Source: Bacteroidales bacterium (GTDB taxonomy: Bacteria; Bacteroidota; Bacteroidia; Bacteroidales; CAIWKO01). Taken from it: DNA of 62,857 nt. This document shows, piece after piece, positions 1 to 62,857 of the stretch. Both the position numbers and the translations under genes were made by a program. The stretch is taken from NCBI GenBank assembly GCA_035389045.1, contig DAOORA010000021.1, positions 1 through 62,857 of the forward strand, written 5' to 3'. Position 1 is the first letter of the stretch. Each line of letters opens with the position of its first letter. The notes beneath the pieces were generated by a model. It saw only the letters and a program-made list of their open reading frames with translations, was not told where the DNA came from and made no database searches.

Positions 1-79
1 ATCCTATGTCGAAAAATCTAACGAAGTTGCAGCAAAAAAGACGCATAAAGATATAAAAAGATAAAATCAAAACAATTTC
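1..79 (-). mobile_element. Partial copy (cut by window edge) of ~160-bp MITE-like palindromic element
   Basis: Reverse complement of the first half of the copies at 34551, 37280 and 38877; ends ...ataaaatcaaaacaatttc followed by TTA, the acp stop codon. Confidence 0.8.
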
Positions 80-316
80 TTATTTGCTGCAACGGCTTTT
101 TATTATATTATAAATATCCCCGATGGTCTTTGACACGCGCAGGTCTTCTGCTGTAACCGTAACATCATATTCGGTACTGACCAGGGCAATAAAGATCAGG
201 GCATTTACCGAGTTCCAATCAAAAACATCCCTGAAATTGCTTTCAGGTTTTAGTACACCCTTTTCCAAATCCTCAAATTCTCCTTCAATTTTTTCAATAA
301 ACTCCTGAATATCCAT
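80..316 (-). CDS. Acyl carrier protein
   Basis: 78 aa, acidic; FRDVFDWNSVNAL phosphopantetheine-site-like motif; downstream of fabH-like gene. Confidence 0.85.
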   Translation of the reverse strand: MDIQEFIEKIEGEFEDLEKGVLKPESNFRDVFDWNSVNALIFIALVSTEYDVTVTAEDLRVSKTIGDIYNIIKSRCSK

Positions 317-567
317 TAGCGCTGTTTTATGTTTTTGACAAATTTATAAAAATTCACTAAAAAAATGAAAATATCTTAATAAAACTGAACACATAGTTGA
401 CTTGCAAGCCTTCAGCTATCGCAAATATATCCGGTTTTCCGGTATAACTTGCTGTTTCTATCAGTTAATTTCTGGCTCAGTAAAGTATAAACGGGGGACA
501 GAGAACTAATTTCTTCCGGAGAATCAAACATCCCCAGGAAGCTACCTCAAAATCCTGTCAGACAGAT

Positions 568-1572
568 TCATATTTCGACGATGGTAGCAGCCCACGACAA
601 GCCGATACCAAATCCGCAGAGCACAATTTTACCACCGGTATGAATAATTCTTTTGTTCATGGCATTTTTCAATGCAATTGGTATCGAAGCCGAAACGGTG
701 TTCCCCGTGGTTTCCATGTCAATAATGAATTTTTCAAGGGGAATTTTCATCTTTTTTCTCAGAACCTCAAGCATCTGAACATTGGCCTGATGGAAAACGA
801 AACAATCAATATCTTCAACGGATAAGCCCTCTTTGCCAAGCAACTCCCTGATCATGGCTGGCACCACTTTCATGGCAAAAAGGAATATCTGACTGCTGTC
901 CATCTCCATTCTTCCCCATTTCATTCCGTCAACTTCATGAAAATCTTCGAGCCACGCTCTGGTCATGTACTCCCTTGTTCCTGAACGGCGTACGATAAGT
1001 TTGTCATAACCGCTGCCATCCGTACCAAAGACAAATTGCCCGATTCCTTTATCTTCATTGGTCGCCGAGATCAGCGTAGCCGCCCCTCCATCACCAAAAA
1101 GAATCCGTAACTCTTTATCACCTGGATGTATAACCTTTGAGGGCACATCTGAGGTGATCAATAATACATTTTTTGCCTGGCCGCTCTCGATAAGCCCTTT
1201 GGATACACTCAGTCCATAAACAAAGCCTGTACAGCCGTAGGGGATATCCAGTGCGCCACAGGTGCCGGGCAGCCTGAGCCGGTGCTGGAGTATGCATGAT
1301 GTGGCAGGCGCTTTATAATCAAGGCCCTCGGTACAAAATAATAAAAAATCAATGTCTTCTCTCTTTATTTGATGTTCACAAAAAAAATGCTCAGCCGCAA
1401 AAAAACCAACATCAGAGCCTATTTCATCAGGGCCGGAAATATGACGACATTTAATACCATAATTTTTAAATATTTCTGCCTCGTCAGCCTCAGGAAAATC
1501 ATCACACAAATCCTTGTTTGTTATGATTTTTTCAGGCAAATAATAACTGATCGCTTTCAGGTATGAGTTCAT
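568..1572 (-). CDS. 3-oxoacyl-ACP synthase III (FabH family)
   Basis: YGCTGFVYGL catalytic Cys, FVFHQAN His, TGNTVSASIP Asn, GFGIGLSW. Confidence 0.92.
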   Translation of the reverse strand: MNSYLKAISYYLPEKIITNKDLCDDFPEADEAEIFKNYGIKCRHISGPDEIGSDVGFFAAEHFFCEHQIKREDIDFLLFCTEGLDYKAPATSCILQHRLRLPGTCGALDIPYGCTGFVYGLSVSKGLIESGQAKNVLLITSDVPSKVIHPGDKELRILFGDGGAATLISATNEDKGIGQFVFGTDGSGYDKLIVRRSGTREYMTRAWLEDFHEVDGMKWGRMEMDSSQIFLFAMKVVPAMIRELLGKEGLSVEDIDCFVFHQANVQMLEVLRKKMKIPLEKFIIDMETTGNTVSASIPIALKNAMNKRIIHTGGKIVLCGFGIGLSWAATIVEI

Positions 1573-1634
1573 TTATACCCCCGGAAATAATTATATAAAA
1601 ATATTTATGTTCATTATGGTTTAATTGTAGCAGA

Positions 1635-2051
1635 CTATTTTAGAAAAGATTCAATCGCCAGCCGGTACGAATCGAGGCCAAAACCTGAGATTATCCCTTT
1701 ACATGCAGGGGCCAGCAGCGACACCTTCCGGTAATCCTCCCTGCCAAAGATATTTGAAATATGCACTTCCACCACAGGAACCGGTATTGCCCTGACAGCA
1801 TCTGCAATAGCTACAGAGGTATGCGAATACCCGCCGGCATTCAGAATGATCCCATCACAGTCAAATCCTGCCTGTTGAAGTTTATTGATGATCTCTCCCT
1901 CAATGTTGCTTTGAAAATACTCAAGATCAGTGTGCTCAAACCGCATAAGTAACTCAGCTAAATATGCAGTAAAATTCTTTTCTCCGTAAATATCTTTTTC
2001 CCTTATCCCGACAAGGTTCAGATTTGGGCCATTGATGATGATTAATTTCAT
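1635..2051 (-). CDS. aroQ: Type II 3-dehydroquinate dehydratase
   Basis: INGPNLNL..RE..IYG, NAGGYSHTSVAIADA and EVHISN motifs. Confidence 0.97.
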   Translation of the reverse strand: MKLIIINGPNLNLVGIREKDIYGEKNFTAYLAELLMRFEHTDLEYFQSNIEGEIINKLQQAGFDCDGIILNAGGYSHTSVAIADAVRAIPVPVVEVHISNIFGREDYRKVSLLAPACKGIISGFGLDSYRLAIESFLK

Positions 2052-2150
2052 AATAGATCTATGCCAATTAAATAATTTTCTGCCAACGGATTGCTTCCGG
2101 ACAAATTTACGATTTAATAAAGTAAAAATATCATGATTTGATTTTAATTG

Positions 2151-2158
2151 TATTTTTG
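2151..2158 (+). promoter_or_regulatory. Bacteroidota sigma-A -7 element (TATTTTTG)
   Basis: TAnnTTTG immediately upstream of the TPP riboswitch. Confidence 0.6.
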
Positions 2159-2167
2159 CAGGTACAA

Positions 2168-2243
2168 AAAAGGGGTGCCTTAATATAACGGGCTGAGATC
2201 AAACCCTCTGAACCTGATCCGGGTAATGCCGGCGTAGGGAGTA
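2168..2243 (+). ncRNA. TPP riboswitch
   Basis: GGGGTGC...GGCTGAGA...ACCC..TGAACCTGATCCGGGTAATGCCGGCGTAGGGA matches the THI-box consensus. Confidence 0.95.
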
Positions 2244-2310
2244 AGGGTAAACTTAAAGGATGGCTGCTGCCTCTGTGGTTGTCCAAAGTTTAATAAAAAA
2301 GGACCTGATC

Positions 2311-4686
2311 ATGAAAAGATTTGTTTTAATGTTGGTAATGCCATGGCTGATATCTTTTTATGCCGTGGCACAATTTAGTGTTTCGGGCATTGTCCGCGAA
2401 AAAAATTCAGGACAGGTAATGTCAGGGGCTTCCATCGGAATTGAAGGACAGTATCTTGGTGCAGTAAGCGATGTTTCGGGAGCCTTTATCCTTAAAAACA
2501 TGAAAAAAGGGACATATACAATCGTTGTAACTTATTTGGGTTATGCTGATTTCAGGCAGGATATTACACTGGAGCAAAATACCATCCTGGATATCAGTCT
2601 TGAAAAAAAAGCTGTAATGCAGGATGAGGTGATCATCAGCGCCACACGGGCCGGCGAAAATGAACCTGCTACCTATACCATCGTTGATAAAAAGCATATC
2701 AGTAACCTCAATTTCGGGCAGGATATTCCGTACCTGCTCAGTTCAACACCTTCGCTGGTGGTATCTTCGGATGCCGGCAACGGTGTGGGATATACCGGCC
2801 TGCGCATACGGGGTAGCGACATCAGCCGCATCAATGTTACCATGAACGGTATCCCGGTGAACGATGCCGAATCGCAGAGTGTTTTCTGGGTGGACCTCCC
2901 TGACCTTGCATCATCGGTTGACAATGTCCAGATACAGCGAGGTGTAGGTACTTCAACCAACGGATCGGCTTCTTTTGGCGCCAGTATAAATATTCAGACC
3001 ACAAAACTTAATCCGGCGCCTTATGCAGAATACAATGGTTTTTATGGTTCGTTCGATACCTGGAAAAATACATTGATGGCAGGAACAGGACTTCTTGCAG
3101 GACACTGGACTCTGGATGTACGTCTGTCCAAACTCAGCTCCAACGGCTATATCGAACGGGCTGAGTCGGATTTAAAATCAATGTTCATCAGTGGTGGATA
3201 CTATGGCGAAAAAACTATTATAAAAACAGTGATCACCTCCGGCAAGGAAAAAACCTACCAGGCATGGAACGGCGTGCCGAAGGATTCGTTAATAACGAAC
3301 AGAAGATATAACTCTTTTACCTACGAAAACCAGACCGATAACTACCAGCAGGACAACTACCAAATACTGATCTCTCAGGAAGCAGGCAACTATTTTCAGC
3401 TGAACGGAGCAATTCATTATACCTATGGACGGGGTTATTATGAAGAATTTGAAGAAAGCTCTGATTTTGCATCTTACGGATTGCCCAACGTTATCATAGG
3501 AAACGACACCCTGTCCGGCGCCGACCTGGTCAGGCAAAAATGGCTTGAAAATCATTTTTTTGGAGGTACTTTTTCTGGCACTTTCGACAATAAGAAAAAT
3601 CTTAAAATAGTTTTGGGCGGCGCCGGCAATCAATATTTCGGCGATCATTTCGGAGATATTATACGCTGCACTTACCTCGACCTCACTGAGCATCCTTACC
3701 GCTGGCATGAGAACAAAACAAAAAAATACGATTTTAATATATATGCCAAGGCCAGTCTCAGCTTCAGCAACAAGGTGTTTACCTATGCCGATTTTCAGTA
3801 TCGAACCGTAAAATTTGCACTTGACGGCATCGACTCCAGGTTGCGGAATATAACCCAAACTCATATTTTCAATTTCTTCAATCCGAAAGTGGGTGTAACG
3901 TATAACATCAGCAACAGGCACAGCGTTTATCTTGCACTGGCCATTTCGAACAGGGAACCCAACGGAAATAATTTTGCAGATGCCGATCCTTCAGATCCGT
4001 CGCCGGTTCAGGAAACCATGTTCAATGCCGAATTGGGTTACACATTTAACAGTAAATATGTTACCACCACCTTCAACGGTTATTATATGTATTACAAAAA
4101 TCAGTTAGTGCTTACCGGAGCGATCAATGATGTCGGTTATCCCATCATGACCAATGTCCCGGTGAGTTACCGCGCAGGAATCGAATTAAGCGCCGCTACG
4201 CGGCTTTTCAAACGCCTGAAATGGGAAATGAATGCCTGCTTCAGTCAGAATAAAATAGTTAATTTTACAGAGTTTGTAGATGACTGGGACAACGGAGGGC
4301 AGATACAAAACAATCCCGGCACCACCAACCTTGCTTTTTCACCTGCCATAACTGCAGCCAACAACTTTACCTATAACTTCGTTGAAAATTTTAACCTCTC
4401 GCTGATCAGCAAATATGTGAGCAGGCAATATATTGACAACACCTCGGACAAGAACCGTTCTCTAAATCCTTTTTGCGTGTCGGATATCATCATGGACTAT
4501 ACTTTCAAAATTGCTGTTATTAAAGAAATCCGTGTTTCCCTGATGCTTAATAATATTTTTAATAAAAAATATGAGAATAACGCATGGGTTTACAGGTATT
4601 ATTACAATGGTGCATATAACACTATGGACGGCTATTTTCCACAGGCAGGGATTAATTTTATGGCCGGGCTGAAAATAAGATTGTAG
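2311..4686 (+). CDS. TonB-dependent receptor, probable thiamine uptake
   Basis: Signal peptide from ATG 2311 (track start 2260 lies in the riboswitch leader); plug motifs RIRGSD..RINVTMNGIPVND and QIQRGVGTSTNG; beta-barrel C-terminus; TPP riboswitch upstream. Confidence 0.9.
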   Translation: MKRFVLMLVMPWLISFYAVAQFSVSGIVREKNSGQVMSGASIGIEGQYLGAVSDVSGAFILKNMKKGTYTIVVTYLGYADFRQDITLEQNTILDISLEKKAVMQDEVIISATRAGENEPATYTIVDKKHISNLNFGQDIPYLLSSTPSLVVSSDAGNGVGYTGLRIRGSDISRINVTMNGIPVNDAESQSVFWVDLPDLASSVDNVQIQRGVGTSTNGSASFGASINIQTTKLNPAPYAEYNGFYGSFDTWKNTLMAGTGLLAGHWTLDVRLSKLSSNGYIERAESDLKSMFISGGYYGEKTIIKTVITSGKEKTYQAWNGVPKDSLITNRRYNSFTYENQTDNYQQDNYQILISQEAGNYFQLNGAIHYTYGRGYYEEFEESSDFASYGLPNVIIGNDTLSGADLVRQKWLENHFFGGTFSGTFDNKKNLKIVLGGAGNQYFGDHFGDIIRCTYLDLTEHPYRWHENKTKKYDFNIYAKASLSFSNKVFTYADFQYRTVKFALDGIDSRLRNITQTHIFNFFNPKVGVTYNISNRHSVYLALAISNREPNGNNFADADPSDPSPVQETMFNAELGYTFNSKYVTTTFNGYYMYYKNQLVLTGAINDVGYPIMTNVPVSYRAGIELSAATRLFKRLKWEMNACFSQNKIVNFTEFVDDWDNGGQIQNNPGTTNLAFSPAITAANNFTYNFVENFNLSLISKYVSRQYIDNTSDKNRSLNPFCVSDIIMDYTFKIAVIKEIRVSLMLNNIFNKKYENNAWVYRYYYNGAYNTMDGYFPQAGINFMAGLKIRL

Positions 4687-4778
4687 CAACAAAAGCGCTG
4701 CACACAATGTAAAAAGTGTTTTATACTGAGGTTTTGTGCTACTATTGACTGGAAATGTATCGGTTGCTTAAGGTGGAG

Positions 4779-4808
4779 AATAAATTAGACTTATAAGTCT
4801 AATTTATT
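4779..4808. repeat. Perfect 30-bp palindrome AATAAATTAGACTTATAAGTCTAATTTATT
   Basis: Read directly; intergenic. Confidence 0.9.
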
Positions 4809-4947
4809 GTCTGCCTGTCAGAGCCCGCATCCCTTTTTGCACTTGATTCAGACTGGATTTGTAACCCTTCTTGCGAGCTGTTTATGTTAAACCGCTACTA
4901 TTATTACAAGAAAATATTCTTACTTTTACTCTTTATAAAATACGTTT

Positions 4948-6351
4948 ATGCATTATCTGAAACGATTACTGTATATAACTCTGTTTAACTTGTTGTTATG
5001 TTCATGTAATGAAAAAAAACAGCAAACGTTTGATTTTCCTTTTATTCTGGATGAGACATGTTTGATTACCAATATCGAACAAGATAATACTATTGAAGGA
5101 ACATACCTGAAAATCATGTCGGGAGGGCAATCCGTGCAAATCGAGGTAAATATTCCGGAAAATTTCCTCTTGAACGGAAGTAATTTTAATAATTGGGTTA
5201 TGAGCTGGGGAAATGATGATGTTTCATCAGTAATGGATAATATCCGTGAAATTGACACTATTTATCCCGATAAAACCATAGAGCTGGGCAAACTGATAAA
5301 AGGCAACGGCTTTCCCGAAAAGAACCAGCATATTAAGTTCTGGAACACTTGTCCGTCAGGATTTTCTCTTGATCCGGTCATGCCGGAAATAGATCAGGAA
5401 CGACTATGCAATCTGAGCGCTGCAAAGTTCCACCTGGGTGAAATCGTATATGTTTATGCCCTGAAAAGCTGGGTGATGTTTGTAAGTGTAAGCAATAAGG
5501 ATACGGCCCTTACCTGCGCCCTGATATCTGGTGATCTGTGCACATGGACAACGGAGTCGCCGGAAAAACCATTGTTCACATTTCCGGATTTTAAGAACAT
5601 ACCATGGGCCAATGGTAAACCATCGCAAATGCCCGTGGTTACTGACATTGAATACTACAATTACCAATGGTACCTGTTTCTGGAAGGATACGACCGGTTC
5701 GGGAAAAAACATATCGGGCTTGCGGTTTCCGACGGTTCCATCACAGGACCATACCGAATCAGGGAACAGGCGCTGATATCGCCGGGCAAAAAAAATTCAT
5801 GGAAGGACCGCAGTTGTTTTTCCGCAAAAGTATGCCGTTTTAAAGACAGGTTCATCATGTTTTATGACGGCTGCAATGCATCAGGTGAGGAACACATCGG
5901 CATGGCTTATTCGCACGATATGGTCATCTGGACGGAGTATAACGGCAATCCCATAATCGGCAGTCACTCAGGATGGCGGAGTGATGCAGGTATCAGCCGG
6001 CCTGTCTACACCGAGGTCCATGGTGACAGCATCATACTCATGATCACTGGGGCCATGAACCCTGAAACCGGGGATGGACCAGCTTATAATTCCAACTACC
6101 TTGCACCGGATTTAGAAAGATTCGATCATACACTGATGGGTATTTACCTGTCACTCGACAGCGGTAAGACTTTTATACCTCATATCAACAATCCGGTGCT
6201 GATCATCACTAAAGCTGCCGGTAATAATGATACAGGAGGCCTTGTCGACGGGTTCAGCCTGATCAGAACGGATACCAGCGATTATATTTTTTACTCGCTG
6301 AGTAACTCTTTGGTAAACAACATTTTTATGAGGTCAAGAAATAAAAAATGA
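4948..6351 (+). CDS. Putative lipoprotein with glycoside-hydrolase-like five-bladed beta-propeller (GH32/43/130-like)
   Basis: LLLCSC lipobox-like; repeated blades HIGLAVSD, FIMFYDG, HIGMAYSHDM..WT..NGNPII. Confidence 0.6.
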   Translation: MHYLKRLLYITLFNLLLCSCNEKKQQTFDFPFILDETCLITNIEQDNTIEGTYLKIMSGGQSVQIEVNIPENFLLNGSNFNNWVMSWGNDDVSSVMDNIREIDTIYPDKTIELGKLIKGNGFPEKNQHIKFWNTCPSGFSLDPVMPEIDQERLCNLSAAKFHLGEIVYVYALKSWVMFVSVSNKDTALTCALISGDLCTWTTESPEKPLFTFPDFKNIPWANGKPSQMPVVTDIEYYNYQWYLFLEGYDRFGKKHIGLAVSDGSITGPYRIREQALISPGKKNSWKDRSCFSAKVCRFKDRFIMFYDGCNASGEEHIGMAYSHDMVIWTEYNGNPIIGSHSGWRSDAGISRPVYTEVHGDSIILMITGAMNPETGDGPAYNSNYLAPDLERFDHTLMGIYLSLDSGKTFIPHINNPVLIITKAAGNNDTGGLVDGFSLIRTDTSDYIFYSLSNSLVNNIFMRSRNKK

Positions 6352-6366
6352 AAATGTCCCGCAGTC

Positions 6367-9300
6367 TTATTCCTTTGTCAGGATCATTTTCCCGGTGAAT
6401 ATACTATTCCGGGTTGTCAGTCTGTAAACATAAATACCGGCAGGCAAGCCTGATCCGTCGAAGACGAAGCTGTATTCCAGGTTTTCAATGACATCACCCT
6501 CGAATAATTTCTGAATTATTTTGCCCGACATGTCAGCAACTTCCAGCATAACCCTGTCGTTTTCCGGAGAAACAAAGGACAAAGTAGTTTTTGCTATAAA
6601 GGGATTCGGATAATTCATCAGGGTAACACCCTCTTCAATAGCTGGGGTGTCTATGCCGGACAAATTCTTTGCAAACACACAATCACAGTTGGTCCCGATA
6701 TTCCAGTTATTATTTTGGGCCGAAACGATCTTTTTTGCAAAAAACTTACCCTCATATGACCCTGCACGGGTTGTGCGTGAATCGTCAACGGTGAGCGTAT
6801 AATCCAGCGCCCCTGATGAACCTGCCAGATAGAAAACACCATTGGCATACGTTCCGGCACGGAATCGTACATTATTCTGAATATAGAACCATACAGGGAC
6901 ATTATCAGGATTGATGTTTGCCAGTTTGTATGTTTCAAGACCACCTTTGATCATTATTTCTGAACAGAATGAAAAAAACACGCTGGCGCCGTCTTTGATC
7001 ACAAGTTTATTCGTGATGTTCACCTGTGAAGCCGTGAATGTTACATTTGCATTTTTACCAATGGTAACAGAAGTATAGGAATTCCCCGATAAGGTAATTG
7101 TCGCATTGTCGGGTACTGTAATCACAGGACCTCCGGGATTCTGGTTAAATTTAAATGCAGGCATAAAAACATCAGCAGGCTCATAATAAGCCACCGATAA
7201 TAAACTGCCGGCATCCTTTGTGATCAGGGCAGCTTTGGCAAAGGTTCCCAGAGCTGTAACCACACAGTTTTCTGACAAAGCAATCTTGCCGGTAGCTTTT
7301 TTAACAACTCCCATTCCGCCGCTGTTTATTTTGTTCTTTTTTAGCTGTATGTTTTCCTGGGCAAGCATCACATAGGATGAAAGATTGTCAGGACTGCTTC
7401 CTGAGCCTGTGAAATTGTATGAGCCCGTCGCAACACAGCCAATGTTATCGGTAACAGTTACCGAATAGGTACCTTCAGCAACGACCTCGATAGTTTCGTT
7501 TGTTTCACCGGTCGACCAGAGATACGACACGGGTGCAGTCCCTGTAACATGCGCAGCAAGCATGAAGGTATTCCGGCAATATCCGGACAATTCATACTGG
7601 CTGAAACTTACGGCAAGCGGTGGACTGACAGTCCATAACTGGGTGCAGGTCGCCGTATTTCCGCTATAATCAGTCGCTGTATAGGTTACCACCGATTGTC
7701 CAACGGGAAAAGGAATTGGCTGATCAACCGTTACCGTGACAACTCCGCAATTATCATCCGCCATTCCCGGCTGTAGCGCCAACTCTATGAGGTAATTCCT
7801 GTTTGCATAACAAATAACCATATCCGGAGGGCAGAAATTAAACACCGGAGGTTCGGTATCTCCCACCACGATTGTTTTTTGTGCAGTGGCGATACATCCA
7901 TTTTCATCGGTAACAATCACCGAATATATTCCCGACGCCGATGTATCCGCATTGGTTATGGAAGGATTACTGGCAGTAGAAGTAAAACCGTTTGGCCCTG
8001 ACCAAAGATAAATGGGTCCACCGCTTACTGAAAGATGAATCGTTCCTCCCGGACAAACCGGGCTATTATCAAATATAACAGGTTCCGGCATCGTATTTTG
8101 ATGAACATGAACAGATATGATATCAGCACCACAGGGTCCAGAAATTGTAACCGTATAATTCCCGGGAGTATAGACAAAGAGTGTATTTGAAACAGATCCC
8201 GTGCTCCAATGATAAGAGCTTCCACCGCTGGCAACCAGTACCACCGTATCCTCTGCACAGAATAATGTATCAGGCCCAATGGAAGTGATGGCGGCAGATG
8301 ATATAAGAACCGAAACATGAACAGATTTGTTTATGATGCCACAGCCGTTTGTGCTTACGGCCACGTTATAATCTCCTGAAGCATTGACGGTTACACTGTC
8401 TATTGAAGGATTGGGCAGTGCTGAGGTAAATCCGTTTGGGCCGGTCCAGAAATATGATGTTCCCCCGGTGGCTGATAAGTTCAGGGTACTGCCCTCACAT
8501 ACCGGACTGTTGCTTGTCACAACGGGGTTGGGTGTAATGATTTGATGAACATAGAAAGATTCAACATCAGTACCACAAGGACCTGATACGGTAACCGTAT
8601 AATTCCCGGGGGTATAAACAAAGAGAGTGCTTGAAACAGAACCTGTACTCCATTGATAGGAACTTCCGCCGCTGGCAACCAATATAACAGTGTCTTCCTG
8701 GCAAAACAATGTATCTGGCCCGATGGCAGTGATACCAGCAGTTGTTGAACTGATTGAAACATTGATTGTTTTTATTTTGATACCGCAATCATGGGTGGTC
8801 ACAGCTACCGTATAAACTCCCGAAGCATCTGTGGTTACATTGTTGATTGAAGGATTAGGCAGTATGGAGGTAAAGTTGTCCGGGCCTGTCCATGAATATG
8901 ATNNNNNNNNNNNNNNNNNNNNNNNNNNNNNNNNNNNNNNNNNNNNNNNNNNNNNNNNNNNNNNNNNNNNNNNNNNNNNNNNNNNNNNNNNNNNNNNNNN
9001 NNGACTGGGATATGTAACCATTGCTCCAATGATATGATGTTCCCGGACTGGCAACCAATACTACGGTGTCTTCCTGACAGAATAATGTATCAGTTTCTAT
9101 GGTAGTAATACTTGCTGATGAGGAAATGATCGAGACATTAATTGTTTTGATTTTGACGCCACAATCATTTGTCAATACAGCCACCGAATAAACTCCCGAA
9201 GCATCTGTGGTTACATTGTTGAGTGAAGGATTAGGCAGTATGGAGGTAAAGTTGTCCGGGCCTGTCCATGAATATGATATGCCTCCGTTGGCTGAAAGAT

Positions 9301-12300
9301 TGAGTGTACTGCCCTCACATACCGGACTGTTGCTTGTCACAACGGGGTTGGGTGTCATGATTTGATGAACATAGAAAGATTCAACATCAGTACCACAAGG
9401 ACCTGATACGGTAACCGTATAATTCCCGGGGGTATAAACAAAGAGAGTGCTTGAAACAGAACCTGTACTCCATTGATAGGAACTTCCGCCGCTGGCAACC
9501 AATATAACAGTGTCTTCCTGGCAAAACAATGTATCTGGCCCGATGGCAGTGATACCAGCAGTTGTTGAACTGATTGAAACATTGATTGTTTTTATTTTGA
9601 TACCGCAATCATGGGTGGTCACAGCTACCGTATAAGCTCCTGATGCATCTGCTGATACATTGTTTATTGATGGATCGGACAGCGTGGAAGTAAATCCGTT
9701 CGGGCCTGTCCATGAATAAGATGCCCCTCCGTTCGCTGATAAATAAAGTGTGTCACCCTCACAGACCGGGCTGTTACTTGATATTACAGGATCAGATGCA
9801 ATGCTCCGGTGAACATAAATATGAGCATCATCTGTGCCGCAGTCATTTGTTACTGTAACGGAATAATATCCTGAATCGGTTACAGAGATTGACTGGGATA
9901 TGTAACCATTGCTCCAATGATATGATGTTCCCGGACTGGCAACCAGCACTACGGTGTCTTCCTGACAGAATAAAGTATCAGTTTCTATGGCTGTAATACT
10001 TGCTGATGAGGAAATGATCGAGACATTAATTGTTTTGATTTTGACACCACAATCATTTGTAGATACAGCCACCGAATAAACTCCTGAAGCATCTGTGGTT
10101 ACATTGTTGATTGAAGGATTAGGCAGTATGGAGTTAAAGTTGTCCGGGCCTGTCCATGAATATGATGTCCCTCCGCTTGCTGAAAGATTTAAAACACCGC
10201 CTTCACAGACAGGGCTATTACTTGATATTAAAGCATCAGGTGCCATGACGTTGTGAACATATATATGAGCATCATCAGTACCACAGGCGTTTGTAACTGT
10301 AACGGTATATAATCCAGAATCGGATACATAAATTGATGGTGAAACTGAGCCGTTACTCCACAAATAGGATGTTCCTCCACTGGCAATTAGAGCCACAGTA
10401 TCATCCTGACAGAATAATGTATCGGTACCGATGGTAGTGATACCAGCTGTTGTTGTAATTACAGAGACTGCAATTGTTTTCATAATAACACCACAATCAG
10501 GTGTGTTAACAGCCACAGTATAAATTCCCGAAGCATTGGAAGTTGCATGGTTTATTGTCGGGTTGGGAAGTGTTGAGGCAAATCCGTTAGGGCCTGTCCA
10601 TGAATATGATATGCCTCCGTTGGCTGAAAGATTAAGTGTACTGCCAGCACATACCGGACTGTTGCTTGTTACAACCGGGTCAGGTGTTATGATTTGATGA
10701 ACATAATAAGATTCAACATCAGTTCCGCATGGACCCGATACGGTAACCGTATAATTCCCGGGTGTATGAACAAAGAGTGTGCTTGAAACAGAACCCGTGC
10801 TCCACTGATAGGAGCTTCCGCCGCTGGCAACCAGTACAACAGTGTCTTCCTGGCAAACCAATGTATCAGACCCTATGGCAGTAATAGCTGCTGTTGAGGT
10901 AAGTACCATCACATTAACTGGAATTGATGTTTCGCATCCGTATACATCAATCACCGCTGTATAGTTCCCTGAATTACCAGGCATAGCATTTGGAATGACC
11001 GGATTTTGAAGATTTGATGAAAATCCGTTCGGACCGGTCCACGAATAGGAGGTCCCTCCGTTTGCTGAAAAAACAAGCGTATCGCCTTCACATACCGGAC
11101 TGGTAACCGATGCCGAAGGCAACACGGAGGTGATTACAAGGTCAGTGCCGTTATCAGTGCCCCAAATCTCTGGAATAGTAGCTATTACGCGTATTCTGTA
11201 TTTATGACCGGGCAACTGGTTAGCAGGTATGAAGGCATTTATGGTTCCGGAATTATAAAATGAGCTTTTTGAACCAATAACAGTTGCGTTAGTAAAACTC
11301 CCCGATGAATCGCTTAACTGTGCCCTGAAAACATTGCCACCATAAAAAGGCCCATAAGCAGCATACGGAATACTGATGTAGGTGCCGGGGGTAATCACAC
11401 AGGGCAACGCTGTGTCAATACGGATACTGTATACGCTGTCATTCATCGGATCATATTTCCAGAAATCATTATACATGCTTGTTTCTCCCCAACCGGTGCC
11501 AATGAAAAGATTTTTTAAAATTCTGAATCCGACAGAATTAGTTCTTTTCAATTCCGGTTCACAGGAAAATTCGGTCCAGGTATCGGCTAATGGGTCGTAC
11601 CTCCAGCAATCCTGAATATACCGGTAATAAGGAAGGTTTTGTGGAGAGGTATATTCACCTGAAATCAAATACCCATATTTTTCACCAGATATAGCTGTTA
11701 CACAAGCTCTTGCTTTGGCCGGCAGGGTGGCTTTTTGTGTCCAGCTGTCATTTACCGGATTATATTCCCAAAGGTCTCTCATTTCAGTTTGGTTCAGATC
11801 TTTCCGCCCTGTTCCGACATATCCCCTGCCATTCACCGAGAATGCCATCGCTCCTGTTCGTGCAGTAAAAGGAGGTGTGTTTTTTTGTACCCAGGTATCC
11901 GTCAAAGGGTTGTATTCCCACCAGTCGTTGATAAGGTTAACATTTTCGCCGGTGCCAACATATCCCTTTCCGTTCATAGAAATTGCCACAGTATTTACTC
12001 TTGCGGTGCCGGGAAAACCGGCTTTCTGTACCCAGGTATTAGTCAAAGGATTATATTCATAAAAATCAGTATAATATATCTGATTGTTAAAATCCGCACC
12101 GAGACCGACATAAGCCTTATTCCCGATTACAAATGAGACGGCGCAAACACGCGCTGCGCCAGGAAAATATGCCTTTTGAACCCATACATTGCTCAATGAA
12201 TTGTATTCCCACAAATCATTTAGATAATTATGGGTTGTGTAACTCACTCCGGTGCCTATATAACCTTTTGTTCCGATAGAGAATCCTGTGGCATATGCCC

Positions 12301-12403
12301 TTTGACCACCAGGCACAATGGCTTTACGCGACCAGTAACCCTGCGAAAAAACACTTAATTCTGAAAATAGAATTATAGAAAGTATTAATACAATTTTTCT
12401 CAT
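6367..12403 (-). CDS. Large T9SS-secreted protein: Kelch-repeat N-terminus, tandem Ig-like repeats, HYR-like domain, type A CTD (one gene spanning the assembly gap)
   Basis: Kelch blades GKGYVGTG...D.WEYNP..NTW.QKA; repeated SNSPVCEG.TLNLSA.GG.SYSWTGP modules; C-terminal NYPNPF...LPAGIYVYRL; the two track ORFs join across the N gap. Confidence 0.85.
8903..9002. other. Assembly gap (100 N) inside repeat region
   Basis: Run of N. Confidence 1.
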
Positions 12404-12583
12404 ATTGAATTGATTATTTTTCAGACAAATATAAAGAAAATTAGCACAGAATAAAAAACATTAATAAAAATTAATTTTTACACAGGTTCATTAAAAAATC
12501 ACCATCATCAACAACAGAAATAATGTGAATAAAAAAGTAATTTTGCATCCTGAGATTTTGACTTACCTACCTTATATCCGCTC

Positions 12584-14254
12584 ATGAACTGGTTTAACAA
12601 TTTGCTGACACAAGATTCTGTAGCACATACTATTCTGATCTTTAGTCTGGTGATAGCCACCGGCGTAGCGCTGGGAAAAGTAAAAATATCAGGCATCTCG
12701 CTGGGTGTGGCCTTTGTACTGTTCACAGGCATCCTGGCCGGACATATCGGTTTGAAGGTCAACCCTATAGCTTTGGAATTTGTGAGGGACTTTGGCCTGG
12801 TACTGTTTGTTTTTTTTATCGGACTGCAGCTTGGTCCCGGATTTTTCTCTTCGCTGAAAAAAGACGGATTGACATTGAATCTGCTGGCAACGGCCACTGT
12901 TACCGGTGGAGTGTTGACCGCCATAGTGATACATTACATCAGCGGTGTGTCTATACCGGTCATCACGGGCATCATGTCGGGAGCAGTGACCAACACACCG
13001 GGGCTTGGCGCGGCACAGCAGGCGCTGGAGCAGGCCACTGCCGGCACTCCGGGTATAATCTTTCCCGATCCTGCACTGGGTTATGCTGTGGCATACCCCT
13101 TTGGTGTACTGGGCACCATATTGACCATGTTGCTGATCCGCAGGTTATCCGGAACAGATATTATAAGGGAGCGCCAGGAATATGAACAGTGGCAGCATCC
13201 GCAGGGAGCAAAACCCGAAAGAACCAGCATTGTTATAAAAAATCCGGAGATCTCGGGTAAAAAAATCCGGGAAATAAGCCACCACTTAAAAAATGATGCG
13301 GTTATTTCCAGGATATTGCATGAAGGCCTTGAATCCATTGCCACCTCGGAAACGATTTGCGAAAACGGCGATATCGTCCTGCTGGTGGCACAAAAAGACG
13401 ACATTCCGGAACTCATAAAACTGCTGGGAGAGCCCAGTGTTTTTGATCTGACAGCATACCCCGGAAAATTGGTTTCCAGGCAGGTTTTTGTCACAAACAG
13501 CCATGTGATCGGAAAAAAACTGTCGTCACTGAAACTGCGTTCACGTTTTGAGATCAATATCACACGCATTACCCGTGCAGGCATCGAATTAGTAGCACAC
13601 CCCGACATCGGCCTGCAGTTTGGCGATAAACTGACCATTGTTGGCGACGAAAAACATATAGAAAATGTAGCCCAGCTTCTGGGCAACTCCCTGAACCGCC
13701 TTGAGGAGCCGGGACTGTTCCCTGTCTTTACCGGAATCCTGATCGGTATCCTTCTGGGCAGCATACCTATGGCTATACCGGGAATACCGACACCGGTCAA
13801 GCTGGGCATGGCTGGAGGCCCGCTGATCATTGCCATTTTACTCAGCCGTTACGGTTATAAACTCTCACTGAATTCATACACCACCCCCAGCGCCAACAAG
13901 ATGCTGCGCGAAACCGGAATCGTCCTTTTTCTCGCCAGCGTAGGACTTAAAGCAGGCGAGAACTTTGTTCCGACCTTGCTTTCAGGTCATGGTTATATCT
14001 GGATGGGTTACGGGGTTTTCATCACCATGATACCCATATTGATTATCGGCTTCATCACAAAATTTATACTGAAAAGAAATTTCTTTGAATTATGCGGGCT
14101 GCTTTCGGGCAGTATGACGGATCCGCCGGCCCTTGCTTTTGCCAACTCTATAGCACAGTCTGATGCACCCTCGGTAGCTTATGCAACGGTTTATCCGCTG
14201 GTGATGTTTTTAAGGATCATTGCTGCACAACTGATGATACTGCTGTTTTTATAA
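12584..14254 (+). CDS. AspT/YidE/YbjL family putative transporter with TrkA-C domains
   Basis: GAVTNTPGLGAA, GYAVAYPFG, GSMTDPPAL and YATVYP motifs; central soluble domains. Confidence 0.92.
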   Translation: MNWFNNLLTQDSVAHTILIFSLVIATGVALGKVKISGISLGVAFVLFTGILAGHIGLKVNPIALEFVRDFGLVLFVFFIGLQLGPGFFSSLKKDGLTLNLLATATVTGGVLTAIVIHYISGVSIPVITGIMSGAVTNTPGLGAAQQALEQATAGTPGIIFPDPALGYAVAYPFGVLGTILTMLLIRRLSGTDIIRERQEYEQWQHPQGAKPERTSIVIKNPEISGKKIREISHHLKNDAVISRILHEGLESIATSETICENGDIVLLVAQKDDIPELIKLLGEPSVFDLTAYPGKLVSRQVFVTNSHVIGKKLSSLKLRSRFEINITRITRAGIELVAHPDIGLQFGDKLTIVGDEKHIENVAQLLGNSLNRLEEPGLFPVFTGILIGILLGSIPMAIPGIPTPVKLGMAGGPLIIAILLSRYGYKLSLNSYTTPSANKMLRETGIVLFLASVGLKAGENFVPTLLSGHGYIWMGYGVFITMIPILIIGFITKFILKRNFFELCGLLSGSMTDPPALAFANSIAQSDAPSVAYATVYPLVMFLRIIAAQLMILLFL

Positions 14255-14280
14255 TAATTTAAGAGGCGGCCATAAAAAAA

Positions 14281-14309
14281 TAATGCCCCAACAAACTTTT
14301 GGGGCATTA
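14281..14309. terminator. Hairpin between convergent genes
   Basis: TAATGCCCCAA-caaactt-TTGGGGCATTA preceded by an A-run. Confidence 0.7.
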
Positions 14310-14392
14310 TCCTCAAGGGTAATACACTAAAAGAGCCGTCAGTGTCTGGCCATTGGGAAACCAGTCATCCATCTGCAGGCTTTTGTACCCGT

Positions 14393-15100
14393 TTATTTTT
14401 TCAGGATCTTTTTTAAGACAGTATCCTTGTCTAATTTTTTAGTACAGAAGAACCAGTCATAACATTTTGTATTCTCATCTTTGCTTTCCATCCGTTCTTT
14501 TGCCACTCCGCATGAGCCGGCCGTAGGAACGATGACGTCATCACCGGGTCTCCAGTCAGCAGGGGTCGCCACACTGAACTCATCGGCGGTCTGTAAGGCC
14601 AGAACAACACGGTATAATTCATCGAAATTACGCCCTAAACTGAGGGGATAGTAAATAATGGTTCTGATAACACCTTTGGGGTCAATTACAAATACGGCCC
14701 GGACGGCTTTGGTATTGCTTTCGCCCGGCATCATCATACCGTATTTTTTAGCAACATCCATAGTGATATCCTCGATCAGAGGAAAGGTCACTTCAACATT
14801 CTTCATGCCTTTGTATTCTATTTTTTCTTTGATGGTGCGCAGCCATGCGATATGACTGTAGAGTCCGTCAACCGATAGACCAACAAGTTTACAATTTGCT
14901 TCATTGAATTGTTTTTCAAGGCTTGCAAAAGTCATAAACTCTGAGGTACAAACCGGCGTGAAATCAGCGGGATGACTGAAAAGGATCACCCAACTGCCAC
15001 TGTAGTCGGCAGGAAAATTAATTTCACCCTGTGTGGTTACTGCTTTAAAGGCTGGTGCTTTGTCGCCAATTCTTGGCATGGCAATTACTTCTTGTTCCAT
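14393..15100 (-). CDS. Peroxiredoxin (Prx6-type)
   Basis: FSHPADFTPVCTSEF, GRNFDE, TPADW..GD, C-terminal DWFFC. Confidence 0.95.
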   Translation of the reverse strand: MEQEVIAMPRIGDKAPAFKAVTTQGEINFPADYSGSWVILFSHPADFTPVCTSEFMTFASLEKQFNEANCKLVGLSVDGLYSHIAWLRTIKEKIEYKGMKNVEVTFPLIEDITMDVAKKYGMMMPGESNTKAVRAVFVIDPKGVIRTIIYYPLSLGRNFDELYRVVLALQTADEFSVATPADWRPGDDVIVPTAGSCGVAKERMESKDENTKCYDWFFCTKKLDKDTVLKKILKK

Positions 15101-15147
15101 AATTTTTGTTTTTTTAGGTTTTACAATTTATTTAATTAATATATATT

Positions 15148-15339
<192 letters not shown>

Positions 15340-15352
15340 TTATTTTTATATT

Positions 15353-15733
15353 TTAATAATCATCAACTGTTGGAACGATAAACCCCATTACAATAGTGCC
15401 AATAATGCCGGCGCTAACAATAATCATTTGAATAGGAAACAGGTCGATAAAAAAAATACAGGATAGCGTAATCATTGTCCACATGGTAGTAATGGCAAAA
15501 ATTTTTGTTCTGAGGCTCATGCCTTTTTTATTGTAGAACTCTGAAATATAGTTGCCAATGAACCGGTTACCATAAAGTTTTGAATACAACCTGTCTGAGC
15601 TTTTGATGTACAGCCCTGCAGCTACTAACAAAAACGGTGTAGTTGGCAAACCGGGTATCACAATTCCGGCCATCCCGAGGCAAAGCGACAGCGAACCTAA
15701 TAAGATAAATATGGGTTTAAGAAAATTCATCAA
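15353..15733 (-). CDS. YbaN (DUF454) family membrane protein
   Basis: GIVIPGLPTTPFLLVAA...KSS.RL signature. Confidence 0.9.
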   Translation of the reverse strand: MMNFLKPIFILLGSLSLCLGMAGIVIPGLPTTPFLLVAAGLYIKSSDRLYSKLYGNRFIGNYISEFYNKKGMSLRTKIFAITTMWTMITLSCIFFIDLFPIQMIIVSAGIIGTIVMGFIVPTVDDY

Positions 15734-15734
15734 G

Positions 15735-16160
15735 CTATTTCATGTCTTTAGTGTATTTACCGATAATGTGAAGTTTTAAATCATCAATAATAAAATCCGG
15801 TATGCTCTTTTTTTTGAAATATTCCATTAACAATTTATTCAGCTCATCATCATAATAATCGTCAATCATTTCTGAATTAAGACAATAAATATGGTGATGG
15901 TGCCCGGTATTGGCATCGTATCGCATGATGTCTTTTTCGGTTTTGACTTTCTGAATAAGTTTATTTCCGACCATAATATCAAGAACCTTATATACGGTGG
16001 CCACTGAAATATTGGGGTACTTTTCCCTGATATAGGCAATAATACATTCTGCCGTCGGATGATTATTCAACGAAATAATTGCTTCCAGAACAGCAACTCG
16101 CTGAGGTGTAACTTTTAAACCCTTTTCAGATAATCTTTTTGGTATTTCTGAAATTTCCAT
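15735..16160 (-). CDS. Fur-family regulator (PerR-like)
   Basis: GLKVTPQR, HPTAE, ISVATVYK, RYDAN..HHHHIYC; upstream of peroxide-defence genes. Confidence 0.9.
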   Translation of the reverse strand: MEISEIPKRLSEKGLKVTPQRVAVLEAIISLNNHPTAECIIAYIREKYPNISVATVYKVLDIMVGNKLIQKVKTEKDIMRYDANTGHHHHIYCLNSEMIDDYYDDELNKLLMEYFKKKSIPDFIIDDLKLHIIGKYTKDMK

Positions 16161-16173
16161 TACTATTTTTTGA

Positions 16174-16206
16174 CAAAGATAATGATTCTCTCTTAATAAT
16201 CATTAT
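16174..16206 (-). promoter_or_regulatory. -7 promoter element (TATCTTTG) overlapped by a Fur/Per-box-like inverted repeat
   Basis: ATAATGATT-N10-AATCATTAT resembles Fur-box half-sites, directly upstream of the fur-family gene. Confidence 0.55.
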
Positions 16207-16332
16207 ACATCTGATTAATTTTTTATTAATGATATATCAAGGGGGAAGGAGCGGTGTCAAAAATCAGCGCACACCGGATTGATTTGGATTTTACGAGCGT
16301 ATTCCGCATAATATAAGTACTGTACTTTCGGG

Positions 16333-18021
16333 TTACACTTTTATGATTTTTTTTATCATGATTCCTTTGATGGTCTCTGCTTTTATAAGGTAAATACCCT
16401 TTGGTAAATTCTCCAAATCTATGGTAGATTCACCATCATCAGTATGCATTGTCTTTATAATTTGGCCTTCACCATTAAATATTGTTATGACAGATTTTTG
16501 GTTTGTTACGACTTCTATGCTGTTTCCTGCCGGATTGGGGAAAACTTCAAATTTGTTTTCTGTTACCAAAGTGTCATGTATTTCTGTTGCCGCAGATGAA
16601 AGCCTGGCGATAAAAATGTCTTCATAACCGCTATTTGATAAAACAGTGTTGCCCATCGTCATGCTAAGACTATTGAAAACTCCTGAAATATATATGTTCC
16701 CGGATTTATCTGTACACATACTGTTACTCCAGTCGGATGAATATCCTCCGGTACTTTTTGCCCAGACGGGGTTGCCTGAAGAATCGTATTTTGCAATAAA
16801 AATATCCGCATAACCCGGATAAACATTCGATAAAACATGACTGCCAAAAGTAAGGGCGGGACTTTTAAACCATCCTGTAATATAGGCATTCCCGGAACTA
16901 TCGGCAGTGATGGCCTGAGCGCAGTTGTCATAACTTCCGCTGATACTGTGCGCCCACGACACCTTTCCATAGCGGTTGTATTTCGCAATAAAAACAGCAG
17001 CTTCAGGAAAACCGGAATTGGTCAGAACCATGCTGTCCAAAGCAATGGAATGACTTTTAAAGTAACCGGTAAGATACATACTTCCATCTTCAGCTGTTGT
17101 TATACCATAACTTCCGTCATTCTCATCCGAACCTGCAACACTCCCTGCCCACAGGACACTTCCGGATGAATCGTATTTAACAATAAAGATATCTTCTCCG
17201 CCAATATTATCCGCATTTACTAAGGTAGTATCTCCAAAAGTGAGCAAGGAACTTGCGAAAACTCCGGTAATATATACATTTCCGGTATTATCGGTTGCGA
17301 TGCTGCGTCCTTCTTCAAATCCGCCACCCTCTCCATCCTGATTTCTCACCCATAATATATTTCCTGCCTGATCATATTTCGCAACAAAAAAATCATAAAT
17401 ATCATGAGTTGCCAGGTTGATCAACGTATCATTGCCGAAAATGACATAGGGTAATGCAAATGCGCCGGTGATATAGATATTATCATTTCTGTCAACTGCT
17501 ATACCCATACCTATCGCATAAAAACTTCCGTATGCTTTTTTTGCCCAGCAGACATTTCCCATGCTGTCATATTTTACAACAAATATATCACCATTGTCCA
17601 TTGTGCCTTTAATTAAAGTATCGTTGCCAAAAACGATAGTATCACTTGTGAACAGCCCTGTAATATATACGTTGCCGCTTTTATCAGCAACGATGCCATA
17701 ACCCTCGTCCCAACCAGGCCCCCCAGCACTTTTTGCCCAGAGCACATTGCCGGATGCATCATATTTGGCGATATATACATCGGTAGTATCATTGTCCCCG
17801 GCATTGAATAATGTATGAGTTCCAAAGCTGATGGCGGAACTTTTAAACCATCCGGTTATAAAAATACTTCCGTTACCATCGGCACAGATTCCGGTAGCAC
17901 GGTCCGATTTATCTCCCAAAGCGTTTTTGGCCCAATTCCAATCGTATATCTGGGCAGAGACTCTCTTATCTGTAAAACTTAAGAAAACTAATGCCAAAAA
18001 AATTAAAATTATCTTTTTCAT
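16333..18021 (-). CDS. SBBP-repeat beta-propeller protein with T9SS type A CTD
   Basis: Repeats GIA.D..GN.YITG.F and D.FIAKYD.SGN.LWA; C-terminal VFPNPA...LPKGIYLIK; start at MKKIILIF. Confidence 0.88.
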   Translation of the reverse strand: MKKIILIFLALVFLSFTDKRVSAQIYDWNWAKNALGDKSDRATGICADGNGSIFITGWFKSSAISFGTHTLFNAGDNDTTDVYIAKYDASGNVLWAKSAGGPGWDEGYGIVADKSGNVYITGLFTSDTIVFGNDTLIKGTMDNGDIFVVKYDSMGNVCWAKKAYGSFYAIGMGIAVDRNDNIYITGAFALPYVIFGNDTLINLATHDIYDFFVAKYDQAGNILWVRNQDGEGGGFEEGRSIATDNTGNVYITGVFASSLLTFGDTTLVNADNIGGEDIFIVKYDSSGSVLWAGSVAGSDENDGSYGITTAEDGSMYLTGYFKSHSIALDSMVLTNSGFPEAAVFIAKYNRYGKVSWAHSISGSYDNCAQAITADSSGNAYITGWFKSPALTFGSHVLSNVYPGYADIFIAKYDSSGNPVWAKSTGGYSSDWSNSMCTDKSGNIYISGVFNSLSMTMGNTVLSNSGYEDIFIARLSSAATEIHDTLVTENKFEVFPNPAGNSIEVVTNQKSVITIFNGEGQIIKTMHTDDGESTIDLENLPKGIYLIKAETIKGIMIKKIIKV

Positions 18022-18443
18022 AATCAATCCTGACTTTAATAAAATTGTAGACAAAACAAATATATATAAAAAAAATATACATAAGCTATTCTCTGAAAAT
18101 GGAACTGTTTCTATCTGAATGTTTTAATTTCATATATGTGAAGCTATGATCAACAGGTGCCTGTCTTGCAGCTCAGTCAGACCATTAATTGCATGATTAA
18201 TATATATTTATAAAGTATATAAAAATTTATTTTGATCTTATTATTCTATTGACATTAAGGCTATCTGATTTTTTATTGGAATCAGAAATACTATTCTTTT
18301 TAAAAGAGAATCCGAACTGAAATTTTAAAAAAGATAATGCCATGAATCTTATTAACAACGTTAATATCCATAAAATACTTGCTTTTTCAATTAATTTTTC
18401 TTATATTTGTAGTAGGTAACTAAAAAATTTAAATATTACCACT

Positions 18444-19337
18444 ATGAAAAAAATAATTTCTTTTATTTTGGGAATATTGCTTTTTTCCCCGCTGTATGCC
18501 CAGATACCCAACGGCGGATTTGAAGCATGGTCAAACGATTCAACTCCAGTAGTTTGGAATGGTGTTATTAATATTGATATTTATATACAGACATATCAGT
18601 TTTACACAGCGGCCAAAACAGCGGATGTACATTCCGGCGAATCTGCCGTGGTGGTGAGTACTAATAAATATACTCCCTATGTTGATATATTATTACCGGG
18701 CATTATGTCGTATGGCACAACCAATCTTATTCTGAGTCTCATTGATTTTAGTTTGATTACCAATACTACCGGAGGAATACCGGTCAATATAATACCTCAG
18801 AAAGTCAAAGGATATTATATGTATGAAGGTGTAAACGACGATTCCATGTCGGTAAGCGCTGAGTGTTATTATAATTCAATTCTTGTCGGCAGCGGAGGGC
18901 TGACAACCAATGTCCCGCAGTTAGAGTATATACCATTTGAATTTGACCTGACCTATACCGAAAACGATGTAACTCCGGATTTGTTTAACATAATTTTTCA
19001 ATCATCATCAAGCAGTGATCCCCAGTATGGCTCAGCTTTATATCTTGACGATATTTCAATAGAATATACGCTTGCAGGCATCACGGAAACGGTTTCTATT
19101 GATGAACTTGTGACTATGTATCCCAACCCTTCCCGCGGAATGCTTCATATCGGTCTCACCCCGGACGAAATGAATATTATTAAGGTGTATGATAGTTACG
19201 GTAAGCAGGTTTTTTCATCTGCATGTGATCAGAAATTTACCATGCTTGACATGAGTTCTTTCGCTAACGGGGCTTATCTCGTGGAGGTTATCAATTCTTC
19301 CGGGCATCATTTAAAGAAGTTCATTCTTGCCCGTTGA
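18444..19337 (+). CDS. T9SS type A sorting domain protein (carbohydrate-binding-like N-terminus)
   Basis: Signal peptide, QIPNGGFEAW, LYLDDISI, C-terminal MYPNPS...ANGAYLVEV. Confidence 0.8.
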   Translation: MKKIISFILGILLFSPLYAQIPNGGFEAWSNDSTPVVWNGVINIDIYIQTYQFYTAAKTADVHSGESAVVVSTNKYTPYVDILLPGIMSYGTTNLILSLIDFSLITNTTGGIPVNIIPQKVKGYYMYEGVNDDSMSVSAECYYNSILVGSGGLTTNVPQLEYIPFEFDLTYTENDVTPDLFNIIFQSSSSSDPQYGSALYLDDISIEYTLAGITETVSIDELVTMYPNPSRGMLHIGLTPDEMNIIKVYDSYGKQVFSSACDQKFTMLDMSSFANGAYLVEVINSSGHHLKKFILAR

Positions 19338-19354
19338 TTTTTCAGGTTTTTATG

Positions 19355-19384
19355 AAGGCCATTCTGTTTCGGGATGGTCTTTTT
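19355..19384 (+). terminator. Rho-independent terminator
   Basis: AAGGCCATTCTG-tttc-GGGATGGTCTTTTT hairpin with T-run. Confidence 0.55.
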
Positions 19385-19473
19385 CCGTTTAGGGAAGATA
19401 ATATCCATGATTCAGACTTAGGAACCGGAAAATTTATAAATTCGTGGTCTTTTAGAACCCGACAACATTACGT

Positions 19474-19929
19474 ATGGACGACAAGATCAAGCTTAAATCA
19501 TCTATTATTGAAACCTGCAGGCAGCAGCATCTGAACACTATTGAGAACCTGACCAGAGAAATGGATGAACATCAGCAGCTGGCCAACGAGTATGGCCCTC
19601 CAAAAGACCGTTACGATGCATTCCGGTCGCAGATGTTACGGAGGCGTGATATTTTTGCCGAGCAGTTGCAGAAGGCCAACCTGGAACTGGCTTCGCTGGA
19701 TATGGTGAATCCTGAGGAATTGAAAACAAAAGTTGAATTTGGCGCTGTAGTGATTACCAGCCATCAAAAGCTTTTTGTTTGCATCAGCATGGGAAAAGTC
19801 ACCGTGGGCAAGGATACCTGGTTTGCTATTTCTCCTAATGTTCCGCTGTTTCAGGTTTTGAAAGGATTGAAGCCGGGCGATACCGCTGTATTTAATAATA
19901 ACACCATTCAGATCATTGATGTTTTCTGA
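19474..19929 (+). CDS. GreA/GreB-like protein
   Basis: N-terminal coiled coil; C-terminal VEFGAVV...ISPNVPL...LKGLKPGD. Confidence 0.65.
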   Translation: MDDKIKLKSSIIETCRQQHLNTIENLTREMDEHQQLANEYGPPKDRYDAFRSQMLRRRDIFAEQLQKANLELASLDMVNPEELKTKVEFGAVVITSHQKLFVCISMGKVTVGKDTWFAISPNVPLFQVLKGLKPGDTAVFNNNTIQIIDVF

Positions 19930-21016
19930 ACGTATCTGTCCTGAATTGTGTCCTGCCTGTAAACACAGGCATCTGAGCGAAGAAGAAAGTCTCAGTAAAA
20001 AGATGGAGTTTTTAAAGAATAAACTGTTCCGATGGCCTGACATGATTGACCCCATACGGTCGGTTCATGGACAGGCCCGCTTTAATTACCGGAAAAAAGT
20101 ATGTCTGCATACCTTGTTTAACGGAGCGGGATGGGATTTTGGAATGATATCCCGTAAGCAGCTGGTGGACATTTCCTTATGTCCCGTGCAGCATGAGCCG
20201 GTGTGCAGCACGATTGGGTTTTTGAAAGATGTTTTGCCGCATCCTGAGCTTTTTCCAATGCGTTATTTTATACAATCAGGCAAGCAGGTGCTGCTTGTGC
20301 TGAAAACTTCAGTATTGCCACCAATGGACTGGCTTACGGAGCATCTGACAGAAAATCTTAAAGCTTCCGGCATTGAAGGTTTTTGGTTACATCTGAACCC
20401 ATCGGCAGGTCATAAGATCTTTATGAAACACAATTTCCACCTGCTTTTTGGCCGTGAATATTCCCGTGATGAAAATGGGCTTGAATACGGGCCGATGTCT
20501 TTTCAGCAGCTTATTCCCGGTTTGTATGCTGATTCATTAGAAGAAGCCGCCGGCTTTATCAGGCCGGACGAAAACACTGTGGTTGTGGATCTTTATTGCG
20601 GAACAGGTTATAGCCTGCAGCGTTGGCTTTCCTCAGGCGCCGCGACAGCAGGCGTGGAATTGAGCGGAGAAGCCGTACTCTGCTGCGGTAAAAATGTACC
20701 GGTAGCTCTTGTACTTAGGGGCAGATGCAGCGACCGGCTTCCCCAGCTTGATGAATTTGCCGGGGCACATAGTGATAAAACCAGACTGCTGTACATCAAC
20801 CCTCCGCGGACGGGTCTGGAAAAGGAAGTGTCAGACTGGATAGTCAATAATTACCGGCCCGGCCGTATGGCATATCTCTCGTGCAGTGCGGGAACACTTG
20901 CCCGTGACCTTGATATGCTGTGCTCACATGGTTATCAGGTACTAAAGATCATACCGTATGATTTTTTCCCGCAGACCATACATGTGGAATGTCTGGTTAT
21001 GATTGCTGCCGGATAA
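19916..21016 (+). CDS. RlmD/TrmA-like SAM-dependent RNA m5U methyltransferase
   Basis: CPELCPAC cluster, SFQQ, VDLYCGTG, NPPRTGL, YLSCSAGTLARDL, DFFPQTIHVE. Confidence 0.85.
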   Translation: MMFSERICPELCPACKHRHLSEEESLSKKMEFLKNKLFRWPDMIDPIRSVHGQARFNYRKKVCLHTLFNGAGWDFGMISRKQLVDISLCPVQHEPVCSTIGFLKDVLPHPELFPMRYFIQSGKQVLLVLKTSVLPPMDWLTEHLTENLKASGIEGFWLHLNPSAGHKIFMKHNFHLLFGREYSRDENGLEYGPMSFQQLIPGLYADSLEEAAGFIRPDENTVVVDLYCGTGYSLQRWLSSGAATAGVELSGEAVLCCGKNVPVALVLRGRCSDRLPQLDEFAGAHSDKTRLLYINPPRTGLEKEVSDWIVNNYRPGRMAYLSCSAGTLARDLDMLCSHGYQVLKIIPYDFFPQTIHVECLVMIAAG

Positions 21017-21034
21017 CCGGAAGGATATTTGCTA

Positions 21035-21592
21035 TTAAACAACACTCAGGATTTCTTCCAGAGCAGAAGATGCATATCGGGCATCGGTTTTATATGTTCC
21101 TAATGTTGGTGTAACTACAGCCTTCTCTGCCGGGGTAATTATCATAAGCGCTATACAGATACGGATTTTATCTTCGATCCGGTCCAATCCTGATATCAGT
21201 GCATTGGTGATTACACCTGTTTTCAGATCTTCTGAGGCATGATACAGACATCCTTCAATGGCATCATGGCTGCCGATCATGGTATAACAGGGCCCTTTGA
21301 TCGTAAGTTGACGGGCAAGAAAACCGGCAGGCCCGTTGGCAAGGGTCCAGTTAAAGTTGGCCGGATTGGCAAACCCAGGACTGTGCAGGAGTGCATTTTT
21401 CCAAAAAGTGATTGACTCAAAAACCCCTGCATTTGTGGTGGCCAGGTACAGTCCGGTTTTATTCTCAACATAGCCGGATTCTGATAACCATCTCTTTATG
21501 GAATTGGCTATAATTGATAACTTGTCTTCGTAAGGGCTTGATTCTGTTGTGAATTCATCTTTAAGCCATCGTGTGCAATACATTATTTCCAT
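21035..21592 (-). CDS. Short ketosynthase-like (chain-length-factor-like) protein
   Basis: NPANFNWTLANGPAGFLARQLTIKGPCYTM resembles the KS N-terminal domain; no TAC catalytic motif; overlaps the KS gene. Confidence 0.7.
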   Translation of the reverse strand: MEIMYCTRWLKDEFTTESSPYEDKLSIIANSIKRWLSESGYVENKTGLYLATTNAGVFESITFWKNALLHSPGFANPANFNWTLANGPAGFLARQLTIKGPCYTMIGSHDAIEGCLYHASEDLKTGVITNALISGLDRIEDKIRICIALMIITPAEKAVVTPTLGTYKTDARYASSALEEILSVV

Positions 21593-22740
21593 TTTTTAAT
21601 AAACAAAGCTGAGTTTAATCCTCCGAAAGCATAGCCACAATTCAGAATATAATTCAGTTCCTTTTGGCGGCTTGCCCTCACCAGATCAATGGCAAACTGC
21701 GGGTCCGGTTCTTCGAGGTTTGCCGTTGGGGGTATTACGTTATGCTGCAACGCCATGATGCATACTGCTGTTTCAATGGCTGTGGAGGCTCCCAGCGAAT
21801 GTCCCAGGGCTCCTTTAATACCGGACACAGGAACATCAGCACCGAAAACCGTATTAATGGCCAGAGCTTCTGCGTTGTCAGACGCCATAGTACCGCTTCC
21901 GTGAGCACAAATCCAGTCTACCTTACGGGCATCCACATCCTCGATGGTAAGCGCTGTGGTCATGGCCTGTATGATTCCTGTACCATCGGGCAGGGGTGCG
22001 GTTTGATGGTATGCATCACAGCTTAATCCCAGCGCACCGATGATAGCCAGTGGCTTTGCACCTCTTTGCAGTGCATGTTCTTCTTCTTCGAGTATGAAGA
22101 CAGCAGCGCCTTCGCCCAGCATCATGCCATCGCGGTTACGATCGAAGGGCCTGCAGATATTTGTTGTCATCGCTCTGGAACGGCTGAAGCCCGTCATGGC
22201 AACCCGTGAAAAAGGCTCTATACCTCCTGCAATGGCCACATCGGCATGGCCGTTGCTGATGTATGAGGCAGCAGCGCCCAGTGCATAATTTCCTGCCGCA
22301 CAAGCTGTTCCATAGGAGAACGACGGCCCTTTCAGCCCCAGTTCTTTTTGAATCAGTCTTGCAAAAGAGTTGACCGTGTAGTCGGCCGGGTTGAGCTCCG
22401 CTCCGCCTGCCATAGCTTCAAAGGCTCCGCTTTCGCCTAAGGTGGACCCTATAAAGATTCCTGTATGGTCCGGAAAGCTGACCGACGATCCGGCTAAGGC
22501 ATTATGCAGTGTTGTTTTCGCCAGCCATGACCCTCTGGCCAGGGATGATATGGTTTTGTCATCCGCTATCCTGCAGGCTTTGGTAAAACGGAACCCTTCC
22601 TCTTTAAGGTCCGGCCACTCCCTGACCGAAGATTTTCCTGCTGTGAGCATGGACCAAATCAGGTTTTTATCGTTACCCCAGGGCGTCATCAGTGCGAAGG
22701 AGGTGACAACAGTGCGTCTTTTCTTATAAGTATGGTTCAA
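21583..22740 (-). CDS. Beta-ketoacyl-ACP synthase (FabF-like)
   Basis: TACAAG Cys, CRPFD..RDG..LGEGAA, AHGSGT, KGALGHSLGA, AFGGLN. Confidence 0.93.
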   Translation of the reverse strand: MNHTYKKRRTVVTSFALMTPWGNDKNLIWSMLTAGKSSVREWPDLKEEGFRFTKACRIADDKTISSLARGSWLAKTTLHNALAGSSVSFPDHTGIFIGSTLGESGAFEAMAGGAELNPADYTVNSFARLIQKELGLKGPSFSYGTACAAGNYALGAAASYISNGHADVAIAGGIEPFSRVAMTGFSRSRAMTTNICRPFDRNRDGMMLGEGAAVFILEEEEHALQRGAKPLAIIGALGLSCDAYHQTAPLPDGTGIIQAMTTALTIEDVDARKVDWICAHGSGTMASDNAEALAINTVFGADVPVSGIKGALGHSLGASTAIETAVCIMALQHNVIPPTANLEEPDPQFAIDLVRASRQKELNYILNCGYAFGGLNSALFIKKWK

Positions 22741-22744
22741 AGTA

Positions 22745-23008
22745 TCAGTTTTTAAAAGAGGTACGATTTTTCACCTGTTCAAAAATATAATCAGTAATGA
22801 TATTGATAGTAACCAGTTGTTTCCAGATAGAGTCAGGTATTTCAATTTTGAACGACTGTTCGGCTCTGGCCACCAATTCAGCCATATCCACAGAATCAAA
22901 ACCTATTTCATTCATCAGATGCGCCTCGGGAGGAATAGATTCAGGAAGGTTTTTTTTTACTTTTCTGATCTCGCTGACGACGAGATTCTGTATTTCTTTT
23001 TTTTCCAT
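22745..23008 (-). CDS. Acyl carrier protein
   Basis: EIGFDSVDMAELV...F.IEIPD. Confidence 0.92.
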   Translation of the reverse strand: MEKKEIQNLVVSEIRKVKKNLPESIPPEAHLMNEIGFDSVDMAELVARAEQSFKIEIPDSIWKQLVTINIITDYIFEQVKNRTSFKN

Positions 23009-23009
23009 T

Positions 23010-23939
23010 TCAATAATAGATTTTAATTTTTTTGGCTGTTTTTACTGATGATGCAGTTGCGTAAATAGGAGCAAAGGGATCGCCTATCAGCCGGTACGAA
23101 CTGATCGCTGATTTGTTCATGGGAGCCGCATCAGTTATTAGTTCACCGATGGTATCTATGCCTTTTTTCAGGGAATTACAAATATTAAAAGCCCATCGTG
23201 TATTATCGGTAAAAAACGAAGCATTTACACTACCGAATGCTGATGCTGCTATTCCTTCTGTGACAAGGTTTTCGCTGAAGGAGAGGGCTACATTCCTTCT
23301 GTTGGCTGTATGACAGCACAACGACAGAAAACAGCCGGCAGGTTCATTGAAAAAATCATGAAAATGTTTCATCCGGATTCCGTAATATCCTGCCCAACCC
23401 ACCGGTCTGCCGTGTCCGAGGTAAATAACAGCGCCCATTCCGCAATTTATCCCGGACATCATATCTTCGGGAAACACCAGCTCCGAAGTCCAACGAAAAT
23501 ATGTGATATCTTTATGTAAATCTCTGAATTCGTTTTCCATTTTGTCTGCAACCTGCAAATATTGGCGGTTTCTTTGTGCAAGCAAACCTAATGCAATTTT
23601 AAATTTTTTCCTGTTTTGAACCAGGGCTGCGGTATTTATGAATTTATTAAGTGTATCAGTATTTTTGACTGGAAGCCATGAAACGGGGATTTTTTTTTCG
23701 TTGGTAAGCATAAATGGTTTGGATACTATATTACGTGGGGCAAAACGAAAATTTCCGGCAAGCATTACGGCATCGTAACCTGCTGCTAACGTTGTAATCT
23801 GGCCTTCTGCCGGCAGTTTTTTATCCCTGTATTCAAAAAAATCCGGCGTGATGTTTTGTGAACTCCAGGCATCAACCAATGGTGAAAAATGCTGCCTGAG
23901 GTTTTCAGGCAGCACGATGAGTAAGCGTTTACGCAACAT
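23010..23939 (-). CDS. C25 (gingipain-like, clan CD) cysteine peptidase domain protein, no signal peptide
   Basis: IYLGHG His, LSLCCHT Cys, FSENLV..G, TIGE, YRLIGDP. Confidence 0.7.
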   Translation of the reverse strand: MLRKRLLIVLPENLRQHFSPLVDAWSSQNITPDFFEYRDKKLPAEGQITTLAAGYDAVMLAGNFRFAPRNIVSKPFMLTNEKKIPVSWLPVKNTDTLNKFINTAALVQNRKKFKIALGLLAQRNRQYLQVADKMENEFRDLHKDITYFRWTSELVFPEDMMSGINCGMGAVIYLGHGRPVGWAGYYGIRMKHFHDFFNEPAGCFLSLCCHTANRRNVALSFSENLVTEGIAASAFGSVNASFFTDNTRWAFNICNSLKKGIDTIGELITDAAPMNKSAISSYRLIGDPFAPIYATASSVKTAKKIKIYY

Positions 23940-26900
23940 TTCTTACGGGCATACCGGCTTTGAATGAATCAATATAAGGTTCCCAGGCTGAGTAATCCAG
24001 GCTTTTTACATAACGCCTGTTGTAATAGTGCTTGGCTATCTGTCCCTGTTGTTCCGGATTGAATTCAGAAAGGTCTCCGCCGGCATTAATGAGTGCTGTT
24101 TGGCCACCTTCGCCGGTTTCTTTATCCGTGTATCCGTAATTATAGCCTGCTGCAAACCAGTCTGAAGTAAGCGCATGTGCAAGATAAACAGGGCCTACAT
24201 GCTGATTTTGCCAGACATGTGTCAGTTCATGTATCAGGGTGTCATTATCAAAATCTTCGTCGGTGTCGAAATTAATGAGATTAGCTGTGACAAAAGCTCG
24301 CGAATCCCTGTTGCCGGTCAGATTACTAAAGTTGCCGTCGGCAAGCTGTCCGAAGAAATCCTGAACTCCAAAGATGATATCGTTTGCGGCATCTGCTTTT
24401 GAGATAAAGACCTCATTGAGGCTGATACTGTTGGCAAATACCTTTCTGGCTTCTGTTTTCTCTGCTTCGGTGAGCGGGCGGTATCCGGCGAGCATCTGGA
24501 AGAGGATGCTGATAACGGTTCCTATTGCTCCTCCGGAAACTTCAAGCACGCCAGTAAGGATGTCTAATGCTGCTTTTCCGATTTTTACAAGGGCTTTTAC
24601 GGTTTCATCGAGGAATTGACTGGCGGTTTCAATGATTACTACCCGGAAGACGTCCTTCAAAGTCTTGCCGATGTCATCCATGGCATTAAGAAAGTTCTGA
24701 TAAGCTTCTTCCGGATGTTTGATGGTTTCTGTGATGAGGGTAGCCAGCGTAATACCTGCACTGAGGGCGCCTTTGATCACTTCACCAACAACTTCTACTG
24801 AACGGCTGGCCATCCAGGAAACTAATTCATAAACGGCATAACCGGCATCAAGGACGCCTTTCACCACTTTCTCAATGCCGGGGATAAAGTCTTTTTCAAG
24901 GTAGTTAAGCACATAGTCAACGGATTTGCCGATTTTTACTATAGCCTTACCAATTTTTTCCAGCGCTTTGCTGCCGGCAGCTTCTGCCCATTCGATCACT
25001 GATTTGATGGATTCTCCGATATCATCGAGTATGATCAGCATCTGGTTAAAGACGTTTTCTGCCTGTTTGGCTGCCCAGTTAAGGGTTTCTGTTACACTTT
25101 TCTTGACAAAACGAATAGCCAGTATGGCATCCCGCCATAATGCGGAGGTCAGTTGTTCACCTTTTTTGATCAGCCAGTCCAGAACATCTCCCACTGGGCC
25201 TAAAGCTTGCAGAAGACCGGTGACGATTTTGCGGAAAACATAGTATCCTGCTTTAGCTACCGATTCGAGAATGTTTGCGACACTGGCGCCTACTTCGAGG
25301 GCTGCATCAATAAGACGTGCAGCGGTTTTGTATGTAAATACTACCAATGTTTTTGTAAACTCTGCGACGGTTTTTCCAAGTTCAAAGGCCGCCTTGATGG
25401 TTTTTTTCAGCAGGTCAAAAGATATTTTAGCAATATCTTTCATAAGGCCTACCAAAGTTTTTCCGGCTTCAAACAACGCATTCACAAGTTTTTTAATACC
25501 GCTTACCGCGAGGGTTGCCATTGAAGTGATCATGCCAACCACTGTTTTGCCGGCATCTACCAGACCTTTAACTATCGCTTTTGCAACATGCACGGCAGAG
25601 GTAGCGACATAGGTCATGAAATCTTTCATCACAGTTCCTATCCTGGCTGTAGCCGCTGCCACTTTCCGGATCAGGGTTGCTCCTGCATTTTTAACCTGAT
25701 TGAAAAGATCTGCAACTTTGTATCCCAGTTCGCGAAAAGAACTGACGATGGTATCAAAAAGCGCAGAGGGATGTGTGAGCGCCGTGACAAGTATCTGGCT
25801 GACCGTCTTTCCAAGTTCGATCAATGCCTGAACTGTATTTTTTATGAGGGTGGCCCCGAACTGCAGCGCCTGCATAAGGATGTTGCCGATGGACTTACCA
25901 ATTTCGATCAGCGCCTGCACTGCCTTTTTGACGATGTCAATAGCCTTATTTACGAGGTATTGCAACAGTTCGGCAAAAACCCTTCCGAGATTGTCGATGG
26001 CCTGCAGCACATATTTTAATCCTTTCATGGCCATCTGGAAGGCATCATCAAGGATATCGTAGATTTTTTGTCCTATCGCAATGAGGCCATCGACCATTTT
26101 TTTGACAAAGTTATATCCGTATTCCACGGCAGCTACCAGAATATCTTTGATAGATTTCAGGGCATCCCAGAGCGAACGTGCCAGGCTGGCAATAGCATCG
26201 GCAGCCCAGTTTATCGCCTGAGATATAGCCTCTCCGATACTTTTTAAGGCCGATTTGATCTCATCTACGATGCTGACAATGGCATCGGAAATGGCATCGG
26301 CAACATCTTCAAAAAACTCGACTACAGCTTCATCCGTTCCTTTTACTTTTTTTGTTACCGCTTTTTTGTTTTTTTTGTCTAAGGAGCGGAGGTACGTTCC
26401 CGCATCACGAAGCCAGTAAAGCACATCTTTTATGCCAGCTTTGTTTTTATTTCCTTTCTCATCAATTACAAAGTCACGCATCAGAATATTGCCATGCTTA
26501 CGGGGAAGCTGGCTCATGGCATGTACCACCCCGATGCCCTGTCCGGCTGTCCGGTATCCTTTAATAACTGCAACTCTTTCTTTTTTCTTCATGGTAGCCA
26601 CTTGCTGGAAGAACTCCCTGTGATCTTCCTTCTTTTTGATGTTTCGTGCATACGTAGCAGCCAATTTTTCAGCATTCTTAGGACTTTTGGCATACACAGC
26701 CATATATGCCGGCGCCAACTCATTAGAGTGATATTTAGCAGTATTTAATTTTGTTGACAACTCTTTTTCATTTTTAAAATCGGCTGAGGTTATCTTCTTT
26801 AAAATCCGGTTGTTGGCGGCCTCCAGAGGCTGGACATAAAGGTATTCCTTTTGGGTGGCCACCTTCCTGGGTTTTAGCTTGACCATATATTTGGCGCTTC

Positions 26901-27231
26901 CGGCCGGAGCTTTTTGCGCCCTTACAGACCTGGAACCCGTTTTACTTTTTTTTACAGCAGCCCCTTTTTTTACAGGAGTTTTTAGTGATTTTGTAGTTTG
27001 GGTGACGGTTTTAACCTTATTAACAGCCGTTTTGTTTTTAACAGGATTTTTTTTCACGCTTGCAACAGTTTCTTTTTTGGCCATAGTTTTGGTTGAGGTT
27101 TTTGTTGCAGCTTTAGTTGCCGTTTTTGTTGCCGTTTTGCTACTTTTAACTTTGCGTTTGGCCACTACAGCATTTTTTTTCACCGGAGCTGATTTTTTAA
27201 CTTTGGGTGTTGAAGATGTTTCTTTTTTCAT
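23929..27231 (-). CDS. ~1100-aa protein: Lys-rich N-terminus, ~18 tandem 29-aa helical repeats, C-terminal DUF4157-like HExxH domain
   Basis: ATG 27231 follows the -7 element at 27298; RPLTEAEKTEARKVF, LIHELTHVWQ, FNPEQQG; Gly every 29 residues. Confidence 0.8.
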   Translation of the reverse strand: MKKETSSTPKVKKSAPVKKNAVVAKRKVKSSKTATKTATKAATKTSTKTMAKKETVASVKKNPVKNKTAVNKVKTVTQTTKSLKTPVKKGAAVKKSKTGSRSVRAQKAPAGSAKYMVKLKPRKVATQKEYLYVQPLEAANNRILKKITSADFKNEKELSTKLNTAKYHSNELAPAYMAVYAKSPKNAEKLAATYARNIKKKEDHREFFQQVATMKKKERVAVIKGYRTAGQGIGVVHAMSQLPRKHGNILMRDFVIDEKGNKNKAGIKDVLYWLRDAGTYLRSLDKKNKKAVTKKVKGTDEAVVEFFEDVADAISDAIVSIVDEIKSALKSIGEAISQAINWAADAIASLARSLWDALKSIKDILVAAVEYGYNFVKKMVDGLIAIGQKIYDILDDAFQMAMKGLKYVLQAIDNLGRVFAELLQYLVNKAIDIVKKAVQALIEIGKSIGNILMQALQFGATLIKNTVQALIELGKTVSQILVTALTHPSALFDTIVSSFRELGYKVADLFNQVKNAGATLIRKVAAATARIGTVMKDFMTYVATSAVHVAKAIVKGLVDAGKTVVGMITSMATLAVSGIKKLVNALFEAGKTLVGLMKDIAKISFDLLKKTIKAAFELGKTVAEFTKTLVVFTYKTAARLIDAALEVGASVANILESVAKAGYYVFRKIVTGLLQALGPVGDVLDWLIKKGEQLTSALWRDAILAIRFVKKSVTETLNWAAKQAENVFNQMLIILDDIGESIKSVIEWAEAAGSKALEKIGKAIVKIGKSVDYVLNYLEKDFIPGIEKVVKGVLDAGYAVYELVSWMASRSVEVVGEVIKGALSAGITLATLITETIKHPEEAYQNFLNAMDDIGKTLKDVFRVVIIETASQFLDETVKALVKIGKAALDILTGVLEVSGGAIGTVISILFQMLAGYRPLTEAEKTEARKVFANSISLNEVFISKADAANDIIFGVQDFFGQLADGNFSNLTGNRDSRAFVTANLINFDTDEDFDNDTLIHELTHVWQNQHVGPVYLAHALTSDWFAAGYNYGYTDKETGEGGQTALINAGGDLSEFNPEQQGQIAKHYYNRRYVKSLDYSAWEPYIDSFKAGMPVRNVA

Positions 27232-27297
27232 ACTAAAGTTATTATATAAATATTTATTTAATGATTTTAAAGTTTGTAAAAAAATGTAAATGAAAAG

Positions 27298-27305
27298 CAA
27301 ATATA
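27298..27305 (-). promoter_or_regulatory. -7 promoter element (TATATTTG) for the 5-gene operon
   Basis: TAnnTTTG on the minus strand ~65 bp upstream of ATG 27231. Confidence 0.6.
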
Positions 27306-27753
27306 AGTATTTATTGTAACGAGAATCATGATTTTACATATAGGAAACATATTTTTTTGCTTTTGGGTTGATAGTCAATTGTTAATTTGATTTTTTAATC
27401 AATAAGTGTTTGAACTGTTACAAAATGGTTGAATCGAAAAGTTCAGTCTTGGGGCCTGCCCGACTGCGTTATTCATGCAAGCTTGTGAAGCTGAAAAGCA
27501 AAGTGTACCGTATTAATAATTTATGAGGTGTTTACCAAAGCGGACATTATATAAAGGTGGCGCAACACGACAATGACAGGCGCAGAAGAAAATGACGATT
27601 TTCCGGAAACAACAAAGAATAATTATCAGGTTACTGGCTCGTCATGTCTTATAAGGCTTTTCATTGATTATTATTACTTGTGTATTAAACTAATTTATGT
27701 AAGTTTGTAAATTGAAAACATTAATTTAAAGTTGAAATAATTAAAAAAGCAAA

Positions 27754-28608
27754 ATGAAAAAAGTAGTATTTCTGATTACAGTTATTGTGTTTGTATTTAG
27801 TTCGTGTAAGCCAATTTACCAATGTGGGCAAGTTGAACCCAAAAAGAAACTCCTCGTATCAAAGCGGTTTAAGAAAGTGATTAACGAACGTGATCGTTTG
27901 TGCAAATCATTAGATGTTAAAAATGACGAGATTACAAAGTTAAACGCTGATTTACGTGATCTGGACAAGAAGTATAAGGATCTTACTAACGATAATTTGT
28001 CGCAAGCGGAACAATTCAGCGCTTCATTGAAACAAAAATCAGATGAGTTGATCGCCAAGGAAAAACTATTGCTGGAAAGAGAAAAAGCTCTGGCTGAACT
28101 AAAAAAGAAGCTGGCCCGTCAGGATTCAATTACCAAGCGATTAAATGATATATTAAGAAATGCATTATTGGGCTTTCAGTCGGATGAGCTCTCGGTTGAA
28201 ATAAAAAACGGTAAAGTCTATGTTTCCATGTCTGATAAATTATTATTTAAATCAGGCAGCGCCGCGATAGAAGAAAAGGGAAAAGGGGCTATAAAGGTTT
28301 TGGCAGAGGTCCTGGTTAAAAATCCGGATATTGACATATTGGTTGAAGGACATACGGATAGTATTCCGATTAAAACTTCTGTATATCGCGACAATTGGGA
28401 TTTGAGTGTTGCCCGTGCCACTTCTATCGTTCGCATTTTGACCGATGAATACAAAATTTCCCCGACGCGGCTTACTGCCTCGGGGAGGGGAGAATTTTCC
28501 CCCAGGGCAAACAATGCGACCCCGGAGGGCAGGGCAAGCAATCGCAGAACTGAAATAATCTTGTCACCCAAACTTGACGAGATAATGAATCTGATCAATA
28601 AGGAATAA
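27754..28608 (+). CDS. OmpA/MotB-family lipoprotein with coiled coil
   Basis: FSSC lipobox; LLFKSGSA, VEGHTD, NWDLSVARA, NRRTEIIL. Confidence 0.9.
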   Translation: MKKVVFLITVIVFVFSSCKPIYQCGQVEPKKKLLVSKRFKKVINERDRLCKSLDVKNDEITKLNADLRDLDKKYKDLTNDNLSQAEQFSASLKQKSDELIAKEKLLLEREKALAELKKKLARQDSITKRLNDILRNALLGFQSDELSVEIKNGKVYVSMSDKLLFKSGSAAIEEKGKGAIKVLAEVLVKNPDIDILVEGHTDSIPIKTSVYRDNWDLSVARATSIVRILTDEYKISPTRLTASGRGEFSPRANNATPEGRASNRRTEIILSPKLDEIMNLINKE

Positions 28609-28651
28609 CGCGGTAAGTTGGGTTAATGTAGTGATAGACGTTTACCCCGGC

Positions 28652-28691
28652 AAAAAAGCCCGAAAGAAGTAACGAACTTTCGGGCTTTTTT
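28652..28691. terminator. Bidirectional terminator
   Basis: AAAAAAGCCCGAAAG...CTTTCGGGCTTTTTT between convergent genes. Confidence 0.85.
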
Positions 28692-28803
28692 GTCCGCCAT
28701 GGCGGGTATTACCTGTTCAGCGTCTTATTTGGACATAGGATAAATAGTATGTAGAAGTATATATGTGTCCGGTTAAATCGGGGTATTAATATTAAAATTG
28801 ATG

Positions 28804-30570
28804 TCAGAGGGTTGTGATCTGGTGAACTGTTCTCCGTTCCCCGATCTGTTGCCGCCACATGGCATAATACAATCCTTTTTGTGCCAGGAGTTCGTCGTGG
28901 GCTCCGGTTTCGGTGATTTTCCCTTTTTCCAGTACATAGATGACATCGGCATGCATGATGGTCGAAAGGCGGTGTGCTATAAGTATGGTGATCAGTTCTT
29001 TGTTTTCAGAAAAGCTCCGGATCGTAGCGTTTACTTCTTCCTCGGTAAGGGAATCCAATGAAGAGGTGGCCTCATCAAAGATCAGCAGGCGGGGATGGCG
29101 CAGCAAGGCCCTGGCAATGGAAATCCTTTGTTTTTCGCCACCGGATAATTTCATACCGCCTTCGCCCAGCACGGTATTTATTCCGGCAGGAGACGACTTT
29201 AGCAATTTTTCACATGAAGCCTTCTTTAATGATTCCAGAATATCGTCATCGCTGGCGTCGGATTTTACGAACAACAGGTTGTCTTTTATGGTTCCTGAAA
29301 ACAGTTGTGTATCCTGTGACACAAATCCTATTTGCCGGCGCAGTTCATTGTAACGGATCAGAGAAGAAGAGTGTCCGTTGAAAGAGATATCCCCTTTTTG
29401 TGGTTTGTACAGGCCGAGCAGGAGTTTCACAAGGGTGGATTTTCCTGCGCCTGAAGGCCCGGCAAAGGCAATGGTCTGCCCTGTCTTTACCAGGAATGAA
29501 ATGCCGTCGATGGCGTTGAAATATGCAGTTTTATGACGAAAGACAACATCACGGAAACTGATGTCACACAGTTCTCCAAGATCTACAGGATTCTCCGGCC
29601 TGCGGTCGATGGGTTTTTGCATCAGATGATCAAAGCTATTGACGGAAGCTTCTACCTCGCGGTAACTGAGAATGATATTACCCATGTCCTGCAGGGGCAT
29701 GAAAATCGAGGTGGAAATGAATTGCATGGCGATCAATTCGCCGGTCGACAAGACTTTTCTGAAGATAAGCCAGAGCAAAATGAACAATATGGAATGTTTT
29801 AATATGCTGAGCAGGATGCCCTGGAGAAATGTCAGGGTACGAACCTTTTTTACCTTTTTCATTTCCAGCTGAAATATCTTCAGTGTCTGGTTTTTAAGAC
29901 GTTTGATCTCGGGAAAGGTAAGCCCCAGACTTTTCACCAGTTCAATATTTCGCAGGGATTCGGTAATCACTCCCGACATCATGTAGGTTTCGCGGTTGAT
30001 GGAGCGCTGTAGGATTTTGATCTTTTTGCTGAGCAGTCCGGTCAGCGTTCCAAGGAAAACGATGCCTATAAGAAAAACAGGAATTAGCAGCCAGTTTTTT
30101 GTCACCGAATACCAGATAAGAAATCCCATTCCCACTATAGACGAGAATAAAATATTGATGAATGAATTGGTGAACTGCTGGGTGTCGGTTTTTACTTTTT
30201 GCAGCAGCGACAGTGTTTCTCCGCTCCTTTGTTCCTCGAATTCCTGAAAAGACAAACGTAATGTCTGTTTTAATCCATCGTTGAAAATTTGCATACCGAA
30301 TTTCTGAACAGCCATCCGTGTAATATATTCCTGTATGGATTTGGCCGCCCTTGCCAGCAAGGCTATACCAACGGCCACGGCCAACCAGAATAGAACTCCT
30401 ATCACCATTTCATTTTCGCTGCGGGTGATGGAAGGTATAGCATAATCATCGATTATTTTTCCGAAGATCACCGGATCGAGAAGGTTCAACAGCTGACTGA
30501 TACCTGCCAGCACAAGCGAAAGAAGGATGATCCACCGCTGAGGTTTCAAATATTTCCAGAGAATTTTCAT
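28804..30570 (-). CDS. ABC transporter, fused permease/ATP-binding
   Basis: TM domain; GPSGAGKST, LSGGEKQR, LIFDEATSSLD, IAHRLSTI. Confidence 0.95.
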   Translation of the reverse strand: MKILWKYLKPQRWIILLSLVLAGISQLLNLLDPVIFGKIIDDYAIPSITRSENEMVIGVLFWLAVAVGIALLARAAKSIQEYITRMAVQKFGMQIFNDGLKQTLRLSFQEFEEQRSGETLSLLQKVKTDTQQFTNSFINILFSSIVGMGFLIWYSVTKNWLLIPVFLIGIVFLGTLTGLLSKKIKILQRSINRETYMMSGVITESLRNIELVKSLGLTFPEIKRLKNQTLKIFQLEMKKVKKVRTLTFLQGILLSILKHSILFILLWLIFRKVLSTGELIAMQFISTSIFMPLQDMGNIILSYREVEASVNSFDHLMQKPIDRRPENPVDLGELCDISFRDVVFRHKTAYFNAIDGISFLVKTGQTIAFAGPSGAGKSTLVKLLLGLYKPQKGDISFNGHSSSLIRYNELRRQIGFVSQDTQLFSGTIKDNLLFVKSDASDDDILESLKKASCEKLLKSSPAGINTVLGEGGMKLSGGEKQRISIARALLRHPRLLIFDEATSSLDSLTEEEVNATIRSFSENKELITILIAHRLSTIMHADVIYVLEKGKITETGAHDELLAQKGLYYAMWRQQIGERRTVHQITTL

Positions 30571-30746
30571 GTTGAATGAACGTACAAAGATTACGGTTTT
30601 TTATAATGTGTCTGTTTTTATTTCATATTCATGAATAGCATAAAGAGGTATTAACCACCCCTGCATGGAGGTATATGTACTCGGAAATACCAGCCGGATG
30701 GTCAGTTACACGAATCAGCCTGAAGAGAGGGATACTCAGATATGTA

Positions 30747-31235
30747 TTAAATCATAGCAAATATGATCATATAATTGGCTCCGTATTTTTTGGCACATTT
30801 CGGGCAGTAGGCGTAATGGATATAATAGTCTTTTGCCTTCTTATTCATGCCGGACAGGTATTCATTCATTTGTTTGATGAATCTGGGCACAGCATTGAAC
30901 GGGCCGTTATAAACTTTGGCGATAAAAGTTCCGGAAATACTCACATTATCAGCGCCGGGAACAGTACCTGTAACCGACAGGTATATTTCTGATTTAAAAG
31001 CGCCCGGGTCCCGGAATAATAATAAGACATCTTCTTTCTTTTCTTCAGCTATTTTCGAATCCTCAAGTAGCTTGCACAACTTAATGACCTTTTTCGCAAT
31101 AACTGAAGGAAAAGGAATGTGTAAAAATGTTGACATGGATTCTTTTATAAAGGGTTTGTTATCCCATTGAAAAGTTTTCTGGTCCCATTTTTCAGGATTG
31201 AATAGCGGGCAACATTCCGTATTGGTCGTATTCAT
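30747..31235 (-). CDS. Conserved hypothetical protein (GyrI-like/'hydrolase' type)
   Basis: CCP.FNPEKWD, KVYNGPF, YAYCPKCAKKYGANY. Confidence 0.6.
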   Translation of the reverse strand: MNTTNTECCPLFNPEKWDQKTFQWDNKPFIKESMSTFLHIPFPSVIAKKVIKLCKLLEDSKIAEEKKEDVLLLFRDPGAFKSEIYLSVTGTVPGADNVSISGTFIAKVYNGPFNAVPRFIKQMNEYLSGMNKKAKDYYIHYAYCPKCAKKYGANYMIIFAMI

Positions 31236-31414
31236 ATTTATTAGTTTTTGATTAATATTTACGGATTATCCTGTTATTGTATATCAGCATACCCTTCTGA
31301 TAACTTTTAAAGGGACATGTAATGTTAATCCACATGGTGTATCAAAAGTATTTATCTCTGATATGAATTTCCGTGTACACATAATTACTGACCGGCTAAA
31401 TATACCGGAAGAAA

Positions 31415-32194
31415 TCACTGCGTAGTGTCCGCTTTGGTGACATCTGTGTTTTTCTCTTTTATCGCTCTTTTTTCGCAATAGCTGCAGAGGTCATCAAGAT
31501 TTTTTTCCCTTGCCTGCACAACAGTTCCCTGAAATATTTCATCTGTTTTGGATGTATTGATATATGGGCAGTCCTAGTACAGGTGGTAGTGCTTGCCTGA
31601 TTTGGTCCAGTAGACAAAATCCTTACCCTGATTAAGTTCTTTTACCTGCTCGGTTTGTTGTGTGTATTGTTCCTGTGAGGGGGGATTGAAATCAATACCA
31701 AAGAATCCTGCAACCAACAGTGCAACAATACCCACGGCGCCTGCAATACCTTTTTGTTTTCCGCTCATATTTTTGTTAGTGAATATGAGGATGATCAGCG
31801 GCAGAAAAGCAATCATACTGATGATGGCGCCAAGCTGGTTCTGAACAAAAAATCTGAACTTGTCCTTTTCTGATGCAGGGTCGTAACGGTTAGCTTTTTT
31901 CCACATCAGCGAGCCGACAACAGCAAAGATCAGGTCGAGTACGATCAGGACGATGAGCCACACCATAACCGCATTGGTGATTGGGGGTTTTCTGAGCAGG
32001 ATGATCGCTACAATCTCCAGTCCAATAGCCACTATCCAGGAGATGATGGCTATTATACGAAGTTTCTTTGCTTTGGCTTTGCTTTCATCACTGGCCACAA
32101 AGGGCTTTGTTTCCTGAGGCGGATTTTGATTTACAGACTGGGTTACTTCATCCTCAACCCGTGTCAATTTCTTTTTTGTTCCTTTGTCGGACAT
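31415..32194 (-). pseudogene. Membrane protein with putative C-terminal Zn-binding domain, interrupted by an in-frame TAG at 31574-31576
   Basis: Frame continues YWTKSGKHYHLY*DCPYIN...LCSYCEKRA...Q to TGA at 31415. Confidence 0.7.
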
Positions 32195-32335
32195 ATTTTT
32201 TCCTCCTTATTAAATTTTATATGTTATTCTGCATGGAAATCTTTTTTCAAAGTTAATAATTATTTAAATATACAAATGAAATGAAAAAAAATTATGATGT
32301 TTTGGCAGCAGATCAGCACCGGCGATATTGAGTTT

Positions 32336-32671
32336 TTAATCCAATAAAGGAGTAAACAGGTTTTCTAACTGTGAAATCAAAGATTCTGAATCATCTTTTA
32401 TTATTCGCCAGTCGTCCTCGACGATAAGATATACACTGTTTTCGTATAGTATGCGAAAAATGGCTGAACCTCCCAATTCATTCATAGTGATATAACGCGT
32501 CAGGTAGTTTGAGATATGCAGCGGCTTGAAAACAGACTCAAAACGATATTTGATGACGTCAATATCTTCAATGGAGATCTTCTTTTCAGGATTTGAAAAC
32601 CGCACCGTCAGTTCATAAGTCTTGAGATTTTCTTTACCGAAATTTTTTCCGAGAGAGATGTTTTTTTCCAT
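32336..32671 (-). CDS. Hypothetical protein
   Basis: 111-aa ORF co-oriented with neighbours; no family recognised. Confidence 0.55.
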   Translation of the reverse strand: MEKNISLGKNFGKENLKTYELTVRFSNPEKKISIEDIDVIKYRFESVFKPLHISNYLTRYITMNELGGSAIFRILYENSVYLIVEDDWRIIKDDSESLISQLENLFTPLLD

Positions 32672-32724
32672 ATTGATTGATTTTATTTAATTGTTGAATT
32701 TTCTGTTTTTATATACATTTTACA

Positions 32725-33441
32725 TTAATATAATCGGACGAGGTAGTCGCCTGAACTTTCCCGGTGCATGATTTCGTTATTCCATCCTAAAGAAGAGCTG
32801 AGGTCTTTCATTGTTTCCGGGTCAATATGCAGCCAACTTACGGGGGCTCCGGTGAACCCTTTATATTCGAATTGCATTTGTATTTCGCCGGAATATCTGT
32901 TTATGTTTTTATTTCTTTCAAGGTAATCAAGGTTGGATTTTTCATTGGTACAGCGCACATCTAAACTGTCAAAGATAATACATCCGTCAGGTTTTAGTAA
33001 TTCCCGGGCATGGAGCAGGAAACGCCGAAATCCTTCAATAGTCCCGGTCATACCAATACCATGAAGCAACAATAGAATCGTATCGAACCCGCCCTCCTGA
33101 AAGTCGAAGATGTTTCCACAGGCAACATTTTTTATTCCACGCATTTTCATTATTGCTGTTGCTTCGTGAGAAATGTCGACAGAAAACGTATCAAAGCCTT
33201 TTTGCATAAGATACAAGGTGTGCCGCCCCGTGCCGGCTCCGGCATCAAGGACTCTGCCTTTGCACAAACCGAGGGCTTTTTGCTCTATCTCAGAAAATTC
33301 ATTCTGGTCTTTATAAAAAATGTTGACAGGCAGCACGGTCTCTAAGCCATCATCACGGCGGCAAATGATCGCAGCATCAGTACACCCCTGATAATAATCA
33401 AGCAGGGCCATTCCGAAAGGGGTCATAGGATCGTTAGGCAT
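32725..33441 (-). CDS. Class I SAM-dependent methyltransferase
   Basis: GRVLDAGAGTGRH, FDTILLL..GIG, WLHID. Confidence 0.9.
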   Translation of the reverse strand: MPNDPMTPFGMALLDYYQGCTDAAIICRRDDGLETVLPVNIFYKDQNEFSEIEQKALGLCKGRVLDAGAGTGRHTLYLMQKGFDTFSVDISHEATAIMKMRGIKNVACGNIFDFQEGGFDTILLLLHGIGMTGTIEGFRRFLLHARELLKPDGCIIFDSLDVRCTNEKSNLDYLERNKNINRYSGEIQMQFEYKGFTGAPVSWLHIDPETMKDLSSSLGWNNEIMHRESSGDYLVRLY

Positions 33442-33670
33442 ATTTTGGCTTTTAACCGTATTTTATTTCAAATGTAACAAAAATATCAATACCACACCAG
33501 CATCTGTTACCCGGAAAGTTGATTTTACCTGTTTTATTCATTTATTAGACCACGTCTGATTGTAAATCCTTTAATGCTATAAGTCCGTGATCTGAGGTGA
33601 TAACGAGTCATTTTACTAAATCATGTTTTATTGCCCCCGGGTTCATAAATTTTCAAAGCGGAATCTATTT

Positions 33671-34405
33671 TCAATTTCCTTTCCGGCCTTCTTTTTTGCC
33701 AATTTGCATCCAGTGCAAAACAGCAGCCTTGAAATTTTCAGCTCCCAATGATTTTCTCAGGTCTTCATGATTATATAAATATTTTGCTGAATTGAAATAT
33801 TCAGTACTGTCGCGGCCTTCATCAATGCCTTTGTCAAGCCAGTGAAAAAAAGCGCCGGCATAAGATCCCCTCACCGACAATTTTACATCGTTGTTGTTCG
33901 TAAGGTAAAAGGACGGGTTAAACGGAATATCGGACACATAATCATAGGATTCTTTTTCCAGTGGCATATTGTAATAACCATATTCCATAAATTGTTCGCC
34001 ATATCGGGCTGCGAATCGAAATTCGCCGAGTTCCCTGATTTGCCGGACATGGTTCAGTTCATGAACAAGCAACTTTATTTCTTCATAATTGTACAGGTCA
34101 CTTTCCTTCAGGTAAATGCTCCAACCCAAAGTCATACCTTCAGTTTGTTTTGAATTTTTGAACCAATTAGCAGGTAAAGTGGCGTTTTTAATTATACGAA
34201 CCCTGCTTAAATCGAGTGACGGAAAGAGAAAACTGATTTTTTTCTCCGTGTCAGGATAAATAGGACAGCGCCTTTTGTTATGATTAATTATTTTTGCCAT
34301 TGCCTTAGTTGCAAAATACACAGTAATACCAACGAATCTGTAAATTAACTTTTTGAAGGAATTCGCAGCGGCCATAAAACTGTATTTTTTATATCCTACG
34401 GGCAT
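33671..34405 (-). CDS. DUF4157-like HExxH protein with two C-terminal F..YL..N.D...HW...G..EGR repeats
   Basis: GMTLGWSIY, LVHELNHVRQ, YYNMPLEKESY; repeats FNPSFYLTNNNDV...HWLDKGIDEGR and FNSAKYLYNHEDL...HWMQIGKKEGR. Confidence 0.7.
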   Translation of the reverse strand: MPVGYKKYSFMAAANSFKKLIYRFVGITVYFATKAMAKIINHNKRRCPIYPDTEKKISFLFPSLDLSRVRIIKNATLPANWFKNSKQTEGMTLGWSIYLKESDLYNYEEIKLLVHELNHVRQIRELGEFRFAARYGEQFMEYGYYNMPLEKESYDYVSDIPFNPSFYLTNNNDVKLSVRGSYAGAFFHWLDKGIDEGRDSTEYFNSAKYLYNHEDLRKSLGAENFKAAVLHWMQIGKKEGRKGN

Positions 34406-34550
34406 TAGCAGTTCAGACCATTACTTTTGCTGGATTCATTTTACGTAGGTTTAGCAAATTTAATCATTTGTTTTTACATACAATTATATCAACCGTAAAA
34501 AAGGTTAAATCTTTTTGGAGGAGCCAAACTATTCAATGTTTATCAATTTA

Positions 34551-34710
34551 GAAATTGTTTTGATTTTATCTTTTCACATCTTTATGCGTCTTTTTTGCTG
34601 CAACTTCGTTAGATTTTGCAGACATAGGATAAACTATGTCTGCAAAATCTGCCTCGTTTCGCTAAAAAATCCATCATAAATCTTATGTAACATAAAATCA
34701 AAATAGTTTC
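34551..34710 (+). mobile_element. ~160-bp MITE-like palindromic element
   Basis: TIRs GAAATTGTTTTGATTTTAT / ATAAAATCAAAATAGTTTC; TTA on both sides; central 17-bp perfect hairpin. Confidence 0.85.
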
Positions 34711-35120
34711 TTAAAAAATATACTTTTTTTCTATCGGAATAACCCTGTCTGAATGTAAGCAGGCGGGCAAAGTATGATATGGCTCTGCATCAGTGTTAGA
34801 TCCGTCAAAGCGGAATCTGCAGGCATAGATTATCCGGAATTTCTCTTTGGTATTGTTTTTTTTGACGTCGCAAATGGCCGGTGCAGACCACCGCAACCTT
34901 TGTAAAAATCATGATACGTTTGAACCATGAGGTACAGGGTACCGAAATATGGCGCTCCTGATTATGGCAGACCTATGCGCATTGATGTGTACATCTTGTT
35001 TACACATCCGGAAAAACAGGCATTGTTACCTGGCATTAATAGACATTACTGACGAATACAATTGCCATGAGTACCGTGCCCGAACATCTTTTTTGTGATG
35101 GGATAGAAAAGAGTATGTTA

Positions 35121-35186
35121 CGGTGCGCTGCACCTTACTTTTATAAGGTGCAGCAATGCTTACAAATAGCTCGGGGCGCTGCCCCT
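35121..35186. repeat. REP-like GC-rich palindrome cluster
   Basis: CGGTGCGCTGCACCT, AGGTGCAGC and CGGGGCGCTGCCCCT in an AT-rich intergenic region. Confidence 0.6.
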
Positions 35187-35416
35187 GTTAACGTTTATTT
35201 CCTATGGTATGTCTGAAGAAAACGCTGTCATTTTTCTAAACTCAAAGTAACATTTTTCTCAATCACCACCTCAAAAAATGAAAATACCGTAAAAAATTCA
35301 CATTGCAGGCGGATATTCCTGACCCTGTCTGCTGAAAAAAGACAATTTGTTAAGGATTTCCGCGATACCATGAAAACATATCGGCACAAAATTCTAAATT
35401 TGCCAAAAAAAAAGTT

Positions 35417-36280
35417 ATGCTCAAAAAACTCTTGTTACTTACATCCATACTGTCTTTTGGTTGTTTTTGTTTTGCTCAGCGTAATTCATTATTATGGCAG
35501 GTGTCCGGCAATGGATTATCGCAAAATTCTTATATATTCGGCACTATACATATGATAAAAAAGCAGGATTTCTTTATTTCGGATGTGGTAAAAGAAAAAC
35601 TTTCTGGTTGTCAGAGTTTTATCACGGAAATAGACATGAATATCCCAATTACTCAGCAGCTTGAAATAGCAAAGAAGATGTACCTGCCGGAAGGAAAAAC
35701 TCTGAAGGACTACCTGACAGAGGATGAATTTCAGCGTTTCCGCTCCATTATGATTGATACCCTGCAAATAAAAAAACAGAAGTTTGAAAAGTACATCCGT
35801 CTGAAACCATTTTTTTTAAGCGCTGTTGTTTCTAAACATATCGCAGGCAAGGTAAAAGCTTACGAAAGAGAATTGTATAAAATTGCAAAAAACAAAGGAA
35901 TTCCATCCGACGGGCTTGAGTCATTTGATCTTCAGTTTTCGCTGGTTGATGCCCAACCTTTGGATGAACAGGCAAAATCGCTGGTAACGGAATTGAATGA
36001 CTACAAGAAAGCCAAACAGCAGCTTGATGATATGATTGCAGCCTATAAGCAGCAGGATCTTGATAAATTATATGAATATGTAGTGAAAGAAGCCGGGTAC
36101 GACAGTGAGTTCAGCGAGAATTTCATCTTCAAGCGTAACCAGGCCTGGATCCTGCTTATTGAAGAAAAAATAAAAAACCGCAGTTGTTTCATTGCCGTTG
36201 GTTCGGCACATCTGCCCGGCAGCAACGGTGTTCTGAACCTGCTCGAACAGAAAGGGTATACCATAACGGCAATAAAATAA
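35417..36280 (+). CDS. TraB/GumN family protein
   Basis: SLLWQVSGNG..SYIFGTIH, GLES, RNQAW, FIAVGSAHL.G..GVL.LL. Confidence 0.93.
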   Translation: MLKKLLLLTSILSFGCFCFAQRNSLLWQVSGNGLSQNSYIFGTIHMIKKQDFFISDVVKEKLSGCQSFITEIDMNIPITQQLEIAKKMYLPEGKTLKDYLTEDEFQRFRSIMIDTLQIKKQKFEKYIRLKPFFLSAVVSKHIAGKVKAYERELYKIAKNKGIPSDGLESFDLQFSLVDAQPLDEQAKSLVTELNDYKKAKQQLDDMIAAYKQQDLDKLYEYVVKEAGYDSEFSENFIFKRNQAWILLIEEKIKNRSCFIAVGSAHLPGSNGVLNLLEQKGYTITAIK

Positions 36281-36356
36281 ATTTCATTTCTGTTTCAGCA
36301 ATATTTTTTTAAATAAATTTGTTTGCTGATTTGCCCGGATAATACATAAATACACA

Positions 36357-37280
36357 TTGGATATAATAAGCAGAAATAGTATGCAAAAGACCGCCTTGCA
36401 GCGAAAAAAGGTACAGACAGCCAGCCTGTCCATATTTTCCAATATTTTTCTTATCATACTCAAAATTACGGTGGGCCTGATAAGTGGTTCTGTCAGCATC
36501 ATTTCTGAAGCCATACATTCAGGTATGGATCTGATAGCTGCTATCATAGCTTTTTTTTCAGTCAGGATATCCGGAATGCCCCCGGATAAAAACCATCAGT
36601 ACGGGCATGGTAAATTCGAAAATGTCTCTGGTGTTATTGAGGCTATACTGATCTTTATCGCTGCCGGATGGATAATCATTGAAGCCATCAAAAAAATCAT
36701 GGAACCTTCTCTTCCTGAGTCTCTCGGAATGGGTACAATAGTTATGGGCATTTCTGCCCTGGTAAATTTTATTGTTTCTCAGCGCTTATACAAGGTGGGC
36801 AAAGAAACAGATTCTGTTGCCCTGGAAGCAGACGGGCTGCATCTGCGTACAGATGTTTTTACTTCGCTGGGTGTCGCTGTCGGACTTTGTCTGATCTGGG
36901 TGACCAAAATAGCCATCCTCGACCCGATAGTGGCTATTCTTGTTGCATGTCTCATATTAAGAGAATCATTTATTTTGCTCAAAAAAGCCTATAGTCCGCT
37001 GTTGGATACTCCTTTACCGGAAAAAGAGATCAGTATTATTGAAAGCCTGATCAGCAAGCACCTCAAACCGGGAATGAACTATCACATGTTACGTTCCCGT
37101 AAGGCTGGCGCAAGATGTTACGTTGATCTTCACCTGGAAGTTCCGGGCGATATATCTGTTAACGAATCGCACCAGTTATGCGATGTTATCGAAAAAGATA
37201 TCGGGCATGAACTCAATAATATTGAAGTCTATATTCATATTGAGCCCAACGATTTTGACCAGAAAGAAGAAGAACTTTAG
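36357..37280 (+). CDS. Cation diffusion facilitator family transporter
   Basis: SEAIHSGMD, PPD.NH.YGHGKFE, ADGLHLRTD, IHIEP; real start may be ATG 36381. Confidence 0.95.
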   Translation: MDIISRNSMQKTALQRKKVQTASLSIFSNIFLIILKITVGLISGSVSIISEAIHSGMDLIAAIIAFFSVRISGMPPDKNHQYGHGKFENVSGVIEAILIFIAAGWIIIEAIKKIMEPSLPESLGMGTIVMGISALVNFIVSQRLYKVGKETDSVALEADGLHLRTDVFTSLGVAVGLCLIWVTKIAILDPIVAILVACLILRESFILLKKAYSPLLDTPLPEKEISIIESLISKHLKPGMNYHMLRSRKAGARCYVDLHLEVPGDISVNESHQLCDVIEKDIGHELNNIEVYIHIEPNDFDQKEEEL

Positions 37281-37438
37281 AAATTGTTTTGATTTTATCT
37301 TTTCATATCTTTAGGCGTCTTTTTTGCTGCAACTTCGTTAGATTTTTCGACATAGGATAAACTATGTCTGCAAAATCTGCCTCGTTTCGCTAAAAAATCC
37401 ATCATAAATCTTTTGTAACATAAAGTCAAAACAGTTTC
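37280..37438 (+). mobile_element. MITE-like palindromic element between convergent stop codons
   Basis: Near-identical to 34551-34710; flanked by TTA at 37277-79 and 37439-41. Confidence 0.85.
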
Positions 37439-38791
37439 TTAGTTTTCTGAACTTCTGAAAGTTTTCGTAACTATTTTATGTTTCCACTTTCCGCTTAAAT
37501 AATAAATACCGGAGGCGATCATTCCGAAAGTCCAGGCGATAGGTATGCTCCACCAGATACCGTCGGGGCCATAAATCCTTGATAAAAAATAGGCAATGGG
37601 CAGTCGCAGTATTACCAGCGATATCAAGGTAAATAGCATCGGAACCAGGGTGTCTCCCGCACCCCGGATGACACCCTGAATGACCAGCATGGTGGAAAAA
37701 ACCAGGTAAAATGAACAGACTATTATAAGATACGAATGCCCGGTATTGATAACATTCACATCCTGATTAAACAAGGATATCAACTGTGAACCGAAAAATA
37801 TGGCAATAAAGGTTGTGGCGACAGAAAATACAGATGTCATAAGTAATGTGGTTATCAGACCTTTACGGACACGGTCTAATTTTCGGGCGCCGATATTTTG
37901 TCCCACAAATGCTGATAACGCCATGGAAAAATTCATGGCAGGCTGCATGGCAAAAGAATCTATTCTTCCGGCAACAATATATGCGGCAATGGTCTCTGTG
38001 CCAAAACCATTGACTATACTTTGCAAAACCACCATGCCGACGGCAATAAAAGTCTGCTGTAATCCGGCTGGAATCCCTATCTTAAGGCTCTGAAAAAAAA
38101 TTGTCTTATCAAACCGGATATTCGTAAAGGAAAAATTCAGCACCTTATTAAATCTGTTAAGGTATATAACCGCAAGAATGAAAGCTACTCCCTGTGCAAT
38201 CAGGGTTGCCACTGCCGAACCTTTTATTCCCCATTTAAAAACCCCGACAAAAAGAACCACCAGAATTATGTTCAGCAAGGTAGCAACAATCAGAAAATAT
38301 AATGGGGTTTTTGAGTCGCCCAGACCTCTTAAGATTGAACTTATTGCATTGTATCCAAAAGCCAAAAATATACCGCATATTATTATATTGAAATAAGATA
38401 CCGCATCGGCAAGTATGGCATCGGGCAATCCCATCAGTCTGAAAATTGCTTTGCTGAAGATCAAACCCACCACTGTGATGATGACCGAGGCATAAATTAA
38501 AAATATCAGCAGGCTGTCGATGGCTTTTTTTACATTCCGGTAATCTTTTGCCCCGTAAAACTGTGAAATGATAATGGTTGAACCCATTGATACTCCTATT
38601 ATAAGCGATATAAGGACGAAAATCACGGGAAATGATGCTCCGACAGCAGCCAGCGCCTCCTTACCGATGTAATTTCCTACAATTATACTGTCGACGATGT
38701 TGTAAAGCTGCTGAAATATGTTTCCGAACAACATGGGAAGTGCAAAATAAAAAATCACCCTGCTTTCATTACCGACTGTGAGGTCCTTCAT
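37439..38791 (-). CDS. MATE family efflux transporter
   Basis: GNIFQQLYNIVDSIIVG, LRGLGDSKTPL, VGQNIGA. Confidence 0.95.
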   Translation of the reverse strand: MKDLTVGNESRVIFYFALPMLFGNIFQQLYNIVDSIIVGNYIGKEALAAVGASFPVIFVLISLIIGVSMGSTIIISQFYGAKDYRNVKKAIDSLLIFLIYASVIITVVGLIFSKAIFRLMGLPDAILADAVSYFNIIICGIFLAFGYNAISSILRGLGDSKTPLYFLIVATLLNIILVVLFVGVFKWGIKGSAVATLIAQGVAFILAVIYLNRFNKVLNFSFTNIRFDKTIFFQSLKIGIPAGLQQTFIAVGMVVLQSIVNGFGTETIAAYIVAGRIDSFAMQPAMNFSMALSAFVGQNIGARKLDRVRKGLITTLLMTSVFSVATTFIAIFFGSQLISLFNQDVNVINTGHSYLIIVCSFYLVFSTMLVIQGVIRGAGDTLVPMLFTLISLVILRLPIAYFLSRIYGPDGIWWSIPIAWTFGMIASGIYYLSGKWKHKIVTKTFRSSEN

Positions 38792-38876
38792 TACCTGTTT
38801 GATTTGGAGTGCAAAGATAATATTTTGAGCTGGCGGAACATAACACCTGAAACTTTCAAAGAATTATCCATACTAA

Positions 38877-39035
38877 GAAATTGTTTTTGATTTTATCTTT
38901 TCATATCTTTATGCGTTTTTTTGCTGCAACTTCGTTAGATTTTTCGACATAGGATAAACTATGTCTGCAAAATCTGCCTCGTTTCGCTAAAAAATCCATC
39001 ATAAATCTTATGTAACATAAAATCAAAACAGTTTC
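38877..39035 (+). mobile_element. MITE-like palindromic element
   Basis: Near-identical to the other copies; flanks TAA / AAA. Confidence 0.85.
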
Positions 39036-39090
39036 AAATGCTATTTTTTTTATTTTTGCATAAATTATTAATTCATAAAAATTACTTATC

Positions 39091-40203
39091 ATGAAAAAAC
39101 TTTTATTCATTGTATTTATTTTCTGCATTTCAATCGGTTATGCACAAACACCCATTACCTTAGATATTAATGACCTTGCCACACCAGTAAAGACTTATGA
39201 TGTTCGGAATGACACTGCCGTTGATCCGATGATCACTCCCGGTAATCACGGCGCCAACGTTACATGGAATTTTCAGTCGCTTCATGCCAATCATGACACT
39301 ATTAAAGTAAAAGTGGTATCGCCATCAATAATTCCGGCTCATACTTTTTTTCCGGCTGCCAATCTGGCCATAATTTACGACAGTGCGGTCAATATGTATT
39401 TTTTTAACCGTTCTGCTGCTGGCCTGGTATTGCATGGCACCATTTATGACTTCTTCAATTCAGACGATTCGATCCGTGTAACGCTCACCACGCCGGATAC
39501 GGTTCTTGCACTGCCCGGTGTATATGGTGATTCTGCATACAGATACAGCTTTGGGGATACCAAATCGCGCTGCAGTTATTATTATGACACCAACTTCAAT
39601 GGATTTCCTGTTTCTGTGCCTATTGATACGGTGCGTATCAAGCACAGCCAATACAAAACTGATGTTATCGACTCATGGGGCACTATGAACACGCCCACCA
39701 GCAGTTTTCCGGCCTTACGACAAAAAAATACCACTTACAGCACCGATTCCATCTGGGGTTATGCTAATGTCCCGGCTCCTTATCAGAGTTATTCCGGCTG
39801 GTATTTCCTTATTTCGCGGAAGGATACCACACTCATGTATACCTGGTGGACGAAAAACTTCGGTTATCCTGCCTTAAAAATGACAATGGTGCCTCATTAT
39901 CCCAATGTAGCCTTTAATGTCGAATGGGCACACGATGTACCTACCGTCGGCATAGAAGAAAATGAATGGATGAACACGGCCGTATTTCCGAACCCTGCAA
40001 CAGATTATATTACAATATCCAATATCGGAGGTTTTTCCGAACTGGTGATCTATGGTGCCGCGGGTAATGAAATTTCAAGGCAAAACATTAAAAACAATGA
40101 TTTGGTGAAGGTTTCCGTTCAGCACCTTGCCAACGGGCTTTATTTTTATAATGCCGTGAATGCCGGTAAAAAAACCAGCGGGAAATTTGTTGTAAAACAT
40201 TAA
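39091..40203 (+). CDS. T9SS type A sorting domain protein
   Basis: Signal peptide, GANVTWNF, DSWGTMNTP, C-terminal VFPNPA...LANGLYFY. Confidence 0.85.
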   Translation: MKKLLFIVFIFCISIGYAQTPITLDINDLATPVKTYDVRNDTAVDPMITPGNHGANVTWNFQSLHANHDTIKVKVVSPSIIPAHTFFPAANLAIIYDSAVNMYFFNRSAAGLVLHGTIYDFFNSDDSIRVTLTTPDTVLALPGVYGDSAYRYSFGDTKSRCSYYYDTNFNGFPVSVPIDTVRIKHSQYKTDVIDSWGTMNTPTSSFPALRQKNTTYSTDSIWGYANVPAPYQSYSGWYFLISRKDTTLMYTWWTKNFGYPALKMTMVPHYPNVAFNVEWAHDVPTVGIEENEWMNTAVFPNPATDYITISNIGGFSELVIYGAAGNEISRQNIKNNDLVKVSVQHLANGLYFYNAVNAGKKTSGKFVVKH

Positions 40204-40222
40204 TCGAGGAATTTTTTTTTAA

Positions 40223-40256
40223 TAAAAGCCGGCATAATTCATATACCGGCTTTTTT
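40223..40256. terminator. Bidirectional terminator
   Basis: AAAAGCCGG...CCGGCTTTTTT between convergent genes. Confidence 0.75.
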
Positions 40257-40258
40257 AT

Positions 40259-41482
40259 TTATTTTTCTGACTGTTTCCAGACCCTGGTGTTGATATCGTA
40301 TACATACTCTTTAATGTTTTTGCTTTTATTTTTCATCAGACTGCGGGAATCATTTACATAAAGCATCATTTTCTGAAAAGAAGCCGTATCAGGGACGCCG
40401 GTTCTATTTTCAAACTGAGAAACAGGGAGGATATAAAATTTTGTTTTGCCATTTTCCCTGGGGGTATAAACCCAATTGAGGTAATAACCGCAGTCAGCGA
40501 TACTTACTTTATTGTTGCGCTTTACAAGGTCAATTTTCACCATCATGCCGCCATCACGATAACGGGTACGCTGATTTGAAATGTAATTTCCGAGTGAATA
40601 AGCAATAAATACCTCTCTTCCATTGCTATCCGGATAATTCATCCGTTCGATTTTCTGAATCACATGCGGGTGCATGCCAATGATAATATCAGCTCCGTTA
40701 TCAAAGCATAGTTTGGCATAGTACTCCTGATACTGGTTAGGGTTAGATATATACTCATCACCCCAGTGTATGAACACAATGGTCTTATCTGGCAGAGAAT
40801 CTTTGGCCCGCTTCAGGTCGGTTTTGATCTGTTCTTCGCTTATTAAATTTACGATATTAGGGGCAGGGACAGAAATTCCGTTGGTACCATACGTATAATT
40901 CAGTAAGGCAAGCTTTATACCGTTTTTCCTGATGATCAACGGATAAGAGTTTGCTCTGCTTGCCGAATCAACATAAGTGCCCAGATGTTTCAACCCCATA
41001 CTGTCGAGGACATGAATGGTACGTTCGATACCTTGTTTCCCCCGGTCGCAGGAATGATTATTAGCTGTAGAAACAAGATCAAAACCGGCATACAGCAAAG
41101 CATTCACTATCTGGTCGGGAGCGCTGAACTGAGGATAGCCTTCATAAGGTTTCCCTCCAAGAGTAAATTCAAAATTGGCCATTGCCAGATCATTATCCAT
41201 TAAAATAGGTGCCACAAATTTAAAACAAGAATCATAATGATATGTTTGTAATGAATCATCCCATGCCGCATCAATCTGCGGCTTATGTTGCATGATATCC
41301 CCGGCAAAAATTATCGATAACACCGAGTCCTGCACATAATATGGTTCTTTGATGGTCTGATAGCTGCTGTTTTTTGAAAAAACAAAAAAACCTAAGTAAA
41401 ATACAAGGGATATAATAAGGTATTTAGAAAGCATTTTCATCACTGAGAAAGTTTTTTGGGGATTAAAGAAATTCCTGAACAT
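40259..41482 (-). CDS. CapA (PGA_cap) family metallophosphoesterase-like protein
   Basis: FAGDIM, ANFE, TANNHSCD, HWGDEY, IIGMHPHV, YSLGNYIS. Confidence 0.92.
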   Translation of the reverse strand: MFRNFFNPQKTFSVMKMLSKYLIISLVFYLGFFVFSKNSSYQTIKEPYYVQDSVLSIIFAGDIMQHKPQIDAAWDDSLQTYHYDSCFKFVAPILMDNDLAMANFEFTLGGKPYEGYPQFSAPDQIVNALLYAGFDLVSTANNHSCDRGKQGIERTIHVLDSMGLKHLGTYVDSASRANSYPLIIRKNGIKLALLNYTYGTNGISVPAPNIVNLISEEQIKTDLKRAKDSLPDKTIVFIHWGDEYISNPNQYQEYYAKLCFDNGADIIIGMHPHVIQKIERMNYPDSNGREVFIAYSLGNYISNQRTRYRDGGMMVKIDLVKRNNKVSIADCGYYLNWVYTPRENGKTKFYILPVSQFENRTGVPDTASFQKMMLYVNDSRSLMKNKSKNIKEYVYDINTRVWKQSEK

Positions 41483-41711
41483 AATATTTGTCGCTGGAGT
41501 TGTTTTCGGGTTTGCAGTATACGGTTTTTGTTCCCGCAGGTTTCACTACAAGACCAATATCGCTATGGCACAGGTGCATGATTATAAACTTTTCTTTGGT
41601 GATGACAGAATATTTTTCTCTTTTTCCTTGTTTCTGCACGATCCGCCGTGTCGGACACAATGCGATTGTAAATAACCAATCATTAATTGATCCTGCTTGA
41701 AATACAAATAA

Positions 41712-43040
41712 TTAAATAATCTTTCCTTTCCATTTACCTTTTTTCAGATAGAGATAAGAAAAGACAAACAGCAATACGAAATACTGGATTTCCGTCAGCC
41801 AGGCGATCTCGAGCGGCATATTCATGACCAGGATCACAAAATAAACAAACAGGAGGTAAAACACTGTTCCGATAAGTTCAATGACCATGCTGACCCTTGT
41901 CCTGCCAGTACCAATGACTCCGCTGAAAAAATTCATGGTCAGTGAAAAAATAACCAGGGCGACCATTACCACATAAAATGAATTCATGCTTTCGCTAATC
42001 AGGAGTGCATCGTTGGTATATAAAGAAAACAATTGATGCCTGAACATGACTGCCGGGATTACCAGTACCAGAATAGAAAAAAAGCACAACAGGGTGATCT
42101 TTTTTATCAGCGGTATCACATTTCCGGTATATCCTTTTCCGATGATGTTGCTGACCAAGGTGCTTGTTGCGGAGCCAAAAGCCCATCCCGGTATCATCAG
42201 AAACAGATATATGCTGCGTACGATATTGGTGATTGCCAGTTGATGAGGCCCCCGGTGCTCTATTACAAGAAAAAATACGAACCACGAAGCTAGTGATACC
42301 ACATGCTGAAGGATGATAAAACCGGAAACATCCAGGATGTTGCGGATCTCACTGAAGTTATATTTTTTTCGCCGGAACAGATGATACTTTTTCAGGTCAA
42401 TATATTTGAAGGTTACGGCAACATAGAACAGCGCTGAAGCAAATTCTGCGATCACGGTAGCAACGGCAGCACCGACAATACCCATATGCGGAAAACCGAA
42501 TTTGCCGAAGATCAGCAGATAGGCAAAGATCACATTTACTACGGCTATCACCAATGAGTTTGCAAGCAAAAACTTTGTTCTGAAAAGACCTGTGTAGAAA
42601 GCCCTGAAAGCACAGCCCAGGTAAGTAAAAAAGATGCCCAACAACCTGTATCTTACATATAGCTGTGTTTGTTCAAATACTTCGCCTGAAGACAGTATTC
42701 TGCTAAATACCGGAGAAAACAACAGTTGGGCCACCACAAAAACAACTAAGGCTGCAGCCATCAAAAATATCACACTGATCTCGAAGACGCTGCCGACCTG
42801 TTCATATTTTTTTTCACCCAGCCGCCGTGAAATAATGATTTGCGTGCCAATGCTAAACCCCAGGCCGATAATAAACAGTAGTACATAAAAAGTTCCTCCG
42901 ATTGCTGCGGCGCCCAGTTCTGCCTCTCCGATGCGTGCCAGGAAAACAGTATCGGTAACATTGATGATGTTTTCGGCAAAAAGTCCCAGGATAATGGGAT
43001 AGGTAAGCGCCCAGATGGCTTTATTTGAAGGGAGTTTCAA
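41712..43040 (-). CDS. MATE family efflux transporter
   Basis: PIILG..ENIINVTDTVF, FGFPHMGIVGAAVAT, ~12 TM. Confidence 0.92.
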   Translation of the reverse strand: MKLPSNKAIWALTYPIILGLFAENIINVTDTVFLARIGEAELGAAAIGGTFYVLLFIIGLGFSIGTQIIISRRLGEKKYEQVGSVFEISVIFLMAAALVVFVVAQLLFSPVFSRILSSGEVFEQTQLYVRYRLLGIFFTYLGCAFRAFYTGLFRTKFLLANSLVIAVVNVIFAYLLIFGKFGFPHMGIVGAAVATVIAEFASALFYVAVTFKYIDLKKYHLFRRKKYNFSEIRNILDVSGFIILQHVVSLASWFVFFLVIEHRGPHQLAITNIVRSIYLFLMIPGWAFGSATSTLVSNIIGKGYTGNVIPLIKKITLLCFFSILVLVIPAVMFRHQLFSLYTNDALLISESMNSFYVVMVALVIFSLTMNFFSGVIGTGRTRVSMVIELIGTVFYLLFVYFVILVMNMPLEIAWLTEIQYFVLLFVFSYLYLKKGKWKGKII

Positions 43041-43229
43041 ACTAATTTTTTTGCAAAGTTAAACATTTGATTCAGTTCTGGGGCAGCGCAAAGGACATAT
43101 GCCGATGTGCAGATTCCGGACTGGTCTGCCTACATCGTTCCATATCTGCAGGTAAATCGTTTTATGGTATTATTATAACCAAAAAACAATATGTTTCTCT
43201 ATCTGAAGTCCCGAAATTGTGCAGGATGG

Positions 43230-46200
43230 TTAACGGATAAGATTAACGATGCCTTTGAAAACATGATTTCTGCCGCTGCGGTCCGTCACATTTATCATGT
43301 ATACAAAGGTATACGGCGCTGTTGAGGTGTAGTCGTAATGATTATTGAAAGTTCCGTTCCAGCCTTCGTTAATATCCTCTGTATAGAAAATCTCACGGCC
43401 CCACCTGTCGTATATTGCCATGTAGTAGTTTTTTGTATCGCAGCCTTCTCCAACGGGTAAGAATATATTATTTTTCTCGTCACCATTAGGTGTAAAACTA
43501 TTCGGGATCCAGAAAACAAACGACTGATAAATATAAATATATTTCTGAACGGTATCCATGCAGCCATAAGCATCGGTAACAACAAGCGTGACCAGATACG
43601 AGCCTGTGTCGGAGTATATATGTCTCACCTGCCTTCCCGTATCGGATGCCTGGTCGCCAAAATCCCAGACCCAAAGTACATTGTCGCCTGTGGACAGGTC
43701 GTAGAAAAGCACTTCACCTTCATCAATGACCTTGTATTCCGGTCGGGTATAAAACGTGGCCACAGGAACCGGCTCGTTGTCGACGGTCGCGTTTGCGGCG
43801 CCGGTACAGCCGTTGTATTCCACTGTGACGGTATATGTCCCGGCGGCAAGCCCGGTGGCGGTTTGGGTATATTGAGGCGGAACCGTGTTCCATTCATACG
43901 TACAACCGGTATCCTGAATTAAAACGCTAGCAGTACCATTGTCAAAGCCACAAACAGCATTGGTTACCGAAGTGCTGACATTTAATGAGGGATAAACATG
44001 TATTTCGATGGATGCTGATCCGGTGCATCCGTTACTGTTGGCAGTTACAACATAAGTGGTTGTTGTTGACGGGTACACCGTGACCACAGAATCTGTGCTG
44101 GGGGGCAGGGTATTCCACAGATAAGATTGACCTCCGGTGGCGGATAGTTGAAGCGGGCTGCCCTGACAGACCGGGGTATTTCCGCTTATGACGACGTCCG
44201 GCACCGGAAATACCGGAACATTGACGTTGCCTTCAGCGGTACATCCTGATGCAGAGGTACCTGTAACGATATAGCTTGTGGTAATAACCGGATTTACAGA
44301 TAGAGAGCTTCCTGTAGCGCCTGTGTTCCAAACATAGGATGCCGCCCCGGCAGCTGAAAGCGCAGCGGATTGCCCTTCGCATAAGGTGGCCGGAGAAGCT
44401 GTTACAGTGATTACCGGTAAGGGGTGCACCACTACGTTGACATAAGCGCTGGCGGAGCAGCCTGCTGCTGAGGTTCCTGTTACGACATAGTTTGCGGAAC
44501 CGGCCGGGCTTACGCTGATGGAGACGCCGGTTGCTCCTGTGTTCCAGGAGTAGGTGGATGCACCGGCAGCTGTGAGGGTGGTATTTTGTCCTGAACAGAT
44601 CTCAGCTGGTGAAGCTGTTGCAGATACAGCTGGCAGTGGGTTCACCGTCACGCTGACGGAAGCACTGGAAGAACATCCTGCCGACGTGGTTCCCGTCACC
44701 GAATACGTTGTTGATGTGGCCGGGCTTACAGTGATGGGAGAGCCTGTGGCTCCTGTATTCCAGGAGTACGATGATGCGCCGCCTGCCGAGAGGGAAGCGC
44801 TTTGCCCGGAACATACAGTAGCAGGGGCGGCTGTTGCGGTGATTGCCGGTATCGGATTTACCGTTACGCTGACAGAGACGGTTGAGGAACAACCCGATGA
44901 AGTAGTCCCTGTTACTGCATAAGTTGTAGAGGAAGTCGGGCTTACCGTTATGCTTGCCCCTGTGGCTCCTGTATTCCACAAATATAATGATGCCCCGCTT
45001 GCTGAAAGCGTAGTGCTTTGCCCCGGGCATATGGCAGCGGGTGAAGCGGAAGCAGTTACCGAAGGTAGGGGCGTGACTGTGACACTGACGCTAGCACTGG
45101 AAGAGCAGCCTGCCGTTGTTGTTCCCGTGACGGAATATGTCGTTGAAGTGGTCGGGCTGACTGTGACAGGTGTGCCTGTGGCTCCTGTATTCCATAAATA
45201 GGAAGATGCGCCGCCTGCCGACAGCGAGGTGCTTTGTCCTGTACATATAGCCGCCGGGGAGGCCGAGGCCGTCACCGCTGGCAGTGGATTAACTGTAACG
45301 CTGACGGTAGCGGTGGAAGAGCAGCCTGCCACCGTGGTCCCTGTCACAGTATAGGTTGTTGAAGTGGTCGGGCTGACGGTGATGGGTGTTCCGGTGCTTC
45401 CTGTATTCCATGAGTATGATGTTGCCCCGCCTGCCGAAAGGGACGTGTTCTGACCCGTGCATATGGCAGCAGGTGTGGCCAAGGCCGTCACCACCGGCAT
45501 GGGATTCATGGTCACGCTGACGGTAGCGGTGGAAGAGCAGCCTGCCGCCGTGGTTCCTGTTACCGTATAGGTGGTTGCCGTGGTGGGGTTGACCGTGACC
45601 GATGATCCGGTTGCTCCCGTATTCCAGGAGTATGATGTTGCCCCGCCTGCCGAAAGGGATGTGTTCTGCCCCGGGCATATGGCAGCAGGTGTGGCTGAGG
45701 CCGTAACCACAGGCATGGGATTCATAGTCACGCTGACGGTTGCAGCGGAAGAGCAGCCTGCCGACGTGGTTCCCGTTACGGTATAGGTAGTTGCTGTAGT
45801 CGGGTTGACAGTGATTGGCGAACCTGTGGCTCCTGTATTCCATGAATAAGTGGATGCACCGCTTGCTGAAAGCGAGGTGCTCTGTCCGGGACATACAGCA
45901 GCAGGGGAGGCGGAGGCCGTCACTGTGGGCTGGGGATTTACCGTCACATTCGCTGAGGCGGAAGCGCTGCACCCGGAACTGTTACTCACGGTGACACTGT
46001 AAGTGCCGCTGTGTGAGTTGTTTACATTGGTAATTACCGGGTTTTGCTGACTGCTGGTGAAGCCGTTGGGACCAGACCATTGGTATTGTGCTGCCGGGGA
46101 AACGTTCAGATGAAGGTCATTACCGGTGCATAAAGGGGTGGTATAGGATGCTGTTGTAGCAGGAAGGGTGGTTACAAAGACCTGTACCGTATCCCATGCG

Positions 46201-47069
46201 GATTCGCACCAGGGATTGGTCACATGGACCACATAAGTATTCAGGCCGGCAACCTGTGCAGGGTCGGTGACATTTTGCGAGCTGTAATTGGTTCCGCTAT
46301 TCAGATGGGTCCACTGGAACTGATACACGGAAGTGTTAGCGGCATTGGTCAGCGCACAGGCGAGGGTGTAGCTATCGCCCTGGCATATGGTATCAGGCGC
46401 TGTCGCTGCAATCTGGGCATATTCAAGCGAGATGGTAGGATGTTTTGTGGGATCGGCAAATTCTTTGGTAGCGAAGGTGACTCTCCGGTAGGTAACTCCT
46501 TCGCCTACCTGTCGCATCAGAATGCCGTAATTGGGTATGCCGTTGCACATCCAGTCATACACAAGATTTGAAATGTCTACATGATAATCCTGAGTGGAGG
46601 GGTTCGGGACAGAAGAAGGCACCGTTATCTGCCCTGTGGTGGTGGTGGCCGGCTGATTGGCCCATGTGACTCCCAACTCCGTCCAGGCTGCGGTAATCCT
46701 TTGAATATAAAACTGATTATCGGTGGCAGAGCCTGTGTACCAGTCCGTTTCAGTGCTTCCAGTTGGATAGTAAAGGTTAAGCGTGGCTCTGTTATCATAC
46801 AGGCGGTGGGCAGCGGCAGGAATATTGAGATTGAAATTTGCCACACACCTTATGGTCCCCTGCCCGCAACCCAGGGCAACCCATGTCCAGACACTGGCCA
46901 GCATAATGGTTGACGAACCGTAATTGGTGGTCTGCCAGGTGGTACAGGGGCCTGTATTATTTATTTCTATCAACGCGTCTGCAGAACTGGGAACAACAAC
47001 TGTTTGGGCAAATGAGAAAAAAACAGAAAAAAACAAAGAAAAACAATACACAGTGGCTTTTTTTCTCAT
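43230..47069 (-). CDS. DNRLRE-like domain + eight 72-aa Ig-like repeats + PKD + T9SS type B CTD surface protein
   Basis: WTE..VTW.NQP; repeats AAICPGQ.TSLSAGGA.SYSWNTGATG; WDFGD; IPNSFTPNGD..N. Confidence 0.88.
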   Translation of the reverse strand: MRKKATVYCFSLFFSVFFSFAQTVVVPSSADALIEINNTGPCTTWQTTNYGSSTIMLASVWTWVALGCGQGTIRCVANFNLNIPAAAHRLYDNRATLNLYYPTGSTETDWYTGSATDNQFYIQRITAAWTELGVTWANQPATTTTGQITVPSSVPNPSTQDYHVDISNLVYDWMCNGIPNYGILMRQVGEGVTYRRVTFATKEFADPTKHPTISLEYAQIAATAPDTICQGDSYTLACALTNAANTSVYQFQWTHLNSGTNYSSQNVTDPAQVAGLNTYVVHVTNPWCESAWDTVQVFVTTLPATTASYTTPLCTGNDLHLNVSPAAQYQWSGPNGFTSSQQNPVITNVNNSHSGTYSVTVSNSSGCSASASANVTVNPQPTVTASASPAAVCPGQSTSLSASGASTYSWNTGATGSPITVNPTTATTYTVTGTTSAGCSSAATVSVTMNPMPVVTASATPAAICPGQNTSLSAGGATSYSWNTGATGSSVTVNPTTATTYTVTGTTAAGCSSTATVSVTMNPMPVVTALATPAAICTGQNTSLSAGGATSYSWNTGSTGTPITVSPTTSTTYTVTGTTVAGCSSTATVSVTVNPLPAVTASASPAAICTGQSTSLSAGGASSYLWNTGATGTPVTVSPTTSTTYSVTGTTTAGCSSSASVSVTVTPLPSVTASASPAAICPGQSTTLSASGASLYLWNTGATGASITVSPTSSTTYAVTGTTSSGCSSTVSVSVTVNPIPAITATAAPATVCSGQSASLSAGGASSYSWNTGATGSPITVSPATSTTYSVTGTTSAGCSSSASVSVTVNPLPAVSATASPAEICSGQNTTLTAAGASTYSWNTGATGVSISVSPAGSANYVVTGTSAAGCSASAYVNVVVHPLPVITVTASPATLCEGQSAALSAAGAASYVWNTGATGSSLSVNPVITTSYIVTGTSASGCTAEGNVNVPVFPVPDVVISGNTPVCQGSPLQLSATGGQSYLWNTLPPSTDSVVTVYPSTTTTYVVTANSNGCTGSASIEIHVYPSLNVSTSVTNAVCGFDNGTASVLIQDTGCTYEWNTVPPQYTQTATGLAAGTYTVTVEYNGCTGAANATVDNEPVPVATFYTRPEYKVIDEGEVLFYDLSTGDNVLWVWDFGDQASDTGRQVRHIYSDTGSYLVTLVVTDAYGCMDTVQKYIYIYQSFVFWIPNSFTPNGDEKNNIFLPVGEGCDTKNYYMAIYDRWGREIFYTEDINEGWNGTFNNHYDYTSTAPYTFVYMINVTDRSGRNHVFKGIVNLIR

Positions 47070-47284
47070 GTGTTCAATAGTTTAAGATCCCTGGATTTTC
47101 CGATCAGAATCTTTAGTGATTAATCATATCCATAATAAATAAACTCCAAATGCCAGAAAATACTTGTCAAAAATATAAAAATATAAGAACAGATGATATC
47201 GGTTCGGTGTAATTGAATACAGTATTAAATATTGCACACAGGGCATTAAAAGGATTAGACACAAACAAAATATTCGTGGCTGTG

Positions 47285-47336
47285 GTGGCGGCACGACTGA
47301 CTGCAGCATGAGCCTTTCACGCAGTCGTGCTGCCAC
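47285..47336. repeat. GC-rich intergenic stem-loop
   Basis: GTGGCGGCACGACTG-N22-CAGTCGTGCTGCCAC. Confidence 0.6.
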
Positions 47337-47410
47337 TTTCAGCCAGGCATATTAAGTTTTAAACGTTGCACAGCAGGATAGTAAAACGATTAGACAGTGA
47401 TTTTAAAACC

Positions 47411-49273
47411 TTACCTCAATATCGTGAGGGTTCCACTAAATTTATCTCCATTATCGGTGTTCAGGGTATAAAAATATACGCCTTCGGCCAGACCTTTCCC
47501 ATTCCAGTCGTTCTGATAATCATCACTATGGAAGATCACCTTTCCCCACCGGTTGAAAATGTATAGCGTGGAACCGGGAAAGTATTCCAGGTCTTTGATA
47601 TACAGCATATCATTTTTACCATCATCATTGGGTGTAATGATGTTAGGTATCACGATCTGTGGTATATAGCATGATATCGTAGATCCCGGGACAAAGACAT
47701 CTGTATTTCCGGTGCAGCCGTTTGAATCAGTGACGGTGACGGAATAGCTACCTGTTACTATTCCTGTAATGGTATCGCCGACATGTCCGTCGTTCCAGAC
47801 ATAGGTGTATGGGCTCACTCCGTTTACTGAGGTGGCAACCGCATAGCCGTCGCCTTTGCCGATGCATGTTTCATTTACCACCGCCACTGATGGCAAGGGC
47901 AAAGGCCATGTGACCACAGTGATTTTTGCGGTATCGCTGCATCCGAATGTATTGGTGACCGTGACAAAATAAGTGGAGGTATCCGTTACTATTACCGGTT
48001 CGGTTGAGGACGACCCGCCGGTACTCCATGAATATGCCGGCCCTCCGGAAGCGGAAAGTAAGACCGTGCTTCCCAGGCAGGCCAGGGTGTCACCGGTGAT
48101 AGCTGCAATAGGTTTGGCATGTATTGTAACATTCAGGGTCATCACCGTATCGCAGCCCAGGCCATTGCTGACCGTGGCTGTATAAATTCCGCTGTTGGAC
48201 GTCAGTACTCCGGCTATATCAGGGTTGGGCAGGTTGCTGTTAAATCCGTTGGGTCCGGTCCACTGGTAAAAGAGTCCCCCTGAAGCGGTCAGCAAAAGGG
48301 TATCTTCCTCACAGACAGGTGAATTATATGAAGCTGTTGCATTAGGCCTGGCAGCAACGTATACTTCGACTGTATCGCTGGCGGTCTGACACCAGGGATT
48401 GGAAACCTGAACCACATAAGTGTTCATTCCGGGAACCTGTGCGGGATCAGTGACGTTCTGCGTATTATATGTGTTACCAGTGTTCAGGTGAGTCCACAGG
48501 AACTGGTAAGAAGCAGGATTGTAGGCGTTGTTGAGCGAGCAGGATAGGGTGTAGTTGCTTCCTTCGCAGATGCTGTCAGGCGCTGTAGCGGCGATCTCTG
48601 CGTATTCAAGTGTCAGCGTGGGATGTTTTGCGGGGTCTGCAAATTCTTTGGTAGCAAAGGTGACCCTCCGGTAAGTAACCCCTTCACCAACCTGGCGTAG
48701 CATCAGCCCGTAATTTGGTGTGCTGCCGCATATCCAGTCATATACCAATGTGGAGATGTCAACGTGATAATCCTGGGTGGATGGGTTGGGAGTAGAAGAA
48801 GGTACGGTAATTTGTCCGGTAGTGGTGGTGGCTGGTTGATTATCCCAGGTCACGGCCATCTCTGTCCAAGGAGCTGTGATGCGTTGTATATAGAACTGAT
48901 TGTCGGTAGCGGTACCTGTATACCAGTCCGTTTCAGTGCTTCCGGTGGGGAAGAACAGGTTCAGCACCGCCCTGTTATCATACAGACGCTGTGGATCGGC
49001 AGGAATGTTCAGGTTGAAATTCACCACGGAACGTATCGTTCCCTGCCCGCAGCCCAGGGCATTCCATGTCCAGACACTGGCCAGCATAATGGTTGACGAA
49101 CCGTAATTGGTTGTCTGCCATGTTAAACAAGGCCCCGACACATTGATCTCGATCAAAGCATCAGCTGTAGTGGGAAGTACAATGGTTTGTGCAGTGGAAA
49201 AAAAAGCAAAGGACAGCAGAAAACTCATTAACAGAATTGTAGGTCTTATCTTCCTTGTTTGATGATTAAACAT
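47411..49273 (-). CDS. Paralogous DNRLRE-like + Ig-like/SprB-like + T9SS type B CTD protein
   Basis: N-terminal ~300 aa closely match 43230-47069; IPNIITPNDDGKND...FNRWG. Confidence 0.88.
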   Translation of the reverse strand: MFNHQTRKIRPTILLMSFLLSFAFFSTAQTIVLPTTADALIEINVSGPCLTWQTTNYGSSTIMLASVWTWNALGCGQGTIRSVVNFNLNIPADPQRLYDNRAVLNLFFPTGSTETDWYTGTATDNQFYIQRITAPWTEMAVTWDNQPATTTTGQITVPSSTPNPSTQDYHVDISTLVYDWICGSTPNYGLMLRQVGEGVTYRRVTFATKEFADPAKHPTLTLEYAEIAATAPDSICEGSNYTLSCSLNNAYNPASYQFLWTHLNTGNTYNTQNVTDPAQVPGMNTYVVQVSNPWCQTASDTVEVYVAARPNATASYNSPVCEEDTLLLTASGGLFYQWTGPNGFNSNLPNPDIAGVLTSNSGIYTATVSNGLGCDTVMTLNVTIHAKPIAAITGDTLACLGSTVLLSASGGPAYSWSTGGSSSTEPVIVTDTSTYFVTVTNTFGCSDTAKITVVTWPLPLPSVAVVNETCIGKGDGYAVATSVNGVSPYTYVWNDGHVGDTITGIVTGSYSVTVTDSNGCTGNTDVFVPGSTISCYIPQIVIPNIITPNDDGKNDMLYIKDLEYFPGSTLYIFNRWGKVIFHSDDYQNDWNGKGLAEGVYFYTLNTDNGDKFSGTLTILR

Positions 49274-49474
49274 AAAGGATCTTGTTTGTCGTTGTACTTA
49301 TTTAGAAATCACAAACCAATGACATGAATTACTATGGTTTGGTTGCATTGAAGAAAAAAAATAAAGGATTTGTGAAATAGATGATAGCAACAATGCTGAT
49401 CAATAATGGTGACAGAATCTGTAAATGGCTGTTTTGAAATATTTTACAGGAAAGTATTATCAATAATGCTGAGA

Positions 49475-50098
49475 TCATCTGTCGATAGCCCTGAATCCGC
49501 ATTTTTCAGCCAGTGGATAGTCTTCGTATATCCATTGAACTATTTTAGATGCTTTATTGGTTTTTACCGCCAGGAAATTGTTCTGTTCGTCCTGAAAAAG
49601 CATACCATTGCGGTCTTTTTTCTTTCTTCCTTTTAATTTATATTCGAGGAACAAAAGATCGGTGATGGTACCTTCGAGCCATGGTGTTTCTTTATCGTAT
49701 CCGGCGACCCAGCTGATTCTGGAGCCGCAACTGTCCATAAACTCCTCGAGTTTTTTGCCGACTTCGCAGGCACCGATCAGAATACCTTTGTTGTTGTGTC
49801 CGCCAGGGCCTTTTTTCATAGTTGATTTTGCCACCTTGTTCATGTTGATGCCTTTGATATATCCTTTGAGCCTACCCCCCTGGCCGTGGCCGGCTATGTA
49901 ACATATCTCCATCTCTTTGTGCCAGATGAAACGTTCCAGCCACATGGTGAGATCACTGGTATTATAATACATCCTGTAGCTAAGCGAGATATTGTTCAGA
50001 TTGGCCCAGCCCTGCATGAACAGACGGACACTTTGCTCGTTGCTCAGGTCCTGCGACCAGGGACACTCCAGTACCAGCAAACCTAATTTTTTTTTCAT
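49475..50098 (-). CDS. Caspase/CHAT-like (clan CD; DUF6642-like) protein
   Basis: LLVLECPW, CYIAGHG His, ILIGAC Cys, WVAGY....PW. Confidence 0.65.
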   Translation of the reverse strand: MKKKLGLLVLECPWSQDLSNEQSVRLFMQGWANLNNISLSYRMYYNTSDLTMWLERFIWHKEMEICYIAGHGQGGRLKGYIKGINMNKVAKSTMKKGPGGHNNKGILIGACEVGKKLEEFMDSCGSRISWVAGYDKETPWLEGTITDLLFLEYKLKGRKKKDRNGMLFQDEQNNFLAVKTNKASKIVQWIYEDYPLAEKCGFRAIDR

Positions 50099-50179
50099 GA
50101 ATATAACTTTAAACCAACTGTAAAAAAATCCGGCAGGAATATGATAAGAATAAAAATATGTAAATATTAAATATTATTA

Positions 50180-50464
50180 TCACTTGTTGTTCACATCCTG
50201 TTCCGTTTTATTCTCGTCGCCTTCAACAGTCATTTTATTATCCTTAGATGTAAAGGTTGGGTTGTTCACATCCTGTTGGGTGATGTTTTTGTTACCTTTT
50301 ACAGTAAGTGTATTGCTTTTGTCTTTCTGTTCCTTGTTTTTGTCAAACGACAGTTTGAATTTCTTCCAGTCAAAACTGACCGTACCGCTTTTGGCGACGA
50401 TGATCACTACAACAATGACGATCAGCCCGCCGGCAATCCAGAGTACTAATGGTGAAATACTCAT
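50180..50464 (-). CDS. Small single-TM protein with two C-terminal amyloid-like pseudo-repeats
   Basis: Hydrophobic residues 6-24; NTLTVKGNKNITQQDVNN and NKMTVEGDENKTEQDVNN. Confidence 0.75.
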   Translation of the reverse strand: MSISPLVLWIAGGLIVIVVVIIVAKSGTVSFDWKKFKLSFDKNKEQKDKSNTLTVKGNKNITQQDVNNPTFTSKDNKMTVEGDENKTEQDVNNK

Positions 50465-50521
50465 AATTTTTAGTTTTTAGATTAATAAAAGTTTGTATAT
50501 CAAATAGTAAATATCAAATAA

Positions 50522-52819
50522 TTATTTATTCATATTTTCCTGATCACGGATTTTCTGTTTTATACTTTCATTGATTTTTACCACCGTATCAATATAGGGG
50601 TGGCCTTTTGGCAGTAACTTCTGATAAACCTCCACAGCTTTATCAGACAATTCCAGTGCCTGCTCATACTCGCCCAGCGCTTCAAGTACTAAAGCGAGGT
50701 TGGAATAGCTCATAGCGGTATCCGGGTGATCTTTTTTATAATTGTTTTCAAAGACCTTCACCGCATGTTCAAGTTCTGTTTTTGCTCCCTGAACATCGCG
50801 TAGTTTGAATAATACGGTAGCCAGGTTCAAACCGGCCTTTGCGGTATATGGATGATCTTCACCATAGTTCTTTTTCATGCTGCGGGTACATTTCTCCAGC
50901 AGTATTTTTGCACCTTCAAAATCGTTCATCTCCCTGAGCAATAAGGCGAGGTTGGAATAATGGATGGCCGTTGCGGGATGATCTTTTCCATGGTTTTTTT
51001 CATCACTGACGATCACTTTTCTGTAAAGTTCTGCTGCAAGCTCTTTTTCGCCTGTGTATTTAAGCGCTATGGCCAGGTTTGCATAATGATTAGCCGTTAT
51101 GGGGTGCTCCTGTCCAAAATTCTTTTCATCAGATTGTACCGATTTTTGCATGAAATATTTTGCACCTTCATAATCAGCGAGGTCGAGCAGCACCATGGCC
51201 AGGTTGGAATAACTCACAGCTGTTTCATGGTGTTCTGGTCCAAAGTTTTTCTCGTCGCTGGCCACCACCTTTTCCAGAAGTATCTTTGCTTGTGCTGGAT
51301 TACCAATATCTTTTAAGGCTACAGCCAGCAGGTTCTGCAGTTCTGAAATCTTTTTCTCGTCTTCATTCAGCAGGTTTTCCTGTGTTTCCATTACCGCCAG
51401 CAAAGACTTTCCGTAAGGTATCCACGGAAATCTTGTTGCCGGATTATCTTTGGTCTGGTCGGTGTTTAACCTGGCGCTGATCTGTTCTGCCAGATAGCCG
51501 ACATCCTGCAGGCTTACCGGTATCTGCATGAGCAGCACTCCGCCAATGATATGGTGCATTTTGTAACTGTCGTTCAGCGGATGTTTCATTAGCCAGCCTT
51601 TTCTTACCAACCGGTTCAGAAAGAGCGGGAGCTTCTTGTTCTCCTTGTCTTCCAGTATCAGTTCTTTAAGCAGATCATAGCCAATAAATGCTGAAGGCAT
51701 ACAGGCAAAATACTTCATCACACGGATCTCTTCCTGCTCAAGCCGGCTTAAATTAAAAAAAGAACTCAGGTAGGTGCCGATGCGGTAAATGGTGTTATCC
51801 GAATGATACATATCCGGAATTTCGGTGTCCAGGTTTAAGGCAAGTGCATTGCTCAGTTCCTCAAAGGTGTAATCGATATTTTCTGCCGTTTTTGCCAGGA
51901 TCTCGATCGTAAGGGTATGGTATTCTACCGACCTGACCAATGCTGCAATCTGTTCACCGGTTAATTTAGCGCGTGAGTAATGCATTTTAAAGAGCTGCAT
52001 AGCATCATCATGGGGTAACGGATCTGTCTGCATCAGGCTAAAACCGTTGAGATGCAGCTGCGAGGTAATCAGGACATGCCACAGCGGCTGTTTGGGCAAA
52101 TTGTTCCTGTGAGTTTCCATCGTAATGCCGGCATTATCAATAATCAGAAGGCAGGGGCCTTCATCAAAAGTCTTTAACTTACGCATGATCTCGCTGAATA
52201 TTTCAGCAGGCTTTTCCAGCTCACTACTGATCGAAAGATTATTCAATAATGCCTGATCCCGTGCAAAATCGGGAATGATATCATCCGAAACCTGTTGCAC
52301 CCACACTATGTGTTTATAATGGTCCCAGAAATTGTGCATATAATACTGCGCAAGGGTGGATTTTCCGATGCCTTCCATGCCATGAATGACCACCATCTGC
52401 CTGCCGTCCCACAACATTTCATGCAAGGCTTTCACTTCGGCAATTCTGCCGATCAGGCTGTCCTGTTCAACAAAGGGGATATTACCGCTGAGTTCTTTGG
52501 GGAGCTTACCAGCGGCATCATAATGATAATGGATTTCATCGCCTATCCTTACGGATGTTGCATTGATATTACCCTGAACCAGATTTTTTTGGATGCCTGT
52601 TCCCTGTATGAGGTTTTTGAAAAGTTCCGTGAATTTATCCGATTGTTCTTTTACTATCTGTTGTATCACCGCAATTTGCTCATTGTTGAGTTGCTGCAGC
52701 TTTTCAAGAACATCGGGATCATGGGCGTTTATAGTGATAGTGGAATTATTGCTGTTCTGGACAACGATATTTCCGGCTCCGTCTATTTTGACATCATTTT
52801 TATTTCCAAAGATACCCAT
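50522..52819 (-). CDS. STAND/NB-ARC NTPase with C-terminal TPRs (NLR-like) and N-terminal amyloid-like motifs
   Basis: Walker A GMEGIGKST, Walker B LLIIDN, VLITS, YKMH; 42-aa TPRs G..HP.TA..Y.NLA. Confidence 0.9.
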   Translation of the reverse strand: MGIFGNKNDVKIDGAGNIVVQNSNNSTITINAHDPDVLEKLQQLNNEQIAVIQQIVKEQSDKFTELFKNLIQGTGIQKNLVQGNINATSVRIGDEIHYHYDAAGKLPKELSGNIPFVEQDSLIGRIAEVKALHEMLWDGRQMVVIHGMEGIGKSTLAQYYMHNFWDHYKHIVWVQQVSDDIIPDFARDQALLNNLSISSELEKPAEIFSEIMRKLKTFDEGPCLLIIDNAGITMETHRNNLPKQPLWHVLITSQLHLNGFSLMQTDPLPHDDAMQLFKMHYSRAKLTGEQIAALVRSVEYHTLTIEILAKTAENIDYTFEELSNALALNLDTEIPDMYHSDNTIYRIGTYLSSFFNLSRLEQEEIRVMKYFACMPSAFIGYDLLKELILEDKENKKLPLFLNRLVRKGWLMKHPLNDSYKMHHIIGGVLLMQIPVSLQDVGYLAEQISARLNTDQTKDNPATRFPWIPYGKSLLAVMETQENLLNEDEKKISELQNLLAVALKDIGNPAQAKILLEKVVASDEKNFGPEHHETAVSYSNLAMVLLDLADYEGAKYFMQKSVQSDEKNFGQEHPITANHYANLAIALKYTGEKELAAELYRKVIVSDEKNHGKDHPATAIHYSNLALLLREMNDFEGAKILLEKCTRSMKKNYGEDHPYTAKAGLNLATVLFKLRDVQGAKTELEHAVKVFENNYKKDHPDTAMSYSNLALVLEALGEYEQALELSDKAVEVYQKLLPKGHPYIDTVVKINESIKQKIRDQENMNK

Positions 52820-53005
52820 ATCTTAATTGTTTGGGTTTTCAATTAGATCATAAGGTCTTGTTAGTGAATATCTTCAGTATTTTTTCTCATGACCGGTGAG
52901 GACATCATAATGTTTGATTCTTGTTAAATTACAACATTATTTTTAATTATTAAACAAAAATAATATTGTTTTTATTATGAGTGTATTTATTTTCAAAAAC
53001 ATTTT

Positions 53006-53013
53006 TAACTTTG
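53006..53013 (+). promoter_or_regulatory. -7 promoter element (TAACTTTG) upstream of tRNA-Gly
   Basis: TAnnTTTG consensus. Confidence 0.55.
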
Positions 53014-53087
53014 CAGGCTGGAAGAGCATGGAGCATTTTGCATTTGTCTGACAATCAATATGCGGGGCTTTTTCAGGATGGCTTATC

Positions 53088-53160
53088 GCGGTAGTAGCTC
53101 AGATGGTAGAGCATCAGCTTCCCAAGCTGAGGGTCGTGGGTTCGAGCCCCATTTACCGCT
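53088..53160 (+). tRNA. tRNA-Gly(CCC)
   Basis: Acceptor GCGGTAG/TTACCGC, D-arm, anticodon loop TTCCCAA, GGTTCGAG T-loop. Confidence 0.95.
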
Positions 53161-53198
53161 CAAAAAAAACCGGTTCAAAAATGGGCCGGTTTTTTATT

Positions 53199-53270
53199 GC
53201 TCAGTTGGTAGCCCCGCCAAGGCGGGGTCCCAAGCTGAGGGTCGTGGGTTCGATCCCCATTTACCGCTCA
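53199..53270 (+). pseudogene. Degenerate duplicate of tRNA-Gly with an inserted palindrome
   Basis: GCTCAGTTGGTAG + CCCCGCCAAGGCGGGG + 3' half identical to tRNA-Gly except one base. Confidence 0.8.
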
Positions 53271-53336
53271 AAAAGCCGGAACAATTTGTTCCGGCTTTTA
53301 TTTTTTATACTTTTGATGCTTTAATAATCATTTCTG

Positions 53337-54983
53337 ATGAGAAGGTTTTTATTTTTTATTGCCCTGATTAATCTTTTTAACTTTAATTGCCTCGCACAAT
53401 GCAGTACACCCGTGACCAAAATCATGGTGCTTGGCGACAGCTGGGCTTTTCTGAGCTGGTCCTTTAACTCATACAATGAGAATTTAGACCGATACGGATT
53501 TACCGATGTGAGGGCAAACAGCAACGCCAATATCAGTATTAACGGCGCTAAGGCCAGAAACTACTTTTCAGACCCGGCCACAAAGACAGCCATAATTAAT
53601 TTTCTGGCATCCAACCCGGATATTGAATTTTGTCATATAAGTCTCGGAGGCAATGATATCCTGGGAGATTGGAATGATACTATGACCGCGGCGGTGGAAG
53701 ATTCGCTGATTGGTGCCATAGTGTATAATTTAAAAAAAGATATTGACACGATACGCAGTCTTAAGCCGGGCCTGAAATTTCTTATCTCCGGTTATGATTA
53801 TCCGAATTTTGTTGAAACGGCGGGATTAAATCCTAATAACCCTTATTATGGTAACTGGACGGATATGGGACAGCCGGATGCCTTGAAAACCAATACAGTA
53901 CTTGCAAAGCTCACCCAATGTTATGTTGATTCGGCAGCTGCCTGGGATGATGTAAGTTTTGTAAATAATAATGGCCTGATGCAATGGATCTACGGTCAGA
54001 CCATCCCGTTGACCGTGCCGCCGTTCGGAACATATCCGCCTCATAGCGTATTGCTACCGGGAGGAGAAATGAATTATCCCAGTCCCAAAACTGCTATGAC
54101 CTTGTTTGGTAACGATGCGTTCCATCTTGACGATGTGCCTTTCGAATATTTTATTCAGCGTCATTTTGAAAAATACTATTGGTTTGCTTTGCGTAATCCC
54201 GATGTTTTCTTTGTGGCCGGTGATACTTTGTCAAACGGGAATGTCACTGCGGCCACATTCAGCACCGATGTGATCAAAACAGGAAAAAGCGCCGGTGATG
54301 AAATACATGGTATTGTGAGCTTTAACACGTCGTCATTGAATCCATCACTGGACATTGCATCGGCATCCATTTTTCTTAACAGGCATAACCTGAGTGGCTT
54401 TAACCTGGCGGGTTTGAATTTAACTCTTGAAATTAAAAAAGGTTTTTTCGGAGCCGGGCCACAGGTCGGCGCTGATGATTTTTCATGCAGCGGTGATACG
54501 TCTTTAGTGGCCTGTACCTTTGGTACGGTGGAAAACAATGGTTACTGGTTCCGGATTGATGTTCCGGAAGCCTTGTTACCCTTCATTAACAAATCAGGTT
54601 ACACCCAGTTCAAATTGAAATATAATGATGCAGGTACGGATAATTATTTCGAGTTCAGGAACTTTACCGACACGCTGAGCCTGCCCATATTGGATATCTG
54701 GTATGATTTTTCTACCAGTGTAAGTGAATATGGTAATGTTTTAAATGTTTTATTATATCCAAATCCTGCTACGGATTATGTTCATTTTTGCTTTGACGGC
54801 TCTGAAGTTGATGGGACTACCTTCGTCGAACTGGTCAATAGTAATGGCAGGGCAGTTTTAAGAAAAAATTTCGGTGCAACAAAAGGAATTATTAATACTT
54901 CGGATTTGCCGGCGGGTATTTATTATCTGATGCTTACGCATAGCGGGAGACGTTGTTGTAGTAAAATTGCTGTGGTCAGGTGA
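53337..54983 (+). CDS. SGNH/GDSL-like hydrolase with T9SS type A CTD
   Basis: VLGDSW, SLGGND, SGYDY, DAFHL; C-terminal LYPNPA...LPAGIYYL. Confidence 0.85.
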   Translation: MRRFLFFIALINLFNFNCLAQCSTPVTKIMVLGDSWAFLSWSFNSYNENLDRYGFTDVRANSNANISINGAKARNYFSDPATKTAIINFLASNPDIEFCHISLGGNDILGDWNDTMTAAVEDSLIGAIVYNLKKDIDTIRSLKPGLKFLISGYDYPNFVETAGLNPNNPYYGNWTDMGQPDALKTNTVLAKLTQCYVDSAAAWDDVSFVNNNGLMQWIYGQTIPLTVPPFGTYPPHSVLLPGGEMNYPSPKTAMTLFGNDAFHLDDVPFEYFIQRHFEKYYWFALRNPDVFFVAGDTLSNGNVTAATFSTDVIKTGKSAGDEIHGIVSFNTSSLNPSLDIASASIFLNRHNLSGFNLAGLNLTLEIKKGFFGAGPQVGADDFSCSGDTSLVACTFGTVENNGYWFRIDVPEALLPFINKSGYTQFKLKYNDAGTDNYFEFRNFTDTLSLPILDIWYDFSTSVSEYGNVLNVLLYPNPATDYVHFCFDGSEVDGTTFVELVNSNGRAVLRKNFGATKGIINTSDLPAGIYYLMLTHSGRRCCSKIAVVR

Positions 54984-54989
54984 GAAGTT

Positions 54990-55110
54990 GATTAGGTGAT
55001 TGGGTGATTAGGTGATTAGGTGATCGAGAGATTGAGAGATCGAGAGATTGAGAGATTAAGAGATTGAGAGATTAGGAGATTGAGAGATTAGGAGATTGAG
55101 AGATTGAGAG
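54990..55110 (+). repeat. 8-9 bp tandem repeat (GATTAGGT changing to GATTGAGA), ~15 units
   Basis: Read directly. Confidence 0.9.
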
Positions 55111-55191
55111 TAGGTCGGTGAGTATGATTTTTTATTTTTCCTTAGGTTTAATTTTTTTGAAGATAAATATTAGTTTTGCACTTCAATTTAT

Positions 55192-55280
55192 GGAGAGGTG
55201 GCAGAGTGGTCGATTGCGGCGGTCTCGAAAACCGTTGTTCGCCGTAAGGCGGACCGGGGGTTCGAATCCCCCCTTCTCCG
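55192..55280 (+). tRNA. tRNA-Ser(CGA)
   Basis: GGAGAGG/CTTCTCC acceptor, anticodon loop CTCGAAA, long variable arm, GGTTCGAATC; TAGTTTTG promoter element at 55171. Confidence 0.95.
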
Positions 55281-55374
55281 CTGAAACATTAAAATCCGGC
55301 TTTAGCCGGTTTTTTTGTTTTCGGGATATGCTGATCGTGGTTGAATTTGTGGTTATGCCATTATTGAAACTCTA

Positions 55375-56268
55375 TTATTGATGCTCACTGAATTGGAGTC
55401 GGTGTCTGTCTAAATAATCAAAATTATATTGACTTAAATTGTTAATCTTTTCAGTGCCCGTAACACCAATTTTTTCATATGCTTTAAATTCTATGGCGTT
55501 CGATAATATAATTTTTCCTGAGTTTTCAAAACTGATAAGGTGTCTGTCAAATAAAGCATCATAAGTCGGGGATAAAAGTATTCCATTGTGCACGTCAAGC
55601 CGTTCATTATCATCTGAATCAGACCAGGGAACAATGTGTGAAGCAATTAATACATCAAGCTTATCAAAACCAGTGACAGCACATTTATACTCCCACCTAT
55701 GTATAATTCGTTTTCTATAAGCCCCTTGTCCTACACGTGAGGTCACTAAGCCGGACCTCTCTGTTACGTTGGGTGGAGAAATGCCGAGCTCCAGCAGGGG
55801 TTCTGCTACCATTAGTTTTTGATTAAACAAATCTGGTTGTACGGGCACATAGGCTCCCTTTCTTTTGAAAAAGAATTTAATCCCTACACGAAGGTTCCCA
55901 CCTGTGTCATGGGTTTCAAAATAATCAAAATCGAATATTTCCACTTCAGATTTAAACCGGACGTATCCTTTGGTCTCGCTCTCAAAAAGAAAAACCCGTT
56001 TACCGTGATTAAGATGTTCTCTTAAAGCAAGATTACCTTTTGTGAATTGCATATCACCTGATTGACCTTCTCCGGTATATGTAAAAATATTAGGATTATC
56101 CCAGCCATCAGCATAACCATGTTGTTTGCCGGATTTTCCAGTAAATATAAAGATATATGGGTATTTTGAAGAAGGACAAATACCACCTTGCCAATTCCCA
56201 CCGTAAATAGCATGAATATCATTTCTTCTATTATAGATATGTTCAGGAATGAATGGTATTTGATTCAC
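55375..56268 (-). CDS. SRA-like + HNH endonuclease (putative type IV modification-dependent restriction)
   Basis: IH..YGG..QGGI, HGY.DGW, YTGEGQ.GDM...GN; HNH CAVTG...ASHIVPW...NGILL...D.LFD. Confidence 0.85.
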   Translation of the reverse strand: MNQIPFIPEHIYNRRNDIHAIYGGNWQGGICPSSKYPYIFIFTGKSGKQHGYADGWDNPNIFTYTGEGQSGDMQFTKGNLALREHLNHGKRVFLFESETKGYVRFKSEVEIFDFDYFETHDTGGNLRVGIKFFFKRKGAYVPVQPDLFNQKLMVAEPLLELGISPPNVTERSGLVTSRVGQGAYRKRIIHRWEYKCAVTGFDKLDVLIASHIVPWSDSDDNERLDVHNGILLSPTYDALFDRHLISFENSGKIILSNAIEFKAYEKIGVTGTEKINNLSQYNFDYLDRHRLQFSEHQ

Positions 56269-56282
56269 TGGTTAGTTACTTT

Positions 56283-59264
56283 TCAATAATACTCTTTTAT
56301 ATACTCATACGCCCGGTTAAACAAATCTTCGTCTTTAATCTGGTACTTTGTCCACAGGACTTTTCTGAGTTCTCGTTTTACTTCACGTTCCCCTACTGTG
56401 GAATGTTGCCAGCCATCAAATCGAACATAGCGAACGATCTCATCAATGTCATTTACAATTCGCTCAACTATGGCAGGGGTTGTATCCGTTTTAAGTTCAA
56501 GGAAAAGCTCGGTGAGAGCGGCTTTTGCAGATTTCTGTACTTCCAGCGGCTCCGATTGCTTTTCGGCCTGGAGTGTTTCTTTTGCAATCTGGCAAAGTTC
56601 TTTAATGAATTCAATTGAGTTGATCAATCCTCTTTCAGCCTTATCCCGTAATTCTTCCAGTCGTTCGCTAAGTTTTTTGAACGTTGGATGATTTCCATGT
56701 TTGTGTAATCTGCTGATGAGTATTTTCATTATTTTCTCAGCTTGCTTCGGGTCTTTCTTGTTCATCAATTCATCCAGCACTTCCGCATCGAGTATGACTT
56801 CTTCCATTTCATGATTGATTCCAGTTACATGGATGTGCTCATGGATCAAAGCAGTTGTCTGAGCTCCCAGTGCGTGCCATAATAAACGGCCATTATCATC
56901 TGAGGCCGGCTTAACGGAGGTGTAAACCTGGGACAGCCACCTGTAATTTTTTTGGTACTGGTTAAGTAGGTCATCCGGGGACAAGGCTTCCCAAAGCTTT
57001 GAAAGGCTGCTGAAGTCTTTCGCAAACGCATCTCTTTTCTGATTGGTGTTGATACAATCCTGTGCTTTCTGTAAACCTTCAAAACCCGCAATAGTCCTGT
57101 CAATGCCGGGAAAATGTGCAATACATTTATCCATCCATTCAGGTAGCTTATCTTTCAACTCCTGCAAATTTGTTATGACGGCTTTTACACTTTCTTCGTC
57201 AAATGCAAGAGCTTTCGCTGTATCATCAAATACTCCGAAATAATCTACAATTCTGCCAAAGGTCTTATTCGGAAAAAGCCTGTTGGTTCTGCATATTGCC
57301 TGCAACAGCGTATGGTCTTTAAGAGATTTGTCCAGATACATTGTCTGTAAAATCGGCGAATCAAAGCCGGTAAGAAGTTTAGCCGTAACAATCAGAAATT
57401 TGAGGGGTGATTCAGGATCATTGAATTTTTCAACCACTTTTTCCTGTTTATCCTTGTCCATTCCCCATTTCTGCTTGAATTCGAGTTCATCATTTGCAGA
57501 TGTGCTGATTACAACTTCACTCGCATCAGGTGAAAGCAGTTTGTCAAGCTCATCTTTATAAAGGATGCAGGCAAATCTGTCCGGGGTTACAATCATAGCC
57601 TTTAATCCTTCCGGCTCCACATGCTGCTTAAAGTGTTCAATAATATCCTCACAAATAGTTTTCACTCGTTCAGGTGATTTCAGGAATACCGACATTTTCG
57701 CCGCCTTTTGACTTAGCTTGTTTCTGTCGTCATCACTCAGATCATTGGCCATCTCTTTGAACGCAATATCCAGGCATTCTTTATCAATGTGATAGTCGGG
57801 GAGGCGTGGCTCAAAATGGAGAGGCAATGTGGCATTGTCCCTGATACTTTCCTGAAAGGTGTACCTGCTCATATACCCATCCGTGTCTTCATCTGCTCCA
57901 AAAGCCCAGAACGTATTCTTATCTGCCCGGTTGATGGGTGTTCCGGTGAGACCAAATAAAAATGAGTTCGGCAAAGCGGCTCTCATTTTTCTTCCAAGAT
58001 CACCTTCCTGCGTTCTGTGGGCTTCATCCACCATTACAATGATATTCTCCCTGGTATTCATATTGGGATAGGATTCCTTGAATTTATGAATCATTGTGAT
58101 AATGATTTTTCTTGAATCCTGCTCGAGTAGTTTATGAAGTTCCCTGATACTATCAGTTGTTACCATGTTCGGGACTTCAGCGGTATTGAATGTTGCAGCA
58201 ATTTGCGTATCCAGATCAACCCGATCAACTACAATGATTACGGTGGGATTATTCAGAGCCTGCTGTTTGCGGAGCTTTTGTGCCGCAAATAACATCAATA
58301 ATGATTTGCCGGAACCCTGAAAATGCCAGATAAGTCCTTTCTTAATCCTGCCGTCTTTCACTCGTTCAACGATAGCGTTGGCGCCCTCATATTGCTGGTA
58401 ACGACACACAACTTTTATCTTTTTCTTTTTGGTGTTTGTGGCATAAACGGTGAAGAATTGGAGGATGTCAAGCAGTGTTGACGGCTTTAACAGATGGGTA
58501 AGTTGTTTGGCCACATCATCCAGGCTAAGCAGGTGGCTTATTTCGTCCTTTTCATGTTCTAAACGCCAGGGAGCCCAAAACTCTAAAGGTGTCCTTACGG
58601 CCCCGATAAAAATCTCTTTCCCTTCTGTTGCAAAGGAAAACACATTAGGAACAAATAGCTGCGGTATAGTGTTCTCATAGATTACGTTGATATCATGTGC
58701 AGCATCGTACCAGCTTATGGCAGGGCGTACAGGTGTTTTGGCTTCGCCAACAACAAGAGGAATACCGTTCACAAACATAACGATGTCAGGTATTTTAACT
58801 TCCCTGACTTTCATTTTAAACTGATTAGTGAGAAGAAAAGAATTCTGAGCTAAATCTTCATAATCGATCAACTTTACAATAACATGTTCATTGTTTTTGC
58901 CAATAGGTAAAGACACTTCATTGCGCAGCCACTTTGAAAACTCCTCATTAGCCCTTACAAGGCCAACATTGTGCACGGTAATTAGTATTGCACGGAGTTT
59001 ATGAATAACATCATCAGCTTTATCCGGATTTGCTTGAATTTGAGGGTTCAGTTTGCAAAGCGCCTTTTTTAATTCAGATTCTAAAAGGACATCGGTTGTA
59101 TCTCTCGGAAGTAAATCAGGCTGAATATAATTCCATTTTGCTGCATCTCCATAAGCAACCGGTTCTTCATTCACAGTTCCGGAAGCCGTTACATTATTCA
59201 GGTTAACACCGGTTAATTGGTGAATCAGAAAATGTTCGACACTATTTTGTTCGTTGAAAGACAT
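56283..59264 (-). CDS. hsdR: Type I restriction enzyme R subunit
   Basis: PDIVMFVNGIPLVVGEAK, WHFQGSGKS, DEAHR, TGTP, LLTGFD, LLQAICRTNR. Confidence 0.97.
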   Translation of the reverse strand: MSFNEQNSVEHFLIHQLTGVNLNNVTASGTVNEEPVAYGDAAKWNYIQPDLLPRDTTDVLLESELKKALCKLNPQIQANPDKADDVIHKLRAILITVHNVGLVRANEEFSKWLRNEVSLPIGKNNEHVIVKLIDYEDLAQNSFLLTNQFKMKVREVKIPDIVMFVNGIPLVVGEAKTPVRPAISWYDAAHDINVIYENTIPQLFVPNVFSFATEGKEIFIGAVRTPLEFWAPWRLEHEKDEISHLLSLDDVAKQLTHLLKPSTLLDILQFFTVYATNTKKKKIKVVCRYQQYEGANAIVERVKDGRIKKGLIWHFQGSGKSLLMLFAAQKLRKQQALNNPTVIIVVDRVDLDTQIAATFNTAEVPNMVTTDSIRELHKLLEQDSRKIIITMIHKFKESYPNMNTRENIIVMVDEAHRTQEGDLGRKMRAALPNSFLFGLTGTPINRADKNTFWAFGADEDTDGYMSRYTFQESIRDNATLPLHFEPRLPDYHIDKECLDIAFKEMANDLSDDDRNKLSQKAAKMSVFLKSPERVKTICEDIIEHFKQHVEPEGLKAMIVTPDRFACILYKDELDKLLSPDASEVVISTSANDELEFKQKWGMDKDKQEKVVEKFNDPESPLKFLIVTAKLLTGFDSPILQTMYLDKSLKDHTLLQAICRTNRLFPNKTFGRIVDYFGVFDDTAKALAFDEESVKAVITNLQELKDKLPEWMDKCIAHFPGIDRTIAGFEGLQKAQDCINTNQKRDAFAKDFSSLSKLWEALSPDDLLNQYQKNYRWLSQVYTSVKPASDDNGRLLWHALGAQTTALIHEHIHVTGINHEMEEVILDAEVLDELMNKKDPKQAEKIMKILISRLHKHGNHPTFKKLSERLEELRDKAERGLINSIEFIKELCQIAKETLQAEKQSEPLEVQKSAKAALTELFLELKTDTTPAIVERIVNDIDEIVRYVRFDGWQHSTVGEREVKRELRKVLWTKYQIKDEDLFNRAYEYIKEYY

Positions 59265-59768
59265 TTATTCTATAATGATTTCTGCATCAAACTGAATTCT
59301 CATGTTATATTTTGAACTAAAATATTGACGTTGTTCAGCGTTTGAGTTCTGAAATGCAGGGAACTGATGTTTTCTATTAGCTACAATTGCTTTACGTTTT
59401 TTAAAATGGTAATAGATATCGGGTATTTCTTCAATCATTTTTTTTGCAATATTTTCTATCTGGGATAGTCCTTCAGATTGCCACGAATCTCTTTTATTCT
59501 TTAATTCTACAAATAAAAGCGTTGAATTATACGAAAGCATGCAATCACAACGACTATCCATTTCCCCATTTTCTCTATAAACGTCAATACAGTTGTCGAT
59601 GGCAGTAAAACTAATCGTCCTGCATTCAGTATTAAGAATGGTTGCATTCCATGAGGGCTCATCAGTTAGTTTTATTTTTACTGGAGTTTTGTCCTCCGCA
59701 TCATACAAGCCGAATTTCTTTTCGCTTGTTGTTTTTTGACAAACAGTCTTAAAGAAATCTATGCTCAT
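59265..59768 (-). CDS. Hypothetical protein, PD-(D/E)xK-like, partner of AAA ATPase
   Basis: RCDCML...LFVELK...LSQI; 4-bp overlap with the ATPase gene. Confidence 0.65.
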   Translation of the reverse strand: MSIDFFKTVCQKTTSEKKFGLYDAEDKTPVKIKLTDEPSWNATILNTECRTISFTAIDNCIDVYRENGEMDSRCDCMLSYNSTLLFVELKNKRDSWQSEGLSQIENIAKKMIEEIPDIYYHFKKRKAIVANRKHQFPAFQNSNAEQRQYFSSKYNMRIQFDAEIIIE

Positions 59769-60997
59769 AATCCTTCTTCAATGTCTAATAGTGAATCAAA
59801 TAAGAGGTTACCGTCTGCAAGTGATTGGTTCAAATAGTTTTTATCCAATGGAATGCCTTCGAAATTTCCAAGTTTCTTGATTGTACCATTACTCTCATCC
59901 AATTCGTAAATGGCAATTTCTTTAGGAGAAATAATTGACTTTATTGGGACTATCTCATTTAGCTTAATTGATTCTTCAGTGTTTTTTACTTTTTTTTCTA
60001 CAGTGAAGGCTTTTATCGCTAATGTCAAATAATTTATCAAATAGGGACTATGAGTTGTCATTATTAATTTGTTTCCTTCGTTCATGTTATTAAATTCAAG
60101 CAAACTGTTCAGCATTTGTCTTTGTGATGCAGGAAACAAATTTTGTTCGGGTTCTTCAATAATATTAACAAATAATCCATTACGATATTTGTTGGGTATT
60201 GTTTTTAATAAAAATCTCTTCACTTCGTCAGGCATGGCTGCATCCTTTATAATCTCCTCAACTTCTTTTTGCATTTTCTTTTGAGCCTCATAACTCATTT
60301 CATTTATAGTCGGATCTTTTTCTTTTTTAATTGAGTTTGCAAGATTTTTTGAAACTAAAAAAAGTGGCACAAAAGATTGAAACCCGCTCGAAGTTTCGGA
60401 TAATTTTAGTTTATATCCACTTCCAATTACATTAGCAGTTTCATTAAGTTTATCAAAATAAAATTTAGCTTTACCAATCGGCAATTCAAGACTATCTGAT
60501 AGTTCATTTTGAGAACGTTCCATCTCTTCAATAAAAGTAAAGAGTGATTTTGGAAGTTCTGGTATTTTTCGGAGATTACGTAGTTTAACAGCACTTGAAA
60601 AATTCCTCTCAGCAGGTACATACATTATTTTCGGAAGGACATATTGCTTACTTATCCTTCCAACTATTTTAAATCTTTCTTTTTTATAAGTGAATGTAAA
60701 TGACTCTCCCTCAAATTCTATACTCGTACTGCCATCCTTTTGAAAGTAATTTAATAAGTTGTGATAAGCACAAAGGTTTTCAAATGTATTTTTATATTCA
60801 ATTTTTTTTCGTAGCAAATCTCCTCTTACCAACGCCTTTTCAATCCATGTCAGAGTCGAAATCAACTTTGCCACAGTGCTTTTGCCCGAGCCCTGATTCC
60901 CTATAAAAACAGTAACCTTTTTCACATCAATCCAGCCATCATTATCAATGCATCCTTTTTTGACAGGTCCAAAATTTTTTATTTTTATTCTGCTCAT
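59765..60997 (-). CDS. AAA_15/AAA_21-type (ABC-like) ATPase
   Basis: IKNFGP, GNQGSGKST, YVPAER, SSGFQS, IEEPEQNLFP, TTHSPY. Confidence 0.9.
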   Translation of the reverse strand: MSRIKIKNFGPVKKGCIDNDGWIDVKKVTVFIGNQGSGKSTVAKLISTLTWIEKALVRGDLLRKKIEYKNTFENLCAYHNLLNYFQKDGSTSIEFEGESFTFTYKKERFKIVGRISKQYVLPKIMYVPAERNFSSAVKLRNLRKIPELPKSLFTFIEEMERSQNELSDSLELPIGKAKFYFDKLNETANVIGSGYKLKLSETSSGFQSFVPLFLVSKNLANSIKKEKDPTINEMSYEAQKKMQKEVEEIIKDAAMPDEVKRFLLKTIPNKYRNGLFVNIIEEPEQNLFPASQRQMLNSLLEFNNMNEGNKLIMTTHSPYLINYLTLAIKAFTVEKKVKNTEESIKLNEIVPIKSIISPKEIAIYELDESNGTIKKLGNFEGIPLDKNYLNQSLADGNLLFDSLLDIEEGL

Positions 60998-61029
60998 TTT
61001 GTAAAACTTTATAATACAAATTTAATCAT

Positions 61030-62214
61030 TTACCCCAAAATTTCATTCAGCAATTTCTGCTTCAAATTCTTCAGGGTTTGCTTTTGTTGTTTTAGCTGCT
61101 TCATTGTAAGGTCAATTTGTGCAAACACTTCCAGGATTTTTTCCTGCGTTTTTATATCCGGTATACACACTTCCATTTCTGCTAAATCCTTCCATTTTGT
61201 TCTTGGCGAAAGCGAGCCTGCAGAAGTACTAACCGCATGATAAATAAATGCTTCCGATGAAATGTAATAAGGTAATAACCCTTGAAGTAAAGATTTCCCC
61301 TTACTTCTGATTACGATAATGTCCCCGGAACAAATTCCATCAAAATCTGCCACTGCAACCTTTTTTAAGTAAGCTCTGCGTTTGCCGAACAATACATCAC
61401 CTTTGGCAAATCGTTTAGTAAAAGTTGTTCCGTTTGAAACTAATCCGAATCCCTGAATCTGGAAATTCTCAGGTTCAATATTTTCTAAACCAATAAATCG
61501 TTCAACTTCTTTATTGTGCTCCGGATATTTTTTATCACATTCTGCAATGGCTTCAAAGGTGGCGGTTTTACAGTTGTTGTCATTCAATAAGTTACCGAAC
61601 TCAGGTGTGGGCTTCATTAAACCATCAACTAAATTTTTTTGTAGTGATTTTAAATTCCGTTCCTGCCCATCCACCTGCTCAATGACATTCTCAATACTCT
61701 GAAATAATTCTGCAATTTGTTTTTGCTCTTCGAGAGGGGGAAGGGGAATTTGGAAATCATAAAAACCACTAATTTTCAAATGCTTTACATTAGTGCCTTG
61801 TGAAAATTGCTTTATAAATTTTCTGTATTCATTTGATTGAAGAAAGCAATAACATAAAAAAGGTATTATGTCATCTTTACTAAAATCAATTTTCCCTAAA
61901 TCAGCTGAGTAAGCTGTTTTTTCATTTTGTGTAATTAATAAGGGAGAACCTATTAATTCAGACGTTGGGGTTAAATCGGTTAATGCGATTAAAATATCAT
62001 CTTTATTTGTCAGTTGTTTCTCTTTAATAGCACCTAAAAAATATTTAAAATCTTTATCCTTTGAGTTATCACCATTTCTTTTTACAGATTTTAAATTGTA
62101 AAATGGAACTCCAACACCATCTCCTAATTCACTACTTGAATAAGTCAAACCTCTTTGGAGAATACATATTTCACCAATTCTTATTCTTTCCCATTTATCT
62201 TTTCTCAACTTCAT
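61030..62214 (-). CDS. hsdS: Type I R-M specificity subunit
   Basis: Two TRDs; IPLPPLEEQKQI and IPD..TQ..I conserved helices. Confidence 0.93.
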   Translation of the reverse strand: MKLRKDKWERIRIGEICILQRGLTYSSSELGDGVGVPFYNLKSVKRNGDNSKDKDFKYFLGAIKEKQLTNKDDILIALTDLTPTSELIGSPLLITQNEKTAYSADLGKIDFSKDDIIPFLCYCFLQSNEYRKFIKQFSQGTNVKHLKISGFYDFQIPLPPLEEQKQIAELFQSIENVIEQVDGQERNLKSLQKNLVDGLMKPTPEFGNLLNDNNCKTATFEAIAECDKKYPEHNKEVERFIGLENIEPENFQIQGFGLVSNGTTFTKRFAKGDVLFGKRRAYLKKVAVADFDGICSGDIIVIRSKGKSLLQGLLPYYISSEAFIYHAVSTSAGSLSPRTKWKDLAEMEVCIPDIKTQEKILEVFAQIDLTMKQLKQQKQTLKNLKQKLLNEILG

Positions 62215-62857
62215 ATTTCTATCCCAATATTTTTAAGTTGAGTAAAAAGCTCGTCAATGGAAGCGTTTATTTGCTGTTGTCCAGCTTTTACATCGGCAAT
62301 CAGGTCTTCGGTGTTGTGTTCAATGGTATTGGAAGCTTGCTTTACGTAGAGTTGTATGCTTAAGTTGCCGTTGTTGTCTAATACTTCTTTGTGGTTTATT
62401 ACTTTTGCAAAACCTTCGGCATCTTTGAAATTCCAAAAAGCATCACTTATCTTTTTTATGTGCTGAGGTTCCAGCCATGCATTAGTGCGGTCAATCCGCA
62501 ATTCATCTTTAGCATCAATAAAAAGTATTTTGCCTTTTCTTTCTTTTGGCTTTTTCATGTTGCACACAAGCAAACAGCTTTCCATGCTGCTGTTGTAAAA
62601 AAGATTCTTTCCTAAACCAATCACAGCATCCACATAATCCTGTTCTATCATTTTTTTTCGTATCTCACTTTCGGCATCTCTAAAAAGAACACCATGCGGC
62701 CAAAGAACAACACAACGCCCGGTATCGGGTTTAAGGCTTTTCATTATATGCTGCTGGAAGGCATAATCAGCACATCCTTGCGGCGGCGTACCCCAGATAT
62801 TACGGCCAAAAGGATCGTTCATCCATTTATTCCTGTTCCAACGCTTAACGCTGTATG
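62211..62857 (-). CDS. hsdM: Type I R-M methyltransferase subunit (5' part outside window)
   Basis: PP...ADYAF.QH, PHGVLFR, DAVIGL..NLFY, ILFIDA, NLSI..YV. Confidence 0.95.
   Translation of the reverse strand, partial: YSVKRWNRNKWMNDPFGRNIWGTPPQGCADYAFQQHIMKSLKPDTGRCVVLWPHGVLFRDAESEIRKKMIEQDYVDAVIGLGKNLFYNSSMESCLLVCNMKKPKERKGKILFIDAKDELRIDRTNAWLEPQHIKKISDAFWNFKDAEGFAKVINHKEVLDNNGNLSIQLYVKQASNTIEHNTEDLIADVKAGQQQINASIDELFTQLKNIGIEI

Follow-up and report, generated by a model that had tools for sequence, protein, structure and literature searches.

What function could hold a giant repeat protein, a gingipain-like protease and a few fatty-acid-type enzymes together in one operon? This question is raised by a locus in a 62,857-nucleotide stretch of DNA from a Bacteroidales bacterium (GCA_035389045.1, DAOORA010000021.1; hereafter the window), which we analyzed by domain and profile searches, family alignments and comparison of gene order across genomes and metagenomes. 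Our analysis identified a cassette that joins a long helical zincin protein to a cysteine protease resembling gingipains and to a small set of chain-building proteins of the fatty-acid type. It comprises five ORFs, all on the minus strand, tightly packed between positions 21035 and 27231 (counted from the likelier ATG of the giant protein). We found no published description of the cassette in the literature, and none of its five proteins matched any defense model of PADLOC-DB 2.0.0 (2023 library) at E<=0.01.

The layout is that of the original prediction, which had described genes that overlap or lie 1-4 bp apart behind a single -7 element; all of the ORFs and junctions were recovered. The genes for the giant protein and the C25 peptidase share 11 nt, 1 nt lies between C25 and ACP and 4 nt between ACP and KS, and KS and half-KS share 10 nt. 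The Bacteroidota-type -7 promoter-like box (TAnnTTTG), TATATTTG (27298-27305, minus strand), was identified by consensus match only; it lies 67 nt ahead of the likely start ATG 27231 and is the sole box before the five genes, the motif not being enriched across the window (79 found vs 65 expected; at least 79 in 6 of 100 shuffles). A Pfam search of the five proteins returned no reductase, dehydratase, acyltransferase or exporter, as had also been predicted. An ABC exporter is encoded near the cassette (28804-30570), and it is not kept in other loci.

The first gene encodes a giant protein of 1100 amino acids (23929-27231, minus strand), whose open frame extends over 23929-27300, up to a TTG at 27300, ATG 27231 being the likelier start. 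It has the highest mean pairwise identity among the five genes (0.52), and its family alignment (A3, 33 sequences) has a mean column identity of 45%. The protein begins with a Lys-rich, acid-poor disordered tail (approximately aa 1-140; 26812-27231) of histone-H1-like composition, with 43 K+R against 4 D+E in the first 150 amino acids. Tails of at least 30 amino acids are present in 16 of the 33 giant relatives, 15 of those with a K+R content of at least 20%, and the basic tail is missing from the other half. There follows a conserved N-terminal domain delimited by the family alignment (approximately aa 141-300; 26332-26811), which belongs to no known family and has no sequence match in Pfam or the PDB. 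The central part (approximately aa 301-900; 24532-26331) is made of about 20 tandem helical repeats of 29 residues, each with a conserved Gly(-Lys) turn, the Gly being invariant every 29 residues in the family alignment. BLOSUM autocorrelation peaks at lag 29 (z = 15.6), with further peaks at lags 58 (z = 12.5) and 87 (z = 11.9), so that the protein was rightly called a repeat protein.

The giant repeats resemble several helical families, in matches that can arise from helical composition alone in the case of phasins and apolipoproteins: Phasin_2 matches 28/33 family members at E<=0.01 (best E 4.5e-14), the spartin Senescence domain nine, ApoLp-III three, lambda tape-measure C two and Chlorosome_CsmC one. 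One relative (L095) exceeds the ApoLp-III cut-off and also matches PspA and Apolipoprotein. The giant protein of the window has no Pfam match above cut-off and scores 16.6 bits against the 24.9 required for Phasin_2 (PF09361); the match of the repeats to the tape-measure protein 6v8i (E 4.7e-6) is weak and compositionally biased.

The C-terminus of the giant (23929-24531) is formed by a hydrophobic helix and a zincin domain of the VgrG2b/DUF4157 type (HELTHVWQ ... FNPEQQG). The Kyte-Doolittle maximum over 19 residues (1.68) falls immediately ahead of the zincin domain. Within the HExxHxxQ motif, H1024, E1025, H1028 and Q1031 are all invariant in the family alignment. Judged by sequence comparison, the zincin is homologous to the effector domain of VgrG2b, which the family profile matches over two segments (6h56_A, E 1.4e-10). 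The original prediction of a DUF4157 protein was therefore right in kind, although the giant of the window stays below the PF13699 (DUF4157) threshold (16.9 vs 22 bits), a model that matches 6/33 giant relatives at E<=0.01. The same C-terminal module (profile positions ~730-977) also ends PKD-repeat proteins of 2137 and 1946 amino acids, as well as TSP3-repeat proteins. No signal peptide was detected in the giant protein.

The second gene (23010-23939, minus strand) encodes a minimal cysteine peptidase of 309 amino acids with the gingipain/PorU fold. By sequence this protein is a member of family C25 (clan CD) with an intact His/Cys dyad and predicted peptidase activity: Peptidase_C25 (PF01364) scores 47.7 bits (cut-off 23), all 22 of 22 sequences share His176/Gly177 and Cys209, and the catalytic His and Cys are in register with those of RgpB (4ief_B, E 7.8e-6) and PorU (6za2_A, E 6.2e-5). 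Its Atlas model (pTM 0.91) superimposes over residues 1-297 on gingipain-type catalytic domains with TM scores of 0.80-0.83. Family, catalytic His-Gly and Cys, and fold are thus shared with gingipain R and PorU, from which the cassette enzyme differs in being a bare catalytic domain. It carries no signal peptide, propeptide, Ig domain or sorting (T9SS) tail, and is therefore presumably cytoplasmic. PorU itself is sortase-like and joins cargo to a lipid-linked glycan.

The three remaining genes encode the chain-building set. The first is a dedicated acyl carrier protein (ACP) of 87 amino acids (22745-23008, minus strand; PF00550, 32.9 bits vs a cut-off of 20.8), whose attachment site Asp38-Ser39 is kept in 50/50 sequences and which falls under every NCBIfam ACP cut-off. 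The second, with a TTG start, is an elongating beta-ketoacyl-ACP synthase (KS) of 385 amino acids (21583-22740, minus strand), with both the N-terminal (PF00109, 108.1 bits) and C-terminal (PF02801, 93 bits) ketoacyl-synt domains above cut-off and with the Cys-His-His triad and the Lys (Cys147, His280, Lys309 and His314) kept in 46/46. This KS fails the housekeeping FabF equivalog (TIGR03150, 278 vs 493.75 bits), is at most 39% identical to the eight other KS genes of its genome, and has as its best solved relative 9s5h_B (275 bits; best FabF 209). The third is a non-catalytic KS partner of 185 amino acids (21035-21592, minus strand; hereafter half-KS), which corresponds to no more than the N-terminal half of the thiolase fold; the segment of the dimer interface and tunnel is retained, and there is no catalytic Cys, the residue aligned to its position being variable. 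The half-KS has no Pfam match above cut-off; its family profile covers residues 90-191 of the non-catalytic KS partner 9s5h_C (E 6.8e-8) and also aligns to residues 119-215 of FabF. It is the sole match in its own genome, and its relatives measure 130-250 amino acids, with a longer form of 347 amino acids at locus L073. The earlier assignments of a C25-like peptidase, an ACP, an intact KS and a short non-catalytic KS-like protein were all upheld by these results.

The best matches of the KS and the half-KS are the separate chains B and C of the same solved heterodimer (9s5h_B and 9s5h_C, respectively). We infer that the entries 9S5H/9S5I are probably the anammox pair amxFabF2/amxFabFmut. According to the available text of its report, the FabF-like/inactive pair decarboxylates malonyl-ACP to acetoacetyl-ACP on a dedicated ACP (bioRxiv 10.64898/2026.05.19.726425). 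With KS/CLF-type heterodimers the cassette shares an active KS, an inactive homolog, a private ACP and the lack of a reductase and dehydratase; it differs in the size of the partner, which has about 400 amino acids in those systems. The chain length factor of type II PKS is likewise an inactive KS homolog encoded beside the active KS, but has a conserved Gln at the Cys position, which is variable in the half-KS.

The cassette has spread by gene transfer across about 12 bacterial phyla, and it is rare, being present in 1/201 genomes of the host's own order. That its gene order might not be conserved elsewhere, the outcome named as fatal to the original prediction, is contradicted by our comparison: the giant gene lies upstream of C25 in 65/65 genome loci, and the ACP, KS and half-KS trio follows in the same order and orientation in 53/69 (the genome loci whose downstream sequence is long enough). 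In the 280 kb directly after C25 there are 77 KS-like ORFs, against 0 in 639 kb of outer flanks, a contrast that is given without a formal test because the loci are related. The adjacency of these genes is far beyond chance. The five proteins also diverge in step, their pairwise distances being correlated (Spearman 0.57-0.71), and 6 changes suffice to map the C25 clades on the giant tree (minimum 3; shuffled mean 45). Arginines of the giant protein that are linked to the trio were considered as a trio signature and rejected, as they are clade markers. No further gene is conserved in the flanks of 80 loci.

The trio is not always present. A second metagenome sample, composed of loci chosen through the giant gene, contained it in 12/33 loci and had no KS set at all in 21/33; overall, 32 of the 114 classifiable loci have the giant and C25 genes without any KS set. 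Because this pair is often alone in the metagenome sample, we regard giant and C25 as the core and the KS set as a frequent add-on; the core function therefore cannot depend on a dedicated acyl-ACP. In five genomes with giant and C25 but no trio, no short KS partner was found elsewhere in the genome. The trio was never seen without the giant and C25 among loci fetched through either of these genes, a sampling that leaves trio-only loci outside. A separate trio-less clade (L071, L109, L110 and L116) has a different, FabB-like KS and an ACP, placed convergently after C25, a different arrangement that ties the core to acyl-ACP chemistry in a second way.

The explanation that we tentatively favor, as possible rather than probable, is a self-contained cytoplasmic module, moved horizontally, with an obligate core of the giant protein and its cognate C25 that is coupled, in the subfamily found in the window, to a private supply of acyl-ACP. 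The KS would pair with the half-KS in the fashion of KS/CLF-type heterodimers, and would start and elongate an acyl chain on the ACP of the cassette. For malonyl loading and for the cycle of reduction the host FAS II would be used, as the available texts describe for the cispentacin and anammox KS pairs. The acyl-ACP would be used on the giant, as a covalent acyl group or as docked acyl-ACP, and would bring the giant's hydrophobic helix and its amphipathic repeats of 29 residues to the surface of a membrane or lipid. C25 may cut the giant at the variable basic tail or linker, or ahead of the zincin, so that the zincin would be matured or released; it is also one candidate among several for the enzyme that would move the acyl group.

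This module is consistent with the conserved order, the co-variation, the invariant active sites and the two-chain match to the 9s5h heterodimer, and further with the FabB-like clade, the matches to lipid-surface helical families and a property of the VgrG2b zincin, which depletes membrane lipoproteins and which its authors, in the available text, suggest to act at lipidated linkers (PMC6899460). RNA libraries lend it weak support, since DNA can occur in them: three activated-sludge runs yielded contigs that fall on the giant and C25 genes, one of them spanning the junction between the two. Against the module stand the loci in which giant and C25 occur without a KS set, the lack of an acyltransferase family and the lack of any C25 position that tracks the trio. 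No modification or cleavage site was identified in the giant. The original prediction of a dedicated processing and lipidation system is partly supported: it keeps its strong gene linkage and conserved order and loses the acyl-ACP as an essential part. Its proposal that C25 transfers the ACP-bound acyl chain keeps the conserved catalytic His and Cys, but nothing singles out C25 for this role, with 0 positions specific to trio-bearing loci. We know of no clan-CD enzyme that transfers acyl groups from ACP. RTX-type acylation is carried out by a HlyC-family acyltransferase, in systems that draw on the housekeeping ACP and include genes for export. The likeness is that in the cassette, too, acyl-ACP would serve to lipidate a large protein through another product of its operon; the difference is that the acylation of the giant is putative and that HlyC is absent from the cassette, no member of its family being found among the five proteins (Pfam, E<=0.01).

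Rather doubtful is a second explanation, in which the giant would be a pro-effector with an active VgrG2b-type zincin, C25 its trans-acting processing or releasing peptidase, and the lipid or small molecule made by the KS trio a separate product that would not act on the giant. The position of the zincin at the extreme C-terminus is that of a toxin domain, its module also terminates the PKD- and TSP3-repeat proteins, giant and C25 often occur without the trio, and the distribution of the cassette is rare and patchy. In VgrG2b, too, the zincin ends a long carrier protein; it is with this domain (6H56) that the C-terminal ~200 amino acids of the giant align, over the FG-x-SID, HExxHxWQ and NxEQQG segments. 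As far as the available text goes, VgrG2b is a T6SS spike fusion whose C-terminal domain is a periplasmic antibacterial toxin, acting in the prey periplasm and countered by a lipoprotein immunity partner (PMC6899460). The cassette has no spike, contractile injection system, signal peptide or immunity-like gene. The DUF4157-type domain of eCIS effectors is described as N-terminal (available text of PMC8213781).

Polymorphic toxins offer a precedent in which, according to the available text, a metallopeptidase is the C-terminal toxin domain of some proteins and caspase-like peptidases serve in processing (Zhang et al. 2012, PMC3482391). The cassette likewise combines a clan-CD peptidase with a metallopeptidase placed C-terminally, where a toxin would be, but its peptidase has a gene of its own and is not a domain within the larger protein. 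The cassette differs in lacking RHS or filamentous repeats, a trafficking domain, an immunity gene and variable C-terminal cassettes, and its ACP/KS set has no counterpart in the available part of those toxin descriptions. The flanks conserve no immunity-like, secretion or trafficking gene, and no contractile injection system gene is conserved in 80 loci. Among sheath families the search covered the phage-type PF04984, which drew no match in the host genome (96% complete) and matches in only 2/5 other carrier genomes. The lack of PADLOC matches and of any relative in 2.9 million viral contigs also argues against an effector, as does the mean pairwise identity of 52% over ~1000 amino acids across phyla, which is more than is usual for a protein in an arms race. 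Nor would this explanation account for the tight translational coupling to ACP and KS.

We consider it unlikely that the giant is a phasin- or apolipoprotein-like coat of a lipid or polyester inclusion, with a PhaF-like nucleoid-binding tail, C25 as a transacylase or polymerase, and monomers from the KS/ACP set or the host FAS. To our knowledge, the clan-CD fold has no precedent as a polymerase, which we count against such a coat. The matches to Phasin_2, the spartin Senescence domain, ApoLp-III and Chlorosome_CsmC, together with those of L095, point to it, as does the basic tail of 15/33 giants. In PhaF, as described in the available text, a phasin domain is joined to a DNA-binding tail of the histone-like AAKP type (PMC5658603). 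No PhaC_N match, that is, no PHA synthase, is present in the host genome, so that a phasin-like protein there would need another partner. Compared with PhaF and PhaM, the giant has similar amphipathic helices and a similar histone-like tail, but it is about five times larger, is built on a regular repeat of 29 residues and has an N-domain and a zincin in addition. Moreover, the family matches are prone to compositional artefact and the giant of the window is below the cut-off, half of the giants have no basic tail, no reductase for hydroxyacyl monomers is encoded, and the invariant zincin and conserved N-domain would have no role. A bolder reading, which we hold to be improbable, would make the cassette an undescribed lipidation or lipid-body kit: KS, half-KS and ACP would feed a gingipain-fold acyl-ACP transacylase, which would not, or not only, be a protease, and this would load the giant coat, whose histone-like tail would hold the product at the nucleoid and whose zincin would trim it. 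If true, the transacylase would attach the chain to the phasin-like coat of 29-residue repeats, or polymerize it underneath.

A KS, a CLF and an ACP are the minimal type II PKS set. A small-molecule cluster, in which KS, half-KS and ACP would produce a short polyketide or an unusual fatty acid, a C25-fold thioesterase or amide synthase would off-load it, and the giant would serve as scaffold or self-protection, is nevertheless very unlikely. Against the AmcF model of cispentacin the KS reaches 234 bits, and the cispentacin KS, with its reduced partner, makes a non-aromatic product in reliance on host FabD and FabI, as stated in the available text (PMC10698177). But the AmcF score is below the cut-off (325 bits), that of AmcB is missed (29 vs 80 bits), as is that of FabF, the half-KS has no NCBIfam match, AmcG is unmatched, and no AmcH-like adenylating loader is among the conserved genes of the cassette. 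No tailoring, regulator or export gene is conserved either, conservation within the set is highest for the giant, and giant and C25 persist without the trio, the reverse being unseen among loci fetched through C25 or the giant.

Chance neighbors or mis-called ORFs without a functional link are hardly credible, being contradicted by the synteny (65/65 and 53/69), the KS-like ORF counts (77 vs 0), the overlapping stops and starts, the co-variation and the active sites that are invariant across about 12 phyla.

Our analysis identified five tightly packed minus-strand ORFs (21035-27300) encoding, in order, a giant repeat/zincin protein, a C25-like peptidase, an ACP, a ketosynthase (KS) and a 185 amino acid, Cys-less KS partner (half-KS); the last three are referred to here as the trio. 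Successive junctions consist of an 11 nt overlap, a 1 nt gap, a 4 nt gap and a 10 nt overlap, in agreement with the original prediction of five genes packed behind one upstream -7 element. This element, TATATTTG at 27298-27305, corresponds to the Bacteroidota -7 consensus and is a match to consensus only (the motif occurs 79 times in the window versus 65 expected, a count reached in 6 of 100 shuffles). Since the frame of the giant gene opens at a TTG (27300) that overlaps the box, and since the sequence from the next ATG, at 27231 (MKKETSS...), agrees with the starts of relatives, we accepted 23929-27231 (minus strand, 1100 amino acids) as the extent of this gene. No promoter-like or terminator-like site within the operon rose above shuffled expectation, and a convergent RlmD-like methyltransferase gene ends 18 nt past the last stop codon. 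A 151 amino acid ORF with no family match (19474-19929, plus strand) overlaps the start of this methyltransferase gene.

The G+C content of the cassette (0.45) is close to that of the window (0.42), giving no compositional sign of transfer, and a DNA comparison with same-genus and same-family genomes, made for island borders, returned three short matches only, from which no borders could be drawn. Near-identical DNA is present in activated-sludge runs, and RNA contigs from three activated-sludge libraries (at least 99% alike to the window) map to the giant and C25 genes, one of them bridging the giant/C25 junction (23894-24044). These contigs are at most a weak sign of cassette expression: RNA libraries may contain DNA, and the ACP, KS and half-KS genes have no contig cover, which is itself uninformative.

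To survey the cassette in other organisms, we used a genome sample chosen via C25 (one genome per species, two C25 motifs), which gave 127 candidate stretches, 84 of them encoding a relative; 80 loci were kept. The original prediction read the five genes as one dedicated system, and their order recurs in this sample: the giant gene lies directly upstream of C25 in 65/65 loci with at least 3.5 kb of upstream DNA and, among the 69 loci with at least 2.3 kb downstream, an ACP follows in 55, a KS in 57, a half-KS in 54 and the complete trio in 53, always co-directionally. These counts refer to related loci, all selected via C25 or the giant protein, and do not represent independent events. No other gene family was common to the flanks across lineages in the genome sample, and KS-like ORFs numbered 77 in the 280 kb directly after C25 versus 0 in the 639 kb of outer flanks. 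Judged by record titles, the carriers belong to Bacteroidota (29), Actinomycetota (16), Pseudomonadota (13), Desulfobacterota-type (5), Acidobacteriota (4), Fibrobacterota (3), Gemmatimonadota (2), Myxococcota (2), Campylobacterota (1), Nitrospirota (1), Chloroflexota (1) and Verrucomicrobiota (1), together with a 6-kb contig that binning places in Thermoplasmatota and a carrier without classification. Within the host's own order the cassette is rare (1/201 sampled genomes, the window's own, and 1/180 among high-quality genomes), and it is missing from one same-genus genome and one other same-family genome.

Across 56 cassettes, the pairwise distances for the five proteins are correlated with one another (Spearman 0.57-0.71), with mean identity highest for the giant protein (0.52), followed by KS (0.49), C25 (0.45), ACP (0.38) and half-KS (0.31). 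The cassette has stayed nearly the same on moving between about 12 phyla, with 52% mean identity over 1000 residues and intact active sites, which points to a strongly constrained, host-independent function. Cultured and harmless carriers, going by record titles, namely Lacinutrix, Terrimonas, Variovorax paradoxus, Nitrosospira briensis, Rivibacter subsaxonicus and Oryzobacter, make the cassette testable.

The core of the cassette is the giant protein plus C25. In a metagenome sample chosen via the zincin motif of short giants (393 stretches with relatives, 80 kept), a C25 gene follows the giant gene in 58/72 loci with at least 1 kb downstream, and a co-directional trio is present in only 12/33 loci with enough downstream DNA. 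Six of the 14 loci without a C25 call have a 296 amino acid ORF in its place, which matches C25 weakly by hhalign (E 1.3e-3, probability 18%) with the His-Gly, Cys and C-terminal motifs in register. In these loci (L092:2291-3181 and L095:8888-9772; also L093, L096, L108 and L131; L-numbers denote fetched relative loci), this remotely C25-like ORF stands after giants of about 680 amino acids, and the short giant of L095 scores above the ApoLp-III cut-off. In 11 metagenome loci of a clade that lacks the KS trio (including L099:4241-6838 and L104:4667-6799), the giant gene is directly preceded on the same strand by a gene for a 630-865 amino acid protein that bears three LGFP cell-wall-binding repeats.

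We then placed the trio on a C25 tree (FastTree, 138 rows; the midpoint root serves for drawing only, all trees being effectively unrooted), where a locus was labelled as trio if it had a co-directional KS plus at least one of ACP and half-KS; on short contigs, one co-directional member of any kind sufficed. The trio is present in all 20 classifiable rows of an Actinomycetota clade (22 rows) and in 57 of the 63 rows of the clade holding the window, in which four loci are without it (L020, L028, L152 and L135). In a third clade (45 rows), 25 rows are without the trio, one has it (L073) and four have a convergent KS, and no trio occurs among the classifiable rows of a small short-giant clade (7 rows). 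Overall, 78 rows have the trio, 32 have none, four are convergent and 24 are not classifiable, and the label requires at least four changes on the tree. Five trio-less genomes have no short KS partner elsewhere. The four convergent loci form one clade (support 88) and encode, just after C25 and facing its end, a FabB-like KS (358-373 bits on the KAS I model, below cut-off) and then an ACP (L071:4272-6242, L110:4570-6077, L109:5725-6981 and L116:2634-4240). This is a second arrangement tying giant plus C25 to acyl-ACP chemistry, and it represents a single evolutionary event. A 249 amino acid ORF adjoining the convergent KS of L110 was rejected as a half-KS on its hhalign E-value (0.74). The KS and ACP of L071 are followed by ATP-grasp and MFS transporter genes.

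Within the trio, the Asp-Ser motif of the ACP is kept in 50/50 relatives, and Cys147, His280, Lys309 and His314 of the KS in 46/46. The KS falls below every NCBIfam equivalog cut-off (FabF, 278 vs 493.75 bits; AmcF, 234 vs 325), shares no more than 39% identity with any of the genome's eight further KS genes, and has chain B of the solved KS heterodimer 9S5H as its best solved relative (9s5h_B, 275 bits; best FabF, 209 bits). The half-KS has no Pfam or NCBIfam match; its profile, built from 25 relatives, aligns to residues 90-191 of chain C of the same entry (9s5h_C, E 6.8e-8) and to FabF residues 119-215, so that KS and half-KS find their best solved relatives in two chains of one structure. 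By these alignments, the half-KS comprises only the N-terminal half of the thiolase fold, and residues at its catalytic-Cys position vary between relatives. An anammox preprint describes a heterodimer of a FabF-like protein and an inactive FabF that decarboxylates malonyl-ACP and forms acetoacetyl-ACP, with a dedicated ACP as carrier, and it names residues 110-140 as the motif for dimerisation and tunnel formation (bioRxiv 10.64898/2026.05.19.726425); we infer that 9S5H is the structure of this heterodimer. The stretch retained by the half-KS encloses this motif, and no smaller KS partner could be found on record; the half-size protein may therefore help to explain how KS enzymes form their chain-length tunnels.

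The C25-like peptidase (309 amino acids; Pfam C25 47.7 bits vs a cut-off of 23) has His176-Gly177 and Cys209 invariant among 22 relatives that are 32-62% identical to it, and His176 and Cys209 fall on the catalytic His/Cys pair in alignments to gingipain R (4ief_B, E 7.8e-6) and PorU (6za2_A, E 6.2e-5). The ESM Atlas model of this exact protein is confident (pTM 0.91), and its nearest structures are gingipain-type catalytic domains (TM 0.80-0.83 over residues 1-297). All of these bear propeptides, Ig domains, dockerins or T9SS tails, whereas the window protein has none, and a cytoplasmic bare C25 domain has no description in the literature searched. A patatin-like phospholipase gene lies 3' of C25 in a single Geobacteraceae locus (L052:8994-10499); it is absent from the closest relatives and from every other locus, and was rejected as a partner.

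The giant protein (45% mean column identity in an alignment of 33 relatives) has five parts and no signal peptide. First, a variable, Lys/Arg-rich and acid-poor basic tail of at least 30 residues is present in 16/33 relatives (K+R at least 20% in 15 of these 16) and missing from the others. Second, a conserved N-domain of about 160-180 residues matches no family in Pfam or a PDB profile search, and returned one protein from a collection of 5.8 billion. Third, about 20 repeats of 29 residues carry an invariant Gly every 29 residues (autocorrelation peaks at lag 29, z 15.6, and again at the multiples 58, 87 and 116); their number varies, and relatives of about 730-790 amino acids have fewer. Fourth, there is a hydrophobic helix (Kyte-Doolittle maximum 1.68). 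Finally, there is a C-terminal zincin, whose family profile aligns to the VgrG2b effector domain 6H56 at E 1.4e-10, covering the HExxH segment as well as the EQQG segment; the window protein itself falls below the Pfam PF13699 cut-off. The same C-terminal module also ends PKD-repeat proteins (2137 and 1946 amino acids) and TSP3-repeat proteins, a build typical of secreted surface proteins, and we therefore regard it as a mobile effector-type domain. In the relative proteins P0201, P0209, P0203 and P0197, the last repeats plus the zincin (profile positions about 730-977) end PKD/TSP3 proteins of 800-2137 amino acids. A second, small DUF4157 zincin gene (33671-34405, minus strand, 244 amino acids; PF13699 22.8 bits, just above cut-off) gives the genome's only PF13699 match apart from the giant's. 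Its similarity to the giant is confined to the HELxHVxQ region (BLASTP E 0.003), and it adjoins a methyltransferase gene and small membrane-protein genes.

Each part of the cassette belongs to a known family, and neither the combination nor the half-size KS partner is described in anything searched. No PADLOC (2023) model covers any of the five proteins; the full-text literature (main texts) yielded no paper on the cassette, also where DUF4157 was paired with ketosynthase or with C25, or C25 with both ACP and ketoacyl synthase. Neither source describes a system in which a VgrG2b-type zincin on a long, regular helical repeat is combined with a clan-CD peptidase and a type II KS/ACP set.

The original prediction held that C25 cleaves the giant protein and/or transfers an ACP-bound acyl chain to it. 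Our tentative proposal, the one we favour among several, is that the cassette is a maturation module acting on the giant protein: the KS/half-KS pair would make an acyl chain on its private ACP with help from the host FAS, as precedents in the available parts of PMC10698177 and of the anammox preprint (bioRxiv 10.64898/2026.05.19.726425) suggest; the acyl-ACP would be used on the giant; and C25 would cleave it. The zincin family is itself linked to lipidated proteins, since the VgrG2b zincin strips lipoproteins from membranes, its authors suggesting, in the accessible part of their report, action at lipidated linkers (PMC6899460). Counting against a maturation module, the trio is dispensable in many relatives, Pfam finds no acyltransferase family in the operon, and no C25 position is trio-specific. 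The giant has 18 trio-specific positions, including Arg267 and Arg298; as evidence of ACP docking these were rejected, as they are retained in the recent trio-losers L020 and L028 and missing in the KS-bearing L073 and L053, and so behave as clade markers. If acyl-ACP is used on the giant, the cassette would represent a new protein-lipidation route and a new job for the gingipain fold.

A somewhat doubtful reading, and the main rival, is that giant and C25 form a protease-armed zincin effector following polymorphic-toxin logic, as set out in the available part of PMC3482391. The zincin occupies the C-terminal toxin position and is modular, and the spread of the cassette is patchy; however, conservation is unusually high, and no immunity, trafficking or phage link was found in the flanks, in PADLOC, by sheath gene or in viral contigs. 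An eCIS or phage link in particular was rejected, the host genome having no sheath gene and viral contigs no relative. Were the pair such an effector, this would add a new type of conflict module, one that brings its own supply of lipid.

A bolder and distinctly improbable alternative takes the giant as a PhaF-like coat with a nucleoid tether, as described in part of PMC5658603; PhaC is absent from the genome. The giant repeats match Phasin_2 in 28/33 members (best E 4.5e-14), the spartin Senescence domain in 9/33, ApoLp-III in 3/33 and the lambda tape-measure C family in 2/33. A further match, to a phage tape-measure protein, is weak and strongly biased by composition. These families comprise helical rulers or amphipathic helical proteins that coat lipid or polyester surfaces, and we treat the sequence matches as leads rather than as membership. 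An Atlas feature search with the giant returned its own family only, under the automatic name 'phage tail protein'. A plain small-molecule cluster is quite unlikely, because the giant is the best-conserved protein and persists without the trio.

Elsewhere in the window, a run of 100 N (8903-9002) marks a scaffold gap at which two large T9SS-tailed minus-strand ORFs overlap (6367-9054 and 8855-12403); the gap probably divides what is one very large surface protein with Kelch/Ig repeats. Six proteins within these 63 kb have T9SS C-terminal sorting domains of the Por_Secre_tail or CHU_C type (6367-9054, 16333-18054, 18444-19337, 39091-40203, 43230-47069 and 47411-49273) and mark the host as a member of the Bacteroidota that is rich in secreted proteins.

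Follow-up and report, generated by a model that had tools for sequence, protein, structure and literature searches.

The stretch of DNA analysed here (the window) comprises 62,857 nt of a Bacteroidales contig. Three minus-strand ORFs of one orientation encode proteins of 765, 94 and 207 aa, separated by gaps of 57 and 81 nt, which bears out the three co-oriented, closely spaced genes reported in the original prediction. Coordinates of these genes, of the features within them and of the flanking tRNA gene are collected in Table 1.

Table 1. Positions in the window of the NLR gene, the small effector gene, their predicted features and the neighbouring genes.
Feature	Position	Strand	Basis and remarks
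tRNA-Gly(CCC)	53088..53161	+	ARAGORN; borders the insertion site on the other side
NLR-like STAND gene, 765 aa	50522..52819	-	ORF; motif A, helical linker, motif B, NB-ARC, TPR
Motif A on NLR, residues 8-25, NDVKIDGAGNIVVQNSNN	52745..52798	-	Top genome window against the effector-repeat matrix; kept in P0018 and P0019
Motif B on NLR, residues 77-100, QKNLVQGNINATSVRIGDEIHYHY, internal	52520..52591	-	Read from translation; alignment of three NLRs
NB-ARC/NOD region, approximately residues 122-470	51410..52456	-	Pfam NB-ARC, AAA_16 and nSTAND3 at 122-230; C-terminal limit approximate
P-loop GMEGIGKST, NLR residues 147-155	52355-52381	-	Read from translation
TPR sensor region, approximately residues 476-745	50585..51394	-	Pfam TPR_10/TPR_12, 6 and 4 stretches
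Spacer, 57 nt, AT-rich, NLR stop to small-gene start	50465..50521	-	
Small effector gene, 94 aa	50180..50464	-	ORF; N-terminal TM helix, short beta linker, two motif-A repeats
Predicted TM helix, residues 5-23	50396..50452	-	AF2 helix; hydrophobic run LVLWIAGGLIVIVVVIIVA, then K-rich; conserved in family
Motif A repeat 1, effector residues 51-68	50261..50314	-	Alignment, charge pairs
Motif A repeat 2, effector residues 76-93	50186..50239	-	Alignment, charge pairs
Resident caspase-fold gene, 207 aa	49475..50098	-	Synteny, fold; flanks the insertion, outside the module

The domain content of the 765-aa protein was assessed with Pfam and NCBIfam. Pfam recognised NB-ARC at 29.4 bits (cut-off 23.5), TPR_10 at 153 bits (E-value 7e-46) and TPR_12 at 141 bits, giving the NB-ARC plus TPR architecture of an NLR, and found no enzymatic effector domain. 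An NCBIfam FxSxx_TPR-like match covered residues 476-743, under its cut-off. Relatives of the NLR were the proteins P0018 and P0019, plus 41 other metagenome loci.

Among 1.84 billion representatives, the 94-aa protein had 10 relatives of 78-116 aa, all with one N-terminal TM helix and two repeats, marking the predicted ORF as a real, conserved gene. The original prediction would have been undermined by an ORF neither conserved nor expressed; besides the 10 relatives, two metatranscriptome libraries contained contigs that match the small gene, and portions of the NLR, with full identity, and an RNA-library contig (X5, record 18) runs from within the small gene into the 57-nt spacer. These contigs are a weak hint that the two genes are expressed. 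The AF2 model of the 94-aa protein has a sole helix at residues 5-23 (pLDDT 81-84) and strands at 49-56/61-65 and 74-81/86-90, that is, a strand-turn-strand per repeat, with a confidence of only 59-75 across the repeats. Some 50 residues lie ahead of the repeats, and a Bell/Babybell bundle (approximately 80-100 aa, helical) is absent. Comparison of the protein with 10 Bell-like effectors of related NLRs by hhalign gave a probability of 0.13%, and a PDB sequence search returned generic TM matches only. The single TM helix and the lack of a HeLo or BELL bundle, both originally proposed, are thus upheld.

We compared the surroundings of the 207-aa gene with those in related genomes. In genomes of the same genus and of the same family, orthologues (61-88% identity) are flanked by the same MATE gene on one side and by tRNA-Gly on the other; the gene order in relatives is MATE, 207-aa gene, tRNA-Gly, with the tRNA-Gly 150-400 nt away from the 207-aa gene. 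Seven of 22 same-family genomes contained the 207-aa gene, without NLR or small gene, and the NLR (searched with residues 1-470) was found in none of the 22. Since none of these genomes yielded the NLR and both flanks are conserved, we regard NLR and small gene as inserted beside the 207-aa gene and acquired as a two-gene unit. The effector gene is adjacent to the NLR gene and collinear with it, on the same strand, 57 nt away and jointly inserted between the conserved flanks.

The 207-aa protein gave an AF2 model with a pLDDT of 83 and a pTM of 0.84. Its best Foldseek match was SAVED-CHAT 8tl0 (E-value 1.7e-5), and MALT1, Craspase CHAT and caspase-11 were also matched (TM-score 0.5-0.6). H71 (in AGHG) and C111 (in G[AS]C) were invariant across 15 sequences. 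The model points to a clan CD caspase/CHAT-like fold with a candidate His/Cys dyad, with fold-level support only; the earlier caspase-like call agrees with the fold and the two invariant residues, but the protein had no match in Pfam, PADLOC or NCBIfam. All three genes had originally been joined in one module, in which a clan CD protease would accompany the NLR and the TM effector, for example for processing or as a fibre-activated enzyme. Such a module would suit the co-orientation and the 81-nt gap, the fold with its invariant His and Cys, and an RNA-library contig (record 17) spanning the junction of the small gene and the 207-aa gene; CHAT domains are also known partners of BASS motifs in the available parts of two reports (10.1101/2020.01.06.895854; 10.1101/2024.11.07.622273). 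It is contradicted by the synteny above. In addition, the 207-aa protein lacks the motif shared by the NLR and the effector (its best 18-mer scored 15 against the NLR motif), and its gene was not seen among the listed neighbours of the 41 related NLR loci. We consider the three-gene module very improbable.

The 207-aa protein was rejected as a third component given its presence, between the same flanks, in genomes without the NLR. The record is thereby corrected: the neighbouring caspase-fold gene is an independent, uncharacterised resident, older than the insertion.

The similarity between the NLR and the small protein was measured for an 18-residue motif (motif A). NLR residues 8-25 align without gaps to residues 51-68 (7/18 identical, BLOSUM62 score 33) and 76-93 (6/18 identical, score 29) of the small protein, just as had been noticed, and the two repeats are identical to each other at 11 of 18 positions. 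A score of 33 was reached in 11 of 3000 shuffles of the small protein, and the pairwise match, taken alone, is modest. When we applied an ungapped matrix, built from 18 repeats of small proteins from other genomes only, to the 1,716,918 18-residue segments of this genome's ORFs of at least 100 aa, NLR residues 8-25 ranked first (21.3 bits; runner-up, 15.5 bits). With the same matrix, motif A of P0018 scored 32.9 bits, equalling the effectors themselves, and that of P0019 only 11.8 bits. Motif A was also detected in seven of 28 related metagenome NLRs (25-37 bits). In the opposite direction, when those 18 repeats were turned into an HMM and used in a local HMMER search, the NLR was missing from the 15 best domains listed. 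Conservation was clear at individual positions, with N8, G14, G16, N17, I18 and V19 of the NLR invariant in the three NLRs aligned, and the N, G and Q residues of both repeats invariant in 11 small proteins; the 18-aa consensus given in the original prediction holds family-wide in these 11 small proteins and three NLRs.

Chance or low-complexity resemblance, with the small ORF no functional partner, would be compatible with only 6-7 identities in 18, with the 11 shuffles that reached the score and with HMMER not linking the NLR to the small protein. Set against it are the conserved family, the first rank genome-wide, and the second family with the same pairing and the covariation described below, and we find this explanation scarcely credible. 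By these comparisons, the motif shared by the NLR and the effector is real and beyond chance. A second example of the gene pair may be provided by P0018 and the small protein P0020 (55% identical), which come from the same sources on contigs that are both 24,466 bases long, a linkage resting on the equal contig size. The neighbourhood of an NLR and a one-TM protein was seen directly in this genome only, the neighbours of the other nine small proteins lying outside the data.

Charge pairing between repeats 1 and 2 was assessed at identical positions in the 11 small proteins, which are related sequences. There were 27 opposite-charge and three like-charge pairs, a ratio reached by none of 5000 re-pairings and none of 5000 within-repeat shuffles. 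The signal was lost when the registers were slid by +/-2 (12:10 and 12:8). At repeat positions 2, 9, 11 and 13, the sign of the charge flips between proteins. Such in-register complementarity of side chains between pseudorepeats is the pattern expected of two stacked HET-s-like beta-solenoid rungs. The r1 and r2 repeats of HET-s are joined by salt bridges, comparable to the charge-complementary repeats here; a HET-s repeat has 21 aa with a 15-aa loop, and here each repeat has 18 aa and the linker between them 7 aa. K, E and D are abundant in the effector repeats.

Motif A also occurs outside this family, in f167, where six of 122 genomes carry a two-TM small protein with two motif-A-type repeats. 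A TPR-only protein is encoded approximately 20 nt downstream in five of the six cases and carries the motif at its N-terminus (23-25 bits). These pairs are a second, unrelated putative sensor/effector family with motif A in adjacent genes and support the pairing. No significant charge complementarity was found between the f167 repeats (7 vs 5 pairs, reached by 598 of 5000 shuffles). The combination of a small TM protein and a TPR-only protein resembles the Bab/Agp layout, as given in the available part of its description.

A second, internal NLR motif (motif B) had been overlooked. Most of its positions are invariant in the alignment of three NLRs. In sister NLRs, the same motif is located at the very N-terminal end, and the C-terminal part of their Bell-like effectors contains two copies of it. 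At 16 of 28 related NLR loci, an adjacent effector carried two motif-B copies, so that the NLR clade belongs to the NLR/Bell paradigm; these effectors were mostly Bell-like 'MEPIS...' proteins (sister systems at L053, L054, L056, L059, L063, L064, L066, L074, L077 and others). The NLRs of the sister systems are of the same clade (35-51% identity), and the NLR studied here has motif B too, but it is motif B that they share with their effector, a helical protein of 143-166 aa, whereas the NLR here shares motif A with a bare TM anchor. The repeats of the motif-B effectors showed 37 opposite vs eight like charges (none of 5000 shuffles).

Some of these loci combine the two motifs. At L053 and L054, a motif-A NLR has a Bell-like/motif-B effector immediately downstream; L059 and L064 have weaker motif-A-like NLR N-termini and the same type of effector immediately downstream, and L055 has an incomplete NLR with such an effector upstream. 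No motif-A small ORF was found in the 41 non-self NLR loci. An NLR with motif A does not always have a motif-A effector, which counts against a strict pairing, and at motif-A NLRs with a motif-B effector the motif may have another role or a partner elsewhere. These loci qualify the motif sharing between the N-terminal end of the NLR and the C-terminal end of the effector, which is otherwise conserved in relatives, P0018 and P0019 keeping motif A. In this 96%-complete genome, no Bell-like/motif-B protein was detected (best E-value 0.38), which leaves the small TM protein as the only candidate partner of the NLR. The NLR might nevertheless use motif B as its main signalling route, to a partner that is encoded elsewhere or has been lost, with the TM protein as an accessory, a decoy or an unrelated peptide with NLR-derived repeats. 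As this explanation would have it, hardly any position of motif B varies among the three NLRs, and NLR and effector share the motif at those 16 loci; against the explanation stand the lack of a Bell-like/motif-B protein in the genome, the conserved and covarying repeats of the small protein and the adjacent NLR being the genome-wide best match to them. We judge it improbable.

The locus was compared with known systems. According to the available part of the BASS report, the NLR bears a single copy of motifs 1 and 6 and the effector two or three pseudorepeats of them, BASS composition is K-depleted, and the pairs are found mainly in Actinobacteria and Cyanobacteria (10.1101/2020.01.06.895854). 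Like the NLR/Bell pairs in such descriptions, the locus has an NB-ARC/TPR NLR with a collinear neighbour, the N-terminus of the former and the C-terminus of the latter both carrying a short beta motif rich in N, G and Q; relatives of its NLR pair with Bell-like 'MEPIS...' effectors. Unlike them, it has the NLR first in gene order, an effector with one TM helix of approximately 19 residues in place of a helical Bell domain of approximately 100 aa, K/E/D-rich repeats, and a host with type IX secretion genes, typical of Bacteroidota. HET-S/NWD2 (HRAM motif) likewise has one copy on the NLR and two linker-separated pseudorepeats on the effector, as far as the same source covers it (10.1101/2020.01.06.895854). 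The layout to which the original prediction appealed, that of HET-S/NWD2 and BASS with one motif copy at the NLR N-terminus, two at the effector C-terminus and adjacent genes, is indeed present. HET-S also targets the membrane, but the effector here has no HeLo domain and no sequence similarity to it, and its TM helix is unsheathed.

Bab/Agp is an E. coli antiphage Abi system with BASS11, in which Bab has 109 aa and an approximately 80-aa five-helix Babybell fold cupping helix 1, and Agp is TPR-GreA/B-C-PIN (available part of 10.1101/2024.11.07.622273). Common to that system, so described, and the present one are a tiny effector that begins with a hydrophobic helix and ends with an amyloid motif (a putative one here), and an adjoining TPR-containing sensor with the motif at its N-terminus; a position near defence genes is a further listed likeness (10.1101/2024.11.07.622273). 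Unlike Bab, the effector here can accommodate only a single helix and a beta linker ahead of its repeats, and has two motif copies vs one in Bab; unlike Agp, the sensor is an NB-ARC NLR. The helical sheath that hides the membrane helix in HET-S, Bell and Babybell effectors is absent here. The statement that the combination was not a described system was overstated, as NLR/Bell BASS pairs and Bab/Agp, in the portions of the literature covered, are of the same kind. In its presumed function, the locus belongs with NLR/Bell-type amyloid signalling, the new element being the bundle-less TM effector.

Amyloid signalling from an NLR to a membrane-targeting effector is established in fungi and, to our knowledge, has been shown once in bacteria (Bab/Agp). 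The present locus is probably related, in a pared-down form, to the known cell-suicide systems based on amyloid signalling. We put at roughly 58% the probability that positions 50180-52819 are a horizontally acquired two-gene NLR/effector cassette of the amyloid-signalling kind, for which we infer ligand sensing, templating, fibril formation, membrane damage and an anti-phage role. The TPR array of the NLR would sense an invader-derived ligand and the NB-ARC would drive oligomerisation, gathering copies of the N-terminal motif A into a stacked beta-arch fold. This nucleus would template both motif-A repeats of the 94-aa protein, pre-anchored in the inner membrane by its N-terminal helix with the repeats in the cytoplasm. 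The two repeats would stack in register as two rungs and molecules would add end to end, so that tightly arrayed TM helices would damage the membrane and lead to abortive infection.

Against such a cassette, it may be asked how the protein is kept from being toxic until activation if its TM helix is inserted constitutively. Also counted against the amyloid mechanism were the K/E/D-rich repeats, the AF2 confidence of 59-75, the HMMER miss, the 11.8 bits of P0019, the charge result for f167 and the motif-A NLRs with motif-B effectors.

Motif A could instead be a non-amyloid adaptor, forming a stoichiometric beta-sheet heteromer (like effector-associated or death-like adaptor domains) that tethers the NLR to a membrane anchor or regulator. 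Motif A is retained on NLRs whose neighbouring effector lacks it, so a role within the NLR itself is possible; the effector repeats are highly charged, their AF2 confidence is moderate only, and the charge complementarity of repeats 1 and 2 also fits a closed intramolecular beta-sandwich. By contrast, one copy on the sensor and two on the effector, an N/G/Q-rich beta-arch and parallel in-register covariation match HET-s-type solenoids, and since the NLR has no effector domain, a mere tether would leave the system without an executioner. The sister Bell-like effectors, moreover, belong to a class with experimentally shown amyloid signalling, according to the available part of 10.1101/2024.11.07.622273. 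An adaptor role is, on this evidence, unlikely.

Returning to the amyloid cassette, it is conceivable, though somewhat doubtful, that a bare one-TM, two-rung peptide polymerised by an NLR represents minimal amyloid-gated killing, that the A/B tandem addresses TM peptides and Bell-like effectors, and that motif A is a new family. In that case, the sheath of helices in HeLo, Bell and Babybell domains would be dispensable, and one sensor clade could switch between, or drive both, effector classes; the A-B tandem hints at a way for sensors to swap effectors. Motif A would constitute a new family of amyloid-signalling motifs, common to NB-ARC sensors and TPR-only sensors of two families that are distant from each other within one phylum, and the mechanism would extend to a bacterium with Bacteroidota-like type IX secretion genes. 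At 94 aa, the effector would be the smallest conceivable, making it testable whether the helical bundle is a safety catch or polymerisation of an anchored helix is enough to kill. The in-register charge covariation offers specific, cheap mutational tests.

The motif used was not found among the published sets searched, as far as these were covered. An exact-string look-up of 11 signature 4-6-mers from motifs A and B in part of the PMC8086366 supplement gave no resembling BASS-set entry; GNGNI matched a BASS3 entry and IGDKE matched control fragments derived from the PDB, and there were no other matches. By eye, the '...RIGD...' of motif B resembles the '...QIGD...' of BASS3/RHIM-like motifs.

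The module at this site comprises two genes, one for an NLR and one for a small transmembrane (TM) protein; the original prediction holds for this pair but not for the caspase-like protease that it added. The three ORFs are co-oriented and closely spaced, as had been described: all lie on the minus strand and together span 49475–52819, the small gene 57 nt downstream of the NLR gene and the 207-aa gene 81 nt downstream of the small gene. Each is present in one copy in the genome. The NLR carries an NB-ARC domain (Pfam; residues 129–217, 29.4 bits against a cut-off of 23.5) and TPRs (TPR_10, 153 bits, and TPR_12, 141 bits; residues 476–745), and Pfam revealed no enzymatic effector domain in it. 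PADLOC matched none of the three proteins, and Pfam and NCBIfam held no family for the small or the 207-aa protein. A sigma-70 promoter scan was uninformative (9 sites vs. 9.5 expected). Two metatranscriptome libraries held contigs that match most of the small gene, and parts of the NLR and 207-aa genes, at full identity, although such presence is not proof of transcription.

Features of the window and of related loci
Feature	Locus	Coordinates	Strand
MATE-family gene	window	41712–43040	
Second insertion, two type IX secretion substrates	window	43230–49273	
207-aa protein	window	49475–50098	-
Small protein, 94 aa	window	50180–50464	-
NLR-type STAND, 765 aa	window	50522–52819	-
NLR cassette (NLR and small gene)	window	50180–52819	
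tRNA-Gly	window	53088–53161	
tRNA-like segment	window	53228–53303	+
Terminator-like hairpin	window	53271–53299	
Defence cluster	window	55375–62857	-
167-aa ORF without family	window	59265–59768	
AAA_15/AAA_21 ATPase	window	59765–60997	
Two type IX secretion proteins, closest relative (G009)	L012	2825–7177	
TPR protein of the distant family f167	L047	432–1478	
Bell-like effector, two motif-B repeats	L053	7294–7728	
Bell-like effector, two motif-B repeats	L054	7344–7778	
Bell-like effector, two motif-B repeats	L055	199–681	
Bell-like effector, two motif-B repeats	L059	2918–3352	
DUF4062/TIR_2-like effector, two motif-B repeats	L070	214–882	+

The NLR N-terminus had been proposed to share an 18-residue motif (motif A) with two repeats in the small protein. 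Aligned without gaps, NLR residues 8–25 are identical to small-protein residues 51–68 at 7 of 18 positions and to residues 76–93 at 6 of 18; the two repeats agree with each other at 11 of 18. The pairwise match between the proteins is weak alone, its score being reached in 11 of 3000 shuffles, and for this reason we derived an ungapped scoring matrix from small-protein relatives (18 repeats, other genomes only) and applied it to all six frames of this genome, covering ORFs of 100 aa or longer. Among 1,716,918 windows, the NLR N-terminus ranked first (21.3 bits; second best 15.5), and thus the genome's best match to these foreign repeats is the neighbouring gene, which bears out the proposed sharing. 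The link hinges on full-length ungapped scoring: when these repeats were made into an HMM and searched locally with HMMER, the NLR was not among the best 15 domains. P0018 (66% identity; 32.9 bits) and P0019 (50%; only 11.8 bits), two NLRs whose N-terminal regions are related to this one, keep motif A. Residues past the motif also look alike by eye between the NLR ('STITINAHD', residues 26–34, window 52745–52720 region) and TPR proteins of f167, a distant family of the same phylum ('TTTIAIHAF', N-terminus of the L047 protein), a likeness that suggests that the conserved N-terminal module perhaps comprises three strands and about 30 residues, not 18.

The small ORF is a gene. Of the 12 proteins that an exhaustive phmmer search against 1.84 billion representatives returned at E ≤ 0.001, one is the query and one an unrelated repeat protein of 997 aa; the other ten are 78–116 aa long and all share the query's layout, in which a short linker joins a hydrophobic N-terminal helix to two repeats. 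An N, a G and a Q are invariant in both repeats across the family. A word-index homologue search returned the protein itself only, and when 400 other genomes of the same order were searched with the single protein, nothing credible turned up (the best non-self match, E 5e-4, lay within a 638-aa ORF). Profile searches did not find this one-TM family in 400 other genomes of the same class or in 400 others of the same phylum; tblastn against plasmids gave no match, and scans with the small-protein sub-alignment A3 found neither the family in viral contigs nor any match in a first metagenome set. The small-protein profile matched generic TM sequences only in the PDB. P0020, a small-protein relative, has the same sources as P0018, each on a 24,466-base contig, and the two are likely a second NLR/one-TM pair.

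The AF2 model of the small protein shows one helix (residues 5–23, pLDDT 81–84), a low-confidence hairpin and a strand-turn-strand in each repeat (49–56/61–65 and 74–81/86–90, pLDDT 59–75), in agreement with the single TM helix originally described. The helix is followed by a lysine-rich segment, which by the positive-inside rule suggests an outside N-terminus and a cytoplasmic C-terminus, so that the repeats and the NLR would share a compartment. The start 'ME[IL]SP...' recalls 'MEPIS', but a reduced Bell domain was rejected as hhalign showed no relationship. A hexapeptide left-handed beta-helix was likewise rejected for the repeat, whose hydrophobic spacing, judged by eye, does not fit.

Repeats 1 and 2 carry complementary charges when compared position by position. 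Across 11 proteins, 27 pairs are opposite and three alike, and the signs flip among proteins: four have K/E at position 2, three have E/K or E/R there, and positions 9, 11 and 13 flip likewise. The observed excess of 24 was reached in 0 of 5000 re-pairings of repeat 2 among proteins (mean excess 1.9) and in 0 of 5000 within-repeat shuffles, counts that are not probabilities because the sequences are related. When the register was slid by two, the ratios of opposite to like pairs were 12:10 and 12:8. Such compensatory flips are what parallel, in-register stacking of two rungs would predict. In the HET-s solenoid, rungs are stacked in parallel and in register.

A second family with motif A was encountered in f167. 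When 400 other genomes from the phylum were searched with the profile, four gave matches, all of them in f167, and within f167 six of 122 genomes were positive (L093–L098; G801, G819, G429, G636, G620 and G666). Each encodes a protein of 102–120 aa that combines two hydrophobic segments with two motif-A-type repeats. About 20 nt downstream, five of the six encode a coiled-coil/TPR-only protein that starts with M[EDN]WKWNHI[RK]I[EKD]G[ND]NN[LV]VLQD (23–25 bits with the one-TM-family matrix); the remaining genome has a TPR gene whose 5' part is out of frame. Motif A therefore couples adjoining sensor and effector genes across unrelated sensor architectures. Charge complementarity in the f167 repeats was not significant (7:5). 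At L049 and L050, a coiled-coil protein, perhaps plasmid-type, adjoins the f167 pair.

A metagenome scan with the three-NLR alignment gave 42 loci, one being this locus itself (L051); 28 (L052–L079) were inspected in detail and L080–L092 (≤31% identity) were scanned for motif A only. At 16 of the 28, the product of the NLR-adjacent gene ends in two copies of a different motif, motif B (...KNIVxGxIxxVxxIxIGD...). Complete motif-B partners are mostly helical, 143–166 aa long, and start with 'MEPIS/MEPIT...', which Ibarlosa 2024 (10.1101/2024.11.07.622273) reports as an N-terminal signature of Bell, Hell and Babybell domains. The partner at L070 instead has a DUF4062/TIR_2-like N-terminal domain and lies upstream of an NLR starting with motif B, and motif B therefore occurs in at least two effector classes. 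Repeat charges are complementary here too (37 opposite vs. eight like pairs; reached in 0 of 5000 shuffles), with polarity swapped wholesale among Bell-like effectors, repeat 1 being basic and repeat 2 acidic in some and the reverse in others.

Sister NLRs start directly with one motif B copy. In our NLR, motif B is internal (residues 77–100) and nearly invariant among the three NLRs, and the order is therefore motif A, helical linker, motif B, NB-ARC, TPR. A strong N-terminal motif A (25–37 bits) was present in seven of the 28 NLRs; where the neighbourhood was visible (L053, L054 and L055), the adjacent effector was Bell-like with motif B, as it was beside the weaker motif-A-like NLRs of L059 and L064. 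None of the 41 non-self loci yielded a small ORF with motif A. A motif-A effector in cis is therefore not a strict requirement of motif A, and this counts most against a reading in which one motif has one partner. In this genome (96% complete), no Bell-like protein was detectable (best E 0.38), and the small TM protein is the sole partner candidate.

The cassette has the same layout as NLR/Bell BASS pairs and HET-S/NWD2, as described in Dyrka 2020 (10.1101/2020.01.06.895854). In size and hydrophobic N-terminus the small protein resembles Bab of Bab/Agp (Ibarlosa 2024), but unlike those effectors it is without the defining Bell or Babybell bundle (AF2, hhalign), as originally noted. Exact-string look-up of signature strings of motifs A and B gave no match in the searched part of the BASS data set. 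In full-text literature searches and in passages of PMC13506858, PMC12881547 and 10.64898/2026.01.04.697583, we found no published bundle-less TM effector with an amyloid-signalling motif, although the journal version and tables of Dyrka 2020 might list cases. Most likely, the NLR would nucleate in-register polymerisation of the membrane-anchored two-rung repeat, and the polymerised small protein would bring about membrane failure; we infer every functional step.

The 207-aa protein is where the original prediction has to be amended. Its model (pLDDT 83) looks like a minimal caspase/CHAT-like fold, with SAVED-CHAT, MALT1, Craspase CHAT and caspase-11 as the best PDB matches, and H71 and C111 are invariant; the uncharacterised family counts 15 clusters of 204–225 aa and has no Pfam, NCBIfam or PADLOC model. 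The caspase-like appearance holds, and membership of the module does not: orthologues (61–88% identical) occur in seven of 22 other genomes of the host's taxonomic family, where the gene stands alone, directly adjoining the same MATE-family transporter gene and 150–400 nt from the same tRNA-Gly, with neither NLR nor small gene. It is not a conserved partner of the cassette. NLR residues 1–470 were found in none of the 22 genomes, and a genome-contig scan with them gave one irrelevant 32-residue match. The NLR and small gene are therefore an insertion of about 2.7 kb between the resident 207-aa gene and tRNA-Gly; the intergenic DNA has diverged too far for the breakpoints of the insertion to be placed.

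A second insertion (GC up to 0.57) parts the 207-aa gene from the MATE gene. In the closest relative, two other type IX secretion proteins lie between the 207-aa gene and tRNA-Gly; the site is therefore variable, and the whole region that runs from the MATE gene to tRNA-Gly, with the 207-aa gene inside it, is a hotspot of variation, in which neither an integrase nor a flanking repeat was identified. This genome carries two separate hotspot insertions, one with CHU_C/PKD type IX secretion proteins and the other being the NLR cassette. A tRNA-like segment beyond tRNA-Gly is about 88% identical to the tRNA region of the relatives and was not called by ARAGORN; a strong terminator-like hairpin follows this second tRNA-like segment. 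A defence cluster lies 2.5 kb off, with an HNH endonuclease (PADLOC HNH E 1e-24; weak SRA-like N-terminal match) and an operon for type I restriction-modification (HsdR, HsdS, HsdM) in which the ATPase and the 167-aa ORF are inserted between hsdR and hsdS.

Follow-up and report, generated by a model that had tools for sequence, protein, structure and literature searches.

Amyloid signaling is established in fungi and animals. In the HET-S/NWD2 pair of Podospora anserina, which carries the HRAM motif and adopts a β-solenoid, the effector contains two pseudo-repeats and the NLR contains one (r0). The repeats of HET-S are marked by ladders of Asn and Gln and by opposite charges that face each other between repeats; killing is carried out by a membrane-targeting N-terminal helix. 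Holins and membrane effectors of the CBASS/Pycsar type are small proteins with a charged cytoplasmic tail, and their triggered self-association damages the membrane. Full-text searches of the literature and term searches within individual papers returned no effector described as a membrane anchor joined only to copies of a signaling motif.

The bacterial counterparts are pairs that share BASS motifs. The available part of the report by Dyrka et al. (bioRxiv 10.1101/2020.01.06.895854) describes these motifs as common to effectors of the Bell-domain type and the NLRs encoded next to them; some of the effectors contain two or three pseudo-repeats, and the NLR contains one. BASS motifs measure about 20–25 amino acids, are enriched in Asn, Gln, Gly, Val, and Ile, and have predicted β propensity. 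According to the same part of that report, the screen was seeded on the C-termini of Bell domains and the resulting pairs come mostly from Actinobacteria and Cyanobacteria. Amyloid signaling was recently shown in E. coli phage defense; as far as the available text of Ibarlosa et al. (bioRxiv 10.1101/2024.11.07.622273) extends, the 109-amino acid effector Bab and the TPR protein Agp cause abortive infection in E. coli through BASS11. Helix 1 of Bab is cupped by four helices in a soluble fold of 80 amino acids, and the sequence MEPIS is presented in that text as the N-terminal signature of Bell-type domains.

We analyzed a stretch of 62,857 nucleotides from a Bacteroidales genome (hereafter designated the window) and consider it probable that two of its genes constitute a cell-death module of the BASS/HET-s type, in which amyloid signaling connects an NLR-like sensor to an unusually small effector. 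Both genes lie on the minus strand. The sensor gene (765 amino acids; 50522..52819) is upstream of, and collinear with, the effector gene (94 amino acids; 50180..50464), from which it is separated by a gap of 57 bp. The effector consists of an N-terminal membrane helix, a short linker that resembles a β-hairpin, and two pseudo-repeats. The membrane helix (residues 6–24, LVLWIAGGLIVIVVVIIVA; 50393..50449, minus strand) was assigned from hydropathy, flanking charges, and AlphaFold2, and has a mean Kyte-Doolittle value of 3.2. It is followed by a segment of alternating hydrophobics that includes FDWKKFKLSF (residues 27–40; 50345..50386, minus strand), which was delineated by hydrophobic moment and is retained in relatives of the effector. 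The original prediction placed an amphipathic stretch after the TM helix, and both elements were found. The amphipathicity is of the strand type, with the hydrophobic moment of FDWKKFKLSF amounting to 1.30 at 170° and 0.09 at 100°, a periodicity of β-strands and not of helices. In total, about 25 residues with predicted strand or coil structure separate the helix from repeat 1.

The two repeats are 19 amino acids each and 25 residues apart. Self-alignment and family conservation define repeat 1 as residues 50–68 (SNTLTVKGNKNITQQDVNN; 50261..50317, minus strand) and repeat 2 as residues 75–93 (DNKMTVEGDENKTEQDVNN; 50186..50242, minus strand). An offset of 25 brings residues 51–68 and 76–93 into an ungapped alignment in which 11 of 18 positions are identical, which bears out the spacing that had been proposed from inspection of the sequence. 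The BLOSUM62 score at this offset is 67 over 21 residues (next best offset, 33). None of 2000 composition-preserving shuffles of residues 41–94 reached the observed 18-mer self-score of 62; shuffled sequences scored 23.4 on average (standard deviation, 5.1; maximum, 59). The consensus of the repeat motif is N-x-h-x-h-x-G-x-x-N-x-h-x-Q. Asn and Gln positions had been expected to be shared between repeats, and five such pairs are identical (N51/N76, N60/N85, Q64/Q89, N67/N92, and N68/N93). Likewise, the two positions at which Lys in repeat 1 was said to face Glu in repeat 2 correspond to K56/E81 and K59/E84, which stand opposite each other in the alignment.

The effector does not contain the Bell/Babybell domain, a unit of 80–100 amino acids in which four helices cup helix 1, nor does it contain a HeLo domain; the designation minimal effector, which was given to it at the outset, is thus apt. 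Because a HeLo domain is absent, activation cannot proceed through the unfolding of a globular domain. Domains of the Bell/Babybell type have a conserved N-terminal region of the MEPIS kind and a central Gly in helix 1. The N-terminal consensus of the effector family is M-E-[ILM]-x-P...W-I-x-G, in which the Gly occupies position 12, compared with G11 in the portion of the Bab description available; the stretch is short, and the literal sequence MEPIS does not occur in the window effector.

Analysis of the sensor with Pfam revealed an NB-ARC NTPase (residues 129–217) with the Walker A sequence GMEGIGKST and an array of TPR repeats (TPR_10/TPR_12; approximately residues 476–743), both preceded by N-terminal motifs. 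The protein is the sole match to PF00931 in the 4.46-Mb genome. Its first motif, designated motif A or r0 (residues 7–32, KNDVKIDGAGNIVVQNSNNSTITINA; 52724..52801, minus strand), is a single copy of the effector repeat motif. This copy was detected with a position matrix built from 22 effector repeats only; the top-scoring position of the NLR is residue 7 (KNDVKIDGAGNIVVQNS; 8.9 bits), and the next position reaches −0.4. A scan of 1,306,151 positions in 3146 ORFs of at least 150 amino acids identified 8 other positions in the genome that reach 8.9 bits; none of the 3146 ORFs besides the NLR has a match within its first 30 residues. When all frames of the genome are considered, there are five occurrences of the pattern N.[ILVM].[ILVM].G..[NH].[ILVT].Q, of which the effector accounts for two, the NLR for one, and junk frames of 50–57 codons for the remaining two. 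Residues 7–32 of the NLR are identical to repeat 1 and its linker at 9 of 26 positions, including a further N-N-x-T-h-T stretch, and motif A is conserved in NLR homologues. The register of the N-terminal copy, which the original prediction left unstated, is the key confirming feature. A point against the amyloid-signaling reading is that the window NLR has the weakest motif match among the partners we identified (8.9 bits versus 16–31 bits elsewhere).

A second strand-prone motif in the NLR, designated motif B (residues 77–100, QKNLVQGNINATSVRIGDEIHYHY; 52520..52591, minus strand), was recognized by its conservation in homologues, all five of which retain it. No partner for motif B was identified in a search of the 96%-complete genome to which the window belongs. 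In the AlphaFold2 model of the NLR N-terminus (mean pLDDT, 53), motif A forms strands at residues 9–13, 17–21, and 27–30, residues 37–71 form helices, and motif B is not modeled.

The AlphaFold2 model of the effector, which was computed from an alignment of 11 sequences, places a helix at residues 5–23 (pLDDT, 81–84) and a pair of strands in each repeat (49–56/61–65 and 74–81/86–90; pLDDT, 64–75). Additional strands of low confidence appear at residues 27–32 and 35–40, and the mean pLDDT of the monomer is 65. The strands predicted in the effector and in motif A of the NLR are compatible with a β-arch motif without proving one. A complex modeled from residues 1–40 of the NLR and 45–94 of the effector, for which controls were not run, scored 0.06 against a mark of 0.32 and speaks neither for nor against binding.

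The Lys/Arg-rich flank of a membrane helix faces the cytoplasm, according to the positive-inside rule. In the window effector, the N-terminal flank of the helix contains no Lys or Arg, and the 15 residues that follow the helix contain four. The same asymmetry is present throughout the 11 members of the family, which have 0–1 Lys/Arg on the N-terminal side, where residues are usually acidic, and 2–5 in the 15 residues on the C-terminal side. The effector is therefore predicted to be oriented N-out/C-in, which would place its repeats in the cytoplasm and within reach of the NLR. A periplasmic location of the repeats, out of reach of the NLR, had been named as a finding that would refute the HET-s-like interpretation; the charges predict a cytoplasmic location in 11 of 11 members.

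Library searches with the effector yielded little. No PDB entry matched the monomer model in Foldseek at E ≤ 0.001, and a sequence-profile search of the PDB gave only membrane-helix noise (E ≥ 0.34). All look-alikes in the ESM Atlas scored below 0.9. PADLOC and NCBIfam contained no match, and neither a HET-s nor a HeLo family was matched in Pfam at E ≤ 0.01. The only Pfam match, FUN14, fell below threshold and was taken as membrane-helix noise. In PHROGs, one family of unknown function matched at E = 0.008, and no holin family did so.

A word-index protein search with the effector returned only the effector itself. When 1.84 billion representatives were searched exhaustively with phmmer, 12 hits were obtained, which include ten small relatives (78–116 amino acids) composed of a helix and two repeats; a repetitive protein of 997 amino acids (P0007) that matched query residues 21–74 was dropped as compositional. 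The window effector and the ten small relatives make up the 11-row family alignment. Residues N51, G57, and Q64 in repeat 1 and N76, G82, and Q89 in repeat 2 are invariant in all 11 members, and Asp is nearly so. Genomic context could be seen for one of the ten relatives, the other nine being metagenomic proteins without contigs. Metagenome runs that contain the family are labeled activated sludge and anaerobic digester. A search of metagenome contigs with a three-row profile identified only one copy, which is 100% identical, and a scan of viral contigs with the effector identified no relative.

With the first 125 residues of the NLR as query, two relatives were retrieved from the protein collection, and species genomes yielded four loci. 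In one of these arrangements (L002, a Bacteroidales MAG), an NLR homologue of 880 amino acids precedes an effector homologue of 95 amino acids (54% identity), on the far side of which lies another NLR; the N-termini of the two NLRs score 31.0 and 22.5 bits with the effector-derived matrix. The homologous NLR of a Caldilineaceae MAG from the Chloroflexota (L004) is devoid of motif A and has motif B at its start. Encoded downstream of it is a protein of 151 amino acids that ends in a match to motif B and reads MEPIS at residues 6–10. In Sphingobacterium (L005), a non-NLR protein of 166 amino acids opens with motif A, and the product of the next gene ends in the second half of an NLR-type motif. 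These two arrangements indicate that the motifs behave as exchangeable connectors.

Sampling with the effector profile (400 genomes each of the phylum, order, and class) added 16 loci. Matches at E ≤ 0.01 were obtained in 12 of 401 genomes of the phylum sample, where the matrix confirmed just five loci apart from the window itself, all from a single family (f25). The order sample contained 2 matching genomes among 401, with one locus confirmed (L018), and the class sample 6 among 401, with none clearly confirmed and one ambiguous (L021). Nine of the 16 loci represent membrane-helix noise. At six of the 16, a small ORF with repeats is present, and each time the motif also occurs in the adjoining large ORF. 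Five of the loci, which belong to one family of the phylum (L006–L009 and L015), encode effectors of 102–120 amino acids with two TM helices. Their partners carry W-N-H-I-R-I-E-G-N-N-N-L-V-L-Q-D from residue 5, and those of L006 and L009 contain TPR repeats and no NTPase domain in Pfam. In L018, which comes from the window's own order, the NLR itself has two N-terminal membrane helices followed by the motif, and an upstream soluble protein of 127 amino acids ends in a matching stretch of approximately 40 residues. The same motif would couple anchors with one or two TM helices to three kinds of sensor, namely NB-ARC/TPR proteins, TPR-only proteins, and an NLR with membrane helices of its own (L018).

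Opposite charges between the two repeats are enriched across the family. When the repeats of the 11 members are aligned in register, 30 charge pairs are opposite and 14 are of the same sign; 10 of the 14 are accounted for by a conserved Asp at position 16. In registers shifted by 1–4 residues, opposite and same-charge pairs are about equal. Permuting the variable positions 5000 times never produced an excess of opposite charges as large as that observed; this figure overstates independence because the members are related. Position 3 occurs in both polarities, as Lys facing an acid four times and Glu facing a base three times, with P0011/P0012, a close pair, included. The residues at position 11 are N/N or H/H throughout the family. 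A lack of complementary charges in homologues had been named as another refuting observation. Complementarity is supported for the single-TM family as a whole but is not fixed at K56/E81 and K59/E84, which are opposite in 6 and 3 of the 11 members, respectively; in P0005, the closest homologue, they are K/K and G/A. Among the five effectors with two TM helices, 7 opposite and 4 same-charge pairs give no clear signal. Moreover, in 10 of 11 members the conserved Asp of position 16 lies over its counterpart in the other repeat, an arrangement that would be unfavorable in a dry stack and counts against stacking.

These observations bear on the strongest alternative, in which the shared motif is a homotypic docking tag. 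β-Strand addition would then build a finite hetero-oligomer that tethers the NLR to a membrane anchor, so that the NLR is localized or sequestered, or a small complex gates a channel. Motif sharing, gene adjacency, and conservation fit finite and open-ended assembly alike, and the fusion of membrane helices and motif to the NLR in L018 shows that a membrane location of the sensor is acceptable in the family. We nevertheless consider finite docking unlikely. A 2 + 1 distribution of repeats between effector and NLR, together with in-register charge pairing between repeats 1 and 2, is the specific signature of templated two-rung stacking in HET-s and, in the available part of the BASS report, in some BASS pairs. 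The composition rich in Asn, Gln, and Gly and the alternating hydrophobics also point away from a finite complex, and Pfam detects no other effector domain in the NLR.

The module resides in a restriction-rich island. Pfam and PADLOC identified a type I restriction-modification system whose R, S, and M subunits are accompanied by an inserted AAA_15/AAA_21 ATPase (56283-62855) and an HNH/SRA-like nuclease (55375-56268), all within 3–12 kb of the module. A gene for tRNA-Gly lies 270 bp upstream of the NLR. The effector profile and the NLR N-terminus found no match in two genomes of the same genus and two of the same family (96–98% complete), and such a patchy distribution suits an accessory defense module. 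The GC content of the module is not distinct from that of its surroundings. A scan for sigma-70 promoters remained at background, and terminator-like hits fell inside genes. Contigs from two metatranscriptome runs match positions 50055-50205, 50256-50491, 51263-51413, 49751-49910, and 52629-52900 with 100% identity at a depth of 2–5; these matches do not show transcription because DNA can be present in RNA libraries.

Beginning 81 bp past the effector stop is a gene on the same strand (207 amino acids; 49475..50098, minus strand) whose membership in the module is uncertain. Its position raises a second alternative, namely that the small membrane protein regulates the NLR or serves as its decoy, the real output being another protein such as this one. 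The 207-amino acid protein belongs to a family of its own (about 205–225 amino acids), and its language-model look-alikes are DUF6642/CHAT-like clusters with scores of 0.96–0.98, which are a lead only. CHAT domains are BASS-linked effectors in the available part of the report by Dyrka et al. (bioRxiv 10.1101/2020.01.06.895854). We judge this alternative improbable, since the protein carries no copy of motif A or B and matches nothing in Pfam, NCBIfam, or PADLOC, the homologous locus L002 retains the small TM protein but not this gene, and the loci with 2-TM effectors consist of only a small TM protein and a sensor within the 2.5–3.3 kb examined. The remaining explanation, a chance match between low-complexity, Asn-rich sequences with the small ORF serving an unrelated membrane function, is already disfavored and scarcely credible: the tail is biased (10 Lys and 10 Asn in 54 residues) and the NLR match reaches only 8.9 bits, but the match is rare genome-wide, the two partners occur together again in L002 and at 6 of 6 independent loci that encode small ORFs with repeats, and the shuffle and permutation controls argue against it.

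We therefore return to the two-gene amyloid-signaling module. The predictions that a HET-s-like arrangement makes at the level of sequence, including the 2 + 1 layout of motifs, their recurrence, the invariant Asn, Gly, and Gln residues, the charges, and the predicted topology, all held, with the qualification that the closest homologue (P0005) lacks complementary charges at the two positions named originally and that the 2-TM subfamily shows no clear complementarity. In cross-β geometry, two rungs amount to about 9.5 Å. From these features we infer a mechanism in which the NB-ARC/TPR protein acts as the sensor and its N-terminal r0 segment is a strand-turn-strand motif of approximately 18 residues. 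The 94-amino acid protein would be a single-pass anchor of the inner membrane with an N-out/C-in orientation and would present repeats 1 and 2 on its cytoplasmic tail. A trigger, probably phage infection, would cause the NLR to oligomerize and gather its r0 segments into a cross-β template, so that the signal would pass from sensor to effector by amyloid formation. The template would recruit effector tails, each of which would contribute two stacked rungs of a putative β-solenoid, repeat 1 on repeat 2, held by Asn/Gln ladders and inter-rung salt bridges. Because each effector adds two rungs, the membrane helices may be clustered and lined up at about the distance of helix packing. The resulting array, together with the amphipathic hairpin at residues 27–40, would breach or depolarize the membrane and thereby abort the infection.

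A bolder extension of this model is that the effector represents a new class of amyloid-gated executioner. In such a protein, the pore-lining helix of HeLo and Bell effectors would be reduced to a permanently inserted anchor that is harmless as a monomer and lethal only when a sensor-templated, two-rung cross-β stack aligns the anchors at helix-packing distance, in the manner of an amyloid-triggered holin. The module might also be combinatorial; motif B pairs with a MEPIS-bearing effector in the Chloroflexota genome, and one sensor might thus address two classes of effector. We put this extension forward tentatively and think it could well be wrong. A permanently inserted helix, which is already part of the two-gene model, counts against that model and leads one to ask how toxicity would be restrained until activation.

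To our knowledge, every membrane-targeting effector described to date hides its killing helix within a soluble helical domain. If an effector composed of an anchor and two motifs operates as proposed, templated stacking alone can be the switch, and the module would provide the smallest system for studying membrane damage by cross-β assembly. The family would extend systems of the amyloid-signaling type to Bacteroidota of engineered ecosystems and indicates that screening from Bell domains overlooks some of the existing diversity. The in-register charge swaps between repeats offer concrete residues for testing stacking.

With holins and effectors of the CBASS/Pycsar type, the module shares a small membrane protein with a charged cytoplasmic tail; no homology was found in PHROGs or PADLOC, and the proposed trigger is cross-β templating instead of a critical concentration or a nucleotide signal. 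Like HET-S/NWD2, the module has a 2 + 1 arrangement of repeats, polar ladder positions, opposite charges between repeats, and an N-terminal membrane helix. It differs from HET-S in that the sequences are not homologous and in that the repeat core of 18–19 amino acids is joined by a linker of 6–7 amino acids, compared with 21 amino acids and a longer loop.

The resemblance to Bab, within the available part of its description, lies in the very small size of the effector, its N-terminal hydrophobic helix and C-terminal motif, the N-terminal motif of the sensor, and the location in a defense island. Agp has the architecture TPR-GreA/B-C-PIN and is not an NLR, as is likewise true of the TPR-only partners in L006–L009 and L015. 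Unlike Bab, for which that description gives a four-helix sheath and one motif copy, the window effector has no sheath and two copies, and its helix is hydrophobic enough for constant insertion. As in the BASS pairs covered by the available text, the genes are adjacent and collinear, and a strand-prone motif rich in Asn, Gln, and Gly with alternating hydrophobics and invariant N, G, and Q residues occupies the C-terminal region of the effector and the N-terminus of an NB-ARC/TPR protein. The differences are that the effector here lacks a Bell domain, having only a membrane helix and approximately 25 linker residues before its repeats, and that the host has a genome of the Bacteroidota type, which departs from the phyla emphasized in that text. 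BASS-like is the best reading of the module, in the sense of layout and description rather than of a comparison with the logos of BASS1–11. The pairing itself is best filed as an amyloid-signaling pair of a known kind, and the architecture of its effector, a bare membrane anchor with two motif copies and neither a Bell nor a HeLo domain, as new.

The gene directly downstream of the effector, the 94-aa protein with one membrane helix and two C-terminal pseudo-repeats, encodes a 207-aa protein (window 49475–50098, minus strand) that has no match in Pfam, NCBIfam or PADLOC. Fourteen relatives 204–225 aa in length were found beyond its own cluster. Inspection by eye of the sequence reveals a His…Cys pair (IAGHG … GACEVG) with caspase-like spacing, and language-model look-alikes of the protein are DUF6642/“putative CHAT” clusters (scores 0.96–0.98).

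Two secreted proteins of 1279 aa (window 43230–47069) and 620 aa (47411–49273), both encoded on the minus strand, are paralogues that share a near-identical N-terminal domain of ~230 aa. The larger paralogue contains many Ser/Thr-rich tandem repeats of ~75 aa each, and GC content is locally raised (0.51–0.59) across its region. Genes for tRNA-Gly(CCC) (53088–53161, plus strand) and tRNA-Ser(CGA) (55192–55281, plus strand) lie between the NLR module and a restriction cluster; they flank a GDSL-lipase-like secreted protein that carries a type IX sorting tail. The defence cluster itself (55375–62855, minus strand) comprises an HNH/SRA-like nuclease followed by a type I restriction-modification system with R (993 aa), S (394 aa) and M subunits, the last of which runs off the end of the window. 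R is separated from S by two inserted genes, one for an AAA_15/AAA_21 ATPase (410 aa) and one for a 167-aa protein of unknown family.

Motif A, the effector-type repeat motif of the NLR N-terminus, also occurs outside NLRs. At locus L005 of Sphingobacterium thermophilum (3986–4979, plus strand), it begins a 166-aa protein in which a C-terminal domain of unknown type takes the place of the NTPase. The adjoining 129-aa protein has a C-terminus, …GKINNSTITINK, that matches the NLR-type motif over its second half. In a genome from the window’s order, an NB-ARC/TPR homologue (L018 2–2111, minus strand) has a pair of membrane helices, together with the motif, fused to its own N-terminus. Upstream of this NLR lies a soluble 127-aa protein (5′ end open), the C-terminus of which shares with the NLR the near-identical stretch GNITNQTHYGTGDNV.

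Motif B, the second conserved N-terminal motif of the NLR (window 52520–52591, minus strand), was searched for a partner in the window’s own genome, and none was found. In a Caldilineaceae MAG, a homologous NLR and a 151-aa effector (L004 3953–6219) are paired through motif B. The N-terminus of this effector carries the sequence MEPIS, the Bell-type signature.
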